Of a DNA stretch of 64,000 bases, positions 1 to 64,000 are shown piece by piece (the first letter of the stretch is position 1; each line of letters opens with the position of its first letter). The DNA lies in the NCBI RefSeq assembly GCF_964204645.1, contig NC_134030.1, forward strand, positions 15,810,110-15,874,109. The letters run 5' to 3'. The position numbers were made by a program, and so were the translations under genes. The DNA comes from Tubulanus polymorphus. Its lineage: Eukaryota > Animalia > Nemertea. The notes under the pieces are model-generated. The model searched no databases. It was not told the origin of the DNA and was given only the letters and a program-made list of their open reading frames with translations.

Positions 1-1
1 G

Positions 2-1110
2 GCTTTCCTTCAGGGAAGTGAACTTTCACGAACAATTTATCGACGCCCTCTAGTTGAAGTTCAGACTGATGTTGTGTGGAAATTGAGGAAATGTGTTTAC
101 GGTTTGGTTGACGCTTCACTATCATGGTATAAAAAGGTTTGTGATGTTTTAAAAGAGACCGGGGCAACAATTTCCAAAGTAGATCCTGCAGTATTTTACT
201 GGAAGAATGATAATGGTGGCATTGATGGTATCCTGGCTAGCCATGTTGATGATTTTATATGGGGTGGATCAGACTTTACAGACTCAGTTATTTCCAAAGT
301 TCGGTTGTTATTCATGGTCGAAAGAGAAAAAACACAGGATTTTACATTTCTAGGTATTGACATGACTCAAGACAATGACAATATACACGTGACACAGAGA
401 AAGTATGCCGATAGTATGCAACAGGTAGAAATTGACAGGGATACACAGAGAGACAAAGATTCAGACCTCAATGACAATGAGCTCGAGGTGTTACAATCAA
501 AGCTAGGCCAACTCCTGTGGATAGCACGACAGACACGCCCAGATTTATTATCAGTGAGAAGAAAAGCAAAGATTCACCACCTAAAGGAAATAAATAGACT
601 TATAAGGAAGTGCAAAGACAAACATGTAGCTTTGAAATTTACACATCTCGGACCGACAGAATCCCTGAAACTTGTTGTGTTTTCCCATTCATCTCTCGGA
701 AACCTGTCTGATGGAGCCACACAAGGTGGACATATGATTACTCTTATGGGAGAAAATGGATTCTTCGTACCATTGGCATGAAGAAGTTGGAAGAAGCTCC
801 CTTGCAGGGGAAACCCTTGCCTTGATGGATGCTATAGACCACACCATGTTTGTTTCGGCACTGTATGCAGAATTAACTGGAAAAATTCCATCAATCCCAT
901 TGTTTGTGTTGTGGATAATCGATCTCTTTGTGATGCAGTAAAATCGACCAAACTAGTTTCTGAAAAACGGCTGAGACTTGAAATGAGTGGTCTGAAAGAA
1001 CTGATAATCAACAACAAAATAAACATTTTGTGGACCGGAACAAAACGACAGTTAGCAGATTGTCTGACCAAAAGAGGAGCATACCCTATGAAACTACTTG
1101 GAGCGCTAGA
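2..1110 (+). mobile_element. Decayed Ty1/copia LTR-retrotransposon pol fragment (RT + RNase H), frameshifted, 3' truncated
   Basis: Translation from nt 2 gives AFLQG..L.R.IY..P, then WKLRKCVYGLVDAS, SHVDDF and LGQLLW.ARQTRPDL (copia RT). SSLAGETLAL and DNRSL...EKRLRLE...QLADCLTK (copia RNase H) are split over three frames (ORFs 74-781, 756-941, 911-1240). No PPT or LTR is seen after ~1110. Confidence 0.93.
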
Positions 1111-2178
1111 TGTATCGGCCCCACTCCGCGCGGTTGCGCCGCCGCGCGGGATTTACGGGAAGCAGCAGAACACAAACATGGCCACTCTCTCAATTTTCAA
1201 TGATAGAAATCGTGTGCATTTCAATTATTTCGGCTGTTAGGGTTTTAAGGCACAATATAAGTTGATGATGTGATATGGCGATGTTAATTAATGATAATTC
1301 CGCAGTGAAGCTAGTCACGAAGGGTGCCGATTGAGTGTACAGCTGCCAAAAACACTGAAATGTGCGTAGTTGCATAACTATTTGCAGTGAATTGCAGACG
1401 AAACATGAAGCCTTAACGGCCGTTTTAAAAAAAATTATACCAATCGCAATTGTAAAATAAAAATGAGATAGAACCTAAGTTAAAATTCTGGCCATTTCTA
1501 AAATGTTATTACTAATTCTTAGTCAGTGCGGAACGTTTAGTTTTCCAACAATAATGAGGGGTGGTAGATAGTCATGCAATTCAAGTCATCATTTATTACA
1601 CGTTACTTCCGTGTTGTTGAAAATCTCGCGAGTCCTGGACCAAACCCCAATGAACAATGTGATCTGTGTGCTGGCCACAAATTCATACAGATCACACTAC
1701 ACTACCCATTACACACTCCAGTACCCACAGCTTTCATATATCCATCCAAATATTTAGTGTCCTTAAAACTTGCAACAATCATAGATGATGTCATTAGCTA
1801 CAACTTTCCAATTGATTGTGGTTACAAAATATGCATAGGTACGAATATAATATAGAAATGCTAAGATATTGCATTATTCAACGCCCCCTGGTGGCCATAT
1901 ACAAAATCCAATGACCTTGAAACTCACCACAATCATAGAACACGTTATGAGCTACAACTTTCTAAATGATTGTGGTAACAAAATACGCTTAGGTATCAAT
2001 ATAATGTGGAAAAACTTTTTCCCACTTACGAATGAGTACTGGTGACACCAAGATGGCTGCCAATTGCGTCATAATTGGCTGATGAAAAATACCTGTCTCA
2101 GTTATAAAACATCCCTTTCCAAAGAATACCCATCACAAATTGCAATGAGAAATGGTAAACCAGTAGGAAGCTACAGGA

Positions 2179-4119
2179 TGGATTACAGCAGGGATCAAAA
2201 CGTCTATCAAAATTAAGGATAAATTATATAGAAAATATATAGGTAAAAGAAGTATTGACAGCAAAGCCAAGTATTGTAAATATAGGAATTTCTTAAACTC
2301 TTTACTTAGAAAAAGTAAAGAACGTTATTACAAAGAAAAATTTTTATCGTGTCAATATGATCCTAAGGAAACTTGGAAAATAATCAATTCATTACTTAAT
2401 AAGACCAAAAATAAGAAGTGTAATTCCGAGTTTTTACACAACAACAGGGTTATTACTGATGAACTAGAAATTGCAAACCAGTTCAATGATTATTTTGTAA
2501 ATATTGCTTCATCTCTTGAGTCTAAAATTCCAAATTCCACTCACGATTTTAAACAATATCTTGGCGATAAAAACGACGAAAACTTTTTTCTCTCACCTAC
2601 ATACCCCTCAGAAGTGGAGGAAATTGTATCTAACTTACAAAGTAAACCATCGTGTGGATGTGACAATATCAGCAATAAATTACTCAAATCTATTATTTCC
2701 GCTATTTCAAGTCCCTTAACTCATATCTTTAATTGTAGCTTTGTCACAGGTATAGTTCCCAATATTTTCAAAATCGCTTACATAACCCCTATTTACAAAA
2801 TGGGTGATAAGTTTTCTTTTAGTAACTATCGCCCTATTTCTGTTCTACCTTCAATTTCAAAGGTGTTGGAAAAACTTGTTTACAATCGGTTGATAAAATT
2901 TCTTGACAAATATAAAATCTTAAATGACCGGCAGTTTGGTTTTAGAAAAAAGTACTCAACTTCCTCTGCATTAACGTACATTACTGATAAAATAGCAAAC
3001 TCTCTAGATAATGGTTTAATAACCGCTGGTGTTTTCATAGACTTATCAAAAGCATTTGACACAATTAATCACAAAATCCTAAATTCAAAATTAGAACATT
3101 ACGGTATACGTGGCATACCATATCTCTGGTTCCAAAATTATCTAACTAATAGAAAACAAGCAGTGAAGTTCAATAACTGTTTATCCTCAACTCTCGACAT
3201 TAATTCTGGTGTCCCTCAAGGCTCTATCCTAGGGCCGCTATTATTTTTGATTTATATCAACGACTGCCCTTCCTCCTGTAAAGCATTAGAGTCAATTCTT
3301 TTTGCTGATGATAGCAACTTTTTCTACAGCCATCATGATCCAAAATTTGTCGAATACACCTTGAATTCAGAGTTGGCTAATCTCTTGCAATGGTTTCGGG
3401 CTAATAGATTGTCTGTAAATGTAGGAAAAACCCAGTATATCATTTTTGGTAATAAAGACCATATTAAACTCACCATTCGTCTGGATGACCAAATTATCAA
3501 ACGTGTTGATTCTACAAAGTTTCTAGGTGTTATATTTGATCACAATTTAACCTGGAAGGAGCATATATCTTTTACGTGTAAAAAAGTATCTCGTGGAATT
3601 GGTATAATCAATAGATTAAAGTACATTTTACCTTCAGATATTCTAAAAAATCTCTACTATTGTTTCGTTCACTCACACCTACATTATGCCAATCTTATTT
3701 GGGGAAATGCCTGTAAAATTTATTTGCAACCATTATACATCCTTCAGAAAAAAGCCCTTCGGATAATCACTCGTTCAGATTGGCTTGAACATACATCCCC
3801 GATTTTCAGGAAATTAGAAATTCTTAAACTGGATGACATTTACAGACATCAAATTGGATCGCTTGCCTTCTTAAGTATCAACCTTTTATTACCGACTATT
3901 TTCAAAGATTTTTTCATTCTCAGGAACACCCAAAATCTTCGTTCTAGTCGCAGGCCTATGGCCTTATCAATAGAATTTGCTAAATCTAAATACAAGTATA
4001 TATCTATGAAAATTCAAGGAGCGAAATTCTGGAATAGTTTACCAGAGAAATTAAAATATCTAGACTCGATATCCAACTTCAAAATTCAGCTTCAGCGTTA
4101 TCTTCGTTCCACTTATTAA
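2179..4119 (+). CDS. LINE ORF2 C-terminal part (reverse transcriptase), 646 codons open from the truncation point; endonuclease domain missing
   Basis: Frame is open from 2179 (WITAGIKTSIKIKDKLY, IANQFNDYFVNIA) into track ORF 2614-4119, which has YRPISVLPSISKVLEK, QFGFR, FIDLSKAFDTINH, GVPQGSILGPLLFLIYIND, FADD, KFLGVIFD and FWNSLP. Confidence 0.93.
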   Translation, partial: WITAGIKTSIKIKDKLYRKYIGKRSIDSKAKYCKYRNFLNSLLRKSKERYYKEKFLSCQYDPKETWKIINSLLNKTKNKKCNSEFLHNNRVITDELEIANQFNDYFVNIASSLESKIPNSTHDFKQYLGDKNDENFFLSPTYPSEVEEIVSNLQSKPSCGCDNISNKLLKSIISAISSPLTHIFNCSFVTGIVPNIFKIAYITPIYKMGDKFSFSNYRPISVLPSISKVLEKLVYNRLIKFLDKYKILNDRQFGFRKKYSTSSALTYITDKIANSLDNGLITAGVFIDLSKAFDTINHKILNSKLEHYGIRGIPYLWFQNYLTNRKQAVKFNNCLSSTLDINSGVPQGSILGPLLFLIYINDCPSSCKALESILFADDSNFFYSHHDPKFVEYTLNSELANLLQWFRANRLSVNVGKTQYIIFGNKDHIKLTIRLDDQIIKRVDSTKFLGVIFDHNLTWKEHISFTCKKVSRGIGIINRLKYILPSDILKNLYYCFVHSHLHYANLIWGNACKIYLQPLYILQKKALRIITRSDWLEHTSPIFRKLEILKLDDIYRHQIGSLAFLSINLLLPTIFKDFFILRNTQNLRSSRRPMALSIEFAKSKYKYISMKIQGAKFWNSLPEKLKYLDSISNFKIQLQRYLRSTY

Positions 4120-4405
4120 TTATCTGTGTAATCTTTTATAACGTGCCACATTACTTTATCTGCAATTGTCTATGTATATTATGTATATTTGGTTTGTTTG
4201 GTAAACTAGGAATGAATGTGAATTGGTGTATATGTCTGTGTGTATGTGAGAGTGTATGGACGAGGGATTAGGACTAGATTAAGCCAACTTTGGCTTCTCC
4301 TAATTCCTCGCATAATTTATTGGTACATTGTTTTCCATATATTGTGTATTCATTTGTAAACTCTGTAACAATCTTTTATGCAAATAAATCATATCATCAT
4401 CATCA
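2179..4405 (+). mobile_element. 5'-truncated non-LTR retrotransposon (CR1/L2 group) with 7-bp TSD
   Basis: TACAGGA is duplicated at 2172-2178 and 4406-4412 and single in uninterrupted host copies. AATAAA at 4383-4388 is followed by an (ATC)n tail; RT ORF inside. Confidence 0.95.
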
Positions 4406-6427
4406 TACAGGACTAATAATTCGGGCCAAAATTTACATTTTTGGGCACTAAAAAGGTCACAGGACGGCCATCTTGAGTCCGATCAACCCAATTTTTGTTC
4501 TGCTGATGGGCCCAGGGGGGATTCACATATATCCGAAAGATCAAGGTAATTGATCAAAGCGTCTTCAAAATATCCCTCAAAAAGTTCAAAAATGTGTAAA
4601 AAGTGCTAATTTTGGTGAACAACAATGGCTGCCAGTCGGGCATCTTGAATCTGACAGGGCCAGTTTTTGGGCTGAAGATGTTTCAAAGTTTATTTTTGTT
4701 TCATTTGTTTCCAAGTATAAATAGTTTCTTTTAATTTTGAATAAACTATATATTAATACACCCAACATACACAGGTTTTCCAACTGTATATCACAAATAG
4801 ATCGAATATCTACAAAAATTGACAATTTTATTCTAATTTTTATTCCTCCCTCCTATTTTTGTTCCAAAGAAAATATTTTTCAACAAAAGGTCTTTTGAAT
4901 GAAAAAAAAAAGATCTTTCTAGGGCTCCGTACTTACTTAAATCATTAGGAATTAATGAAATACCAGTTTCATTAATGATGAAAAAACTCAAATGAGAAGT
5001 CTGGTTCATAAAGCTATCTGCTCAGATGAAATTTTCAAAAAATCGTAATTTTTGCCAATAAATATTGTTGATAATTGTGATTGATCATTGCCAGTCAGAA
5101 CCAGTTAATCACTCATACATGCATTTTAATATCTGATTCCTCCTTTACAGTGAACTTAGCTTTAACCTAGTAGAGGCTACTAGTATAGCCTATGTAGGCC
5201 TATGTATATGCGTAGGCCTAACAACCGGACAGATTGGTCTTAGGCCTATTGAACTTCAACCCACCTAAACATCGTATTCCTACACCTTATTTAACAGGGA
5301 TAGGTCTCTGTCTTATTCAATTCGTAAAATCGATTTCATTTTCGGATTATGAAGAAAGAAATCGTATTTAGGCCTACTCCGCATCGCAGCAATGTTGCCG
5401 AATTTTTTATTGCACATTTTGCTTGAAGTTCAATCCACGAGTCTGTAAATAATCACAACAATTATACTATGCTTGCTTGAAACAATAAAGCTCAGCAGGC
5501 CTAGAGGTCGCGTACAACTCAATAAACACTTCAAGCGACCTAGAAACGATCTCCTATCCACCGCAGCATCCGAGACGCTCACTCCGAATATCAAGCTTGA
5601 GTCCTGCTTACGGATAAGAATGTGTAATATACAGGCATTTAGTAAATAACCCGTGCATTTGGTAAAGATCGGTATGTACAGTAGGAAAAATAGAATATTG
5701 ATAAATGGTTGAAACTCGCGACCAAATCACTGCCATTTATTGATACCTCGTCACCACAACAGCTTTTCTCCGCTGCATCAGTTCAGCATGTTTAGTTTAG
5801 GCCTATACAACTCGGTACTCCAATGATTTATCGTAGTAAATATTCGATAAAGAAACTAACTGTTTGAAGCCCGCGGCCAAATCACTGGCAGTAATAGATT
5901 TATTTGTACTTGCTTTGATTCTCATGGCGACGAGAACTCGCAGTAGATCCGCAGAACAACGATGTAAAGACACAAGTTGATTCATCAATCTTTACAGCTC
6001 GACAGTGCTTATAATATTTAGAGTAGTAAATTGTATCCTGTGGAATGGTAAAGTGTACTGATGAAGAAAATAGGTAATTGTTAGAATTTACTGTTGGAAG
6101 ACCGTGGCTGAATGTGACGTCTGGTAGCAATAAAATTGATTATTTACACTTGAATTGATAATCGAAGTGATGAGCAGCCTCCAGTTTATTTCGGGATGAC
6201 GACTCAGAAAAATATGTCGCCTCATTGAATGGGGCCCAATTTTCCATGTTTACGGCCCGACAGTGCTTTTGTAATGTTGATTCATGATAATACGCACGGA
6301 GTATTTGTAGAACGAAGTGAGCTGAAGGATATCATACGGATTCTATCGGCAACAGTGGCAAGGTAACAAAGCCTATGTTCTTTTGGTGAAAAAAGTGTGA
6401 CACAAAATAATAATAATAAGGAACATG

Positions 6428-6520
6428 CGAATCTCAATAGGGTTTTCTGTGAAGTAACAAAAAACCCTAATAATCACGCGAATCTCAATAGGGTTTTCTG
6501 TGAAGAAACAGAAAACCCTA
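6428..6520. repeat. Two tandem 51-bp units, each containing a 13-bp-stem hairpin
   Basis: TAGGGTTTTCTGT-6nt-ACAGAAAACCCTA is perfect at 6489-6520 and has one mismatch at 6438-6469. Confidence 0.85.
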
Positions 6521-9500
6521 CTAAACGATAGTTTCGAATGAATCTGTTCATCACACTGAAGCAGCGGTTGATTCTCCTTGTAGCTCTTTACTGGTAAAGC
6601 ACCTAAAACCATGCTATACAGATACCGCGCAAATCAGACCCCCTGACAGGCTATAGTAGCCCTTGCGTCATTACGCTGTGCGAGCGGGGTAGCTGGAGGG
6701 GGTGTCCCCCCTCATAGTTAAAATTTTAGATTTTTTCCATCCAAGAGAGTGGTTTTCCATGAAACTAGTGTATTTTTGAAGCTGCATTACCGGCTTTTTT
6801 TTCATCTAACATGTTACACCATGGGGCAGCCATCTTGATTCTCACGTTAGTCTCCTGAGTCAGCAAATGAGATGGTTCAAATCCCATCAACGTTGAATGA
6901 GAACACTAGGGGCTGACTCTATTATCGCGTCCGGATAATGCGGTGAATTCCGTGAAATAGAGTGTAAATGGAAGAATAGTGGAAAACGACTGTGGTAACA
7001 GCTAATGGACTGGTTGTCTGTCAAATTCTGAATCTAGACTGTTGGCCTGTCGAAACGCACGTGTATCTTCTTAATCGTACAGCCCCACGCTTTCACACCA
7101 CCTCGCTTATAGTGCCCTATTGATTTTTTGAATGTTAATGTTAGAACAACGCTTATGATAGCGACACCAAGTGAGCATCATCATTCTTTAGCCATCATCG
7201 CTAAGAATAACGATGCTGGAATAGCGAATTGGAAGAGCTCACCCTACCCCCCCCCTTTACAATTACATCAAATTTACATCGACCTCAGAGACTACAAAAT
7301 CGCGAGCAAAACAGCTGATTTCCGCTGTTCCGCGGAACTCTGGGATCCCTGCAGAGGTCACCAAGACGACACCCACATGATGGAGGCAGGATCGAAGGCA
7401 ATGATCGAATTCAATTATACATTACACAATATTGGTTCATCTGTAAGGTTTTTAAATACAAATTAGCATTGTCTGAAATTCATCATCATATTGGTACAAA
7501 CATTTCTTTGTCAAGATAACCCAGGGAGTATGGATGATCAATTTTTGTTCGAATATTTTCAAATAAATCTTTTTATTAATAGATTATCCTTTCTGAAGAT
7601 TAACGGCTTTGTTGATATTGGTGAGCTACACGTCTTACTAAAACAAGGGCGCTATCTAACAGCTCTGCAGTTAAGTAAAACTCCAAATATTGAAAATTAT
7701 GCTGTGCATCAAGATGGAATTTTCAGCACAGTAGAAGATGTTTATCATCTTTCACTATACTTTAGTTAGAGTAAATCAGATAACAACGATTAATATCATT
7801 TAGTTCTTAACTTTTGAAGTGTAGACTGGTTGCCTGTCCCATTCAATATGGGACAGGTTTTGCCCGTCCGCCATCTTCCGCGGATTTTACGGATCCAATC
7901 AGATTTCAGTATTTCATCACGTGAACAATGTAACATGGCCGCCTACACTGTGTCTCGATTTACGTTCCATGGACCTCTTTAAAGTCATTTTTTATACCGA
8001 TGAAGAAGGAAATACCATTAAAACTGCCAGGTAACGCTTCTTGTTTAGCGTGTGGTACCGAAAATATCGGTATTCAATTCAGGATGGCTGCGTGTCAGCG
8101 CCGTCAGAACCTACCGGTCGTCAATCAGCAATTTGGACTGGATCTTGGATGGAAACAACAATACATACAATAGTACTATACCACTACTGACATACTTGCA
8201 GCCTTGCAGCAGAGGCTACTTGTTAGTTCACTCAATGTGACATCGGACATCAGTTGATCCAGTAAAAATAATGACATCAACAAGGTAACTTCACCTACTT
8301 AATTACTTGTGAACATTATTGAATATGAGTGCTATTTCACAATCACTATATTGATTATCTATTGTAGATTATTGTGAGCATTTTAGTGATGATTTTGTGA
8401 GTCACAACTTGTAGGGCGTTTTAAGAAATTAAAGTAATGCATATCAAATTGGCCTAACATGAAAAGAATAGATTGCAATGCATCAAGGTAAGTTTGAAAA
8501 ATGGATTCTGAACCATTAATTGTAAAGTCAATCTAGGTTTAATTGTAAGTGTGATATGTATTTCAATTTCAGAATGATAACATCATGCAGTAATCAAAGA
8601 GAATAAAGAATCAGCACTAGTCATGAAATGAGATTCCAAATAACAGGCGGCGGTGAAACTCCTTGATTCTGATAAACTCATCATCATCATCAGTTACATC
8701 AGCAAGCGCTGCTGCGCTGAGATGTTGTGTGCTTTATTTCCCCACTGCTCACGATCTGATAAACTGATGAGGTTTAAAGAGCTGGATTCTGTGAATAACT
8801 GCACTAGCAAGCCTTCAATTTGAATTGTGATTGGATTATCTGTCTGGTCGAGACTTGGTCTTTATGATTCTAAAGACACAATCATTCAAATCAGGGATAT
8901 CAGGATCGTCCCAATTTGTCGATGAAAAAAAAAACTTCTGTTCTATGTCATGAAATACGTAGTGTCATTGCTTATTCTCTTGTCAATTGCTTATTCTCTT
9001 GTCAGGGGCTGAACAAGATTTTGTACCAGAAGTGAACAATAAATATTGAATTCAGTGAAAAAGAATTGGTCATGATGAATTTTATGATCAATTTCAAGCA
9101 AAGTCAACAATGACATTGTGTGGTCCATGAGGAGAGAGGATATTGCGAACTTCCAGTGTGATCTGAGTAACTTGTTTTGACCAAGTCTCTTAATTTGAAT
9201 GTCCCAACTTGCTGTCTGTATCAGGAAATCAGTAGGCTGAGGTGGATCCAACTATCTGATCTCACAAAGCACTACTAAGGAGTTCAACAATTGTAAAATT
9301 TATTCAGATACTAAATGGTCATTTTACAACACTGTGTTAAAACATTAATTCACTTAATACATCTCACGAACGGTAGATATAGAAAGGATGTCCCCTGTCC
9401 GTTCAGAATGTTCTGTATTCAGTGACGGTCGCAGCAGAGCTCACCTCGCATTAGATTTCGATCCTTGTTAGTTTGTATTCCAAGTACAAAGTAAATTATC

Positions 9501-10144
9501 AGCAGATTTATCTGATACTTAAGCAATTAATGTCTTTCTGTCCATTGTAAAGGGCAATTTTGATATCGCTCGAAGCTAAGCAGATTCGAAGAGACGCCAT
9601 CTTAACCAGGAAGTAACTTGCTACGTTACATGTTTGACCTTATTTGACATGCATCGAAAATGTAAAATGGAGGATGGGCACAACCGGTCTCTAATTGAAG
9701 ATCGGAAACTGTATCAGTCACATGATACACAAATCCTAGCTCATAACGTGCATGAGAAGTGCCAGTTTTATGTCCTTGCCTGGGCCTTATATCATTACCG
9801 AATAATCATTGTTAATCAAAATTTTCATAAAAAAATGTTTCTGGGCCTACCTCAATGAGCATGAATTACTCTTTTTAGAAAGGCCGACCACCACAGCAAT
9901 ATACGAGTGCGAAGCGACGTCAGGTAGGAAAATAATTATCATTTTACAGGATTCCATCAATTTCTTCTTTCAGAAATAAATTCATACTCCTTTCAACAAA
10001 CTTAAGAAAGTGCAACAAATTTCAGACTGACTGAGCAAGTAACAAAGCTACCTTGTGTCCGATAACAGAGAAAACTGGGAAAACAAACTGCGAATCGAAC
10101 AACTAACATAGCTACGCTACCCGACCATGCAAAGAGCTGATTTC

Positions 10145-10337
10145 AACAAACAACAATGGCTGCAAGTTGGCCATCTTGATTCTGATCAGGTTTTTTTGCT
10201 TAAGATATATCTAGGATAGATACATGCATAGGTAATCCATCGGAGCGTCTGCAAAATTTCCCAAGATAACTGGATAACATCTGTGGATAGACGGACGGAT
10301 GTGAAGGCTATAGCCTACTGGTAAACGGGGCTAAAAA
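10145..10337 (-). mobile_element. Diverged 5' end of the HINE-like element
   Basis: AACAATGGCTGC..GGCCATCTTGATTCTGA, GACGGACGGA microsatellite and GGGCTAAAAA terminus, as in full copies. Confidence 0.7.
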
Positions 10338-10360
10338 TAAGAAATAAGACGTATACTTAC

Positions 10361-10502
10361 ATTTAGTTGACCCCACTTAAAATGAACACTAGATTTCCCT
10401 CGCCGAGTTTCTGAGGCATCGATGACATCATCATGCATTAAACTGGCGACATGGATCATTTCAGCAATTTGTGCTATCTTCTTCTGATCAGATAATATCT
10501 CT
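10361..10502 (-). CDS. PDSS1: PDSS1-like decaprenyl/trans-prenyl diphosphate synthase, internal exon with first aspartate-rich motif
   Basis: TTTTTCAG acceptor and GTAAGT donor; 142 nt; translates [47 protein letters not shown] (EMIHxASLxHDDVID...RRGK is the FARM signature). Phase matches the 11803-11939 exon. Confidence 0.93.
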
Positions 10503-11594
10503 CTGAAAAAGAAGATTAATTTGTGTTAATCCTGAATACAAGTTATCACCTGTTCATATGATCAGCCCCTGAATGCAACATCTGTATTATAAGAAAGTTA
10601 GATTGTTTTGGATTGTTTTGGTCAATCATCTCAGCACTGGGCTATGGAAATTGTTGTTTCTTGGTATGGATCGAGAAGATAAGGCTGACTCATAAACGTT
10701 TCCCACAAGATTTTGGGAACACCTTGATTGAATTCTTACACTTGCTTCTACATCTAGATGTGCACGTAGCCTACATACGTGTTCAGGAAGACATGTAGTT
10801 ACGTTGCACGCGCACGACTACTAGCTGTATTGTTCTAGGAGCTACGGATGTTAATGGGGAACTGCAAAATCAGATAATTCTCAAGAACGAAGTACCCTTG
10901 CTGAGCTGCAAGCAGCTAGACCAATATCACACCCTCAGGTATGGGACACACTCATTGAGTCAGGGAAGTAGGGGTGGGTCCATGAGAGAGTAAGACATTT
11001 TTCAGCAGGCCTCTGGGAATAAGTGCCTGTGGGCCAAGGGGTTTACCATAGTCATATGAAACGGAAAGATGGGCTGATAGAATTAAGTTCAAAGTATATC
11101 AGAGTAGCAGAGAAAGGAAAGCCAACTTCAATCATGCATGAAGAGGCAGCATCATGTCTTTGCCACAGCCACAGCATGAATGTGGCCCTGTGGCCATCAA
11201 TTTTCGGGAAACCGAAGTTTCATGACGAAATGCAAGCGCAATGCGAATGTTGAATTTGCACTCATACAAATCGGCACCATTGCATAAAATAAAATAAGTT
11301 TTTAAATGGGAAGGAACAGATACATTTCTAGGCTGCATTCAGCGCGTCAAAATATAGGAGCTAACTGTGAACTCCTTTCCCAATAACCCATCCTTGCATG
11401 GCATTTTCATCTTCCAATCGGCTCTGTGTCTCCTAGTAAGATATCATGTGTCGGAAATAAGGATTGGCCCCATTGTCTTTCCTAGAACCTGAGTACAATA
11501 ATAGAATTTTCAATCAGCCTAAATGTATCCTTCATTGAAGTGAAGATTTAGTCCTGATTCATTACCAGCAGCTAAATTGATCAAATTATAGATT

Positions 11595-11797
11595 AACAAA
11601 GGACCGTGGGTCCAGTACGATCAACTGAGTACATTTTAGTTTTGAGCACAAAAATCAATTTGTTCGTGGATTTGCGATGACGTATTAACAGCTGATAAAG
11701 ATGAAATCATCAAAGACTGTGTAGAAAGCATGTTCAACTTTGAAGATATTCATGGTAATGGGTTTTCCCTTTGAGTCACAAGTACATGGTAGAACAA
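11595..11797. repeat. Dispersed repeat fragment (inverted copy at 57277-57484) ending in a GGACC-GTG-GGTCC hairpin
   Basis: About 200 bp reverse-complement match to 57277-57484. Confidence 0.8.
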
Positions 11798-11802
11798 CTT
11801 AC

Positions 11803-11939
11803 CCATCTGATTCAGTACTCTGATGAAGGTTTAGTGCTTTGGCTAATAACAAAATGATCATTGGACGAAATGCTTTTCCATTTCCATCAAAATGATAATG
11901 TGAAATCTCTTTCAATAAATCTACATTCGTTTTCAATTC
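11803..11939 (-). CDS. PDSS1: PDSS1-like internal exon
   Basis: TTTTGCAG acceptor and GTAAGT donor; 137 nt; ELKTNVDLLKEISHYHFDGNGKAFRPMIILLLAKALNLHQSTESDG contains the FDGxGKAFRP motif of PDSS1-type enzymes. Ends in phase 2, completed by the next exon. Confidence 0.92.
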
Positions 11940-12279
11940 CTGCAAAAGTTAAAAGGGCATATTTAGTGACAGGAGTGGACTAAAATGTGATCTGACTAAG
12001 AGACATGGGATAGCTTTCGGACAAGAGGATTGTAATATCTCAGACACATGTTTGAATTGAGTTTTGATCGCCATCAGATCATGAGAAAACACCTAGCCTA
12101 AACAACATTCTAGACATGATTATACTTTCATAGCCAATTATCTTGTAATTGCTGTGTACTTTAATTTAGCTTTGATAACTAAATGCCAGACTCGGTTCCT
12201 ATATAAATGATATCATCCTTTGTAAGATATTGATTGTGAAATTTCACTGATTGTGTTTAAAAAAAAAGATGTAAGTACG

Positions 12280-12366
12280 TTAAATGAAAAAATCCCACAC
12301 CTATACGATAGAATTTACTATTTTTAAACCACAATGTTTCGACTGTTGACTAACAGCCATCTTCAT
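12280..12366 (-). mobile_element. Degenerate Penelope-like 3' end with mutated hammerhead core
   Basis: Matches 26864-26963 (TAAATGAA.AAATCCCACAC...GTTTCG.CTGTTGACTAACAGCCATC). The core reads ATGAAGA instead of CTGATGA. Confidence 0.65.
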
Positions 12367-12506
12367 ATGTAAATAGGTGTTACACAATTAACTGATATAA
12401 TTCTTCATGTACCAAGAAGTGAAGAAATCATGGGACTCGAGCCAACATAAGTTGTAGCTCTGTCAATGAATTTTAAATAACGGAACTTAGGTTTGAGTAC
12501 TGTTAA

Positions 12507-12838
12507 CCCATTAGCACTCAAGCCGCCCGTATCTGCCCTGCCTATTATTCCTCAAGCCGCCCGCTTCCGCCCGACACTTTTTTGTATGCTGCACAAAAAC
12601 GGTTATGGTGGGATTCAAACCCAAAAGCTTATGATGAACTAAGGACACAAAAAAGGACACTCATCAAATCTCACATCATATGAAAGCCTTGACTATTTAT
12701 TACAAAATAACACCAACTTGTAATGCATGGAAATAAACAGGAAATGAGCTATTTGGTATTGTGATGAACTTAAATTTTCCCTTGAATTTTCTGAGGAGTA
12801 ATTGACACTACATAGTGAAATTCCTAAGCGCTGATGGG
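12507..12838. mobile_element. piggyBac-type MITE
   Basis: TTAA on both sides (12503-12506, 12839-12842); TIRs CCCATTAGCACT / AGCGCTGATGGG. Confidence 0.75.
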
Positions 12839-13237
12839 TTAACTTTTGAGAAAAATATCAATTTCTTCAGGTATTTGTGAATATGCAGCAATGTTTAAAA
12901 TCTTGGCACACAACACCATGACTGTATTAAGCAGGTCCAACTACCAGTGATGTCATCTTCGCAAAAAAAGGACGAGCACCAATTAGTAGAATGAGGCGAA
13001 ATTCATTTTCACGAATTTCCATATGATAGTTTGCTATTTTATTGCAATTGAAAAAAATTTCTTGCCTCAAACCCTCCCCGGATGGCTTCACACCAGAGGA
13101 GCTCACTTCCTCTTTGTTAAGAAATTAGGAAAGGTGCCTGTTGAATGAGGGTCTTTAAACTTAAATTTGGGTCTTTCAAATTCTGCCACAGTTTATCAAA
13201 CATACCTGTTTGATGTCAATACTTATCGTCAACATAC

Positions 13238-13396
13238 CTGTTTGATGTCAATACATATCGTCTTTAATTCTTTTGAAACTAGTTGATATGGGTCGATAAT
13301 AGAGCGCTCTCTATACAATGTTTGTATATTGCTGCCATCGTGGTGGGTGCTGACATGTCGGATAAATGATGCATGGTGATCAGCTTTTGATAAAAA
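13238..13396 (-). CDS. PDSS1: PDSS1-like exon preceding the catalytic domain
   Basis: TTGTTACAG acceptor and GTATGT donor; 159 nt, phase 0-0; FLSKADHHASFIRHVSTHHDGSNIQTLYRERSIIDPYQLVSKELKTICIDIKQ. The DPxxLxxxxLxxxxxDIxx|EL pattern matches PDSS1. Confidence 0.8.
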
Positions 13397-13576
13397 CTGT
13401 AACAAAAAGAAAACATAAAGGTTTGTCCAGAACGGCCATTATAAAATAGCCATCAGCATGCCATCAATGGTACAACTTCTCTAATAAGTAGGCCCCCATT
13501 TGTTAAAATCAGTTATTTTCCATCAAATTGTAAAGATGCAGTAAATTATCTGGTAAAAATTAGGACGTTATTGGCT

Positions 13577-15521
13577 CTGGTGGCCATACACAAGATGACC
13601 TTAAAACTCACCATAATCATAGAACATGTTATGAGCTATAACTTTCCATTGATTGTGGTTACAAAAAATGCTTAAGGTATCAATATAATGTGGAAAAACT
13701 TTGTTCCGCCTACAAATGAGTACTGATAACACTAAGATGGCTGCCAATTGTGTGATAATTGCCTGATAATACCTGTCTCAGGTATTTAAGATCCCTTTCT
13801 ATAGAATAGCCATCACAAATTTCAGTGAAAAATGACAAACCGGTTGGAAGCTACAGGACTCAGAATTCGGGCCAAAATTGACATTCTTGGGCACAAAAAA
13901 GGTCACAGGATGGCCATCTTGAACCCGATCGGCCCAATTTTTCTTATGCTGATGGACCCTTCGGAATACAAAGAACATCCGAAAAAACAAGATAATTGAT
14001 CAAAGTGTCTCTAAATTTCCCTCAAAGTCTTGAAAAATGTGTAGCTAGGGGTCCAGGGACACCATGCCCACTTGGGAAGTGGTTCCAAATGCTCAACAAT
14101 ATAACAATTTCAATATTCAACGCCCCCTGGTGACCATATACAGAATCCAATGTCCTTGAAACTCACCACAATCATAGAACATGTCAGCAGTTGCGATTTT
14201 GTAATTGATTGTGATAACAAAATATGCCTCGTTACCACTTTAATATGGAAATACTAAGTTATTCTACTATTCAACGCCCCCTGGTGACCATATTCAAAAC
14301 CCAATGACCTTGAAACTCACCACAATCATAGAACATGTCACGAACTATAACTTTGTAATTGATCATGGTAACAAAATATGTCTAGGTACCAATATAATAA
14401 GGAAATACTAAGTTATTCTACTATTCAACGCCCCCTGGTGACCATATAGAATAACTAATGGCCTTAAAACTTGCCACGATCATAGATGATGTCATGAGCT
14501 ACAACTTTGCAATTGATTGTGGTTACAAAATATGCATTGATACGAATATAATATAGAAATACTAAGATATTGCATTATTCAACGCCCCCTGGTGGCCATA
14601 TACAAAAACCAATGACCTTGAAACTCACCACAATCATAGAACACGTTATGAGCTACAATTTTCTAAATGATTGTGGTAACAAAATACGCTTAGGTATCAA
14701 TATAATGTGGAAAAACTTTTTCCCACTTACGAACGAGTACTGCTGACACCAAGATGGCCGCCAATTGCGTCATAATTGGCTGATGAAAAATACCTGTCTC
14801 AGGTATAAAACATCCCTTTCCAAAGAATACCCATCACAAATTGCAATGAGAAATGATAAACCAGTAGGAAGCTACAGGACTCAGAATTTGGGCCGAAATT
14901 AACATTTTTGGGCACTAAAAAGGTCATAGGACAGCCATCTTGAGTCCGATTGACCCAATTTTTGTTATGCTGATGGGCCCTGGGAAAATTCACATATATC
15001 CGAAAGATCAAGGTAATTGATCAAAGCGTCTTCAAAATTTCCCTCAAAAAGTTCAAAAATGTGTAAAAAGTGCTGATTTTGGTGAACAACAATGGCTGCC
15101 AGTCGGCCATCTTGAATCCGACAGGGCCAGTTTTTGGGCTGAAGATGTATCTAGGGTAGATACGTGTGTAACCCAAATATCAAGACATTACCTTGAAGCG
15201 TCTTCAAAACTTCCCAAAATAACTGGATTCCGTCTATGGACGGGAGGACGAACGACGGACGAAAAGTGAACGCAACATCCCGCTGGGACTAAAGTCCCAA
15301 GTGGGCTAAAAAGTGCCAATTTTGGCGAACAACAATGGCTTCCAGTCAGCCATCTTGAATCTGACAAGGCCAATTTATGGGCTGAAGATGTAGGCCTATC
15401 TAGGTATAACCCAGATATCAAGACATTATATCGAAACGTCTTTAAAACTTCCAAAAATAACCAGATAACGAACGAAAAGTGAACGCAATAGCCCGTTGGG
15501 ACTAGTTCCAAGTGGGCTAAA
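13577..15521 (-). mobile_element. Older HINE-like copy interrupted by a nested copy of the same family
   Basis: 13577-14044 continues collinearly at 15313-15521 (AAAAATGTGTA|...|GTGCCAATTTTGGCGAAC) and ends in CAAGTGGGCTAAA. Confidence 0.85.
14045..15312 (-). mobile_element. Full-length ~1.27-kb Helentron-associated (HINE/DINE-1-like) element, nested in an A/T run of a sibling
   Basis: SubTIR CCCACTTGGGA at both ends, adjacent 5' inverted repeat, GTCC microsatellite, four ~154-bp internal repeats, 3' GTCC-CT-GGAC hairpin and CTAG end, no TSD. Confidence 0.9.
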
Positions 15522-15534
15522 GATGAACACCTAT

Positions 15535-16606
15535 TATGCCTCGTTACCAATTTAATAGGCCCTATGGAAATACTTAGTTATTCTACTATTCAACGCCCCC
15601 CGGTGACCATATTCAAAACCCAATAACCTTTTAACTCACCACAATCATAGAACATATCATGAACTACAACTTTGCAATTGATCATGGTAACAAAATATAC
15701 CTAGGTACCAATATAATAAGGAAATACTAGGTTATTCTACTATTCAATGCCCCCTGGTGACCATATGGAATAACTAATTTCCTTAAAACTCACCACAATC
15801 ATAGACGACGTCATGAGCTACAACTTTGCAATTGATTGTGGTAACAAAATGTGTATTGGTACAAATAATTATAGAAATACTAAGATATTGTATTATTCAA
15901 CACCCCCTGGTGGCCATATACAAAAACCAATGACCTTGAAACTCACCACAATTATAGAACACTTTATGAGCTACAAGTTTCTAATTGATTGTGGTAACAA
16001 AATACGCTTACGTATCAATATAATGTGGAAAAACTTTATCCAACCTACGAATGAGCCTACTGATGACACCAAGATGGCCGCCAATTGCGTCATAATTGGC
16101 TGATCAAAAATACCTGTCTCAGGTATAACACATCCCTTTTCAAAGAATACCCATCACAAATTGCAATGAGAAATGGCTAACCAGTAGGGAGCTACAGGAC
16201 TCAGAATTCGGGCCAAAATTTACATTTTTGGGCACTAAAAAAGGTCATAGGACGGTCATCTTGAGTCCGATCGACCCAATTTTTGTTATGCTGATGGGCC
16301 CTGGGGGGATTCACATACATCTGAAAGATCAAGGTAGGCCTAATTGATCGAAGCGTCTTCAAAATTTCCCTCAAAAAGTTCAAAAATGTGTAAAAAGTGT
16401 TGATTTTGGCGAACAACAATGGCTGCCAGTCAGCCATCTTGATTCTGACAGGGCCAGTGTTTGGGCTGAAGATGTGTCTAGGGTAGATATATGTGTAACC
16501 TAAATATCAAGACATTACCTTGAAGCGTCTTCAAAACTTCCCAAAATGACTGGATTCCGTCAAAAGTGAACGCCCACTGGGACTAAAGTCCCAAGTGGGC
16601 TAAAAA
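15535..16606 (-). mobile_element. 3'-truncated HINE-like copy
   Basis: Collinear with 14225-15312; ends CCAAGTGGGCTAAAAA. Confidence 0.88.
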
Positions 16607-18289
16607 GTAGGAATTAGAGGGCACTTGACCTTTAAAACACAGCATTTTGAAGCCGTCGGTACAAAGATACGTCAACGGCTATGTTCTAATAGGGCCTACA
16701 TCGTCAGCAAAAGCCGTTGATTGCCGTGGTGAAATTCGAACCCTGTAATTACGCACATGCGCATACAAAATCTAGTAGATTTACTTTGAAAAAACGCGAT
16801 TTCAGTGTGATTTTGAAGTCTCCGGAGACTGTAATAAATCAGCGATATTGTTAAGAATGATTTTTATTACCGCGAGTCGCTCGATTGTTGCGACTTGTGC
16901 AAGTGCCTAATTAAAAGTTGTCATCGAAATACACTCGTGAGATGTCTTATTTTTGTCTCATGGTCTCTCATAACAGAGCAAGGAATTTTTCAGTGGCGAG
17001 GCTTATTTCTGAAGGGAGTCTGGGGGCCCTCCCCTAGAAAAATTTTGAAAATTCAATCGCCGGAGGTGCGTTTTGGGGCCATTTCACGGTCTCATTCACA
17101 GAAGCATGAGAAGTCGTGAGCCAACCACCTAGTACAAAGAACAACGAGCTGCTACACGGTATTGTCAGTAACCTGTCTGAGGTTTAGTTTCACGATCGGA
17201 TATTTTCACAAACCACAGTCAGGAATGGGAACGTCATTTTTCAATGAAATCTGACCAATTTGACTGACGAGTAATTTGCCTGGCATTTCATTGTCTCTTA
17301 AGATATCCGTCTAATTTTTGTTGTAATCGACGCACAACAGATTCGTAGTTTGTCTGATACCTATAACACCTCACCTGACGATCTTAATCCATGTGCAAAT
17401 CGGCCGTAAAGTAAAGTAAATTTCCGTCGAGTCAACAGCTGCCATTTTGAAAATTACTGGAGGTATGCACGACTGAGGCCAGGACAACAGCACAAACTAA
17501 CGAAGCGAAACGACGAAATTGAAAAAATTAAGAAATCAACACTTATTCACATTTTTCTTTATCCAGAATTTATCATTTCATTATTTATCATGGAAAGCAC
17601 GAAGATTTGAAATACATGTTTGAAAACCATCAAAAATAAAAATTGTCGTTTCGTCTTGGAAGTTTCATATAATTTGTGGAAAAATTAATTAATTTCTCAA
17701 AATAATGTTGATAAATCACTCGAAACATACCTAAGATTGGATTATTTCGAAATGTACCTGTGTTAGTTCGTGAATTAAGCCATTAATTGTGGACTGAAGT
17801 GAATAGAAAGTATATTTTTGAAGTGTTACATTTTTCAACCGTGTTTTGGCCATTGTCATCCCTAACGTTGGTACAAGCCCATCTGATTATAAAAAGCTTA
17901 CCACCAACGATTAGGTAACTAACTACTACGCGGTACGTACAGCGTGCTTTTGAAAACGTGTCTGTTAAGCAAAAAAGTGGGGCGGCTTTAGCCGCCCCAG
18001 TTCCGACGGCCCTGCATTAAAAAATCAATAGTTTCAACTTAGACATGTGTCTAATCAAAGGGGGGTGGGGGTTAAAACCAATTAGACAGTTATTATAATT
18101 GACGGGACTATCTAATAGTAATAGAAATTTTGAGATGCTCCCTTTTAGGCCTACAAGAAATAAGAGATCCGATTTTTCAACCTACATTTGTTGGGATTCT
18201 CCAAAGCAGGGGAGTACTGCTGTGTAAAGAAGATGTTTGCAGGTATGCTTTTAAGGCAACACGGCCACAAACACATCGAAACGGGTTGC

Positions 18290-18345
18290 CGACCAGTTTG
18301 AAGGACATGTCCAAGCCAATTCAATTTAAATTTGTTCGTATAATC
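18290..18345 (-). pseudogene. Possible RTE-type LINE remnant
   Basis: KLNWLGHVLQ resembles the LRWxGHVxR C-terminal motif of RTE ORFs; single short motif only. Confidence 0.3.
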
Positions 18346-19161
18346 CATGAGCACGGTCGATGTTAAATCTCATTCAAACGGAGGCGGTAATAATAATTTC
18401 CGACAGAAACCGCCGCCGCACTCTGTGTCGTTTTCGACCCGGTCCCAAGAGTGCCATCAAAATGGCTTGTTTGTGATCAAAAATACTGGTACACTTGACC
18501 GAAAGCCAGATTTTTTAACTTGACGGCTCGTTCATATAACAAAACAGTTCTTCCAAGAGAATTCGAACTAGCTCATTTCGTTTATTTCGACAAGTCTTGC
18601 AAAGTCCCAGAACGAGAAGCACCATTATGAGTTTTCCGGTTTGCTCGGCTACCCGTACTGGCGGGGTAGTCTAGAGAGGCCAATGAAAACTCCGGTTTGC
18701 TGAACCACCCCTCTTTGCGGGGATGCGGTATGATGTTTCATCTGACAGTTTCAAGTGGTTAATGGCTGTTTCGTGCTTACAACGATGCTTATTACTTCGT
18801 GGTACATGGTGGTTTAAAAAAAGATTTCATAATAACACGCTCACTGCGTGGGCTTCGTAGAGAGACCACTACCTGTGACCTTCCCAAATTTCAATTGTCC
18901 TGTCCGATTTGGTTTCATCCAATTGAGAGACTGCCTTTTCCACTTAGGGCATTTTTGGATCACGTGACAACAAATGGCTTTTGTGCCCCTTCGTCGGGTC
19001 CACATGTTTCATTTGAGCTATAGACCACAATGGTGACACCATGATGGTCATTAACTGACCAATTGATATATCCCCGAGTCTGAACACTTGACTTCGAATT
19101 TCGGAAATTTACCATAATGTTTGTTTTCAAACTACTAAGGAATCATCATTGCAAATTCATC

Positions 19162-19420
19162 ACTGACCATCACTGACCACCACTGACCAATTGAAACTTC
19201 TTGAAAGAACGATATACCGGTACCGCATTTGATGTGAAACTAGAAAGGATTCGCCATTGAAAATTCATAAATTGACCATCACTGACCACCACTGACCAAT
19301 TGAAACTTCTTGAAAGAACGATATACCGGTACCGCATTTGGTGTGAAACTAGAAAGGATTCGCCATTAAAATTCATAAATTGACCATCACTGACCACCAC
19401 TGCCCAAGTGAAACTTCTCA
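19162..19420 (+). repeat. ~109-bp subterminal tandem repeats rich in TGACCA motifs (also at 32955-33432 and 34219-34580)
   Basis: TGACCATCACTGACCACCACTG recurs at 19164, 19273 and 19381; unit number differs among copies A, B and C. Confidence 0.85.
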
Positions 19421-22400
19421 AATATCGTGGTCGAATTCGAAAGTGCTTGTCGTCGTATTGCTATTTCTAGAAACCAGCAGAAAATTTTGCAACTGTTTTT
19501 GAATGGCGTTGACATGATGGAAATTTATTACCCATAAATTGGTTACACATCTGGATCACAGCACCTCACTTGCCGCAGTGCGTTATTTTCACTGCATAGT
19601 AATGCTTATACATAAACTTTTTTACTACTTGACGCGAATCATCTTAACAGTACTGCGTTTGAAAACTCAACGAATAGAAAATGTTTGCGGGAAGCGCCTA
19701 CAAATAAGTTATAATAAGATTAATTAATCGATGCATGAAAAACAATTAAATCACAAGGTGACTAACACCCGTCTTTCAACCAATCTGCGCGATACCAATT
19801 AATTAAATCATTAAACGCATTGGGTTCCTAATATTTGAAATCATGTGATACAATAGTTGTTCTTTAGACTTGGTCACTTTCATTTCAGACAACCGCGTAC
19901 TAGACCAGTGGTCACCGAGGCATTAACCATTCCTTCAAGTTTTGAAAATTCGATGGTAACGCGGATTCTTCGCCTCTAAAAACTGTTTCGTTAATAGTTT
20001 TCTTTATATGAAAAGTGTTCATAGGAATTGAAATTTGGAGTGGTATCAGTCACAGCTGTAACCCTTTTTCATTGTCAGTTCTTTTTTGGAATTCGAGTAG
20101 ATTAGTGAAAATATCAATGATGAAGTTCACTTAATATATCAAGTACCGTTTTTACTGTCGCATGCGAGTCGAAACAAAAATATCTATCCAACTGCATATC
20201 TTCGGGTATAAACTGTGATATCCTTCAGTATGTTATGAATATCTTTAAAAATTTGTGTTCTAGTATAATACCCGAAGGTTTAACTATCGGACACATAAAA
20301 GATTCGCCATAATCAAAGTTTTTAAGAAAATCTTTCTTCGAGAAAGAACGATCTTTAAAAGAAGGATTGGCATCAAACTAATCCATAATGGACTGTTGTG
20401 AATTTATTGAATAATCCACCTGAGAAATTTCGGTACTCGAAAAACGCCTACTCATATAAATCAAAAATGCATGAATAACTTGACGTTATTTGCGGGTCTC
20501 ATGAAACACTTTCGTGCGCTCTTTTTAAATCTAAAATAGCATAAATACATGCGTGTTTCGTTATAAACAAGGTTAAATTCCAAACGCACATGAAATATGG
20601 AGCCTGTATCACACGATATACACATCTTGAATTTCCTCTAACTACCTAGGCCTTTTCCAATTGGGAATGGTTCAGTTTTTTAACGGCCGACATTCAGAGG
20701 CACCTAAAAAACCGGTTGTATAGCACTTAAAATTTTCAGTGGAGGGCACATCTCACATCGACTCGGCTCGCGGTCGGTGGTTTAATGGGAACACATCTGG
20801 TTGTTACTAGTTTAATAGTTGACGAATTCAGAAAACTTTTTTCAAATGTCTTTGAACTTTTTAAACATAGTATTCTTCTTAATTACATTTCGCTGATTCC
20901 ATAGATATTTTTTCATGAAAATTGCTCCAGTTATAACGGATTTAAACATACATGTAAAATGATTATTTTCAAAATATTCAATTTTCTCCGATTTTGAAGA
21001 AATTCTGACACAATATCATCTCCAACCGACACATGATTTTACTTCGGCGCCTTTGAAGGGAGTGTCACTTGTTGTTGAGTTCATATTTAGTCAAACAAGA
21101 AGATATGCCTGATTCCTTTTTAGAACTTAGATTTCGACGGATATCATCAAATTACTAGAAAGGGACAGCAGCTTTCGGTCATCCGCAAAAAATACCTAAA
21201 ATGCTCTCCTAGGTTTATGGAAAAACATGTCACGAAACATACGGAAAATCCTTTGTTTGGTAGACTGAAATTATTGAACTCTTAAATAGCAACATTCAGA
21301 GAAACAAAAACATAAGAATATATTCTCGCCCACCCTTTAAAAAAACAACGTGATTTCAATTGAAGATGACACGTAGCCTCATATCAAATGATATGAACGC
21401 AACAGAGCCTATTCATTCTCTTTACGAGGATGGGTCTCGACATTCATAGGATACGATACGAGATTCGTGGGTACGAATGATGAATTCAACTGATAAAGCG
21501 CCAATTTCACTGATTCTTGCACATAAAGGTGTTTTAGAGTAATCTAGTTAACAGGTGTGTTTTAGGAGTATTTTGAATTTAAATTCAAATCGGGATTCAT
21601 GACGAACATTGAGCATTCTAGGGCTGGAGAAAGAAACGTGTGGGATCGTCCGCCAATGGTATCGCCAAAGAAATAATAAGGAGCCAGTCCGTGGTGGCTA
21701 TTGAAAGCGACGACCGCATGTGAATGCATTGATTGAATGACATCTCAAAAGTCAGATTATATAAAATTGAACATGATATATGGATAGGTTATTCCATATA
21801 TACTGGTAAAAATGATGCCCAATATGTGATATAAATGTTCAATTAAAAAGTAGAAACCGAATCCATAATTCAGTCTGGTATTGTTATAACATCAAACACT
21901 CAAATTTAATCCTTTGTTAGATTGGTAGCCAGTGTAGATGAGCAAGAATAGTGGTCCCTAATTTTAATGTGGACTGTTCAACAAGTTGGAGGTTGTGTAG
22001 AGATGAATGAGTTTAAAATGGAGTGGAATTTAGATAATACTGTTTGAATGTCTATTACTCAATCTTTTTTATTGATCATAAAAAATTGTGGTAAAATATT
22101 TGACTCTAGGGTTTTAGATTGTATCTCTCCACGCCAGAGGTAATCACGGATATTGGACTACACAAAATTCCTTGTGTACAGCTCAACTTTTAAATCCCTG
22201 GAAAAGCTCGCCACGGATATAACTCAGTAATAATTAATTTTCCCACAAATTCTCCCCTTCGAAAAAACTAAACAACCAATGTACGCTTGCTCTAAGTTTG
22301 CCAATGCACTATTGTTACCTTTTCTAGCTATTTGCACTAGCTGTTTGTCGCAAATAAAGGATAAAGGATATAGCTCTGGGACCCGTTTCTCAAAAGATAG

Positions 22401-23949
22401 TTTAGATTAACCATCATCCAATATGATACATGACTAATTACACTGAAAAAGATCAACTATGTACACATTTCAAATTTCAAACGATGTTTTATAATTAGAA
22501 AATTACGACACAACGTTCGATCTCTCACTAGAGATAATCTTTTTGAATTTGTACACTGAGTTTTCGTATCGTATTATCGTATTTTCAATTCTCTGCTTTT
22601 GAGTCAACAAGTACAAAGTTATTTTAGCAATGAAAATTTAATTGTCATTATAAATGTTAACTATCCGCTGGTAAACTTACTAACTTTTGGCAACTGACCT
22701 TAGATCGTGGAATGGTCTCAGGTGGCCTGCTGATCCACTCTTTATTTATACTACTAAAGAAATATACAGTATAAGACGTAAAAAGTATATGAACATATTA
22801 TTTATCTTTATATCGCGATAATTCGTGTACGTATGATTGAAAAACGATATTCTATCGAATATCATGGTACTTATGATTATTGTGTATAGAATCAATAATT
22901 AGCAACCCTCCACGGATACGAAGCAGCCTAAGTTTACATCCTACCAAAATTATCCTCGAAACTCTCAGCATTATTTCAAGGGTCGGTCTTAGAAAATATA
23001 TGAAGGACGTGCTCACAAATTAACGAGGCCAAAATTTCAAATTTTTACAAGTAAAGATAATATACTTCATGCTTTTGTTGCAGAAAAAAATACATGTCCA
23101 CAAAATGCAAATTGTGTTTTCAAAGTAAACGATTGAGTGTGGAATTGTTTCAAATTCAATGTTTTCCCATTAACACTCTGGTATTTTTCAATAAGATAAG
23201 TCAAACTATTGTTGTGATGGCCAGTTGAATACTTCATCATTATATTGAAAGATATGTTAGACTTAATGCATCTTTTCTTAGGCCTTACAGCTTTCTCTAT
23301 TGGTTAGCGTTGTGATCACTCAAAATTAACCATAAGTTTGAATTCTCACTGATCTACTACATCTCTATAACAAAAATATATTTCATTTCAGGCAATTAGC
23401 TTTGATCTGTGGTCAGGGGACAGCGGCTACGAAACATTTAAAACTACTACATTATCATTCCATCTATACATGTATATATAATATGATATGATATCTTCTT
23501 TGTTCAGTTTAAAAGTCTTGATCGTAAAAGTTTGACAAGTACTAACGAAGGATTCACTAAACATATAAATTACTTATGGGGGTTCTGGTTAGCACTGGTA
23601 ACTGGTCTGTACTGGTCAAGCATTGGTCAGTTAAACAATTTTTAGATTAATGCCCACATCATATCTAGTTATTTGACACCAAACAACTTAATTGTTTGCA
23701 AACAAATAATTTACTATATGGTCAGTACTGGTCATGCATTGGTCAGTTAAAAGACCATGGTCCACGCCACATTTGATACCAAACATGATTGGATTGTGTC
23801 GTTTCGAAAATTTATCTGTTGGGCAATTTGTGGTCAGCCCTGGTTCGTTAGGTTCTTATTTTGCGGGCATTTTATCTCGAACCACCGAAAGACCGAATCA
23901 CTAATTAATTCACCAGATCGTTAATTGCTGAAAATGAAGATTAGTGTTT

Positions 23950-24286
23950 TTTCTCGGGTAGATGTTGATGTAGAAGTCCTCTAAGTTGATTGTTCCGCGT
24001 GTTGACTAGATAGAAAGGAAGCACATTTCGAAACGCAAATTTTCCAGATGAGAGTATGGTCCTTGGGTATCCGAAGTGTAGTTTATGACATCGACGGTGC
24101 AGCTCCGATGAGGATGGGTTTCTCCGTCAAGGGGAGCGCAATCGGTACTTCACATCTGGTGCTGAGTTTTCCTAAAAGGAAAAGTTTTTACACGGGAGCA
24201 GTTTTGTGTTTCTAATATACAGTGCATAGGTAGGTCTGTGGATGCGTCGCAATCAAACGGACAGTGCTATGCACATTGATGGACCG
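23950..24286 (-). mobile_element. 337-bp retroposed insertion (SINE or LINE 3' fragment) with 15-bp TSD, present only in copy A
   Basis: TGAAGATTAGTGTTT at 23935-23949 and 24287-24301; empty site in copy B near 28331-28345; related fragment at 48335-48470. Confidence 0.85.
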
Positions 24287-24828
24287 TGAAGATTAGTGTT
24301 TAACTAATAGTCCTTGTCTGAACAAAATGTCTCTGGTATGGGTCCTATGGAATCATGTCCTTAACTGTACACCGTACTGTATCTTTGTACTGTATCTTTG
24401 TACTGTATCTTTTTATGTTCACTACTACCGTAATTGACTATGATGTTTTCAAGTGGTCTTAAGTACCGCTAATAGCCGAAAGTCGTTGATTTATGTGAAA
24501 TTTACATACAGCGCCACCCGTTGATAGTAAAACTAACCCGAGCAATACGGGTGTTAAATAGATACGCTAGCAAACCGGCATTCTCATAATGGCCGACTGC
24601 CGGGTAATCAAAAAAAATCTGATTGAATCCCCGACAAAACATCAAAAATCGTTGGAGAACTCGCTACGAAATATATGAATATGTCTCTCATTTCTTTTAT
24701 ATAACAATAAATATTAATGAATATGTCTCATTATGAGCTTATTCATTTTATATAATATGTCAAAGTCGAAACTTGGTGAAGCGCACAGCCAGTCTTAAGT
24801 TTTAATGAAAAAATAGAGGCGAGTGCCC

Positions 24829-25296
24829 TTCCCAACTCATATAGAATTCTACATTGTAAGAAAACATAGGTTTTGCGGGGGCACCTGTGTTCGGCGTGGT
24901 CCGTGGCCAAAGAAAATCACCCAAAATATCGAAGATCTATTCAAGCGAAGATTCGCCGTGATCAAATACATGTGTAGAAAAGGAATTCATTTTTGCGAAA
25001 AAAACATGCTTTGGGAGTGTTGATTACAAATTGAAAGCCTTGTTTGTTTTATCTTTCATACGACAATAAATATTATAGCAATCTGATATGTTTTACGAAC
25101 GGCTTTAATAGTTTTATATGTTTTACACAAGAAATGTGTTCCCAAGTTCTACATTGTAAAAAATGTAGGTTTTGCTGAAGGAAAACACCCAGTGGCGTGA
25201 CCAAAGAAAATCACCCAAAATATGATAGATCTTCCAGCGAATTAAGGGACCCGTGATTAAAAAAGAAAAGAAAATCATTTTCTGCGAAAAACAACG
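24829..25296 (+). repeat. Diverged ~310-bp tandem duplication; the second unit resumes at 27704-27740 after the MULE
   Basis: TTCTACATTGTAA..TAGGTTTTGC..CCAAAGAAAATCACCCAAAATAT occurs twice; TTTGGGA.TGTTGATTACA.ATTGA.AGCCT occurs at ~25010 and ~27710. Confidence 0.7.
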
Positions 25297-26926
25297 CGGT
25301 TCCTGAACTTCGCTGAAACACTGAAACGCTGAAACGCTGAAAATAAAACGCTGAAATTTCAGGGAATTCCCGAAAAACACTGAAAATTCTGGGAATTCCC
25401 GAAAAACGCTGAATCATGCTAGGAACCGACAATAGGCCTACACGTTTTGAATTTTTTTCCGGGCCGGGACCGCTGCCGAGTCCTGAACATTTGTCTCTAC
25501 CTAATTTTTGGTTGTAGAGACATGCATAAACAGTATGTGTGGAGCATGAAAACCTATCAAAACTTTATCACAACCGTACAAGCCAACGTTATTTTCGGTG
25601 TCATTGAAATTCGTTAATAAAGGTTCAACTGTCATTGTACTTAGCATAGCTTCGATTGGGTTTCATATTTCTACATTTTCTACAAGGAGGAGCATTAAAG
25701 GGTCGTCCCCGGGTAGAGGTCAAAACTTGGTTTACTTTCTCAACTTGCTGAGACTACCATCTGCATTCATGCCTCGATTTGTCAGGCCTATAAGAGTCGA
25801 ACAACATTTTCCCATACACAGACTTGGCTTTAGTGTAGATGAAGGCTAGGCACTGCACATTGTGGATAAAGTGGAACTCCAAACTCTCAAAATTAAACGT
25901 CAACAAGAAAGATCCAATAATTGAACGTTTATCTTAACTATATTAATTAACAGCTTGAAATATGCATTATACATTCCGCAAGAGTACACAAAAGAAATCA
26001 GTTAGGTAACTACATTTTATCCGAATCAAGCGTTAAAGCCACAGATTCGCTTAGCTTGGGCTTGAATTCTGGTTCCATTGCTTCGTATTCTATTGAAATC
26101 CCCTTGGTTACCTCGGAAAATCGCTTAGCTTTTAAAGACTACGAATTTGGTCCCAGGAAAACAAGTAAAGTGGGGTCTACTGTACATCAGCTGTTGACTT
26201 ATTTTTCTCTGGTTGAATCAAGTTATTACTGAAATAGCGTTCGTTTTATTTTATGTTTTAAAATTGTGTCGTTTAGCTATCCTGCTACAAATTTCACAGT
26301 TGAAGTTCACTGGTGGCATCTGATTGCGCGAAATATAATCACTGCTATAAAAAGTTTTTTCGCGGTATCTGTATGTCCATCTAAGCAACTTGGTCTATGA
26401 TTCCTCCAGATAGTCTAAAAATAAGAATTGATACATTTTTCTAACAGATGGTTTGTCATTTCTATAAAAAAAACCTAATGATTTTCTCACCACAGCAAAT
26501 AAATTATTCGCAATTGTTAAATCCCTTCCATGCGCACGATGAATTAAAAAGAAATTAAGTAAGATCCCTTTTGTCAAAAAGCCGCATCATCATTATAGCT
26601 AGCTATCAAATTTAACTTACCTCCGGTCTCCTACAGAGAATATCACAGTCGTCCATAATCATGCGTGACATGTTGACAAAAGAGAAGTGGCAATCATAAT
26701 CATATTTTATATACATTTGAAATGTTTAAATAAGATTTTTTTCGTGTCTTGTAGAAGTCAACCACATTCTTGGAATATTCAGCATAGTGTTTAAAAGTGG
26801 CTTGTACGGTTGTGAATGGGTTTTCATAGGTTTTCATACTCCTCACATACTGTTTTATGCATATAAATGAAGAAATCCCACACTTCGAATTCTAAAATTA
26901 TACGATCAAATTTATTATAATGAAAG

Positions 26927-26966
26927 CACAACGTTTCGGCTGTTGACTAACAGCCATCATCAGGTG
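26927..26966 (-). ncRNA. Minimal type I hammerhead ribozyme of the Penelope element
   Basis: Minus strand reads CAC-CUGAUGA-U-GGCUGUU-AGUC-AACAGCC-GAAAC-GUU-GUG: both catalytic boxes, a 7-bp stem II, short palindromic stem III (ACGU) and CAC/GUG stem I. Confidence 0.75.
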
Positions 26967-27182
26967 GAATGACCAGAAAAACAAGTAACAAAGCATATAA
27001 ACTCACAGGATCTAAAATAGAAGCAGTGTGTCAAAACAAAAGATAAACAGACCAAGCAATAAAACATCAAGGGGTACCGTAGAAACCACAGCAATTCTAA
27101 ACAGTTCAGAGTAAAAACAAATTGTGTAACTAAGTGAAGTGGATTGAAGAGGGTGGCGATAACAGAGTGACACATAGTGACA

Positions 27183-27458
27183 TTAACCCAAATCTAATAA
27201 AGAATTGATGTGTCTGGATAATAATTGGTTATGTGGAGAAAAACCAGTATTTAAATTAGTAGATAAATTGGATTTCGAAAGTTTACATATTAGGGCTGAT
27301 TCCACTATGTGTCTCTTATGAATATCTTTACAAGGATAAATAAGTTTCGAATTCTGAAAGTCAAATTGGTGATTGGTTGTAAAGACATGATTTGCTATTC
27401 CACTCTCAGGCTTTTGGTTTCGGATATCTATTTTGTGTTCTCTAATACGCTGACTGCA
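27183..27458 (-). pseudogene. C-terminal part of Penelope GIY-YIG endonuclease
   Basis: RIREHK....SGIANHV....HQFDF......KRHIVESALI......LNTG fits the PLE endonuclease pattern. The track's start Met lies in host/TSD sequence. Confidence 0.85.
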
Positions 27459-28052
27459 TGTTTTATGCATGTCTCTATAACTAAATTAGGTAGAGACTAA
27501 AGCACGGTTCAGGACTCGGCAGCGGCCCCGCTCCGGAAAAAAGTTAAAAACGTGTATTGTCGGTTCCTAGCACTATTTCAGCGTTTTTCGGGAATTCCCA
27601 GAAATTTCAGTGTTTTTCGGGAATTCCCTGAAATTTCAGCGTTCTTTTTTCAGCGTTTCAGTAATTCAGCTTTTTCAGCGAAGTTCAGGAACCGAAAACA
27701 ACGTGGGAGTTTGGGAATGTTGATTACATATTGAGAGCCTCATTATGAGTTTTCCGGTTTGCTCGGCTACCCGTACTGGCGGGGTAGTCTAGAGAGACCA
27801 ATGAAAACTCCGGTTTGCTGAACTACCCCTCTTTGCGGGGATGCGGTATGATGTTTGATGTATGCACAGTTTCAAGTGGTTAATGGCTGTTTCAAGTGCT
27901 TACAACGATGCTTATACTTCATGTGGTACATGGTGGTTTAAAAAAAGGTTTCATAATAATACGCTCACCGCTTGGGCTTCGTTGGAAGACTGCCTGTGGC
28001 CTTCCCAAATTTTAATTGTCCTGTCCGATTTGGTTTCGTTCAATTGAGAGAC

Positions 28053-31000
28053 CATTATGAGAATGCCGGGTTTGCTAGCTTATCTATTAAACACCCGTAT
28101 TGCTCGGGTTAGCTTTACTATCAACGGGTGGCGCTATATGTAAATTTCACATAAATCAACGACTTTCGGCTATTAGCGGTACTTAAGACCATTTGCAAAC
28201 ATCATAGTCAATTACGGTAGTAGTGAACATAAAAAGATACAGTACAAAGATACAGTACGGTGTACAGTTATGGACATAATTCCATAGGACCCATACCAGA
28301 GACATTTTGTTCAAAAAAGGACTACTAGTTAAACACTAACCTTCATTTTCAGCAATTAACGATCTGGTGAATTAATTAGTGATTCGGTCTTTCGGTGGTT
28401 CGAGATAAAATGCCCGCAAAATAAGAACCTAAGGAACCAGGGCTGACCACAAATTGCCCAACAGAAAATTTTCGAAACGACACAATCCAATCATGTTTGG
28501 TATCAAATGTGGCGTGGACCATGGTCTTTTAACTGACCAATGCATGACCAGTACTGACCATATAGTAAATTATTTGTTTGCAAACAATTAAGTTGTTTGG
28601 TGTCAAATAACTAGATATGATGTGGGTAGCGAGCTAACTTTGAAATTCCGCTAAAATGCATAAGATTTTTACGTAGGGTTTTGAACGAACAACGTTTCCA
28701 TTTGTAATTGTAACGTGCGCATTTGAGCCTGTAATTTGAGCGTGCACATTTCACACGCGTGAACGTGCGTATCGGTACCAACATGCGAGACTTGTCAAAC
28801 TTTTACGATCAAGACTTTTAAACTGAACAAAGCAAATATCATATCATATTATATATACATGAATAGATGGAATGATAATGTAGTAGTTTTAAATGTTTCG
28901 TAGCTGCAGTCCACTGACCACAGATCAAAGCTAATTGCCTAATATGAAATATATTTTTGTTATAGAGATGTAGTAGATCAGTGAGAATTCAAACTTATGG
29001 TTAATTTTGAGTGATCACAACGCTAACCAATAGAGAAAGCTGTAAGGCCTAAGAAAAGATGCATTAAGTATAACATATCTTTCAATATAATGATGAAGTA
29101 TTCAAATGGCCATCACAACAATAGTTTGACTTATCTTATTGAAAAATACCGAAGTGTTAATGGGAAAACCTTGAATTCGAAACAATTCCACACTCAATCG
29201 TTTACTTTGAAAACACAATTTGCATTTTGTGGACACGTATTTTTTTTCTGCACAAAAAGCATGAAGTATATTATCTTTGCTTGTAAAAATTTGAAATTTT
29301 GGGGAAGATTTTTGGCCTCGTTAACCTGTGAACACGTCCTTCATATATTTTCTAAGACCGACCCTTGAAATGATGCTGAGAGTTTCGACGATAATTTTGG
29401 TAGGATGTAAACTTAGGCTGCTTCGTATCCGTGGAGGGTTGCTAATTATTGATTCTATACACAATAATCATAAGTACCATGAGATTCGATAGAATATCGT
29501 TTTTCAATCATAAGTACACGAATTATCGCGATATAAAGATAAATAATATGTTCATATACTTTTTACGTCTTATACTGTATATTTCTTTAGTAGTATAAAT
29601 AAAGAGTGGATCAGCAGGCCACCTGAGACCATTCCACGATCTAAGGTCAGTTGCCAAAAGTTAGTAAGTTTACCAGCGGTTAGTTAACATTTATAATGAC
29701 AATTAAATTTTCATTGCTAAAATAACTTTGTACTTGTTGACTCAAAAGCAGAGAATTGAAAATACGATAATACGATACGAAAACTCAGTGTACAAATTCA
29801 AAAAGATTATCTCTAGTGAAAGATCGAACGTTGTGTCGTAATTTTCTAATGATAAAACATGGTTTGAAATTTGAAATGTGTACATAGTTGATCTTTTTCA
29901 GTGTAATTAGTCATGTATCATATTGGATGATGGTTAATTTAAACTATCTTTTGAGAAACGGGTCCCAGAGCTGTATCCTTTACTCCTGTAATAGAGGATG
30001 CAATCTATTTGCGGCAAACAGCTAGTGCAAATAGCTAGAAAAGGTAACAATAGCGCATTGGCAAACTTAGAGCAAGCGTACATTGGTTGTTTAGGTTTTT
30101 CGAAGGGGCGAATTTGTGGGAAAATTAATCATTACTGAGATATATCCGTGGCGAGCTTTTCCAGGGATTTAAAAAGTTGAGCTGTACACAAGGAATTTTG
30201 TGTAGTCCAATATCCGTGATTACCTCTGGCGTGGAGAGATACAATCTAAAAACAACCCTAGAGTCAAATATTTTACCACAATTTTTTATGATCAATAAAA
30301 AGATTGAGTAATAGACATTCAAACAGTATTATCTAAATTCCACCCCATTTTAAACTCATTCATCTCTACACAACCTCCAACTTGTTGAACAGTCCACATT
30401 AAAATTAGGGACCACTATTCTTGCTCATCTACACTGGCTACCAATCTAACAAAGGATTAAATTTGAGTGTTTGATGTTATAACAATACCAGACTGAATTA
30501 TGGATTCGGTTTCTACTTTTTAATTGAACATTTATATCACATATTGGGCATCATTTTTACCAGTATATATGGAATAACCTATCCATATATCATGTTCAAT
30601 TTTATATAATCTGACTTTTGAGATGTCATTCAATCAATGCATTCACATGCGGTCGTCGCTTTCAATAGCCACCACGGACTGGCTCCTTATTATTTCTTTG
30701 GTGATACCATTGGCGGACGATCCCACACGTTTCTTGCTCCAGCCCTAGAATGCTCAATATTCGTCATGAACCCCGATTTGAGTTTAAATTCAAAATACTC
30801 CTAAAACACCTGTTAACTAGATTACTCTAAAACACCTTTATGTGCAAGAATCAGTGAAATTGGCGCTTTATCAGTTGTATTCATCATTCGTACCCACGAA
30901 TCTCGTATCGTATCCTAAGAATGTGGAGACCCATCCTCGTAAAGAGAATGAATAGGCTCTGTTGCGTTCATATCATTTGATATGAGGCTACGTGTCATCT

Positions 31001-33975
31001 TCATTTGAAATCACATTGTTTTTTTAAAGGGTGGGCGAGAATATATTCTAATGTTTTTGTTTCTCTGAATGTTGCTATTTAAGAGTTCAATAATTTCAGT
31101 CTACCAAACAAAGGATTTTCCGTATGTTTCGTGACATGTTTTTCCATAACCCTAGGAGACCATTTTAGGTATTTTTTGCGGATGACCGAAAGCTGCTGTC
31201 CCTTTCTAGTAATTTGATGATATCCGTCGAAATCTAAATTCTAAAAAGGAATCAGGCATATCTTCTTGTTTGACTAAATATGAACTCAACAACGAGTGAC
31301 ACTCCCTTCAAAGGCGCCGAAGTAAAATCATGTGTCGGTTGGAGATGATATTGTGTCAGAATTTCTTCAAAATCGGAGAAAATTGAATATTTTGAAAATA
31401 ATCATTTTACATGTATGTTTAAATCCGTTATAACTGGAGCAATTTTCATGAAAAAATATCTATGGAATCAGCGAAATGTAATTAAGAAGAATACTATGTT
31501 TAAAAAGTTATCAAAGACATTTGAAAAAAGTTTTCCGAATTCGTCAACTGTTAAACGAGTAACAACCAGATGTGTTCCCATTAAACCACCGACCGCGAGC
31601 CGAGTCGATGTGAGATGTGCCCTACACTGAAAATCTCAAGTGCTATAAAACCGGTTTTTTAGGTGCCGCTGAATGTCGGCCGTTAAAAAACTGAACAATT
31701 CCCATTTGGAAAGGGCCTACGTAGTTAGAGAAAATTCAAGATGTGTATATCGTGTGATACAGGCTCCATATTTCATGTGCGTTTGGAAATTAACCTTGTT
31801 TATAACGAAACACGCATGTATTTATGCTATTTTAGATTTAAAAAGAGCGCACGAAAGTGTTTCATGAGACCCGCAAATAACGTCAAGTTATTCATGCATT
31901 TTTGATTTATATGAATAAATTTCGCTTCGAAATCTTTAAATTTCTCAGGTGGATTATTCAATAAATTCACAACAGTCCATTATGGATTTAGTTTGACGCC
32001 AATCGTTCTTTTAAAGATATTTCTTTCTCGAAGAAAGATTTTCTTAAAAACTTTGATTATGGCGAATCTTTTATGTGTCCGATAGTTCAACCTTCGGGTA
32101 TTATACTAGAACACAAATTTTTAAAGATATTCATAACATACTGAAGGATATCACAGGTTATACCCGAAGATATGCAGTTGGATAGATATTTTTGTTTCGA
32201 CTCGCATGCGACAGTAAAAACGGTACTTGATATATTAAGTGAACTTCATCATTGATATTTTCACTAATCTACTTGAATTCCAAAAAAGAACTGACAATGA
32301 AAAAGGGTTACAGCTGTGACTGATATCACTCCAAATTTCAATTCCTATGAACACTTTTCGTATAAAGAAAACTATTAACGAAACAGTTTTTAGAGGCGAA
32401 GAATCCGCGTTACCATCGAATTTTCAAAACTTGAAGGAATGGTTAATGCCTCGGTGACCACTGGTCTAGTACTCGGTTTTCTGAAATGGAAGTGGCCAAG
32501 TCTAAAGAACAACTATTGTATCACATGATTTCAAATATTAGGAACCCAATGCGTTTAATGATTTAATTAATTGGTATCGCGCAGATTGGTTGAAAGACGG
32601 GTGTTAGTCACCTTGTGATTTAATTGTTTTTCATGCATCGATTAATTAATCTTATTATAACTTATTTGTAGGCGCTTCCCGCAAACATTTTCTATTCGTT
32701 GAGTTTTCAAACGCAGTACTGTTCAGATGATTCGAGTCAAGTAGTAAAAAAGTTTATGTTAAAGCTATTAGCATTACTATGCAGTGAAAATAACGCACTG
32801 CGGCAAGTGAGGTGCTGTGATCCAGATGTGTAACCCATTTATGGGTAATAAATTTCCATCATGTCAACGCCATTCAAAAACAGTAGCAACACTTTCTGCT
32901 GGTTTCTAGAAATAGCAATACGACGACAAGCACTTTCGAATTCGACCACGATATTTGAGAAGTTTCACTTGGGCAGTGGTGGTCAGTGATGGTCAATTTA
33001 TGAATTTTAATGGCGAATCCTTTCTAGTTTCACACCAAATGCGGTACCGGTATATCGTTCTTTCAAGAAGTTTCAATTGGTCAGTGGTGGTCAGTGATGG
33101 TCAATTTATGAATTTTCAATTGCGAATCCTTTCTAGTTTCACATCAAATGCGGTACCGGTATATCGTTCTTTCAAGAAGTTTCAATTGGTCAGTGGTGGT
33201 CAGTGATGGTCCATTTATGAATTTTAATGGCGAATCATTTCTAGTTTCACACCAAATGCGGTACCGGTATATCGTTCTTTCAAGAAGTTTCAATTGGTCA
33301 GTGGTGGTCAGTGATGGTCAATTTATTAATTTTCAATGGCGAATCCTTTCTAGTTTGACACCATAACGCGGTATATCGTTTTCATATTCGAGAAGTTTGA
33401 ATTGGTCATTGGTGGTCAGTGGTGGTCAGTGATGAATTTGCAATGATGATTCCTTAGTTGTTTGAAAACAAACATTACATGATAAATTTCCGAAATTCGA
33501 AGTCAAGTGTTCAGACTCGGGGATATCTCAATTGGTCAGTTACTGACCACCATGGTGTCACCATTGTGGTCTATAGCTCAAATGAAACATGTGGAACCGA
33601 CGAAGGGGCCCAAAAGTGTTAAGTCATTTCCTGGAGTGACGTGATCCAAAAATGCCCTAACTGGAAAAGGCAGTCTCTCAATTGGATGAAACCAAATCGG
33701 ACAGGACAATTTAAATTTGGGAAGGTAGTGGTCTTTCTACGAAGCCCACGCGGTGAGCGTATTATTATGAAATCTTTTTTAAACCACCATGTACCACGAA
33801 GTAATAAGCATCGTTGTAAGCACTTGAAACAGTCATTAACAACTTGAAACTGTCAGATCAAACATCATACCGCATCCCTGCAAAGAGGGGTGGTTAAGCA
33901 AACCGGAGTTTTCATTGGCCACTCTACACTACCCCGCCAGTACGGGTAGCCTAGCAAACCGGAAAACTCATAATG
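28053..33975 (-). mobile_element. CATTATGAG element copy B, inserted in inverted orientation inside copy C
   Basis: Both termini intact; interrupts CAATTGAGAGA|CTGCCTTTTC, which is contiguous in copy A at 18920-18940. Confidence 0.88.
30360..30600 (+). pseudogene. Ancient L2-type LINE ORF2 remnant carried inside the 6-kb element (mirror at ~21760-22010)
   Basis: Translation gives LHNLQLV, ILAHLHWLPI*QRIKF and IWNNL, matching the L2 C-terminal LHWLP.xxRIxFK and LWNxLP motifs. Confidence 0.6.
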
Positions 33976-34773
33976 CTGCCTTTTCAAGCAAGGGCATTTT
34001 TGGATCACATATAACTCAGAAATGACTTACGCTTTTGGGCCCCTTCGTCGGTTCCACATGTTTCATTTGAGCTATAGACCACAATGGTGACACCATGATG
34101 GTCAGAAACTGACCAATTGAGATATCCCCGAGTCTGAACACTTGACTTGAGAATTTCAGAAATTTTTGTAGTCATGTTTTATTTTCTAACTACTGAGGAA
34201 TCATTGCAAATTCATAAACTGACCATCACTGACCACCACTGACCAATTCAAACTTCTCGAATATGAAAACGATATACCGCGTTATGGTGTCAAACTAGAA
34301 AGGATTCGCCATTGAAAATTCATGAATTGACCATCACTGACCACCACTGACAAATTCATGCTTCTCGAATGTGAAAACGATCTACCAGTACCGCATTTGG
34401 TGTGAAGCTAGAAAGGATTCGCCATTAAAATTCATAAATTGACCATCACTGACCAATTTCAACTTCTCGAATGTAAGAACGATATACCGGTACCACATTT
34501 GGTGTGAAACTGGATTCGCCATTAAAATTCATAAATTGACCATCACTGACCACCACTGCCCAAGTGAAACTTCTCGAATATCGTGGTCGAATTCGAAAGT
34601 GCTTGTCGTCGTATTGCTATTTCTAGAGACCAGCAGTATGTTTTGCTACTGTTTGTGAATAAATGGCGTTGACATGATGGTTACCCATAAATAGGTTACA
34701 CATCTGGATTAAAGCACCTCACTTGCCGCAGTGCGTTATTTTCACTACATAGTAATGCTAATACATAAACTTT

Positions 34774-35927
34774 TTTGACGCCTTATAAAACGTTACCATT
34801 ATGAAACCTAAACGATGTTAACCCTTCAGCGTCATTTTACAAACGACAGCCGTAAATCGATGTGCAAAACGTCACAGGTCTATGTGTACACAAATAAGCT
34901 ATCTGGCAAAATATTATTGACATAGATGTAGAATGGCTTCCTGTGATTATATAATGACCTATATTTGAACGTCGAAATGTTATATTGCATTGAATATCAT
35001 TAGAAGACGTATTGTAATAGTAAAGGATGTATGATTATATCAGAAGCGGCAGGCATAAATAGAAATGATAAGTAAATCGGATTATTCAGTTAAATGGCGG
35101 ATGTATAGACGATTTGGAAGTCTGATATAAAAGTCAGACCCTGACGTGGGCATGCCGGTGGAATGACGAAGCTATCTACGATGTGTGTAGGTCCGGCGTG
35201 AATTTCATCAGCGGCTACAATCGGTCAATATGAAAATGTGTAAACATATAATTTCAATATTCAAACGTTTTAGAAAATATGTTTGATATTAGGAGTATGC
35301 AGGTTTCGTGAGATTAGCAATTTGTAATAGCATAGCTATCATATACGGCTCCGCGTCCTCTGATGGCATGTGTATTAGGTGACAATTCAATTCAATTCTT
35401 TATTGATCCTTATTACATTGAAATTTCGGGATAAAATTCCCAAATTCAATAAATACAAATTTTAAAATAAATTAATATAACATACATGACACACGGGTAA
35501 TTCATACAGAACAACATAAGCATGTTATTTTAAATGACAATGTCTACTTCAACCCACCCAGACTCAAGACTCTAGGATATCGAGTGACAGCCAAACCCGT
35601 GGCCCGGCCGGCTGGCTAGGCCACACGATATGCTCGAAGTCATGATGAAGCAGACATCAGAAGAGCTCGTTCTTCAACCATGGAGGCAATGAAGTTGCAG
35701 ACCAGCTTAGAGGCATAAGTAAATGAAGTCGGTCGCAAGTTCGCGATCAATTATTGAGAATTTTCAATAAAAAAATTTAAACCACTACTAAGGTCGAAGA
35801 CCCGCTGTATCATCTACCCAATTGCCAAATCTCATCATTCCCCAAATTTCTTAAAACTTCGATTTCAAATTTGCAATTCCACATTAGCTTAGCCCAGAAA
35901 TTATACATTTTTTTCGCAGGCGTCAAA
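34774..35927. mobile_element. ~1.15-kb insertion in copy C bounded by a 10-bp inverted repeat
   Basis: TTTGACGCCT (34774-34783) / AGGCGTCAAA (35918-35927). Copy C homology stops just before and resumes ~25 bp after. Confidence 0.5.
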
Positions 35928-35979
35928 TAATTTTTTAAAATTAATTTTCTTGTTTACTACTTGACTCGAAGCTTGACTG

Positions 35980-37023
35980 CAATGAACATTTTGAAATGTA
36001 TTAGTGCAGCGGACGTTAGTATAGGCTCGCAAACTTTGAGATATGGGGTGTGGACGGGGGTGATTTTAGGGCACCTATATCTATCGTCCTACAGAGCGGA
36101 TTTCAAAGAAATGTTTTATACGGCTTCTAAACATACTGCCCATCATAGGCAATGAACATTTTGAAAATGTATTAGTGCAGCGGACGTTAGTATAGGCGCG
36201 CAAACTTCAACTTAAAGGTGGTGGTCGGGGTGATTTAGGGCACATATCTATCGTCCTACAGAGCGGATTTCAAGGCAATTGTGTACACACGACTTCTAAA
36301 CATACTGCCCATCGATAGGCAATGATAATTTTGAAATGTATTAGCGCAGCGGACGTTAGTAGGCGCGCAAACTTCAAGATATTGGGTGTTGTCGGGGTGA
36401 TTTTAGGGGACCTATATCTATCGTCCTACAGAGCGGATTTCAAAGAAATGTTATTCGGCTTCTAAACATACTGCCCATCATAGGCAATGAACATTTTGAA
36501 ATGTATTAGTGCAGCGGACGTTAGTTAGGCGCTCAAACTTCAACTTATGGGGTGTGGTCGGGGGTGATTTTAGGGCACCTATATCTATCGTCCTACACAG
36601 CGGATTTCAAGGAAATTTTGTACACGACTTCTAAACATACTGCCCATCATAAGTAATGATAATTTTGAAATGTATTAGCGCAGCGGACGTTAGTATAGGC
36701 GCTCAAACTTCAACTTATGGGGTGTGGTCGGGGGTGATTTTAGGGCACCTATATCTATCGTCCTACACAGCGGATTTCAAGGAAATTGTGTACACAACTT
36801 CTAAACATACTGCCCAGTCATAAGTAATGATAATTTTGAAATGTAGTAGCGCAGCGGACGATAGTAGTATAGGCGCGCAAACTTTATGAGATTGGGTGTG
36901 GTCGGGGGTGATTTTAGGCACCCATATCTATCGTCCGTAGATTTTTCATGGAAATATCGTATACGACCTCTAAACGTACAGCCCACCATATAGTATTAGA
37001 AGCGTATTAGTTCGCGGACGTTA
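35980..37023. repeat. Satellite-like tandem array, ~170-bp unit, about 6 copies
   Basis: Unit starts at about 35980, 36150, 36320, 36485, 36654 and 36824 (AATGA..ATTTTGAAATGTATTAG.GCAGCGGACGTTAG...CTAAACATACTGCCCA). Confidence 0.93.
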
Positions 37024-37958
37024 CCGGTAGTCCAGTCATTGGATATCAATGCACGTCTATTCAAGATTTAGTCTGAATACCAGTCGTTGTTACGGTTCCG
37101 TCGTTGTTTCAAACAACGGATAGACCGTACTATGACTATTGAAGATTTAGAACATTATTCACCAACTAACATCATAATAACCCCAGGAACCTCTATATCC
37201 TAATCTCTTGGACCATAATACCCTAGGCCTATATACCCCTAACCCCCGTAGACCCTCAATATCTGCGGTTGAAAAAGCCGCCATTTTGTTCCTAGTAATT
37301 CACTGCTTATAACAAACTTTAATATAGCCGTCGTTTCATGTAACGTACTAGGTTTTTATGAAATCTAACGTCCGTTTTCAGCAACGTCCGCTAACTTTTG
37401 TCTGGTTGTATTTCCTGGTTGTTGGCGAATGATGGCTGCCGCGAATGATGCTGTTCTGTTGTTGCTGGACTATAATGATGACTGGGAATGGATAAATGGA
37501 GAGATGGATGACTAAGTGAGTGAGAACATGCCGCCTAGAAAACGTAACCAGGGTCATGGAATATCGGGTAAGAACGCGCTGTGAATGAATAAAAAAAAAC
37601 AGTTGAGTATCAATGACCAACCACACAGTATCCCCCTGTACTGTAGGCCCTATAATAAAAAAACAAGGGTGGTAAATAAAAACAGCTTTTCTGGCCCATC
37701 ACGTGGCACCACCTACTGTATTTTGATATGCTAATGAGCAGGTGATGACATCACTGTACCGTTTCCGAGCGTCCGCGGAGCAGATTTTTCAGCATTACGC
37801 GAGCGTATGCTGAGTAAACTGTCACTCATAAATGAAAACAAAAAGTTTAGTAAAAATTGTTGTTTATTTCTGAATGCAAAGTCCTCACCGAACAAATTGA
37901 TGCATAATAATGGTAGATAAACTGTTTATTAACGAAATTACGGACCAAAACGTCGCAC

Positions 37959-38377
37959 GGACATTAGTTATTCTATATGGTCAACAGGGGACGTTGAATA
38001 GTAGAATAACTTAACTTTCCTTATTATATTGGTACCTAGGCAGATTTTGTTACCATGCTCAATTGCAAAGTTGTAGTTCATGACATGTTTTATGATTGTG
38101 GTAAGTTTCGAGGTCATTGGGTTTTGAATATGGTCACCAGGGGGCGTTAAATAGTAGAATAACTTAGTATTTCCATATTAAATTGGTAACGAGGCATATT
38201 TTGTTATCACAATCAATTACAAAATCGTAGCTGCTGACATGTTCTATGATTGTGGTGAGTTTCAAGGTCATTGGTTTTTGTATATGGTCACCAGGGGGCA
38301 TTGAATATTGAAATTGTTAGATTGTTGAGCATTTGGAACCACTTCCCAAGTGGGCATGATGTCCCTGGACCCCTAGT
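37959..38377 (+). mobile_element. 3' half of the HINE-like element
   Basis: Internal repeats plus terminal TTCCCAAGTGGGCATG.TGTCCCTGGACCCCTAG. Confidence 0.88.
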
Positions 38378-38732
38378 ATCAATACAATAATACTAATTGA
38401 GACTGTTATAATGTTGAAGATGAAGAATGGTATCCTCAGTGTGAGGACTGTGATGATCCGCCAACATTGTTAATTGACATTTCTTTTGTTTAGTAGAAGA
38501 ATTACAAAACGCATTAGGCCTATTTAAAAAGTCTAGACTTTATTCCTGTGGTTTCACCAGTTAGACAAAATTATGAAAAATGAAAATTGACCTCATCAAT
38601 TTAAAAAAAAACTCGGACGCAAATCTAATACTTTCATTCTCGTGGCCTTTACAGGGATACTGGGGTTGGTCTCACTTTCAACTGTGACAAGTCCTTGTGG
38701 CTGGATTGGCTTTTTTTACCACCCACAGACAC

Positions 38733-40006
38733 TTTTAAGCCCACTTGGGACTTTAGTCCCAGCGGGCTATTGCGTTCACTTTTCGTCCGTCGTCCGTCCG
38801 TCCGTCCGTCTGTAGACGGAATCCAGTTATTTTGGGAAGTTTTTAAGACGCTTCAAGGTAATGTCTTGATATTTGGTTTATACATGTATCTACCCTAGAC
38901 ACATCTTCAGGCCAAAAATGGCCCTGTCAGAATCAAGATGGCCGACTGGCAGCCATTGTTGTTCGCCAAAATCAGCACTTTTTACACATTTTCGAAGTTT
39001 ACGAGGGAAATTTTGAAGACGCTTTGATCAATTACCTTGATCTTTCGATTATATTTGAATCTACCAAGGGCCCATCAGCATAAGAAAAATTGGGTCCATA
39101 TGACTCAAGATGGCCGTCCTATGACCTTTTTAGTGCCCAAAAATGTCAATTTTGGCCAGAATTCTAGGTCATGCAGCTTCCTTCTGGTTTGCCATTTCTC
39201 ATTGCACTTTGTGATGGGTATTCTTTGTAAAGGGATGTTTTATACCTGAGACAGGTATTTTTGATCCGCCAATTATGACGCAATTGGCGGCCATCTTGAT
39301 GTCATTAGTACTCATTCGTAGGTGGGAAAAAGTTTTTCGACATTATATTGATACCTAAGCATATTTTGGTACAACAATGAATTAGAAAGTTGTAGCGTAT
39401 AACGTGTTCTATGATTGGGGAGAGTTTCAAGTTCATTGTTTTTTGTATATGGCCACCAGGGGGCGTTGAATAATACAATATCTTAGTATTTCTATATTAT
39501 ATTCGTATCAATACATATTTTGTTACCGCAATCAATTGCATAGTTGTGGCTCATGACATCATCTATGATTGTGGTGAGTTTTAAGGAAATTAGTTATTCT
39601 ATATGGTCACCAGGGGGCGTTGAATAGTAGAATAACCTGGTATTTCCTTATTATATTGGTACCTAGGCATATTTTGTTACCATGATCAATTGCAAAGTTG
39701 TAGTTCATGACATGTTCTATGAATATGGTGTATATACAAGGTTATTGGGTTTTGAATATCGTCACCAGGGGGCGTTGAATAGTAGAATAACTTAGTATTT
39801 CCATATTAAATTGGTAACGAGGCATATTTTGTTATCACAATCAATTACAAAATCGTAGCTGCTGACATGTTTTATGATTGTATTGAGTTTCAAGGTCATT
39901 GGTTTTTGTATATGGTCACCAGAGGGCATTGAATATTGAAATTGTTAGATTGTTGAGCATTTGAAACCACTTCCCAAGTGGGCATGGTGTCCCTGGACCC
40001 CTAGTT
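38733..40006 (+). mobile_element. Full-length HINE-like element
   Basis: GCCCACTTGGGACTTTAGTCCCAGCGGGC start, (GTCC)n, four internal repeats, CCCCTAGTT end. Confidence 0.92.
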
Positions 40007-40472
40007 TTGAATATCACCACACACACACGGCGGGACGATGGTGGAATGAATAAAACCAGTATCAATTATCAATAATTGATGGCCAACTCCAGTATCCCTG
40101 TACGATAAAAAACAAGGGTGGCAAACTACTGTCTGTCACACCACAGGGGTGTAAACTGGCTTGGATTTTATTTACGGGTTGTGTAAAAGTGCAGATCCGC
40201 ACCTCTCGTGAATGATGTAATAGGCCCTATAGGCCTACTGAATTACAAATCACTGTTTTAGCTTCAGAACGTCTTACGGAATCCAATGCAGTGATTTATA
40301 TAATATCTTCACTAGAAAGTAGATTTTTGGCCCAGTTTTTATCTCAGAATCGGAGGATCTTTCAATAAGATGCCATATTAGATTGGGAAATCTAAAGTGA
40401 AGATTTATCTTCAGTTGGCCTATTTGCTGAAACGATGTAAGGGTAATCAGTGCATGAAACTAAACCAATTTT

Positions 40473-41045
40473 AAGGCCAGCCATAGGCTGAGCCTATTAC
40501 AATACAAATGGAGCGAAATTAAATGACATGGTTTCCAGAGTAAAAGTTTTTTGACTGTGCAACTGAGCATATATTCATACAAATCATTCATTAGAGCATT
40601 ATCCATTCTCCAACCCCTATGAAGCTGAAATTTGAAAGAGGGCCTCGTTAAAATTTATATCAGCTTTTTCGCAAAAATCTGATCGCAAAAATATCTGTTT
40701 TAAAAAGCCAATCAGAAAGCAAAGACTCCTCTATGATTGGCTTAGCTGCAGCGATCAGCAGGAGTTCACGTGAACCCGCAGTATCATCTACTGTTTTACT
40801 TTCAGGTTTTATTTTAAGATCTAAAATTTTATTTCATTATCGATTTCTGTGAAATCTTTAGTTGATTTGGTTTTTGGGAGGAATAAATTTATTTGCACTA
40901 GGCCCTATAGAAAATATCATTGACAATTGTGCAAAGTTCGGGAAAAATAGCTTTTTCTCAAATCGGATGGATGACCTTGATATGCTTATGAGCCATATGT
41001 TCAAACTGCAAATTCAACTAAATTTTATTCTGTTAAAAAAATTAA
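40473..41045 (+). repeat. ~570-bp dispersed repeat (second copy 61847-62410); starts TWA-GGCC like the Harbinger MITEs
   Basis: Direct collinear match (TAGGCTGAGCCTATTAC...AGCCAATCAGAAAGCAAAGACTCCTCTATGATTGGCT...); right TIR not found. Confidence 0.8.
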
Positions 41046-41802
41046 TTGAATCAACCCTTTGTACCTGCCAGGTTGAAGAATCAACAAAGCATTGAAACCT
41101 AGCGATAAGCCAATCAATCAGCGATTGACGATCGTATTACAAAATATAGACTTGTGAACATCGTAGTTTTTTTTTAACGTTTAAAAAGCCAGTTAATTTT
41201 GAGCTTTAGTAAAAAATATTAAAATATAGCAGTAATGATTATGCTACTTGGAAGCAATAAAATCTGTATTGAAATTTTTCTGAATCGTAGCCTATAGAAT
41301 GCAATCAGTGCTGCGGACATTCATTGTCGGCAATTAACAGGGTGGTGGAGCAGTACAATGTTCTACACAACATATTGAATTCATAGTGATGAACTGTGAA
41401 AGATTTTTCTGTAACGCGTGGGCAACAAATGAATATTGAATTGATTTGTGCAATCGCAGTTAAGACCCCTCCTCGGGTCAGATCGTGCCATCTATCTATA
41501 ATGGCAAGAACATGTCTCGATTCATCAAGATGGCGTATAGTCCAGTTCCGGGAAATTTACAATGTTAATGGCTTGACTATTCTTTTATAATGTTCATTCA
41601 TCAAAATACAAATGGAGTATTTGTAGATCTTAGGGATAGGATAATGTGATGATTATATTGGAATCATATTTTCCATAAGATACATTTCATGTATTTTTCA
41701 TGGCCAGGTTTGAAAGTCAATGCAGCAACCTTGGAAGCAACAGATCTTCATTGGGTTGCATTGTTATCGGTATAATAATTGAATAGTATAATAATATAAT
41801 AT

Positions 41803-41983
41803 AAGTGCTGCCATCTATTGAAGGTGTCATGATATGAGCTGTGGACTACCCGGAATCATATCATAAAAAGAACTTGCGTCTCTTTCATTAAAAAGTGCTG
41901 CCATCTATTGACGGCGTCATGATACGAGCTGTGGACTGCCCGGAATCATATCATGGAAAGAAATTGTGTCTCTTTCACTAAAA
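41803..41983. repeat. 90-bp tandem duplication
   Basis: AAGTGCTGCCATCTATTGA at 41803 and 41893, with collinear continuation. Confidence 0.85.
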
Positions 41984-44186
41984 CCTATTTTATGATTTTT
42001 AACACAGCAATTTTATGTTGATGATTTGTAAAAATGTCCTTGCTATGTCTTTCATGTCTGACTTTCAATATAAGGTCATTGTCTTCAAAAACAGGTGGTA
42101 ACCTCCCCAATATTTAACTGCTAGTACACAGAATGTGGAAAAGGAATTAGAATAGCGTTTTCTGTTGAAGGTTGAAAACTGTCGAAAATGGTACACTAAA
42201 ACAAATTGGCATAAGGTCAGTGGACCTGCCAAGCGCTGTCATAATTGTACATCGGGCAAATGTATGCATTAATCATTCAATGTTGTGACCACAACAGTAG
42301 CCTAGTACAATCTACCAAGTTACTTGGTGATGTTAGTCGGTGGCACTTAAGTTTCAATTATTTTTGTTTGTTTCAAGTGTCTAAGTCTTTGAAATTTTCT
42401 GAATTTCTCCAAAGGAGATGGATTGTCTTGAAAAGAGTCTTGAATATGCATCAAAATCATGGCTTTTGGAGGCTTTCATTTCTGTAGTTGCCTCTGTATG
42501 GACTTGGCTTTGCTATTTATCAGACTGTTTAAACTATGAAGGATCTGGATAGACCTAGATACAAGCGGAATATTTCACATTTGAAAATTTCCGTAGAAAT
42601 TTCATTCAAATTTTATGAAAATTAGAAACGTAACAGCTCACTGAATTCATCCGGCTATTTTCATAGCTTGCATTGCATTGTTTTTTTGTCATCAAAAATG
42701 TCTTAATTAGCGTTGATTTTGATTAGTGCAAGTACGTAATTAATGAGTGAATGTTTAACAAGGATCGCGCCTATTAAATGCGCTTCAGATTCACGTGCTC
42801 GTTGTCGTTGCCATGGTGATATATCTGCTAGTCGCCTGAACAATCGATAGGCCTTATCAGTTCAGTGGTCAGACAGTGAGCTTTAGACACCTCGTACTGA
42901 CCACACCATATAGTCATTATGAACATCAACTGTTTCACAGTTTGAGATAAAATTCAATGATGGCAAATGGACATAGTCTTAAGGTCATACCTCCAGACCC
43001 AGTTCCACTGTTATTACTTGTATACATTCGACTTTTCATTTTCCGAGAAAAATCCTGAATTACAACTCGGGACCTGCCTCATTACTTATCATTAAGTTAA
43101 TAGTTAGGCCCGTTCATAGAGTCAAATGTGATAAGAATTTATTCCAACAATGAAAAACGGTTGTACATCTGGCCTAATTAATTTTCTTTTTTCATTATTT
43201 TGATCCATTGATAAGGTTTATATTATCGCTCCGATAATTGAATTCTAAAAATCGAGAATTGCCTATGAGTCTCCATGGGTTGACTTAAAACTGTAATTCA
43301 GATCATCAGTTCAAGACCCACAGAAAACTAGTGTGCCTGGTGGACATTTGTATGTCAAAAATGGAGTCCTTGATTGTCACTAGTAGCATTAGGAGTCCTC
43401 ATTGGTTTAGTTATTGAGGTGTTATAATTGGTTGTCAAGGATAACATCATTGTAATTACTGAATTTATAATTTAAGAGGCAGTGTGACAACTGTTGCAGT
43501 CTAGATAAAATGAATTTTAGATTTTTGAAATAAGATCAAATAGATAATCATATAGAAAAAATTGTACCCGTAAGAATAATTGTTTCAGTCAATTAGTCTC
43601 GATAGATTAGGCATGATTACAATTTAGCGATTCCTTTTTGAAGTATGTTTCAAGGAAACGTAAATTCAGAGATTTTTTAAAAATGTTTTGAGTGCTATTG
43701 TTGCAATCATTTTTCAAGTAGGCCTACATGTTGCAAATTAGTTATGCTTCATTTTGGGAGGCAATCATAGAATCTTGTTGCTAATAGCCATTAGGTACCT
43801 ATAGAAAAACATTGTTGTAATCAATATTTCTAAATTTTCACATCAAAATTATCGTATCAAATTGTCAGAAAACAGCAAGAAGTATCAGAAAACTGTTTGC
43901 AAAAAGTATGCAGTAAATATCTATAGAGGCATTGTTACGGTTATTCACGAGGTGAAACATTTTTGCAATTAGGATCACAAAGCTGAATAGCATTGTTGCA
44001 AGTTGGAAATCATTGTTTAATTTAATTGCCAAGGAAGACACTTTATGCTGATAATTGTATCTGTGGCACGTGGCACGTTAGTTATAAAGTTGTCGTGTAT
44101 GCAACGGTGCAGCCAGTGCCATTCCTCATTCCCAGTTGCATGCGTTTGCCCGTTACAAATTAAAGCACGGCTCATGAACGTTACGC

Positions 44187-44200
44187 GTTGCTATGGAAAC
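44187..44200. promoter_or_regulatory. RFX X-box-like palindrome in a CpG-richer island (second X-box-like site at 42807-42820)
   Basis: GTTGCTATGGAAAC, with nearby CACGTG, GATATAAA (~44264) and a GTATGT donor-like site at ~44330; motif match only. Confidence 0.4.
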
Positions 44201-45068
44201 CACACGCCTGTGTCTGCCGGGTTACGTGTTGTGGTTAAAGTGTTGACTGTTGAGAGCGTGTGCGATATAAACAGTTTACTCCCGGTCGGTCGCCGCTGCT
44301 TGCTTGCTCGCTCTCTTCTCCTTTCATTGGTATGTACTGTCATTGAATTTGAAGATAATTGAGTATTATAATTTATGTTGATCATTATCATAACATGTTA
44401 TCAGAAAAAGAAGTTAACTGGATGCTTTGATTGATCGATTGATCTTTTGAGTTAATGTCAATTAGGTAATGCTGTTAGGTAATTAGGCAAAGTTATCTGC
44501 CTCAAAATAAGCTTATTGATGAATATCCAATTAGATTTTCCAAGTCGATTATTAATGGTTCAATATGTTGTAATTTGAAAATGCCTTAAATGGTTCCTAT
44601 AGGAAGTTGTTAATATTAGTTTATGTGATCCATTTATTCATTGCCTGGGTTTCTTTGCAAAAACTATATTTGCTGTAGTGAGACCTTAGTGGCAGTGGGG
44701 GTCATTTCACAGAAAACTTAAGAGTCTAAATCATTACCATTTGGTCTTTAGCACTTAGTGTTAAGGAAGAAACGAGAAAACTGACTCAAAAGTTTAAATT
44801 GACATCTTGTAAAAAAGGCATATATTACTTAATGTTGGGGACAATGAATGATGAAGTATTGATTATATAATTAATGATCGAAGTTTATTTTGATTTGAAT
44901 ATATCGATATAATTGAATTCAATTGACGGGCAACCGGTTCAGTCCCAATATATTGATGATGTAGTGCACATCCTCTCAACAAAATAATAACTGAAGTTTA
45001 TCAAATCTGAAATAAGAGTTATAAATTATATCTGATTACAAAATGAATGCCAAAATTCACACTTTAAA

Positions 45069-46339
45069 TTTTTAGCCCACTTGGGACTTTAGTCCCAGTG
45101 GGCTATTGCGTTCACTTTTCGTCCGTCATCCGTCCGTCCGTCCGTAGACGGAATCCAGTTATTTTGGGAAGTTTTGAAGACGCTTCAATGTAATGTCTTG
45201 ATATTTGGGTTGCACATGTATCTACCCTAGACACATCTTCATCCAAAAAACTGGCCCTGTCAGAATCAAGATGGCCGACTGGCAGCCATTGTTGTTCGCC
45301 AAAATCAACACTTTTTACACATTTTTGAATTTTTTAGGGAAATTTTGAAGACGCTTTAATCAATTACCTTAATCTTTCGGATGTATGTGAATCCCCCCAG
45401 GGCCCATCAGCATAACAAAAATTGGGTCGATCAGACTGAAGATGACCGTCCTATGACCTTTTTTAGTGCCTAAAAATGTCAATTTTGGCCCGAATTCTGA
45501 GTCTTGTAGCTCCCTACTGGTTTGCCATTTCTCATTGCAATTTGTGATGGGTATTCTTTGAAAAGGGATGTTTTATACCTGAGACAGGTATTTTTCATCA
45601 GCCAATTATGACGCAATTGGCGGCCATCTTGGTGTCATCTGTACTCATTCGTAGGTGGGAAAAAGTTTTTCCACATTATATTGATAACTAAGCGTATTTT
45701 GTTACCACAATCAATTAGAAAGTTGTAGCTCATAACGTGTTCTATGATTGTGGTGAGTTTCAAGGTCATTGGTTTTTGTATATGACCACCAGGGGGCGTT
45801 GAATAATACAATATCTTAGTATTTCTATATTATATTCGTATCAATGCATATTTTGTAACCACAATCAATTGCAAAGTTGTAGTTCATGACATCATCTATG
45901 ATTGTGGCAAGTTCTAAGGCCATTAGTTATTCTATATGGTCACCAGGGGGCGTTGAATAGTATAATAACTTAGTATTTCCTTATTATATTGGTACCTAGG
46001 CATATTTTGTTACCATGATCAATTACAAAGTTATAGTTCGTGACACGTTCTATGATTGTGGTGAGTTTCAAGGTCATTGGGTTTTGAATATGGTCACCAA
46101 GGGGCGTTGAATAGTAGAATAACTTAGTATTTCTATATTAAATTGGTAACGAGGCATATTTTGTTATCACAATCTATTTCAAAATCGTAGCTGCTGACAT
46201 GTTTTATGATTGTGGTGAGTTTCAAGGTCATTGGGTTTTTGTATATGGTCACCAGGGGGCGTTGAATATTGAAATTGTTAGATTGTTGAGCATTTGGAAC
46301 CACTTCCCAAGTGGGCATGGTGTCCCTGGACCCCTAGTT
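45069..46339 (+). mobile_element. Full-length HINE-like element
   Basis: Same termini and modules; inserted in a T run without TSD. Confidence 0.93.
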
Positions 46340-46987
46340 ATTTTCAAATGCCAATATTGATGACATAGTGCACATCAACCCACACAGAACCCCTTAAATA
46401 ACGCCTACTAGATATAAATGTATATAAGTATTATTGTAATGGTTTTTATGGCGTCAAAAAATTCTGTATTCATCCAATTTGAATACTTTTTGAATGATGA
46501 CAGGATTTTTTACTGAGTCATGATATAACCTCATGTTTTTGGCCCTTTTTATTGATGCCAGGGTGTCTATCCCGTGATCCATGCAGGTTTCTGGGTTGAC
46601 GTTTCTTCTGTATTTGTGCAGAAAATGCTTTGATGGGTTGTTACACATATGTGTATCATTTATCTAACTTTCCCTAATAGTAAATTCATAAATAGTGGAA
46701 GAATAATACAATCTTTGTTGTTCATTTCTTCACATACCTTGCTCGTTTTCATATTCACCCTGTTTCAAAACAGGGTGTAAAAATTGAGAAGTGATAGTAT
46801 CAAACCTGCATACAAAACTCTCACATACAAAGAAGGGGTGCTAAACAGTAGACAAGTAGAACAAGCCATCTTGGTAAATGGTTATACAGCTTGATGTCAT
46901 ATATGCAAATGAGGAGGCGGAGAGGCGGCCTGATAGATATTTATTCAGAATTTTCAGTAGGCCTATAAATGTTGGACTTAATTGGAA

Positions 46988-47101
46988 TGTGCATTGAGAA
47001 CTCATAAAACCCATCAGGGATTGGAACCTGATGGCATGGTTACACTCAGCCACTGCACAAACCTGATGAGGGAGGATGGGTTTATGAGTTCTCAATGCAC
47101 A
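46988..47101. repeat. 27-bp inverted repeat with 59-nt loop
   Basis: TGTGCATTGAGAACTCATAAAACCCATC (46988-47015) vs GATGGGTTTATGAGTTCTCAATGCACA (47075-47101); one-base bulge. Confidence 0.8.
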
Positions 47102-47261
47102 CCAAACTGAGGTTGCAGATACACGCTCAAGTTTACCGCATGAAAACTTGCGGCACCAATCAGATTGTTCACTGTATAATTGCTGAAGCAAATGGAAGAA
47201 CTGTAAATGGGAAAACCCTGGTTAAATTCTAAGAGGATTGCTGATCGGCTAAAAATTATGT

Positions 47262-47340
47262 CACTCGCACTTGGTCTAGTGATGCAAGGTTTCATACTAT
47301 GGAGAGTCTAGATGTCATCAGGTTCAAATCCCTGCCGGGG
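47262..47340 (+). mobile_element. Possible degenerate tRNA-derived SINE head
   Basis: A-box-like TGGTCTAGTG at 47272 and B-box-like GGTTCAAATCC at 47321; no cloverleaf. Confidence 0.3.
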
Positions 47341-48334
47341 ATGATGACATGACCCAGTGATTACATTGTAAAATCGTGGGATTCTGAAACCATTGTTTTT
47401 ATGTTTTTTCAATACTTGATTATTATTCTGCACTAAAAGTCTGGTATTGCTTTTTAAAGTTTTTCTCAAGCCTAATCAAGTGAAAAGAAATGATGAATTC
47501 TGATGAATTTACAGTTGAACAAGCTTAGCTAGGATAACTAGGCATTTTTTAGGCCTAAGGTTTGTTATGAGCTGTCCTTAAGTCAATGAATATGACAATA
47601 TCAAATGAATTTTGTTACTAATTTTTTATTTTTGAATTTTTCTCTTCATCCCTCCAAGAAAGCTTTGAATATTTCATTTTAAGCTCTGAATTTGATTTCA
47701 TTAGGTGGATATCCTTTGGATTGCCCTTAAGAATGTCCAAGATTTGGAGGTACCGTGGTAGAAAAATCGGCTAGGCTTTACCCATTAACACGAACAGAAT
47801 CGCTATGTATTGACCATTACTCCGGAGAGAATTCTAGGGAAAATCCACATGTATCACAAATACAAAATAGTTCATTCGGAGTCAGTTTCCGTGTATTTTG
47901 AAGTAAACCCTGGTTTTTCATATGGCTTAAGATTTAATCAGGTGTGCCGCCAAAATCGCAACCTTTTGTCCCCAAAAATTCATCCTGTCCTAGTTTTGAA
48001 GGGTACTTCCAAAATTGGGATTGTCCCTGTTATTTATTTGGTTGATAAATTTTGTTTGATTTTTTGATTGAGTTGTGTGATCGGCGGTCGAGTTTACAAA
48101 AGTTTTTTGTTTAAATCGAAGTACATAAATTTGAAATTCGGTTCCGCTTCATTCAAACAATCTTCCATTCAGTCTGAACCGGCAAGCGACTGATTGGGGT
48201 GAATTTTCCTTGGCTGCCTAATTTAATACATCAAAATTTTGAAAACAGCTCTATTACCAGGTTGAAGATCATTTTGTCCACTTTTGATTTTTTTTGTCGT
48301 TTTTTACGTGAAAATAGTCCAATAGTTTATTGTA

Positions 48335-48470
48335 GTTTTTATGGGTAGATGTTGATGTAGAAGTCCTTTAAGTTGATTGTCCCGCGTGTTGACTAGATAG
48401 AAAGGAAGCACATTTCGAAACACAAACTTTCCAGATGAGAGTACGGTCCTGGGGTATCCGAAGTGTAGTC
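48335..48470 (-). repeat. Shorter copy of the retroposed sequence at 23950-24286
   Basis: GGGTAGATGTTGATGTAGAAGTCC...TATCCGAAGTGTAGT is nearly identical and shares the same left (3') end. Confidence 0.85.
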
Positions 48471-50769
48471 TTATGGTGTGAAGTTACCTGGATTGGCCAT
48501 TGAAGGCTGCAGATTTCTACCTGCATGAAATTGTTTAAGAAATTGACATGTGATTAGGCGAAATTTAAGTTACAAACTTCCTTAGCCCAATGTTTGATTA
48601 AAACCTATCTGCTATGGTTTTTTCTCCACCCGTCAAACTAATCATCTTTTTATTTTGAAATTTCATCTATACTGTAAAGCAGAATGGACGGTATTTACCG
48701 TGACACATTATAGGGAAATTAATGCATGTATTGAAAGGTCCTTTTACTGATGCTTAATACCAGGTTTTCCCGTCGTCAAGTTACATGTTTCAAACAGATT
48801 GGTCGTCCGAGGCAGTCACAATATTCATTCTAAGCCCGGGCTAAAATTCGGTTAAAAAAGACGTGTTCGCCATCTAATAGTAAAGTACCGTACTATATGC
48901 TTCTGTAGTAGTACTATAGTAATTTACTGACCTGCAGCATCAGAACAGTACATGACACAGTTCTCTCAACACTGATTTGTGCCTCAGTTGTTTTAAACAT
49001 TGGTTAAGACATTCATCACACGTAATCTTTGGAGCAAAATTAGGCCTAATATGATTGGACTTAGCGATATGTTCTGACTGTGTTGCCGGCCCATACGCAG
49101 CGTCTCAGAATGGTTCTTGAAGGGGGACAGGCCCATTGCGCAGTTTTTTAGAATGGTTCCATACCACAGGTAGGTTACTAGAAAGGGAGGCCCAAGCAGC
49201 CTCTCCGAATGGCTCTGGAGGCTGCCGATGCGTGCGTTCGTGGTAAATTTTATAAGAGAGCTTTCAAATAGTACATATGGTTTTTGGGGAAGGGTAAACA
49301 AATATAATGTTAAACTTTGTACGGGGAAGGGGTCAAAGCAAAATGTACGTACTATTCTGACTGGAGCTCTCTTAGGAAAAAGTATGTATATATGAGAGAT
49401 ATCAAAAGAAATAATGTCAAACAGTAATACAAAATACAGAATCCTAATATCATCGTCGAGCGACTATCTCGGCAATTTTCAATTAATTTAAGCATAATAT
49501 CATGCAATTCGTTGGTTGATTGGAGGGGCTTTTTAAATGAACGTAAGGGTGGTGTGGTCGATATAGAAAGTACAAAGATCGAACAAGGAGGGGCCTAAAA
49601 ACGACTGGGGCAGAATTTAGTGTTAGTTATTTGAATGATAGGTTTTGTACCACAGACAGGTCACACAGGGTAGGGGGTGTGGGGTTGGTCCCAAGAACTC
49701 TAAACATGTGAAGCATTTAGATTCGTTTCCCGGCCAATTAATGAATGATTTTCGTTAGCAAAAAATATCAGGATTCTGCATTTATTTGGTGCTGTCAAAA
49801 GTGATTTCTTTTATTGGATGTCATAGGTATTCCTGCTTAAACCTGGTCCAAAGATATCTTAAAACCAGGGGATACAAAAACTTAAGTTTTGTATTCTACT
49901 CATGGATGATTCACTGCAGTCTATGTTGGTATGCATCACTGATTTACTTGAGTGTCACATTTCATGCATTGCAGCTGTAAGTCCAGGTTGGTTTTATCGT
50001 GTGCAGATTGGCAGATTTAATTGGCAATTTTAATTGTCTAGATTTAATTATGCATTAACCTTTAAAAACACTATGAAGCTGTTAGATTCTCGCTTTGGCC
50101 CAGGATAAGTAGGGCGCATGGAACTAGGTACACAAAAGGTCCAGAAGCTCAGTATCACCATATGGTGTATGGAGTCTTATTAATTTGTTTAAAGTCCTGA
50201 AATGATATGTACAGTGCGATTTACAGAGATCCAAACACAAATTGCACGCTTTTATGTGAAATTGCACAGCAAGTTTTGTTATGTCACTTAAGCCGTGATC
50301 ACACTAGCGTTTTTGGACTGAGCCAAATTTTGCCCAGAACACATGTTCACATGGGTACATTTGTGCCAAATGGGTCTGTGCCTGTTTGGTCCGTTTGTGC
50401 CAGATTTTAGCACAGTGAAATTATTGCATGTGAATTGCAATTGATTGCCGAAATGTCTCACTTCACTGTTTGAGCAATCGAGCAGGCTGTTTGGCATGGG
50501 CCACATTTGACTCGGTGTCAGATCTGGACCAAGTCGCCTCCCTGTAGTAGCATAGCAGGGTCGTTGGTAGGAAAATTTCAGTGTGGCGGCTATTGATTTT
50601 ATTGATGAACCGATAAAGTACCTGAGTTTTTTGATTTTTCCAAGCTCTCAGATAGATTCTGAGTGAATCTGGCTATCAAAATGGTGATATTCAATACGAG
50701 AGGAAATAACATGAAAAAACATATTTTTAGTTCAGCAAAAAAGTGGGGCGGCCCTGAATAGTTAATGGT

Positions 50770-51250
50770 TTATGGAGGCCCAGTATGACTTTCGTCTCAC
50801 AGAGACTGGTTAAATAAGGGGTTGGAGGCTCAGTGACGGGTGTATGGAAGGCCAGTTGTAAAAGTAGGTGTACACACTAACTATAATAGTTAGGTATAGA
50901 GAGACCCAATATGATAGTATGGTGTATAAGTGGAATGTGACAGAGCACAGTACAGCTACCCAAAATGACAGTTTGGAATACGGTTGCCTGGTATGACAGT
51001 TTGGTGTGAAGACCCATTATTACAGTATTGTGTACAGATGCCCAGTATGGCAGTTTGGCCTACAGAGGGGCATTATGACATTTCGGTATATAGAAGCCCA
51101 GTGTGATGGTTTGATGCACATGCTCAATGCCGCAGTTTCAGTGTTCGGTGGCCCAGCACCACAGTAGCTGTGTAGTTGCTTATGATAATAGTTTAGTCTA
51201 CAGGCTCAATGTGATATTTCAGTGTATATGGAGGCTTGGTAGAAAAAGAT
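50770..51250. repeat. Degenerate ~28-bp minisatellite
   Basis: Variants of CCCAGTATGACAGTTTGGTGTACAGA recur at ~28-bp spacing (about 50959, 50988, 51014, 51042, 51070, 51098). Confidence 0.65.
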
Positions 51251-53023
51251 GAAAAGGATTGATAGGTAGTCAGCTGTATGAGAGCCTGTTAGATATGGGT
51301 ATGTGGAATGGGAGCCTGTTAGGGGTATGGAAGGTGGATAGACAGGGTTATGGTAGCTCGCTATAAGATTTTTGTGATTCTCAAACACTTGCTGAAATTA
51401 GTGAATACGCGATGACGCAAATCAATACTGTGAAACTTGCGCGGAAACAGGGCACCGTAAACCTTCTAATAGCTATTGTTGCTGTAAAGACTGCAGTAGG
51501 CCTTTTTAACATGATGGTAGGATTTGGAACAAACATTAGAAAAAGTCTTTACACGGTGGGTATTGTATTTTTACAGACTCAACAAGCTCATTTTACAATT
51601 TTTTTCGATTCAAGAATCCAAATATATTGACCAGAATGAAAAATTTGATAAAATTTCATTTTTTTATACTGGTTATGTTAAAGGACAGATTTGCTTGCCC
51701 CTTGAAGTTTAGGTTGTAATAAGGTTGTGCTGTAGTCAGTTTTCTTCATATCCTTATCAAACCTTCTAGAAAAGATATCTACTCCATAACCCCTATGGCT
51801 TTGAAACATAGGCATTCAGAGTGATACAGCTATGTAATAGCTATTAATGAATAGTGACATCATAACTGGGTTCGATTGAGGTAGCCAGCTATTTCAGAAG
51901 GATCTACAGATTAAATGAGAAAATTTTCAGATGAGGACAGTGTCATTTGCCCATAGGATTATGTGCTGCCAGACAGTTTACACTTGCTGTGCCAGTATTT
52001 CCTGGCTATGAGGTTTGAAGTATTAGAATGTTTACAATTGAGCTGGTACAGTACGTGTGCGTGTTACGACCGGGATCAATAAGTAGCTCTGCTGAGGAAC
52101 TGACGGCTGTGATGAAGGCACACACTGATTATCACTTCTCTCTTACTCCCTCTCTTCTTTCCTACCCTCTTTCTCTTTTCCTCAGCCTTTCTATTCTTGC
52201 TTGCCTTGTTTTTCTTGTCTATTCTCCTTCACTCTCACAATTTCATTAATTTTTGTCAATGCAGTCATCAAGCTATAGTAATGAAAAAATAATTAAACTT
52301 CCTGAAAAAACTATACTTAGTCGTCTTTATATTTTATATATATTTTGTATATATTCATTTACCACTGAACAATTAGGCTAATTTAGATTTATCATTTTTG
52401 AGCATTTTTTAGCAATGACACAATTATTCATTATGATTAAATACTTTTGAATTTTATTTCAATGTTGATTATGCATCACATGTGGTCATGCAGTACTCAG
52501 AGATAGAACGCCAGCAAATGCTATGTATAAATGTTCTGTTCTATTGCCCTTGCAGACAGTCATGTGTGTGAAAGCACGTGCAAGTATGCCAACGCAGCCC
52601 CACTATGCTATGAAAATGAAGGGAATTTAGAATCCTGTTCAACGGTCAACACGGTTTCATGTACACAACTTAATCCTGCTAACTGTGATTAAAAATCTGT
52701 ATCCTGTTCTGTATAATTATAACTAATGGTAGAGGCATTCTTCGTAGTTGAGATAGTTTATTAGTTTGGGTACCATATATGCGATAAGATGGGCATGAAG
52801 GGAGGGTTAATTGGGAGCAGGGCTAATGATATGGTATGCAGTGCAGAACTATGGCACTGACTGGTTAGAATACTACTTATGATTGGTACTGGGTGCTGTC
52901 TAGTATGATGAGTACTGTATCATGGAAATGTATGCAGGGTTCTTACATGCCTGATCCATGCCAATTTTACCCGGGAATGATGGTATAGGCTTTATCTTAT
53001 GTAAAAATGCCAATGGCCATTAA

Positions 53024-53507
53024 CCCTTTCAGTACGGTACTGGCCATTTTACATGGTATAATACCGAGATGATTTTTGGGTGAAACTAGTATCTCCAGTT
53101 ACCTTAGCATTACTCAGAAACTAAATTAATAAACTTTACACCAAATTTAAGACATGAATCAGAGCTACATTTCAGAATAATTTTCCTTGGTTCAGATTGG
53201 TGCATTGAGGTCGTGTGACAAATTTCAGCCATCTTGGACTCAAAATTACCATGGAAAATTTCTGGAATCGAAACCTGGAAAAATAGTAATCCTCAAAATA
53301 GAGCCAATTTCCACACAGAAATAGATAACTACACTTCTTTTCTATGATGAAATTCAATTGAATATCATTTTTTCGCTTCACTGATTGTTAGTCTCCACTG
53401 GTGCATTTTGACTTTTGTTTTTTACCACAAGGTCCTAAAACTTTGAAATTCTCTCACAAAATCTACTGGAGCACCTACTGTTAGACGTTTACTACCACCA
53501 GAAAGGG
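53024..53507. mobile_element. Probable piggyBac-type MITE
   Basis: TTAA-CCCTTTCAG ... CAGAAAGGG-TTCA (one TSD base mutated). Confidence 0.5.
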
Positions 53508-55000
53508 TTCAAATGCAATAGGGTTGGAGTCCCGACATAAATCTAATGTAAAGTGACCCCCTTCGGGAATGGGGTGTGTATATTCTGTATATGTTTGACT
53601 GGCATAGTATTCATTGTTTTGTCAGGTCCTAGTGAGCCATGGGGGAAAGCCATAATGATGTAGATATTATCTAGACCAAGATTGTAGTCTTGTACCAAGG
53701 TTTCATCTTTTTAACTTATTGTTGATCCAAGAACAAATCGATTTTTTCTGCTCAAAAGTTAAGTGTATTCAGTTACCCATAGTCCTTTATTTTAGTAGTT
53801 CCATTGTCTCAAAAAATTATCTATGATTTAAGATTCTTGGCTTGCCCTTGCCTTCCGCTTTTTATACTGCTGCTGCATAGAAAGTATTTTATTTAATCAG
53901 GATTCGTTCTCAGTTGACAAATGCAACATAAACTAATTAATGAAATTAATATCAAGAAAATTGAAAAAAGTCTGTATCTTGGAAGTATGTAAAATCTTTG
54001 AAGGACTGCAAAATATGAAAAATGAAAATTGTATTGGATTGAATTGATATGATGGGAATACTTACTTTTCAGATAATAAGATCAAAAATGAAGATGGAAA
54101 TATCACAAAAAATGGTTTTTTAAAATTAAGTATGACAAATTTTTCAATCAGTCAATTTCTACACTATCTGCAGCTCTCTTATATTCTTATCCGTCCTCCT
54201 GCCTAGGTGTGAAAAGGTTTTTATGAAAGAAAAATTATCAATAGGTTTTAACTTAGAGTCTAGATATTTGATTATTTTTAGATAGGCCTATTGTAATGGG
54301 ACACACATCCTTATGGACTTAGGGCTAGCCAGTATTTTGTCTTCTCCGCTAGGGGAGTTTGATATTGAAATACATGTACAAATTTTCCATATATTGTATT
54401 CTCTGTATATGTTTCTGAAAACAACCTGGAAATTTTGTAGCTCATGACATGTTCTATTCAAGGCAAATCATTTCTATACTATTGATGGGAACTTTACCAT
54501 CAAATTCTTTGATAACCATCAGGACCTACTGCAGAATAGATTAGCAGGCATTAAATAATGGAATAACATGTAGTTTCGAATTGGTACCTAGGCTTATTTC
54601 ATAAACTCAATCAGTTGCAAAATGGTTGCTAATGATACTTCTCTATGATTGTGGTGAGTTTCAAGGTTATTTGTTTCTGTATATGTTCACCAGGGGTGAT
54701 GAATGGCTTAGTATTTACATTGGATCTTCAACATTGTAGCTCAAGACTTCCTTCTGTTGGTCCTCAGATTTTGTCCTGATGTCATCCAAACAGGCAATCT
54801 GGTGGCCATATGGATGTCAGAAAAAATGACATTTTGGGCTTTGAATTGGAAGTTATGTAGTGTTATCAAATTTTAATTCAAATTTCGATTTTGTTTGAAC
54901 TCAACAGCCTCAAATAACCTCATCCTCAACATTTTGCATCAGGCTACAGAACACATATAGGCATAAAGTTTTATTCATGTTTATCTGTTGATTATTTTAG

Positions 55001-55105
55001 ATGGACAAAAGTTGCCTCCTAAATTAAATAAGATGGTTGGAGCAGCAGGAAGAGTAAAGAAAATGGATTCTGTATCTTCGAAACCATCTTCAAATAAGGA
55101 TACAG
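55001..55105 (+). CDS. Orphan internal exon candidate of an unidentified plus-strand gene
   Basis: ATTATTTTAG acceptor and CAG|GTATGT donor; 105 nt, symmetric phase 1-1, open: GQKLPPKLNKMVGAAGRVKKMDSVSSKPSSNKDT. No homology recognised. Confidence 0.5.
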
Positions 55106-55443
55106 GTATGTATACACATATTTTTCGCATGAGTACCAGCTGGCTATTGCCTTGACTTTTCAGCTTTCAGTCTGTAGATGGAATCCAAAGAAGTATCGTA
55201 AATGTTTTTGACTAAATAATAGATTTCCTATATATTTGGTTTTTAACAGCGAAATATCTTAGATACCTGCTGCCTAAAAAGACCTGATTAGAATTAAGAT
55301 GGTAGAGTGGCAGTCATTTACGTACACTGAATGTAATAAGAACCAACTATTTACAGTAATAAAAGTATTAAAAACTGATGATTCATTGAATAAAAAAATA
55401 TATTCAAAGACAAGACCATTCGAAGTCTCCCTAGAGATCATCG

Positions 55444-56708
55444 TTTTTAGCCCACTTGGGACTTTAGTCCCAGTGGGCTATTGCGTTCACTTTTCGTCCG
55501 TCGTCCGTCCGTTCGTCCGTCCGTAGACGGAATCCAGTTATTTTGGGAAGTTTTGAAGACGCTTCAAGGTAATGTCTTTATATTTGGGTTACACATGTAT
55601 CTACCCTAGACACATCTTCAGCCCAAAAACTGGCCCTGTCAGATTCAAGACGGCCGACTGGCAGCCATTGTTGTTCGCCAAAATCAGCACTTTTTACACA
55701 TTTTTTAACTTTTTGAGGGAAATTTTGAAGACGCTTCGATCAGTTACCTTGATCTTTCGGATATATGTGAATTCCCCCAGGGCCCATCAGCATAACAAAA
55801 ATTGGGTTGATCGGACTCAAGATGGCCGTCCTATGACCTTTTTAGTGCCCAAAAATGTTAATTTTGGCCCAAATTCTGAGTCCTGTAGCTTCCTACTGGT
55901 TTATCATTTCTCATTGCAATTTGTGATGGGTATTCTTTGGAAAGGGATGTTTTATACCTGAGACAGGTATTTTTCATCAGCCAATTATGACGCAATTGGC
56001 GGCCATCTTGGTGTCAGCAGTACTCATTCGTAGGTGGGAAAAAGTTTTTCCACATTATATTGATACCTAAGCGTATTTTGTTACCACAATCAATTAGAAA
56101 GTTGTAGCTCATAACATGTTCTATGATTGTGGTGAGTTTCAAGGTCATTGGTTTTTGTATATGGCCACCAGGGGGCGTTGAATAATGCAATATCTTAGTA
56201 TTTCTATATTATATTCGTATCAATGCATATATTGTAACCACAATCAATTGAAAAGTTGTAGCTCATGACATCATCTATGATTGTGGCAAGTTTTAAGGCC
56301 ATTAGTTATTCTATATGGTCACCAGGGGGCGTTGAATAGTAGAATAATTTAGTATTTCCTTATTATATTGGTACCTAGGCATATTTGTTACCATGATCAA
56401 TTACAAAGTTATAGTTCGTGACATGTTCTATGATTGTGGCGAGTTTTATGGTCATTGGGTTTTGAATATGGTCACCAGGGAGCGTTGAATAGTAGAATAA
56501 CTTAGTATTTCCATATTAAAGTGGTAACGAGGCATATTTTGTTATCACAATCAATTACAAAATCGTAACTGCTGACATGTTCTATGATTGTGGTGAGTTT
56601 CAAGGTCATTGGATTTTGTATATGGTCACCAGGGGGCGTTGAATATTGAAATTGTTGAGCATTTGGAACCACTTCCCAAGTGGGCATGGTGTCCCTGGAC
56701 CCCTAGTT
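55444..56708 (+). mobile_element. Full-length HINE-like element
   Basis: Same termini; internal repeat motifs at 56161, 56315, 56468 and 56622 (153-154-bp period). Confidence 0.93.
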
Positions 56709-57276
56709 TAATTGAGAAAATTCAGACTGAATAGGTAATTAGCATGTGGCATTATGTAATATACTTTGAAAGAAGAAAATTATTCTGAGGAAAGCCATTA
56801 TTTTAATTGGTGCTAATATCTGAGTGACAAGTTATTAGAGCAGACTCAACTTATGTGGTGTAATTACGAGAAGTATGAGTAATTTTGGCTTTATCAAAAT
56901 TGAATCGATGACCAGTGTTCTAAACATGATTGGCTACACCACCAGCTGGTTTTTAGGATCAACTGTGTTGATCCTTATACAATGGTCCTGAGAATAACTT
57001 TTTGTTAGCTCCTGGTGGCATAAATTGTAACCACTGGATATAGCTCATATTTTGTATCAGGTGGGAAATAGATGGCGGAATTGATATGGTAGGTTCCGTC
57101 CATCATCTCAAAGCTGTTTGGAAGTACTGGGAGAAAATGTGCAAAATTTCAATAAATTTTTTCCCATTCTACTAATCGATGATTGTTTAATGACATCACA
57201 GGGTAAGTCCTTCAGAAGGGCATCACTTGGAAATCCCTCTAGAAAGGCTTTCCCAGGGACATCATTATGGAGAACT

Positions 57277-57484
57277 GTTGTACCATGTACTCGTGACTCA
57301 TAGGGAAAACCCATTACCATGTACATGTATATCAACTAAGTTGAACATGCTTACTACACAGAGCACCATGATGATTTCATCTTTATCAGCTGTTTATATG
57401 TAATTGCAAATCCATGAACAAATCAATTTTTTTGCTCGAAACTAAATGTGTACTCAGTTGATCCTACTGGACCCATGGTCCTTT
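57277..57484. repeat. Dispersed repeat, inverted copy of 11595-11797
   Basis: Reverse-complement match; its end is hit by the MITE at 57486. Confidence 0.8.
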
Positions 57485-57485
57485 A

Positions 57486-57871
57486 GGGGTCATCCATTTA
57501 TTACGTACGCATTAATATTCGGTAAAATCAGACCCCCTTGTACACACTTGTACACAAATCAATTACCCCCTCCCCTTTGCGTACGTACTGACCTAAGTTA
57601 CCCCTCCTCCCCATGGTGTGTCTAACAGAAAAAGGAAGACTTAAGGAAAGACTATTGTTTTTATTGATTAGACCTACTTTCATTTTGTTTATACTATAAG
57701 TCGCGAGTTCTTGACCTTGGATGAGTCCACTGTGTACAATAGGGGTAGTAGACAATGTACGACATATACAGGGAATGCTCACGATTCATTCATGGTGCGT
57801 ACCGAACGTGTATGCAATTTAGTAAACCCCGTCTCCCCCTACGATGGGTACGTAATAAATGGACAACCCCC
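57486..57871. mobile_element. PIF/Harbinger-type MITE
   Basis: TTA TSD (57483-57485, 57872-57874); TIRs GGGGTCATCCATTTATTACGTAC / GTACGTAATAAATGGACAACCCC. Confidence 0.82.
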
Positions 57872-58002
57872 TTATTGGTTTATTTTATCTACTTTTTGCT
57901 CCAAAAGTCTGGTTTTTAGATCACGACCAGTGTCTCCAAATTAAATTTTGTCACAACCAAAAAAGGAATTTTGTAGGCCCATATTCCGATTTCTGAATCC
58001 TT

Positions 58003-58195
58003 TTATTTTGGGATGTTTTGAAGACGCTTCGATGTAATCTCTTTGGTTTATAGACATATCTACCTAAGATACATCTTCAGCCTGGCGCCGTAAAATTCAA
58101 GATGGCCGACTGGCAGGCATTGTTGTTGGCCAAACTTTTTACACATTTTTCAAGTTTTCATGGGAAATTTTAAAGACACGTCAATCAATTTCTTG
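58003..58195 (+). mobile_element. Diverged HINE-like fragment (others at ~54430-54720 and ~61305-61500)
   Basis: TTATTTTGGGA.GTTTTGAAGACGCTTC...CAAGATGGCCGACTGGCAG... Confidence 0.7.
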
Positions 58196-59076
58196 ATTGT
58201 TGGTTTACCTTTGTCAGCGATATGAAGTTGGCATTGAGCCAATTCATGTAAAATCGCGGTACATTTTTATGTGAGCATTTGTTTCATTGGTTCTCGGCTT
58301 AAACGCCGTATAATCGATGCGATTGAAGACATGGCGAAACTCCGTCGATGACATGATCAACTGAGTTAAAATTCTACGAAAAACTGTTTTTAGCGGGAAA
58401 ATTCTTAGCTGTCGCGTATAAAATTGCAATGACCTTGATTGGGGGGCGTCGTCTCTACGAGCGAAAATGGGATTGGCTTTTTTTGGGATATACATGGAAT
58501 TCCGGCGCTACTTAAATAATTATGGGAAAGCCATTGAATGGCGTACGTTTGATTGGAGTAGGTGCCGTTTACGTGCGAATTTCAAATGCTCATTGCTGGT
58601 GAGGATGTAATTATTTCACACATCCGCCATAGGTATTGTTTCATTTTAATACCCGGTGATTGTTTTGATTGACATTGAGGTGTTAGCGAATATTCACTTA
58701 CACAAGGCCTCCACGTGCGCGCGGAGTGCTACACGACACACACTTAAGCTCGTACAGTACACTACTAAGGGTGATGCTGTAACGAGTGCACGTTTGACAT
58801 GAAAATAGGCTGAATAATCGTAGCAGAAGATGAGTGCTGTGTTTTCTGTTCGATAGAATTTGTAATAAATTGTATTTTCTTGTGACCTGAAAATGCTAAG
58901 CAGCAAACTATAAGGTCTGTCGAGGTCTGAATATTGTAGTGGTAAATTCCAGGATTTAAAACGATCTAATAGCCGATTTCTTCTGTACCGGTATTTTAGC
59001 TTCGGCCAACATTGGAAGAGGCTTCCAAGACCCAATATTCAGCCACCCTCTGATATGTGACATCATATGAATTTTA

Positions 59077-59646
59077 GGCCATCCAAAAATAATGGTCTGT
59101 TTGCCGTTACCCAACCGACCAGACTTCAAAGTTACCAAGTGAAAACTTTTTTCTGGGATTCATTGAAATAAATTTTATTTTCGATAAAAACGGCCGACCG
59201 ACCGACCGACCCACTGCCGAGGTATGAGCTACGTATGTTTGAATTCAAGTGTGCGTCGTGTGAAAACATGCCTTGACGTGTGGCCTAGTATACGTTTTCC
59301 AGGAAACTGGCAGTGTTCCAATAAGCTGCCATTCATTCTTATAGTGACTATATTAAAGCTGGTAACGTAAAAGCGCGCACATATTCAATGTACTGTTTCA
59401 TTTTTAACACAGAGATGACGCTCTGGACGAAGTTATAATTTTAGAATAATTCTCGAAATCTACGCTATTAGACAAATTTCCCGTGCACAAGGTAGATGAT
59501 TTTTGCGATATTGTTTCCATGTAAAAAGGTGATAAATTTGTTTTTTTTGCCCAAAAATTTAGCAAAAAAAATTTTTCTTACCTACCGACTCATGCTGAAA
59601 AGTTGAGTCGGTGTTACGGCAAACAGACAATTATTTTGGGATGGCC
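59077..59646. mobile_element. PIF/Harbinger-type MITE with GGCC termini
   Basis: TTA TSD (59074-59076, 59647-59649); ~34-bp TIRs GGCCATCCAAAAATAATGGTCTGTTTGCCGT / ACGGCAAACAGACAATTATTTTGGGATGGCC. Confidence 0.85.
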
Positions 59647-61605
59647 TTATTTGAATATTTTTTTCATATTGTGAAACATATTTTTTTTGAAATAAAAAAT
59701 AATTTCCCTGCCACGCCTACCTGTACCCTACAAACTTTTGGACGTGGACCGTAACCAAATGTATATCTTTGGTCTTATTTGACTACAAAATAATTCTTTA
59801 AGAAAGATAAAATACAATATAAACTTGTGGAACTTTGAAGTCACGAATTAAAAAGATTTTTCAAGCAATGCCCTTATTCCAAACAACCTCTAGCTTTCAA
59901 GGTCAACCACACTTTGCCCATGGGCAATTTATTTCTGAAAAGGCAACATTTTCCCGGATGTTGTTTTGATAATAGTGAAAACAACACAATTAACATGTTT
60001 GAATAAAATCAGTGATGATCTTTTAGCGATCCGACCGGCGAAGGGTTTCTTCTATCGTTGTCACACTTATTCAGTGGCGGTGGTTTGCGAATTTCTTATA
60101 AAATGGGGAAATAGTCATTCAAAGATTATCACCCAGACTACATAATTTGGATCGAGCGGGTGCCAAACAACATATGCCTATACAAGTTTCGGTGTAAAAT
60201 CTGCGTGAAGAATTTGGAAATAATGGCGAATGGAGTAGGTGCAGTGAAAATCCACATTTAAAAAGAAAAACGAAGGAACATCGATTAGTCTGGTTTTGCC
60301 ATAGTCGATAAATGGTACTTATTTATTCACCATAGATTGCTTTCGACAAACTTGGGCGCATTAACTTGTTGTAAGAATCATCCAGATTAAGATTTGGGCC
60401 TATTATGAAAAATTTAGCTAAATTGTTAATTTAATGACTATCATTCAATTCAAATTCAATCCAATTTTATTGAATCTAAAATCAAATATATTTCATCGCT
60501 TTCTGAAAAGCAACCTTTTACAATTGATTATTTTACTATTTAGTTAATCCATGTTCGTTTTGTTTTTTTAGTGTCGCTGTCGTTTCTGCTGGTGAAAGAA
60601 CGAATGCTGGCTCAGTACTCGAACAATAAGTTACTAACGAAATCGTACTCCAATCACAAATTCTGTGTTTTGTTTTTTTATAGTTTTGAATTTACATTTA
60701 GTCCGATACTTATGTGGCAAACTTTGGTAATTTTAATAAAAAGTCCTTGTTATATTGAATTCAAGAGTTCTTCATCCTTCATAAGTTCCTGGCTGAAGTG
60801 ATAATGCATCCATCTGGCAGTGAAAAGGGCCTGCCAGGGGGATTCCTGCTTTTTTGTGATGAGAAATTAAAAAAAAAAAACAAGCTTTCCGAATTGTCCA
60901 GATCCGTTGAGAAATTGATGGGGGGGGGGTGAAGGTTTGCTGTGTCTGGCATTATGTTTCGGCTCACAAGAATATTTCAGCATGCGACGGTACTTCGCCC
61001 AAAGATTTTCGTTATGTGCTGCCATCTGGTATTGCCAATATAAACTACCGTGAAAAAATAACCAGTTCGTGCTGCCATCTAGAATTGAAACAAGGCTGTT
61101 GAGGAAATCATACTGGGAACCCCACTTTGAGCTTAGTGCCTATGTTGCAGTTTAGCTGCAATTTCAGTAATTCACAGAAATTTTTGTCGAAAGTCCCGCT
61201 TTTTTCATAATCCCTGGTTCTCATCCCTGCCTTCAGACCAGCAGTAAATGGCAGTATTTTTGAGGCAGCAGTAACACAATGAACCCTGTTAGTATCTCCA
61301 TATTATGTTAGTACCTAGGCATATTTTGTTATCCAAGTCATTTGCAAAATTTTAGCTTGTTCCATGTATTATGATTACGGTGAGTGTAGAGGTAATTGGT
61401 TTTAGTTAATGGTCGCAAGGGGGCATTGAATACTGAAATTATTTGATTGTTGAGCATTTTAAACTACTTCCCCAGTGGTCATGGTGTCCATGAACCCCTG
61501 GATTTATTTGATTGCAGAATTTGAGTGCAACAGTCAATACAGTGCGTACCGTTCACAGAACCACATACCCCTTCCCTTGTATGCACAGACCCCCAATTCC
61601 CCTAT

Positions 61606-61627
61606 TGTGTGTGTGTGTGTGCGTGCG

Positions 61628-61669
<42 letters not shown>
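61606..61669. repeat. (TG)n microsatellite
   Basis: Direct observation; interrupted by a few CG. Confidence 0.97.
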
Positions 61670-61670
<1 letters not shown>

Positions 61671-61846
61671 ACCTTAAGTCCATATTTTTGTTGACTCAGG
61701 CCTACTGATTTCTGACGGAAACAAAAATATTGTTAAAAATTAGACTATTATTTCACTGAAAGTGGTAAAAGTTGAATTAAATTTGTGGCTTTTATGCTAT
61801 TTAGATTCATAGTTATTCGTTTTCTAATCATTAAGTTGAGTTTTAT

Positions 61847-62410
61847 TAGGCCTGCCGTAGGCTGAGCCTATTACTATACAAATGGAGCGAATTTAAATGA
61901 CGTGGTTTCCAGAGTAAAGGCTCTTTGTCTGTGCAACTGAGCATATATTCATACAAATCATTCATTAGAGCATTATCCATTCTCCAACCCCTATGTAGCT
62001 GAATTTTGAGAGCGCCTCATTGAAATTTATATGAGCTTGGTCGCGAATATCTGATCACAAAAATATTTTAAAAAGCCAATCAGAAAGCAAAGACTCCTCT
62101 ATGATTGGCTTAGCAGCAGCGATCAGCAGGCGTTCACGTGAACCCGCGGTATCGTCTGCTGTTTTACTTCCGGATTTTATTTTAAGATCTAAAATTGTAT
62201 TTCAATATTGATTTCTGTGAAATCTTTAGTTGATTTGATTTTTGGGAGTAATATTTTTATTTGCACTACAGAAAATGTTGAAAATTGTGCGAAGTCCGGG
62301 AAAAATAGCTTTTTCTCAAATCGGATGGATGACATTGTTATGCTAATGAGCCATGTGCTCAGACTGCAAATTCAATCAAATCTTATTCTGCAAAAAAAGA
62401 TCGAATCCAA
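61847..62410 (+). repeat. Second copy of the 40473-41045 repeat
   Basis: Direct collinear match. Confidence 0.8.
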
Positions 62411-62414
62411 TTCA

Positions 62415-63647
62415 TTTTTAGCCCACTTGGGACTTTAGTCCCAGCGGGCTATTGCATTCACTTTTTTTCCGTCGTTCGTACGTCCGTGGACGGAATCCAG
62501 TTATTTTGGGAAGTGTTGAAGACGCTTCAAGGTAATGTCTTGATATTTAGTTCATACATGTATCTACCCTAGATACATCTTCAGCCCAAAAACTGGCCCT
62601 GTCAGAATCAAGATGGCCAACTGGCAGCCATTGTTGTTAGCCAAAATCAGCACTTTTACACATTTTTGAAGTTTTCAAAGGAAATTTTGAAGACGCTTTT
62701 ATCAAGTACCTTGATCGTTCATATATATTTGTATCCCCCAAGGGCCCATCAGCACGAGAAAAATTGGGTCGATCGGACTCGAGATGGCTGTCCTGTGACC
62801 TTTTTTGTGCTCAAAATTGTCAATTTTGGCCTGAGTCCTGTAGCTTCCTAATGGTTTGCCATTTTTCATTGCCATTTGTGATGGCTATTCTTTGAAAAGG
62901 GATCTCTTATACGCGAGACAGGTATATTTGATCAGGCAATTATGACACAATTGGCGGCCATATTGGTGTCATCAGAACTCATTCGTAGGTGGAAGAAAGT
63001 TTTCTCACATATTGATACTTAAGCAAATTTTGTTACCACAATCAATTGGAAATGTGTAGCTCATGACATGGTCTATGATCGTGGTCAGTTTCAAGGTCAT
63101 TGGTTTTTGCATATGGCCACCAGGGGCGTTGAACAATGCAATAACTTAGTATTTCTATATTATATTCGTACCTATGCATATTTTGTTACCACAATCAATT
63201 GGAAAGTTGTAGCTCATGACATGGTCTTTGATTGTGGTGAGTTTCAAGGACATTAGTTATTCTATATGGTCACTAGGGGGCGTTGAATAGTAGAATAACT
63301 TAGTATTTCTTTATATTGGTGCCTAGGCATATCTTGTTACCATGATCAATTGCAAAGTTGTAGCTCATGACATGTTCTATAATTATGGTGAGTTTTAAGG
63401 TCATTGGGCTTTGCATATGGCCACCAGGGGGCGTTGAATAGTAGAATAACTTAGTATTTCAATATCATATTGGTAACTAGGCATATTTTGTTACCACAAT
63501 CAATTACAAAATTCTAACTGCTGGCATGTTCTATGATTGTGGTGAGTTTCAAGGTCATTGGATGGGGCGTTGAATATTAAAATTGTTAGATTGTTGAGCA
63601 TCTGAAACCACTTCCCAAGTGGGCATGGTGTCCCTGATCCCTTAGTT
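62415..63647 (+). mobile_element. Full-length, more diverged HINE-like element
   Basis: Same termini and modules; last internal unit partly deleted. Confidence 0.9.
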
Positions 63648-64000
63648 ACTGTATTGACCAAGGTAAAACAGCAAATCCAATTCAATTTTGTTTTATTGAG
63701 CAAATTTCAGAAAATTCTATTCTATTCCGCATTCAAATCATATTTCCTATATTTCTATGAATCGTTTCTTGTACTAAGTTTTGATTGGATCAATATGAAA
63801 CTTGGGCAAATGATCAGTGGGCAAAGCCTTATAGAATATAGAGACATTTTTGGTTTCGACCCCAAGCGGGTGCCCAAGGGCGATGGGTCATATATTTTTA
63901 TGAATCGCTTCCTGTCATGAAATTGTGGGTCATTGCCTTAAACAACATAAATTAATTTTTTTTTGTATTTTATCCCTAGGGAGTAACCTAGAGGCTGAGA

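Follow-up and report, generated by a model that had tools for sequence, protein, structure and literature searches.

How does an element with exact inverted ends enter a genome and leave almost nothing duplicated at its target? The question is raised by a 64,000-nucleotide stretch (the window) on contig 6 of the Tubulanus polymorphus assembly (268 Mb in 77 contigs). From the letters of this stretch, the original prediction had described three copies of a family with terminal inverted repeats (TIRs) that integrates without a conventional target-site duplication (TSD), and had proposed a tyrosine-recombinase (Crypton-like) or otherwise unclassified mechanism. A repeat search and direct reading place all three copies where they had been predicted. 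We then read copies of the same family across the genome, together with their flanks and empty sites.

Anatomy of the family and its copies

Both termini of each copy consist of CATTATGAG, four variable bases and CCGGTTTGCT (23 nt). We refer to the terminus with the spacer TTTT as End1 and to the terminus with the spacer AATG as End2. Copy A (18623–24591, plus strand, 5969 bp, running from End1 to End2) is complete, with both ends read directly; it is non-coding and 94–97% identical to other copies. Its End1 repeat (18623–18645, plus strand) reads CATTATGAG-TTTT-CCGGTTTGCT, and its End2 repeat (24569–24591), read on the minus strand, is CATTATGAG-AATG-CCGGTTTGCT. The family termini are CATTATGAG...CTCATAATG, each element starting with 5'-CA and finishing with TG-3'. 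A second end-like motif of End1 (..ATGAAAACTCCGGTTTGCT) lies at family positions 57–79, corresponding to 18679–18701 on the plus strand in A, and is a candidate transposase-binding site. The repeat search also found an internal tandem repeat near End1 of A (19120–19422, plus strand, three copies of a unit of about 109 bp). In addition, A alone carries a 338-bp insert (23950–24287, plus strand) that is absent from B and from all other copies. The insert is bracketed by a 14-bp direct repeat (23936–23949 and 24288–24301) and is a separate element, outside the TIR family.

Copy B (28053–33975, minus strand) is also complete, and is inverted and nested in copy C. The left part of C (27741–28052, plus strand) covers family positions 1–309, its last base at 28052 being the duplicated C. 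The right part (33976–34776, plus strand) covers family positions 309–1001, starting with the second duplicated C and truncated at about 34776. As had been predicted, the End2 repeat of B has one extra G, which is private to this copy.

The exact 23-nt end pattern has 280 matches in the 268-Mb genome, versus 0 for a reversed control. The family numbers about 140 copies or more. Besides the standard layout of 5.8 kb, it includes length classes of 6.2 and 6.46 kb and copies of 7–14 kb. Querying the genome with 200-bp ends yielded about 200 candidates, and the best 80 alignments all extend to the last base. We read 31 loci, including 16 complete copies. The flanks of these 16 (16/16) show no relationship to one another; homology thus ends where the termini were proposed, which answers a check that the original prediction had set for itself. 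Most copies are located centrally in the large contigs, and pairwise divergence among 13 full copies is 1.5–5.6%, in a family that is moderately young and abundant. An older subfamily shares about 85% identity with A (BLAST, gaps included). When only substitutions are considered, the two subfamilies are 96% identical over the ~200-bp termini versus about 89% over most of the interior, indicating that the ends are constrained while the interior drifts. Nested copies and empty sites prove that the family has been mobile. In 13 cases, termini of different copies are at most 1 kb apart, so copies tend to insert in or beside older ones. One copy (L020) is inserted within a Pao-type retroelement gene. 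A scan of metagenomes for the end motif returned two matches only, both due to chance.

Target duplications of 0–4 bp

Four empty sites could be found. For B in C, the empty site is read from A (GAGAGA-C-TGCC), and the filled site is longer by exactly one added C, as the original prediction had read it. For an old-subfamily copy elsewhere (C3:17979500), a paralogous empty site lies in the window itself (5740–5842, plus strand), and the filled site has gained one base (A). The copy at L001 is inserted in a 31-bp satellite, where the empty site is an intact unit that is present in a paralogue too, and nothing was added (+0). At L015, within a short repeat, AGT occurs once in three neighbouring units and twice in the filled site (+3). 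None of the four sites (0/4) shows target deletion or filler DNA. Other searches gave no usable site: the flank of A is unique, with no match to it across the genome; the repeats matching L017 end before the junction; and for the copy at C3:17419473, the right-flank repeat in the window ends exactly at the insertion point and is uninformative.

An internal control is provided by three family copies of about 21.6 kb, each of which holds an insert of 15–16.5 kb at a different family position. All three inserts begin with AG and end with CT, and each is bordered by a clean 6-bp duplication when family sequence is used as the empty site, and two of the three contain a long open reading frame (ORF; 1190 and 1333 aa), the 1333-aa one matching protein-primed DNA polymerase B. 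These are ordinary Polintons. Because all three show 6 bp, the method evidently recovers a normal duplication in the same DNA.

Among the 16 fully read copies, the bases immediately to the left and right of the element are the same in 9, another 3 have flank repeats of 3 or 4 bp, and 4 have none. The 4-bp repeats are those at L014 and L017, read from the flanks only. Finding three repeats of 3–4 bp among the 7 non-matching copies has a chance of about 4e-4, as estimated from base composition. Copy A, read directly, has C on one side, G on the other and no duplication, in agreement with the original prediction. That both complete right ends in the window are followed by G, which had also been pointed out, is true of these two copies and is explained by chance, as the base after End2 genome-wide is A in 26, G in 22, T in 19 and C in 15.

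For a genome-wide test of the single base, four pattern searches were run, each fixing one outside base, which gave the position, strand, end type and outside base for all 280 termini. Pairing them gave 83 End1/End2 pairs, and the 82 non-duplicate pairs were used. In 54 of the 82, the same base lies outside both ends, compared with 20.3 on shuffling (binomial p 5e-15). All four bases occur as the duplicated base (T 15, C 14, G 14, A 11). After correction for chance, about 55% of insertions have a true 1-bp duplication. We also considered a TIR one base longer, as the C...G around A would allow, and rejected it: complementary outside bases occur in 10 of the 28 non-matching pairs, which is not above chance. 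Some mismatched pairs are rearrangements, as at L002, an apparent zero case in which a full copy is directly abutted by a second partial copy, so that the flank is not target and the insertion is not clean.

The target duplication of this family is therefore short and variable, ranging from 0 to 4 bp and most often 1 bp. The expectation of one fixed TSD length, general for class II TIR elements, fails here, as lengths of 0, 1, 3 and probably 4 bp occur. The claim of "no conventional TSD" holds in the sense that the family does not make the 2–8-bp duplications known from hAT, P, Transib and CACTA and that most copies do not share a fixed duplication of at least 2 bp. It has to be amended in that most insertions do duplicate one target base, given the excess of one-base matches and the two empty sites with one added base.

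No target consensus emerged in the aligned targets of the 16 copies, and neither an AAATTT motif nor the TA flanks of the Tc1/mariner type were present at these 16 sites. The targets share nothing with the sequence that joined ends would form. Two termini meet end to end at just one place in the assembly, where an old copy (76% identity) and a young one are separated by a 6-bp spacer. We also looked inside the element for a repeat of the joined ends, as in DIRS elements, and none exists. Subterminal hairpins were likewise dismissed, as folding is no better than for shuffled sequence.

The missing enzyme and comparison with known groups

All inspected copies are non-coding. The longest ORF in A is 83 aa, and Pfam identified no domain in the 8 ORFs of at least 55 aa of a standard copy. 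In this respect the original prediction was right that no transposase or recombinase ORF is visible and that the copies are non-autonomous. It had suggested searching long copies for tyrosine-recombinase or DDE ORFs; in the longer inspected copies, considered as possible autonomous partners, the extra length is made up of nested Polintons, LINEs or Pao elements and includes no transposase. A DDE-type transposase in an autonomous copy was thus not found among the 16 fully read copies or near the 280 termini. None of 287 domain matches to hAT, PIF/Harbinger, CACTA, P and tyrosine-recombinase models lies within 10 kb inward of these termini. For four of the five enzyme families every candidate was scored, and the 287 comprise 150 scored matches for DDE_Tnp_4, 79 for hAT, 33 for tyrosine recombinase (Phage_integrase), 20 for P-type and 5 for Transposase_21. 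A tyrosine recombinase of distant sequence could escape the Phage_integrase model. The Pfam model for RAG1 had no match in the genome. Patterns for variant ends (another base after the repeat, longer spacers, or CCGG followed by non-T) recovered only point mutants of End1 and End2, and each CATTATGAG-NNNN-CCGG site in the genome is End1 or End2. Hidden exons are unlikely, because the old and young subfamilies have diverged evenly across the interior.

The family resembles several described groups in part. The Spy group (PIF/Harbinger-ISL2EU-Spy, or PHIS, superfamily) has a DDE enzyme and inserts strictly inside AAATTT with a 0-bp duplication (PMC4482050). It shares with our family an invertebrate setting, cut-and-paste movement, inverted ends and the absence, or near absence, of a duplication. 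However, in our family a target motif is absent, a 1-bp duplication is the usual outcome, and 0 of the 150 scored DDE_Tnp_4 matches are near a terminus. In the literature searched, Spy is the one group found without duplication, and it is bound to its fixed target motif. Duplication length can vary within superfamilies, for instance 2–4 bp in CACTA-Mirage-Chapaev (CMC; PMC4482050). Each CMC group has one fixed length, and CMC ends are of the CAC type. Likenesses to CMC include short duplications, 5'-CA ends and repeated subterminal motifs, with CATTA differing from CACTA at one position. On the other hand, the third base of the family is T, not C, its mode is 1 bp with 0 also occurring, its 3–4-bp class is a minority, and 0 of the 5 Transposase_21 matches are near a terminus.

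The 5'-CA...TG-3' termini also recall hAT and P elements. The P-element end, CATGATGAA, looks similar to CATTATGAG, and P elements make duplications of 7–8 bp. Those of hAT fall within the 5–8-bp range of hAT and P together (PMC4482050). Such 5–8-bp duplications are absent in our family, and none of the 79 hAT and 20 P-type matches is near a terminus. Tc1/mariner differs in that our family is not flanked by a duplicated TA. As to Transib, its heptamer is CACWATG, which CATTATG of our family resembles, and the 3+1+3 palindrome is like that of the RSS heptamer. RAG-like elements are known in ribbon worms; the consensus of their ends begins CACTWMC, CAC is invariant at the start of both RAG-like and Transib ends, and in protostomes the RAG-like duplication is always 5 bp (PMC7204232). 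In contrast, all ends of our family begin CAT, and its duplications are 0–4 bp, not 5. The original prediction had thus correctly set the family apart from the 2–8-bp duplications of hAT, P, Transib and CACTA.

A proposed nearly blunt integration and its alternatives

The explanation that we favour, and consider somewhat probable, is that the family is a non-autonomous class II DNA transposon, of the inverted-end, cut-and-paste type, served by an enzyme in trans that joins it to the target almost bluntly. Cut-and-paste in trans is the simplest reading because the ends are exact and symmetric, a subterminal motif is present, about 200 bp at each end is conserved, targets are free and duplication lengths peak sharply at 1 bp. 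Under this model, a transposase encoded elsewhere would excise the element after binding to its 23-nt ends and to the subterminal CCGGTTTGCT repeat. The 3' ends (...TG-3') would then be joined to target phosphates on opposite strands, 0–4 and usually 1 bp apart, the tiny duplication arising from gap repair. The enzyme would probably be of the DDE/RNase-H type, with a target stagger that is nearly blunt and loosely fixed.

Several observations stand against this model. A transposase of fixed geometry would not ordinarily give a spread of 0–4 bp in a single family, no transposase was found, and the empty sites number only four. One alternative is excision by a transposase giving blunt, protected ends, which host end joining then reinserts at chance breaks with fill-in of 0–4-nt overhangs. 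The varying lengths (0, 1, 3 and 4), the lack of a target consensus and the way in which copies cluster in or beside older family members and other repeats speak for it. We nevertheless consider it unlikely, as every inspected terminus is intact to its last base, neither target deletion nor filler DNA occurs at the four empty sites, and the sharp 1-bp mode points to a stagger set by an enzyme rather than to random breaks. Some other kind of enzyme could instead act on the conserved ~200-bp ends, for instance an HUH/rolling-circle nuclease or an undescribed one, given that no known transposase type occurs in or next to any copy. To our knowledge, HUH elements have asymmetric ends, fixed target motifs and no duplications, whereas the ends of this family are symmetric, its target is free and duplication is usual; we regard this alternative as rather improbable.

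Cryptons and other tyrosine-recombinase elements, for which the original prediction had argued, have less in their favour still. In that scheme, an excised circle with palindromic joined ends would recombine with the target. A duplication that is tiny or, in some copies, absent would fit, as would the perfect palindrome that joined ends would make, and the genome does contain tyrosine-recombinase genes. However, we know of no Cryptons with terminal inverted repeats, while this family has true 23-nt TIRs plus a subterminal repeat resembling a binding site. Moreover, Cryptons recombine through a short core shared with the target, which site-specific recombination needs, and no such core is shared here: the duplicated base may be any of the four and the targets are unlike the junction. 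The predicted circle junction with a 1-nt spacer was not recovered either, as the sole end-to-end junction joins copies of different age across 6 bp and an internal junction copy is absent, and 0 of the 33 recombinase matches are near any terminus. We therefore regard this mechanism as unsupported and quite improbable. Least probable of all, in our estimation, is a conventional fixed duplication of at least 2 bp that mutation, inter-copy recombination or misplaced ends would have obscured. Some pairs are indeed rearranged (as at L002), and copies have diverged by 1.5–5.6%, but divergence this low cannot have erased longer duplications in nearly all copies. In addition, the four empty sites set the ends to the base (+1, +1, +0 and +3), and the nested Polintons in the same DNA keep their 6-bp duplications.

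Returning to cut-and-paste in trans, how far the enzyme would lie from known groups is a separate matter. Among the characters by which superfamilies of DNA transposons are told apart, duplication length is one of the main ones, and it reflects enzyme–target geometry. No transposon group was found described with a footprint of 0–4 bp and a 1-bp mode in the literature texts searched, and an exact-phrase search of 8.4 million texts for wording on a 1-bp TSD found no paper. We tentatively raise the possibility of an undescribed transposase lineage whose strand-transfer sites are almost opposite each other, leaving a duplication of 0–4 bp and most often 1 bp, which would make this a new kind of eukaryotic DNA transposon at the superfamily level. 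Identification of the enzyme has a fair chance of revealing something farther from the known groups.

The combination of exact ends, free targets and a 0–4-bp duplication therefore points to either an unusually tight and flexible stagger or an integration that leans on host repair. Annotation pipelines that demand a duplication of at least 2 bp will miss or misplace such families, and identifying the enzyme behind this one would provide a further example of how the stagger of a transposase is determined.

Clustering and spacing of family copies

Genome-wide, there are 13 cases in which termini belonging to different copies of the family are less than 1 kb apart (for example, C8:4398662/4398698 and C3:14671820/14672075), and at one additional place (C24:117796-117819) they are separated by just 6 bp. 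Several nested insertions lie within a few hundred bp of the End1 terminus of the resident copy. New insertions of the family seem to occur inside or next to older members. A separate arrangement was seen at L002:2214-10000 (C10:6197957 onward), where a complete copy directly abuts a second, identically oriented one, which begins internally, about 1.8 kb from End1; this pair looks like a product of aberrant transposition or of unequal exchange. On C11, four End2 termini at 339249-343926 are spaced exactly 1559 bp apart, which suggests a tandem array made from an end fragment, and other family copies on this contig recur every 45-85 kb, resembling large segmental repeats.

Other repeats in and around family copies

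Copy A, the complete copy at window positions 18623-24591 (+), carries a private insert of 338 bp (23950-24287) with a 14-bp direct repeat on both sides (23936-23949 and 24288-24301). The length of this flanking repeat suggests that the insert is a retroposed element; a piece 91% similar to the insert is found at 48324-48475. Within the family copy of L018, a 4-kb element (2120-6155) has a 38-bp inverted repeat starting GCTGCCCTAGCATG and is apparently flanked by a 2-bp duplication (AC). It contains an open ORF of 720 aa, for which the sole Pfam match, a weak one, is to DUF7869. The old family copy of L014 contains a small, unclassified insert of about 200 bp (1312-1500 and 7024-7033), with a 4-bp duplication (CAAT) and CACTATG twice in its start; the young family copy of this locus is inserted within it. 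The 31-bp tandem repeat (unit GAATTGTCGCGGGCGACAAAACCAAAATATT; L001:2560-2757 and 8501-8560, L024:1-130), which supplied the empty site against which the L001 insertion shows zero duplication, is itself contained in another dispersed repeat.

Polintons nested in the family

The family copies at C3:17419473-17441080 (L021-L023), C3:17979500-18001142 (L024-L026) and C10:8978675-9000444 (L027/L028/L011) each contain a Polinton, inserted at a different family position in each case. These Polintons are 15-16.5 kb long, have AG...CT ends and are flanked by 6-bp duplications. Two of the three have long ORFs (1190 aa and 1333 aa), the latter matching protein-primed DNA polymerase B. Two further family copies (C1:12617917 and C9:6511870) measure 21.1-21.3 kb. 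Were these two also to hold Polintons, the resulting 5/83 copies would represent a strong excess, given that the family makes up about 0.3% of the genome.
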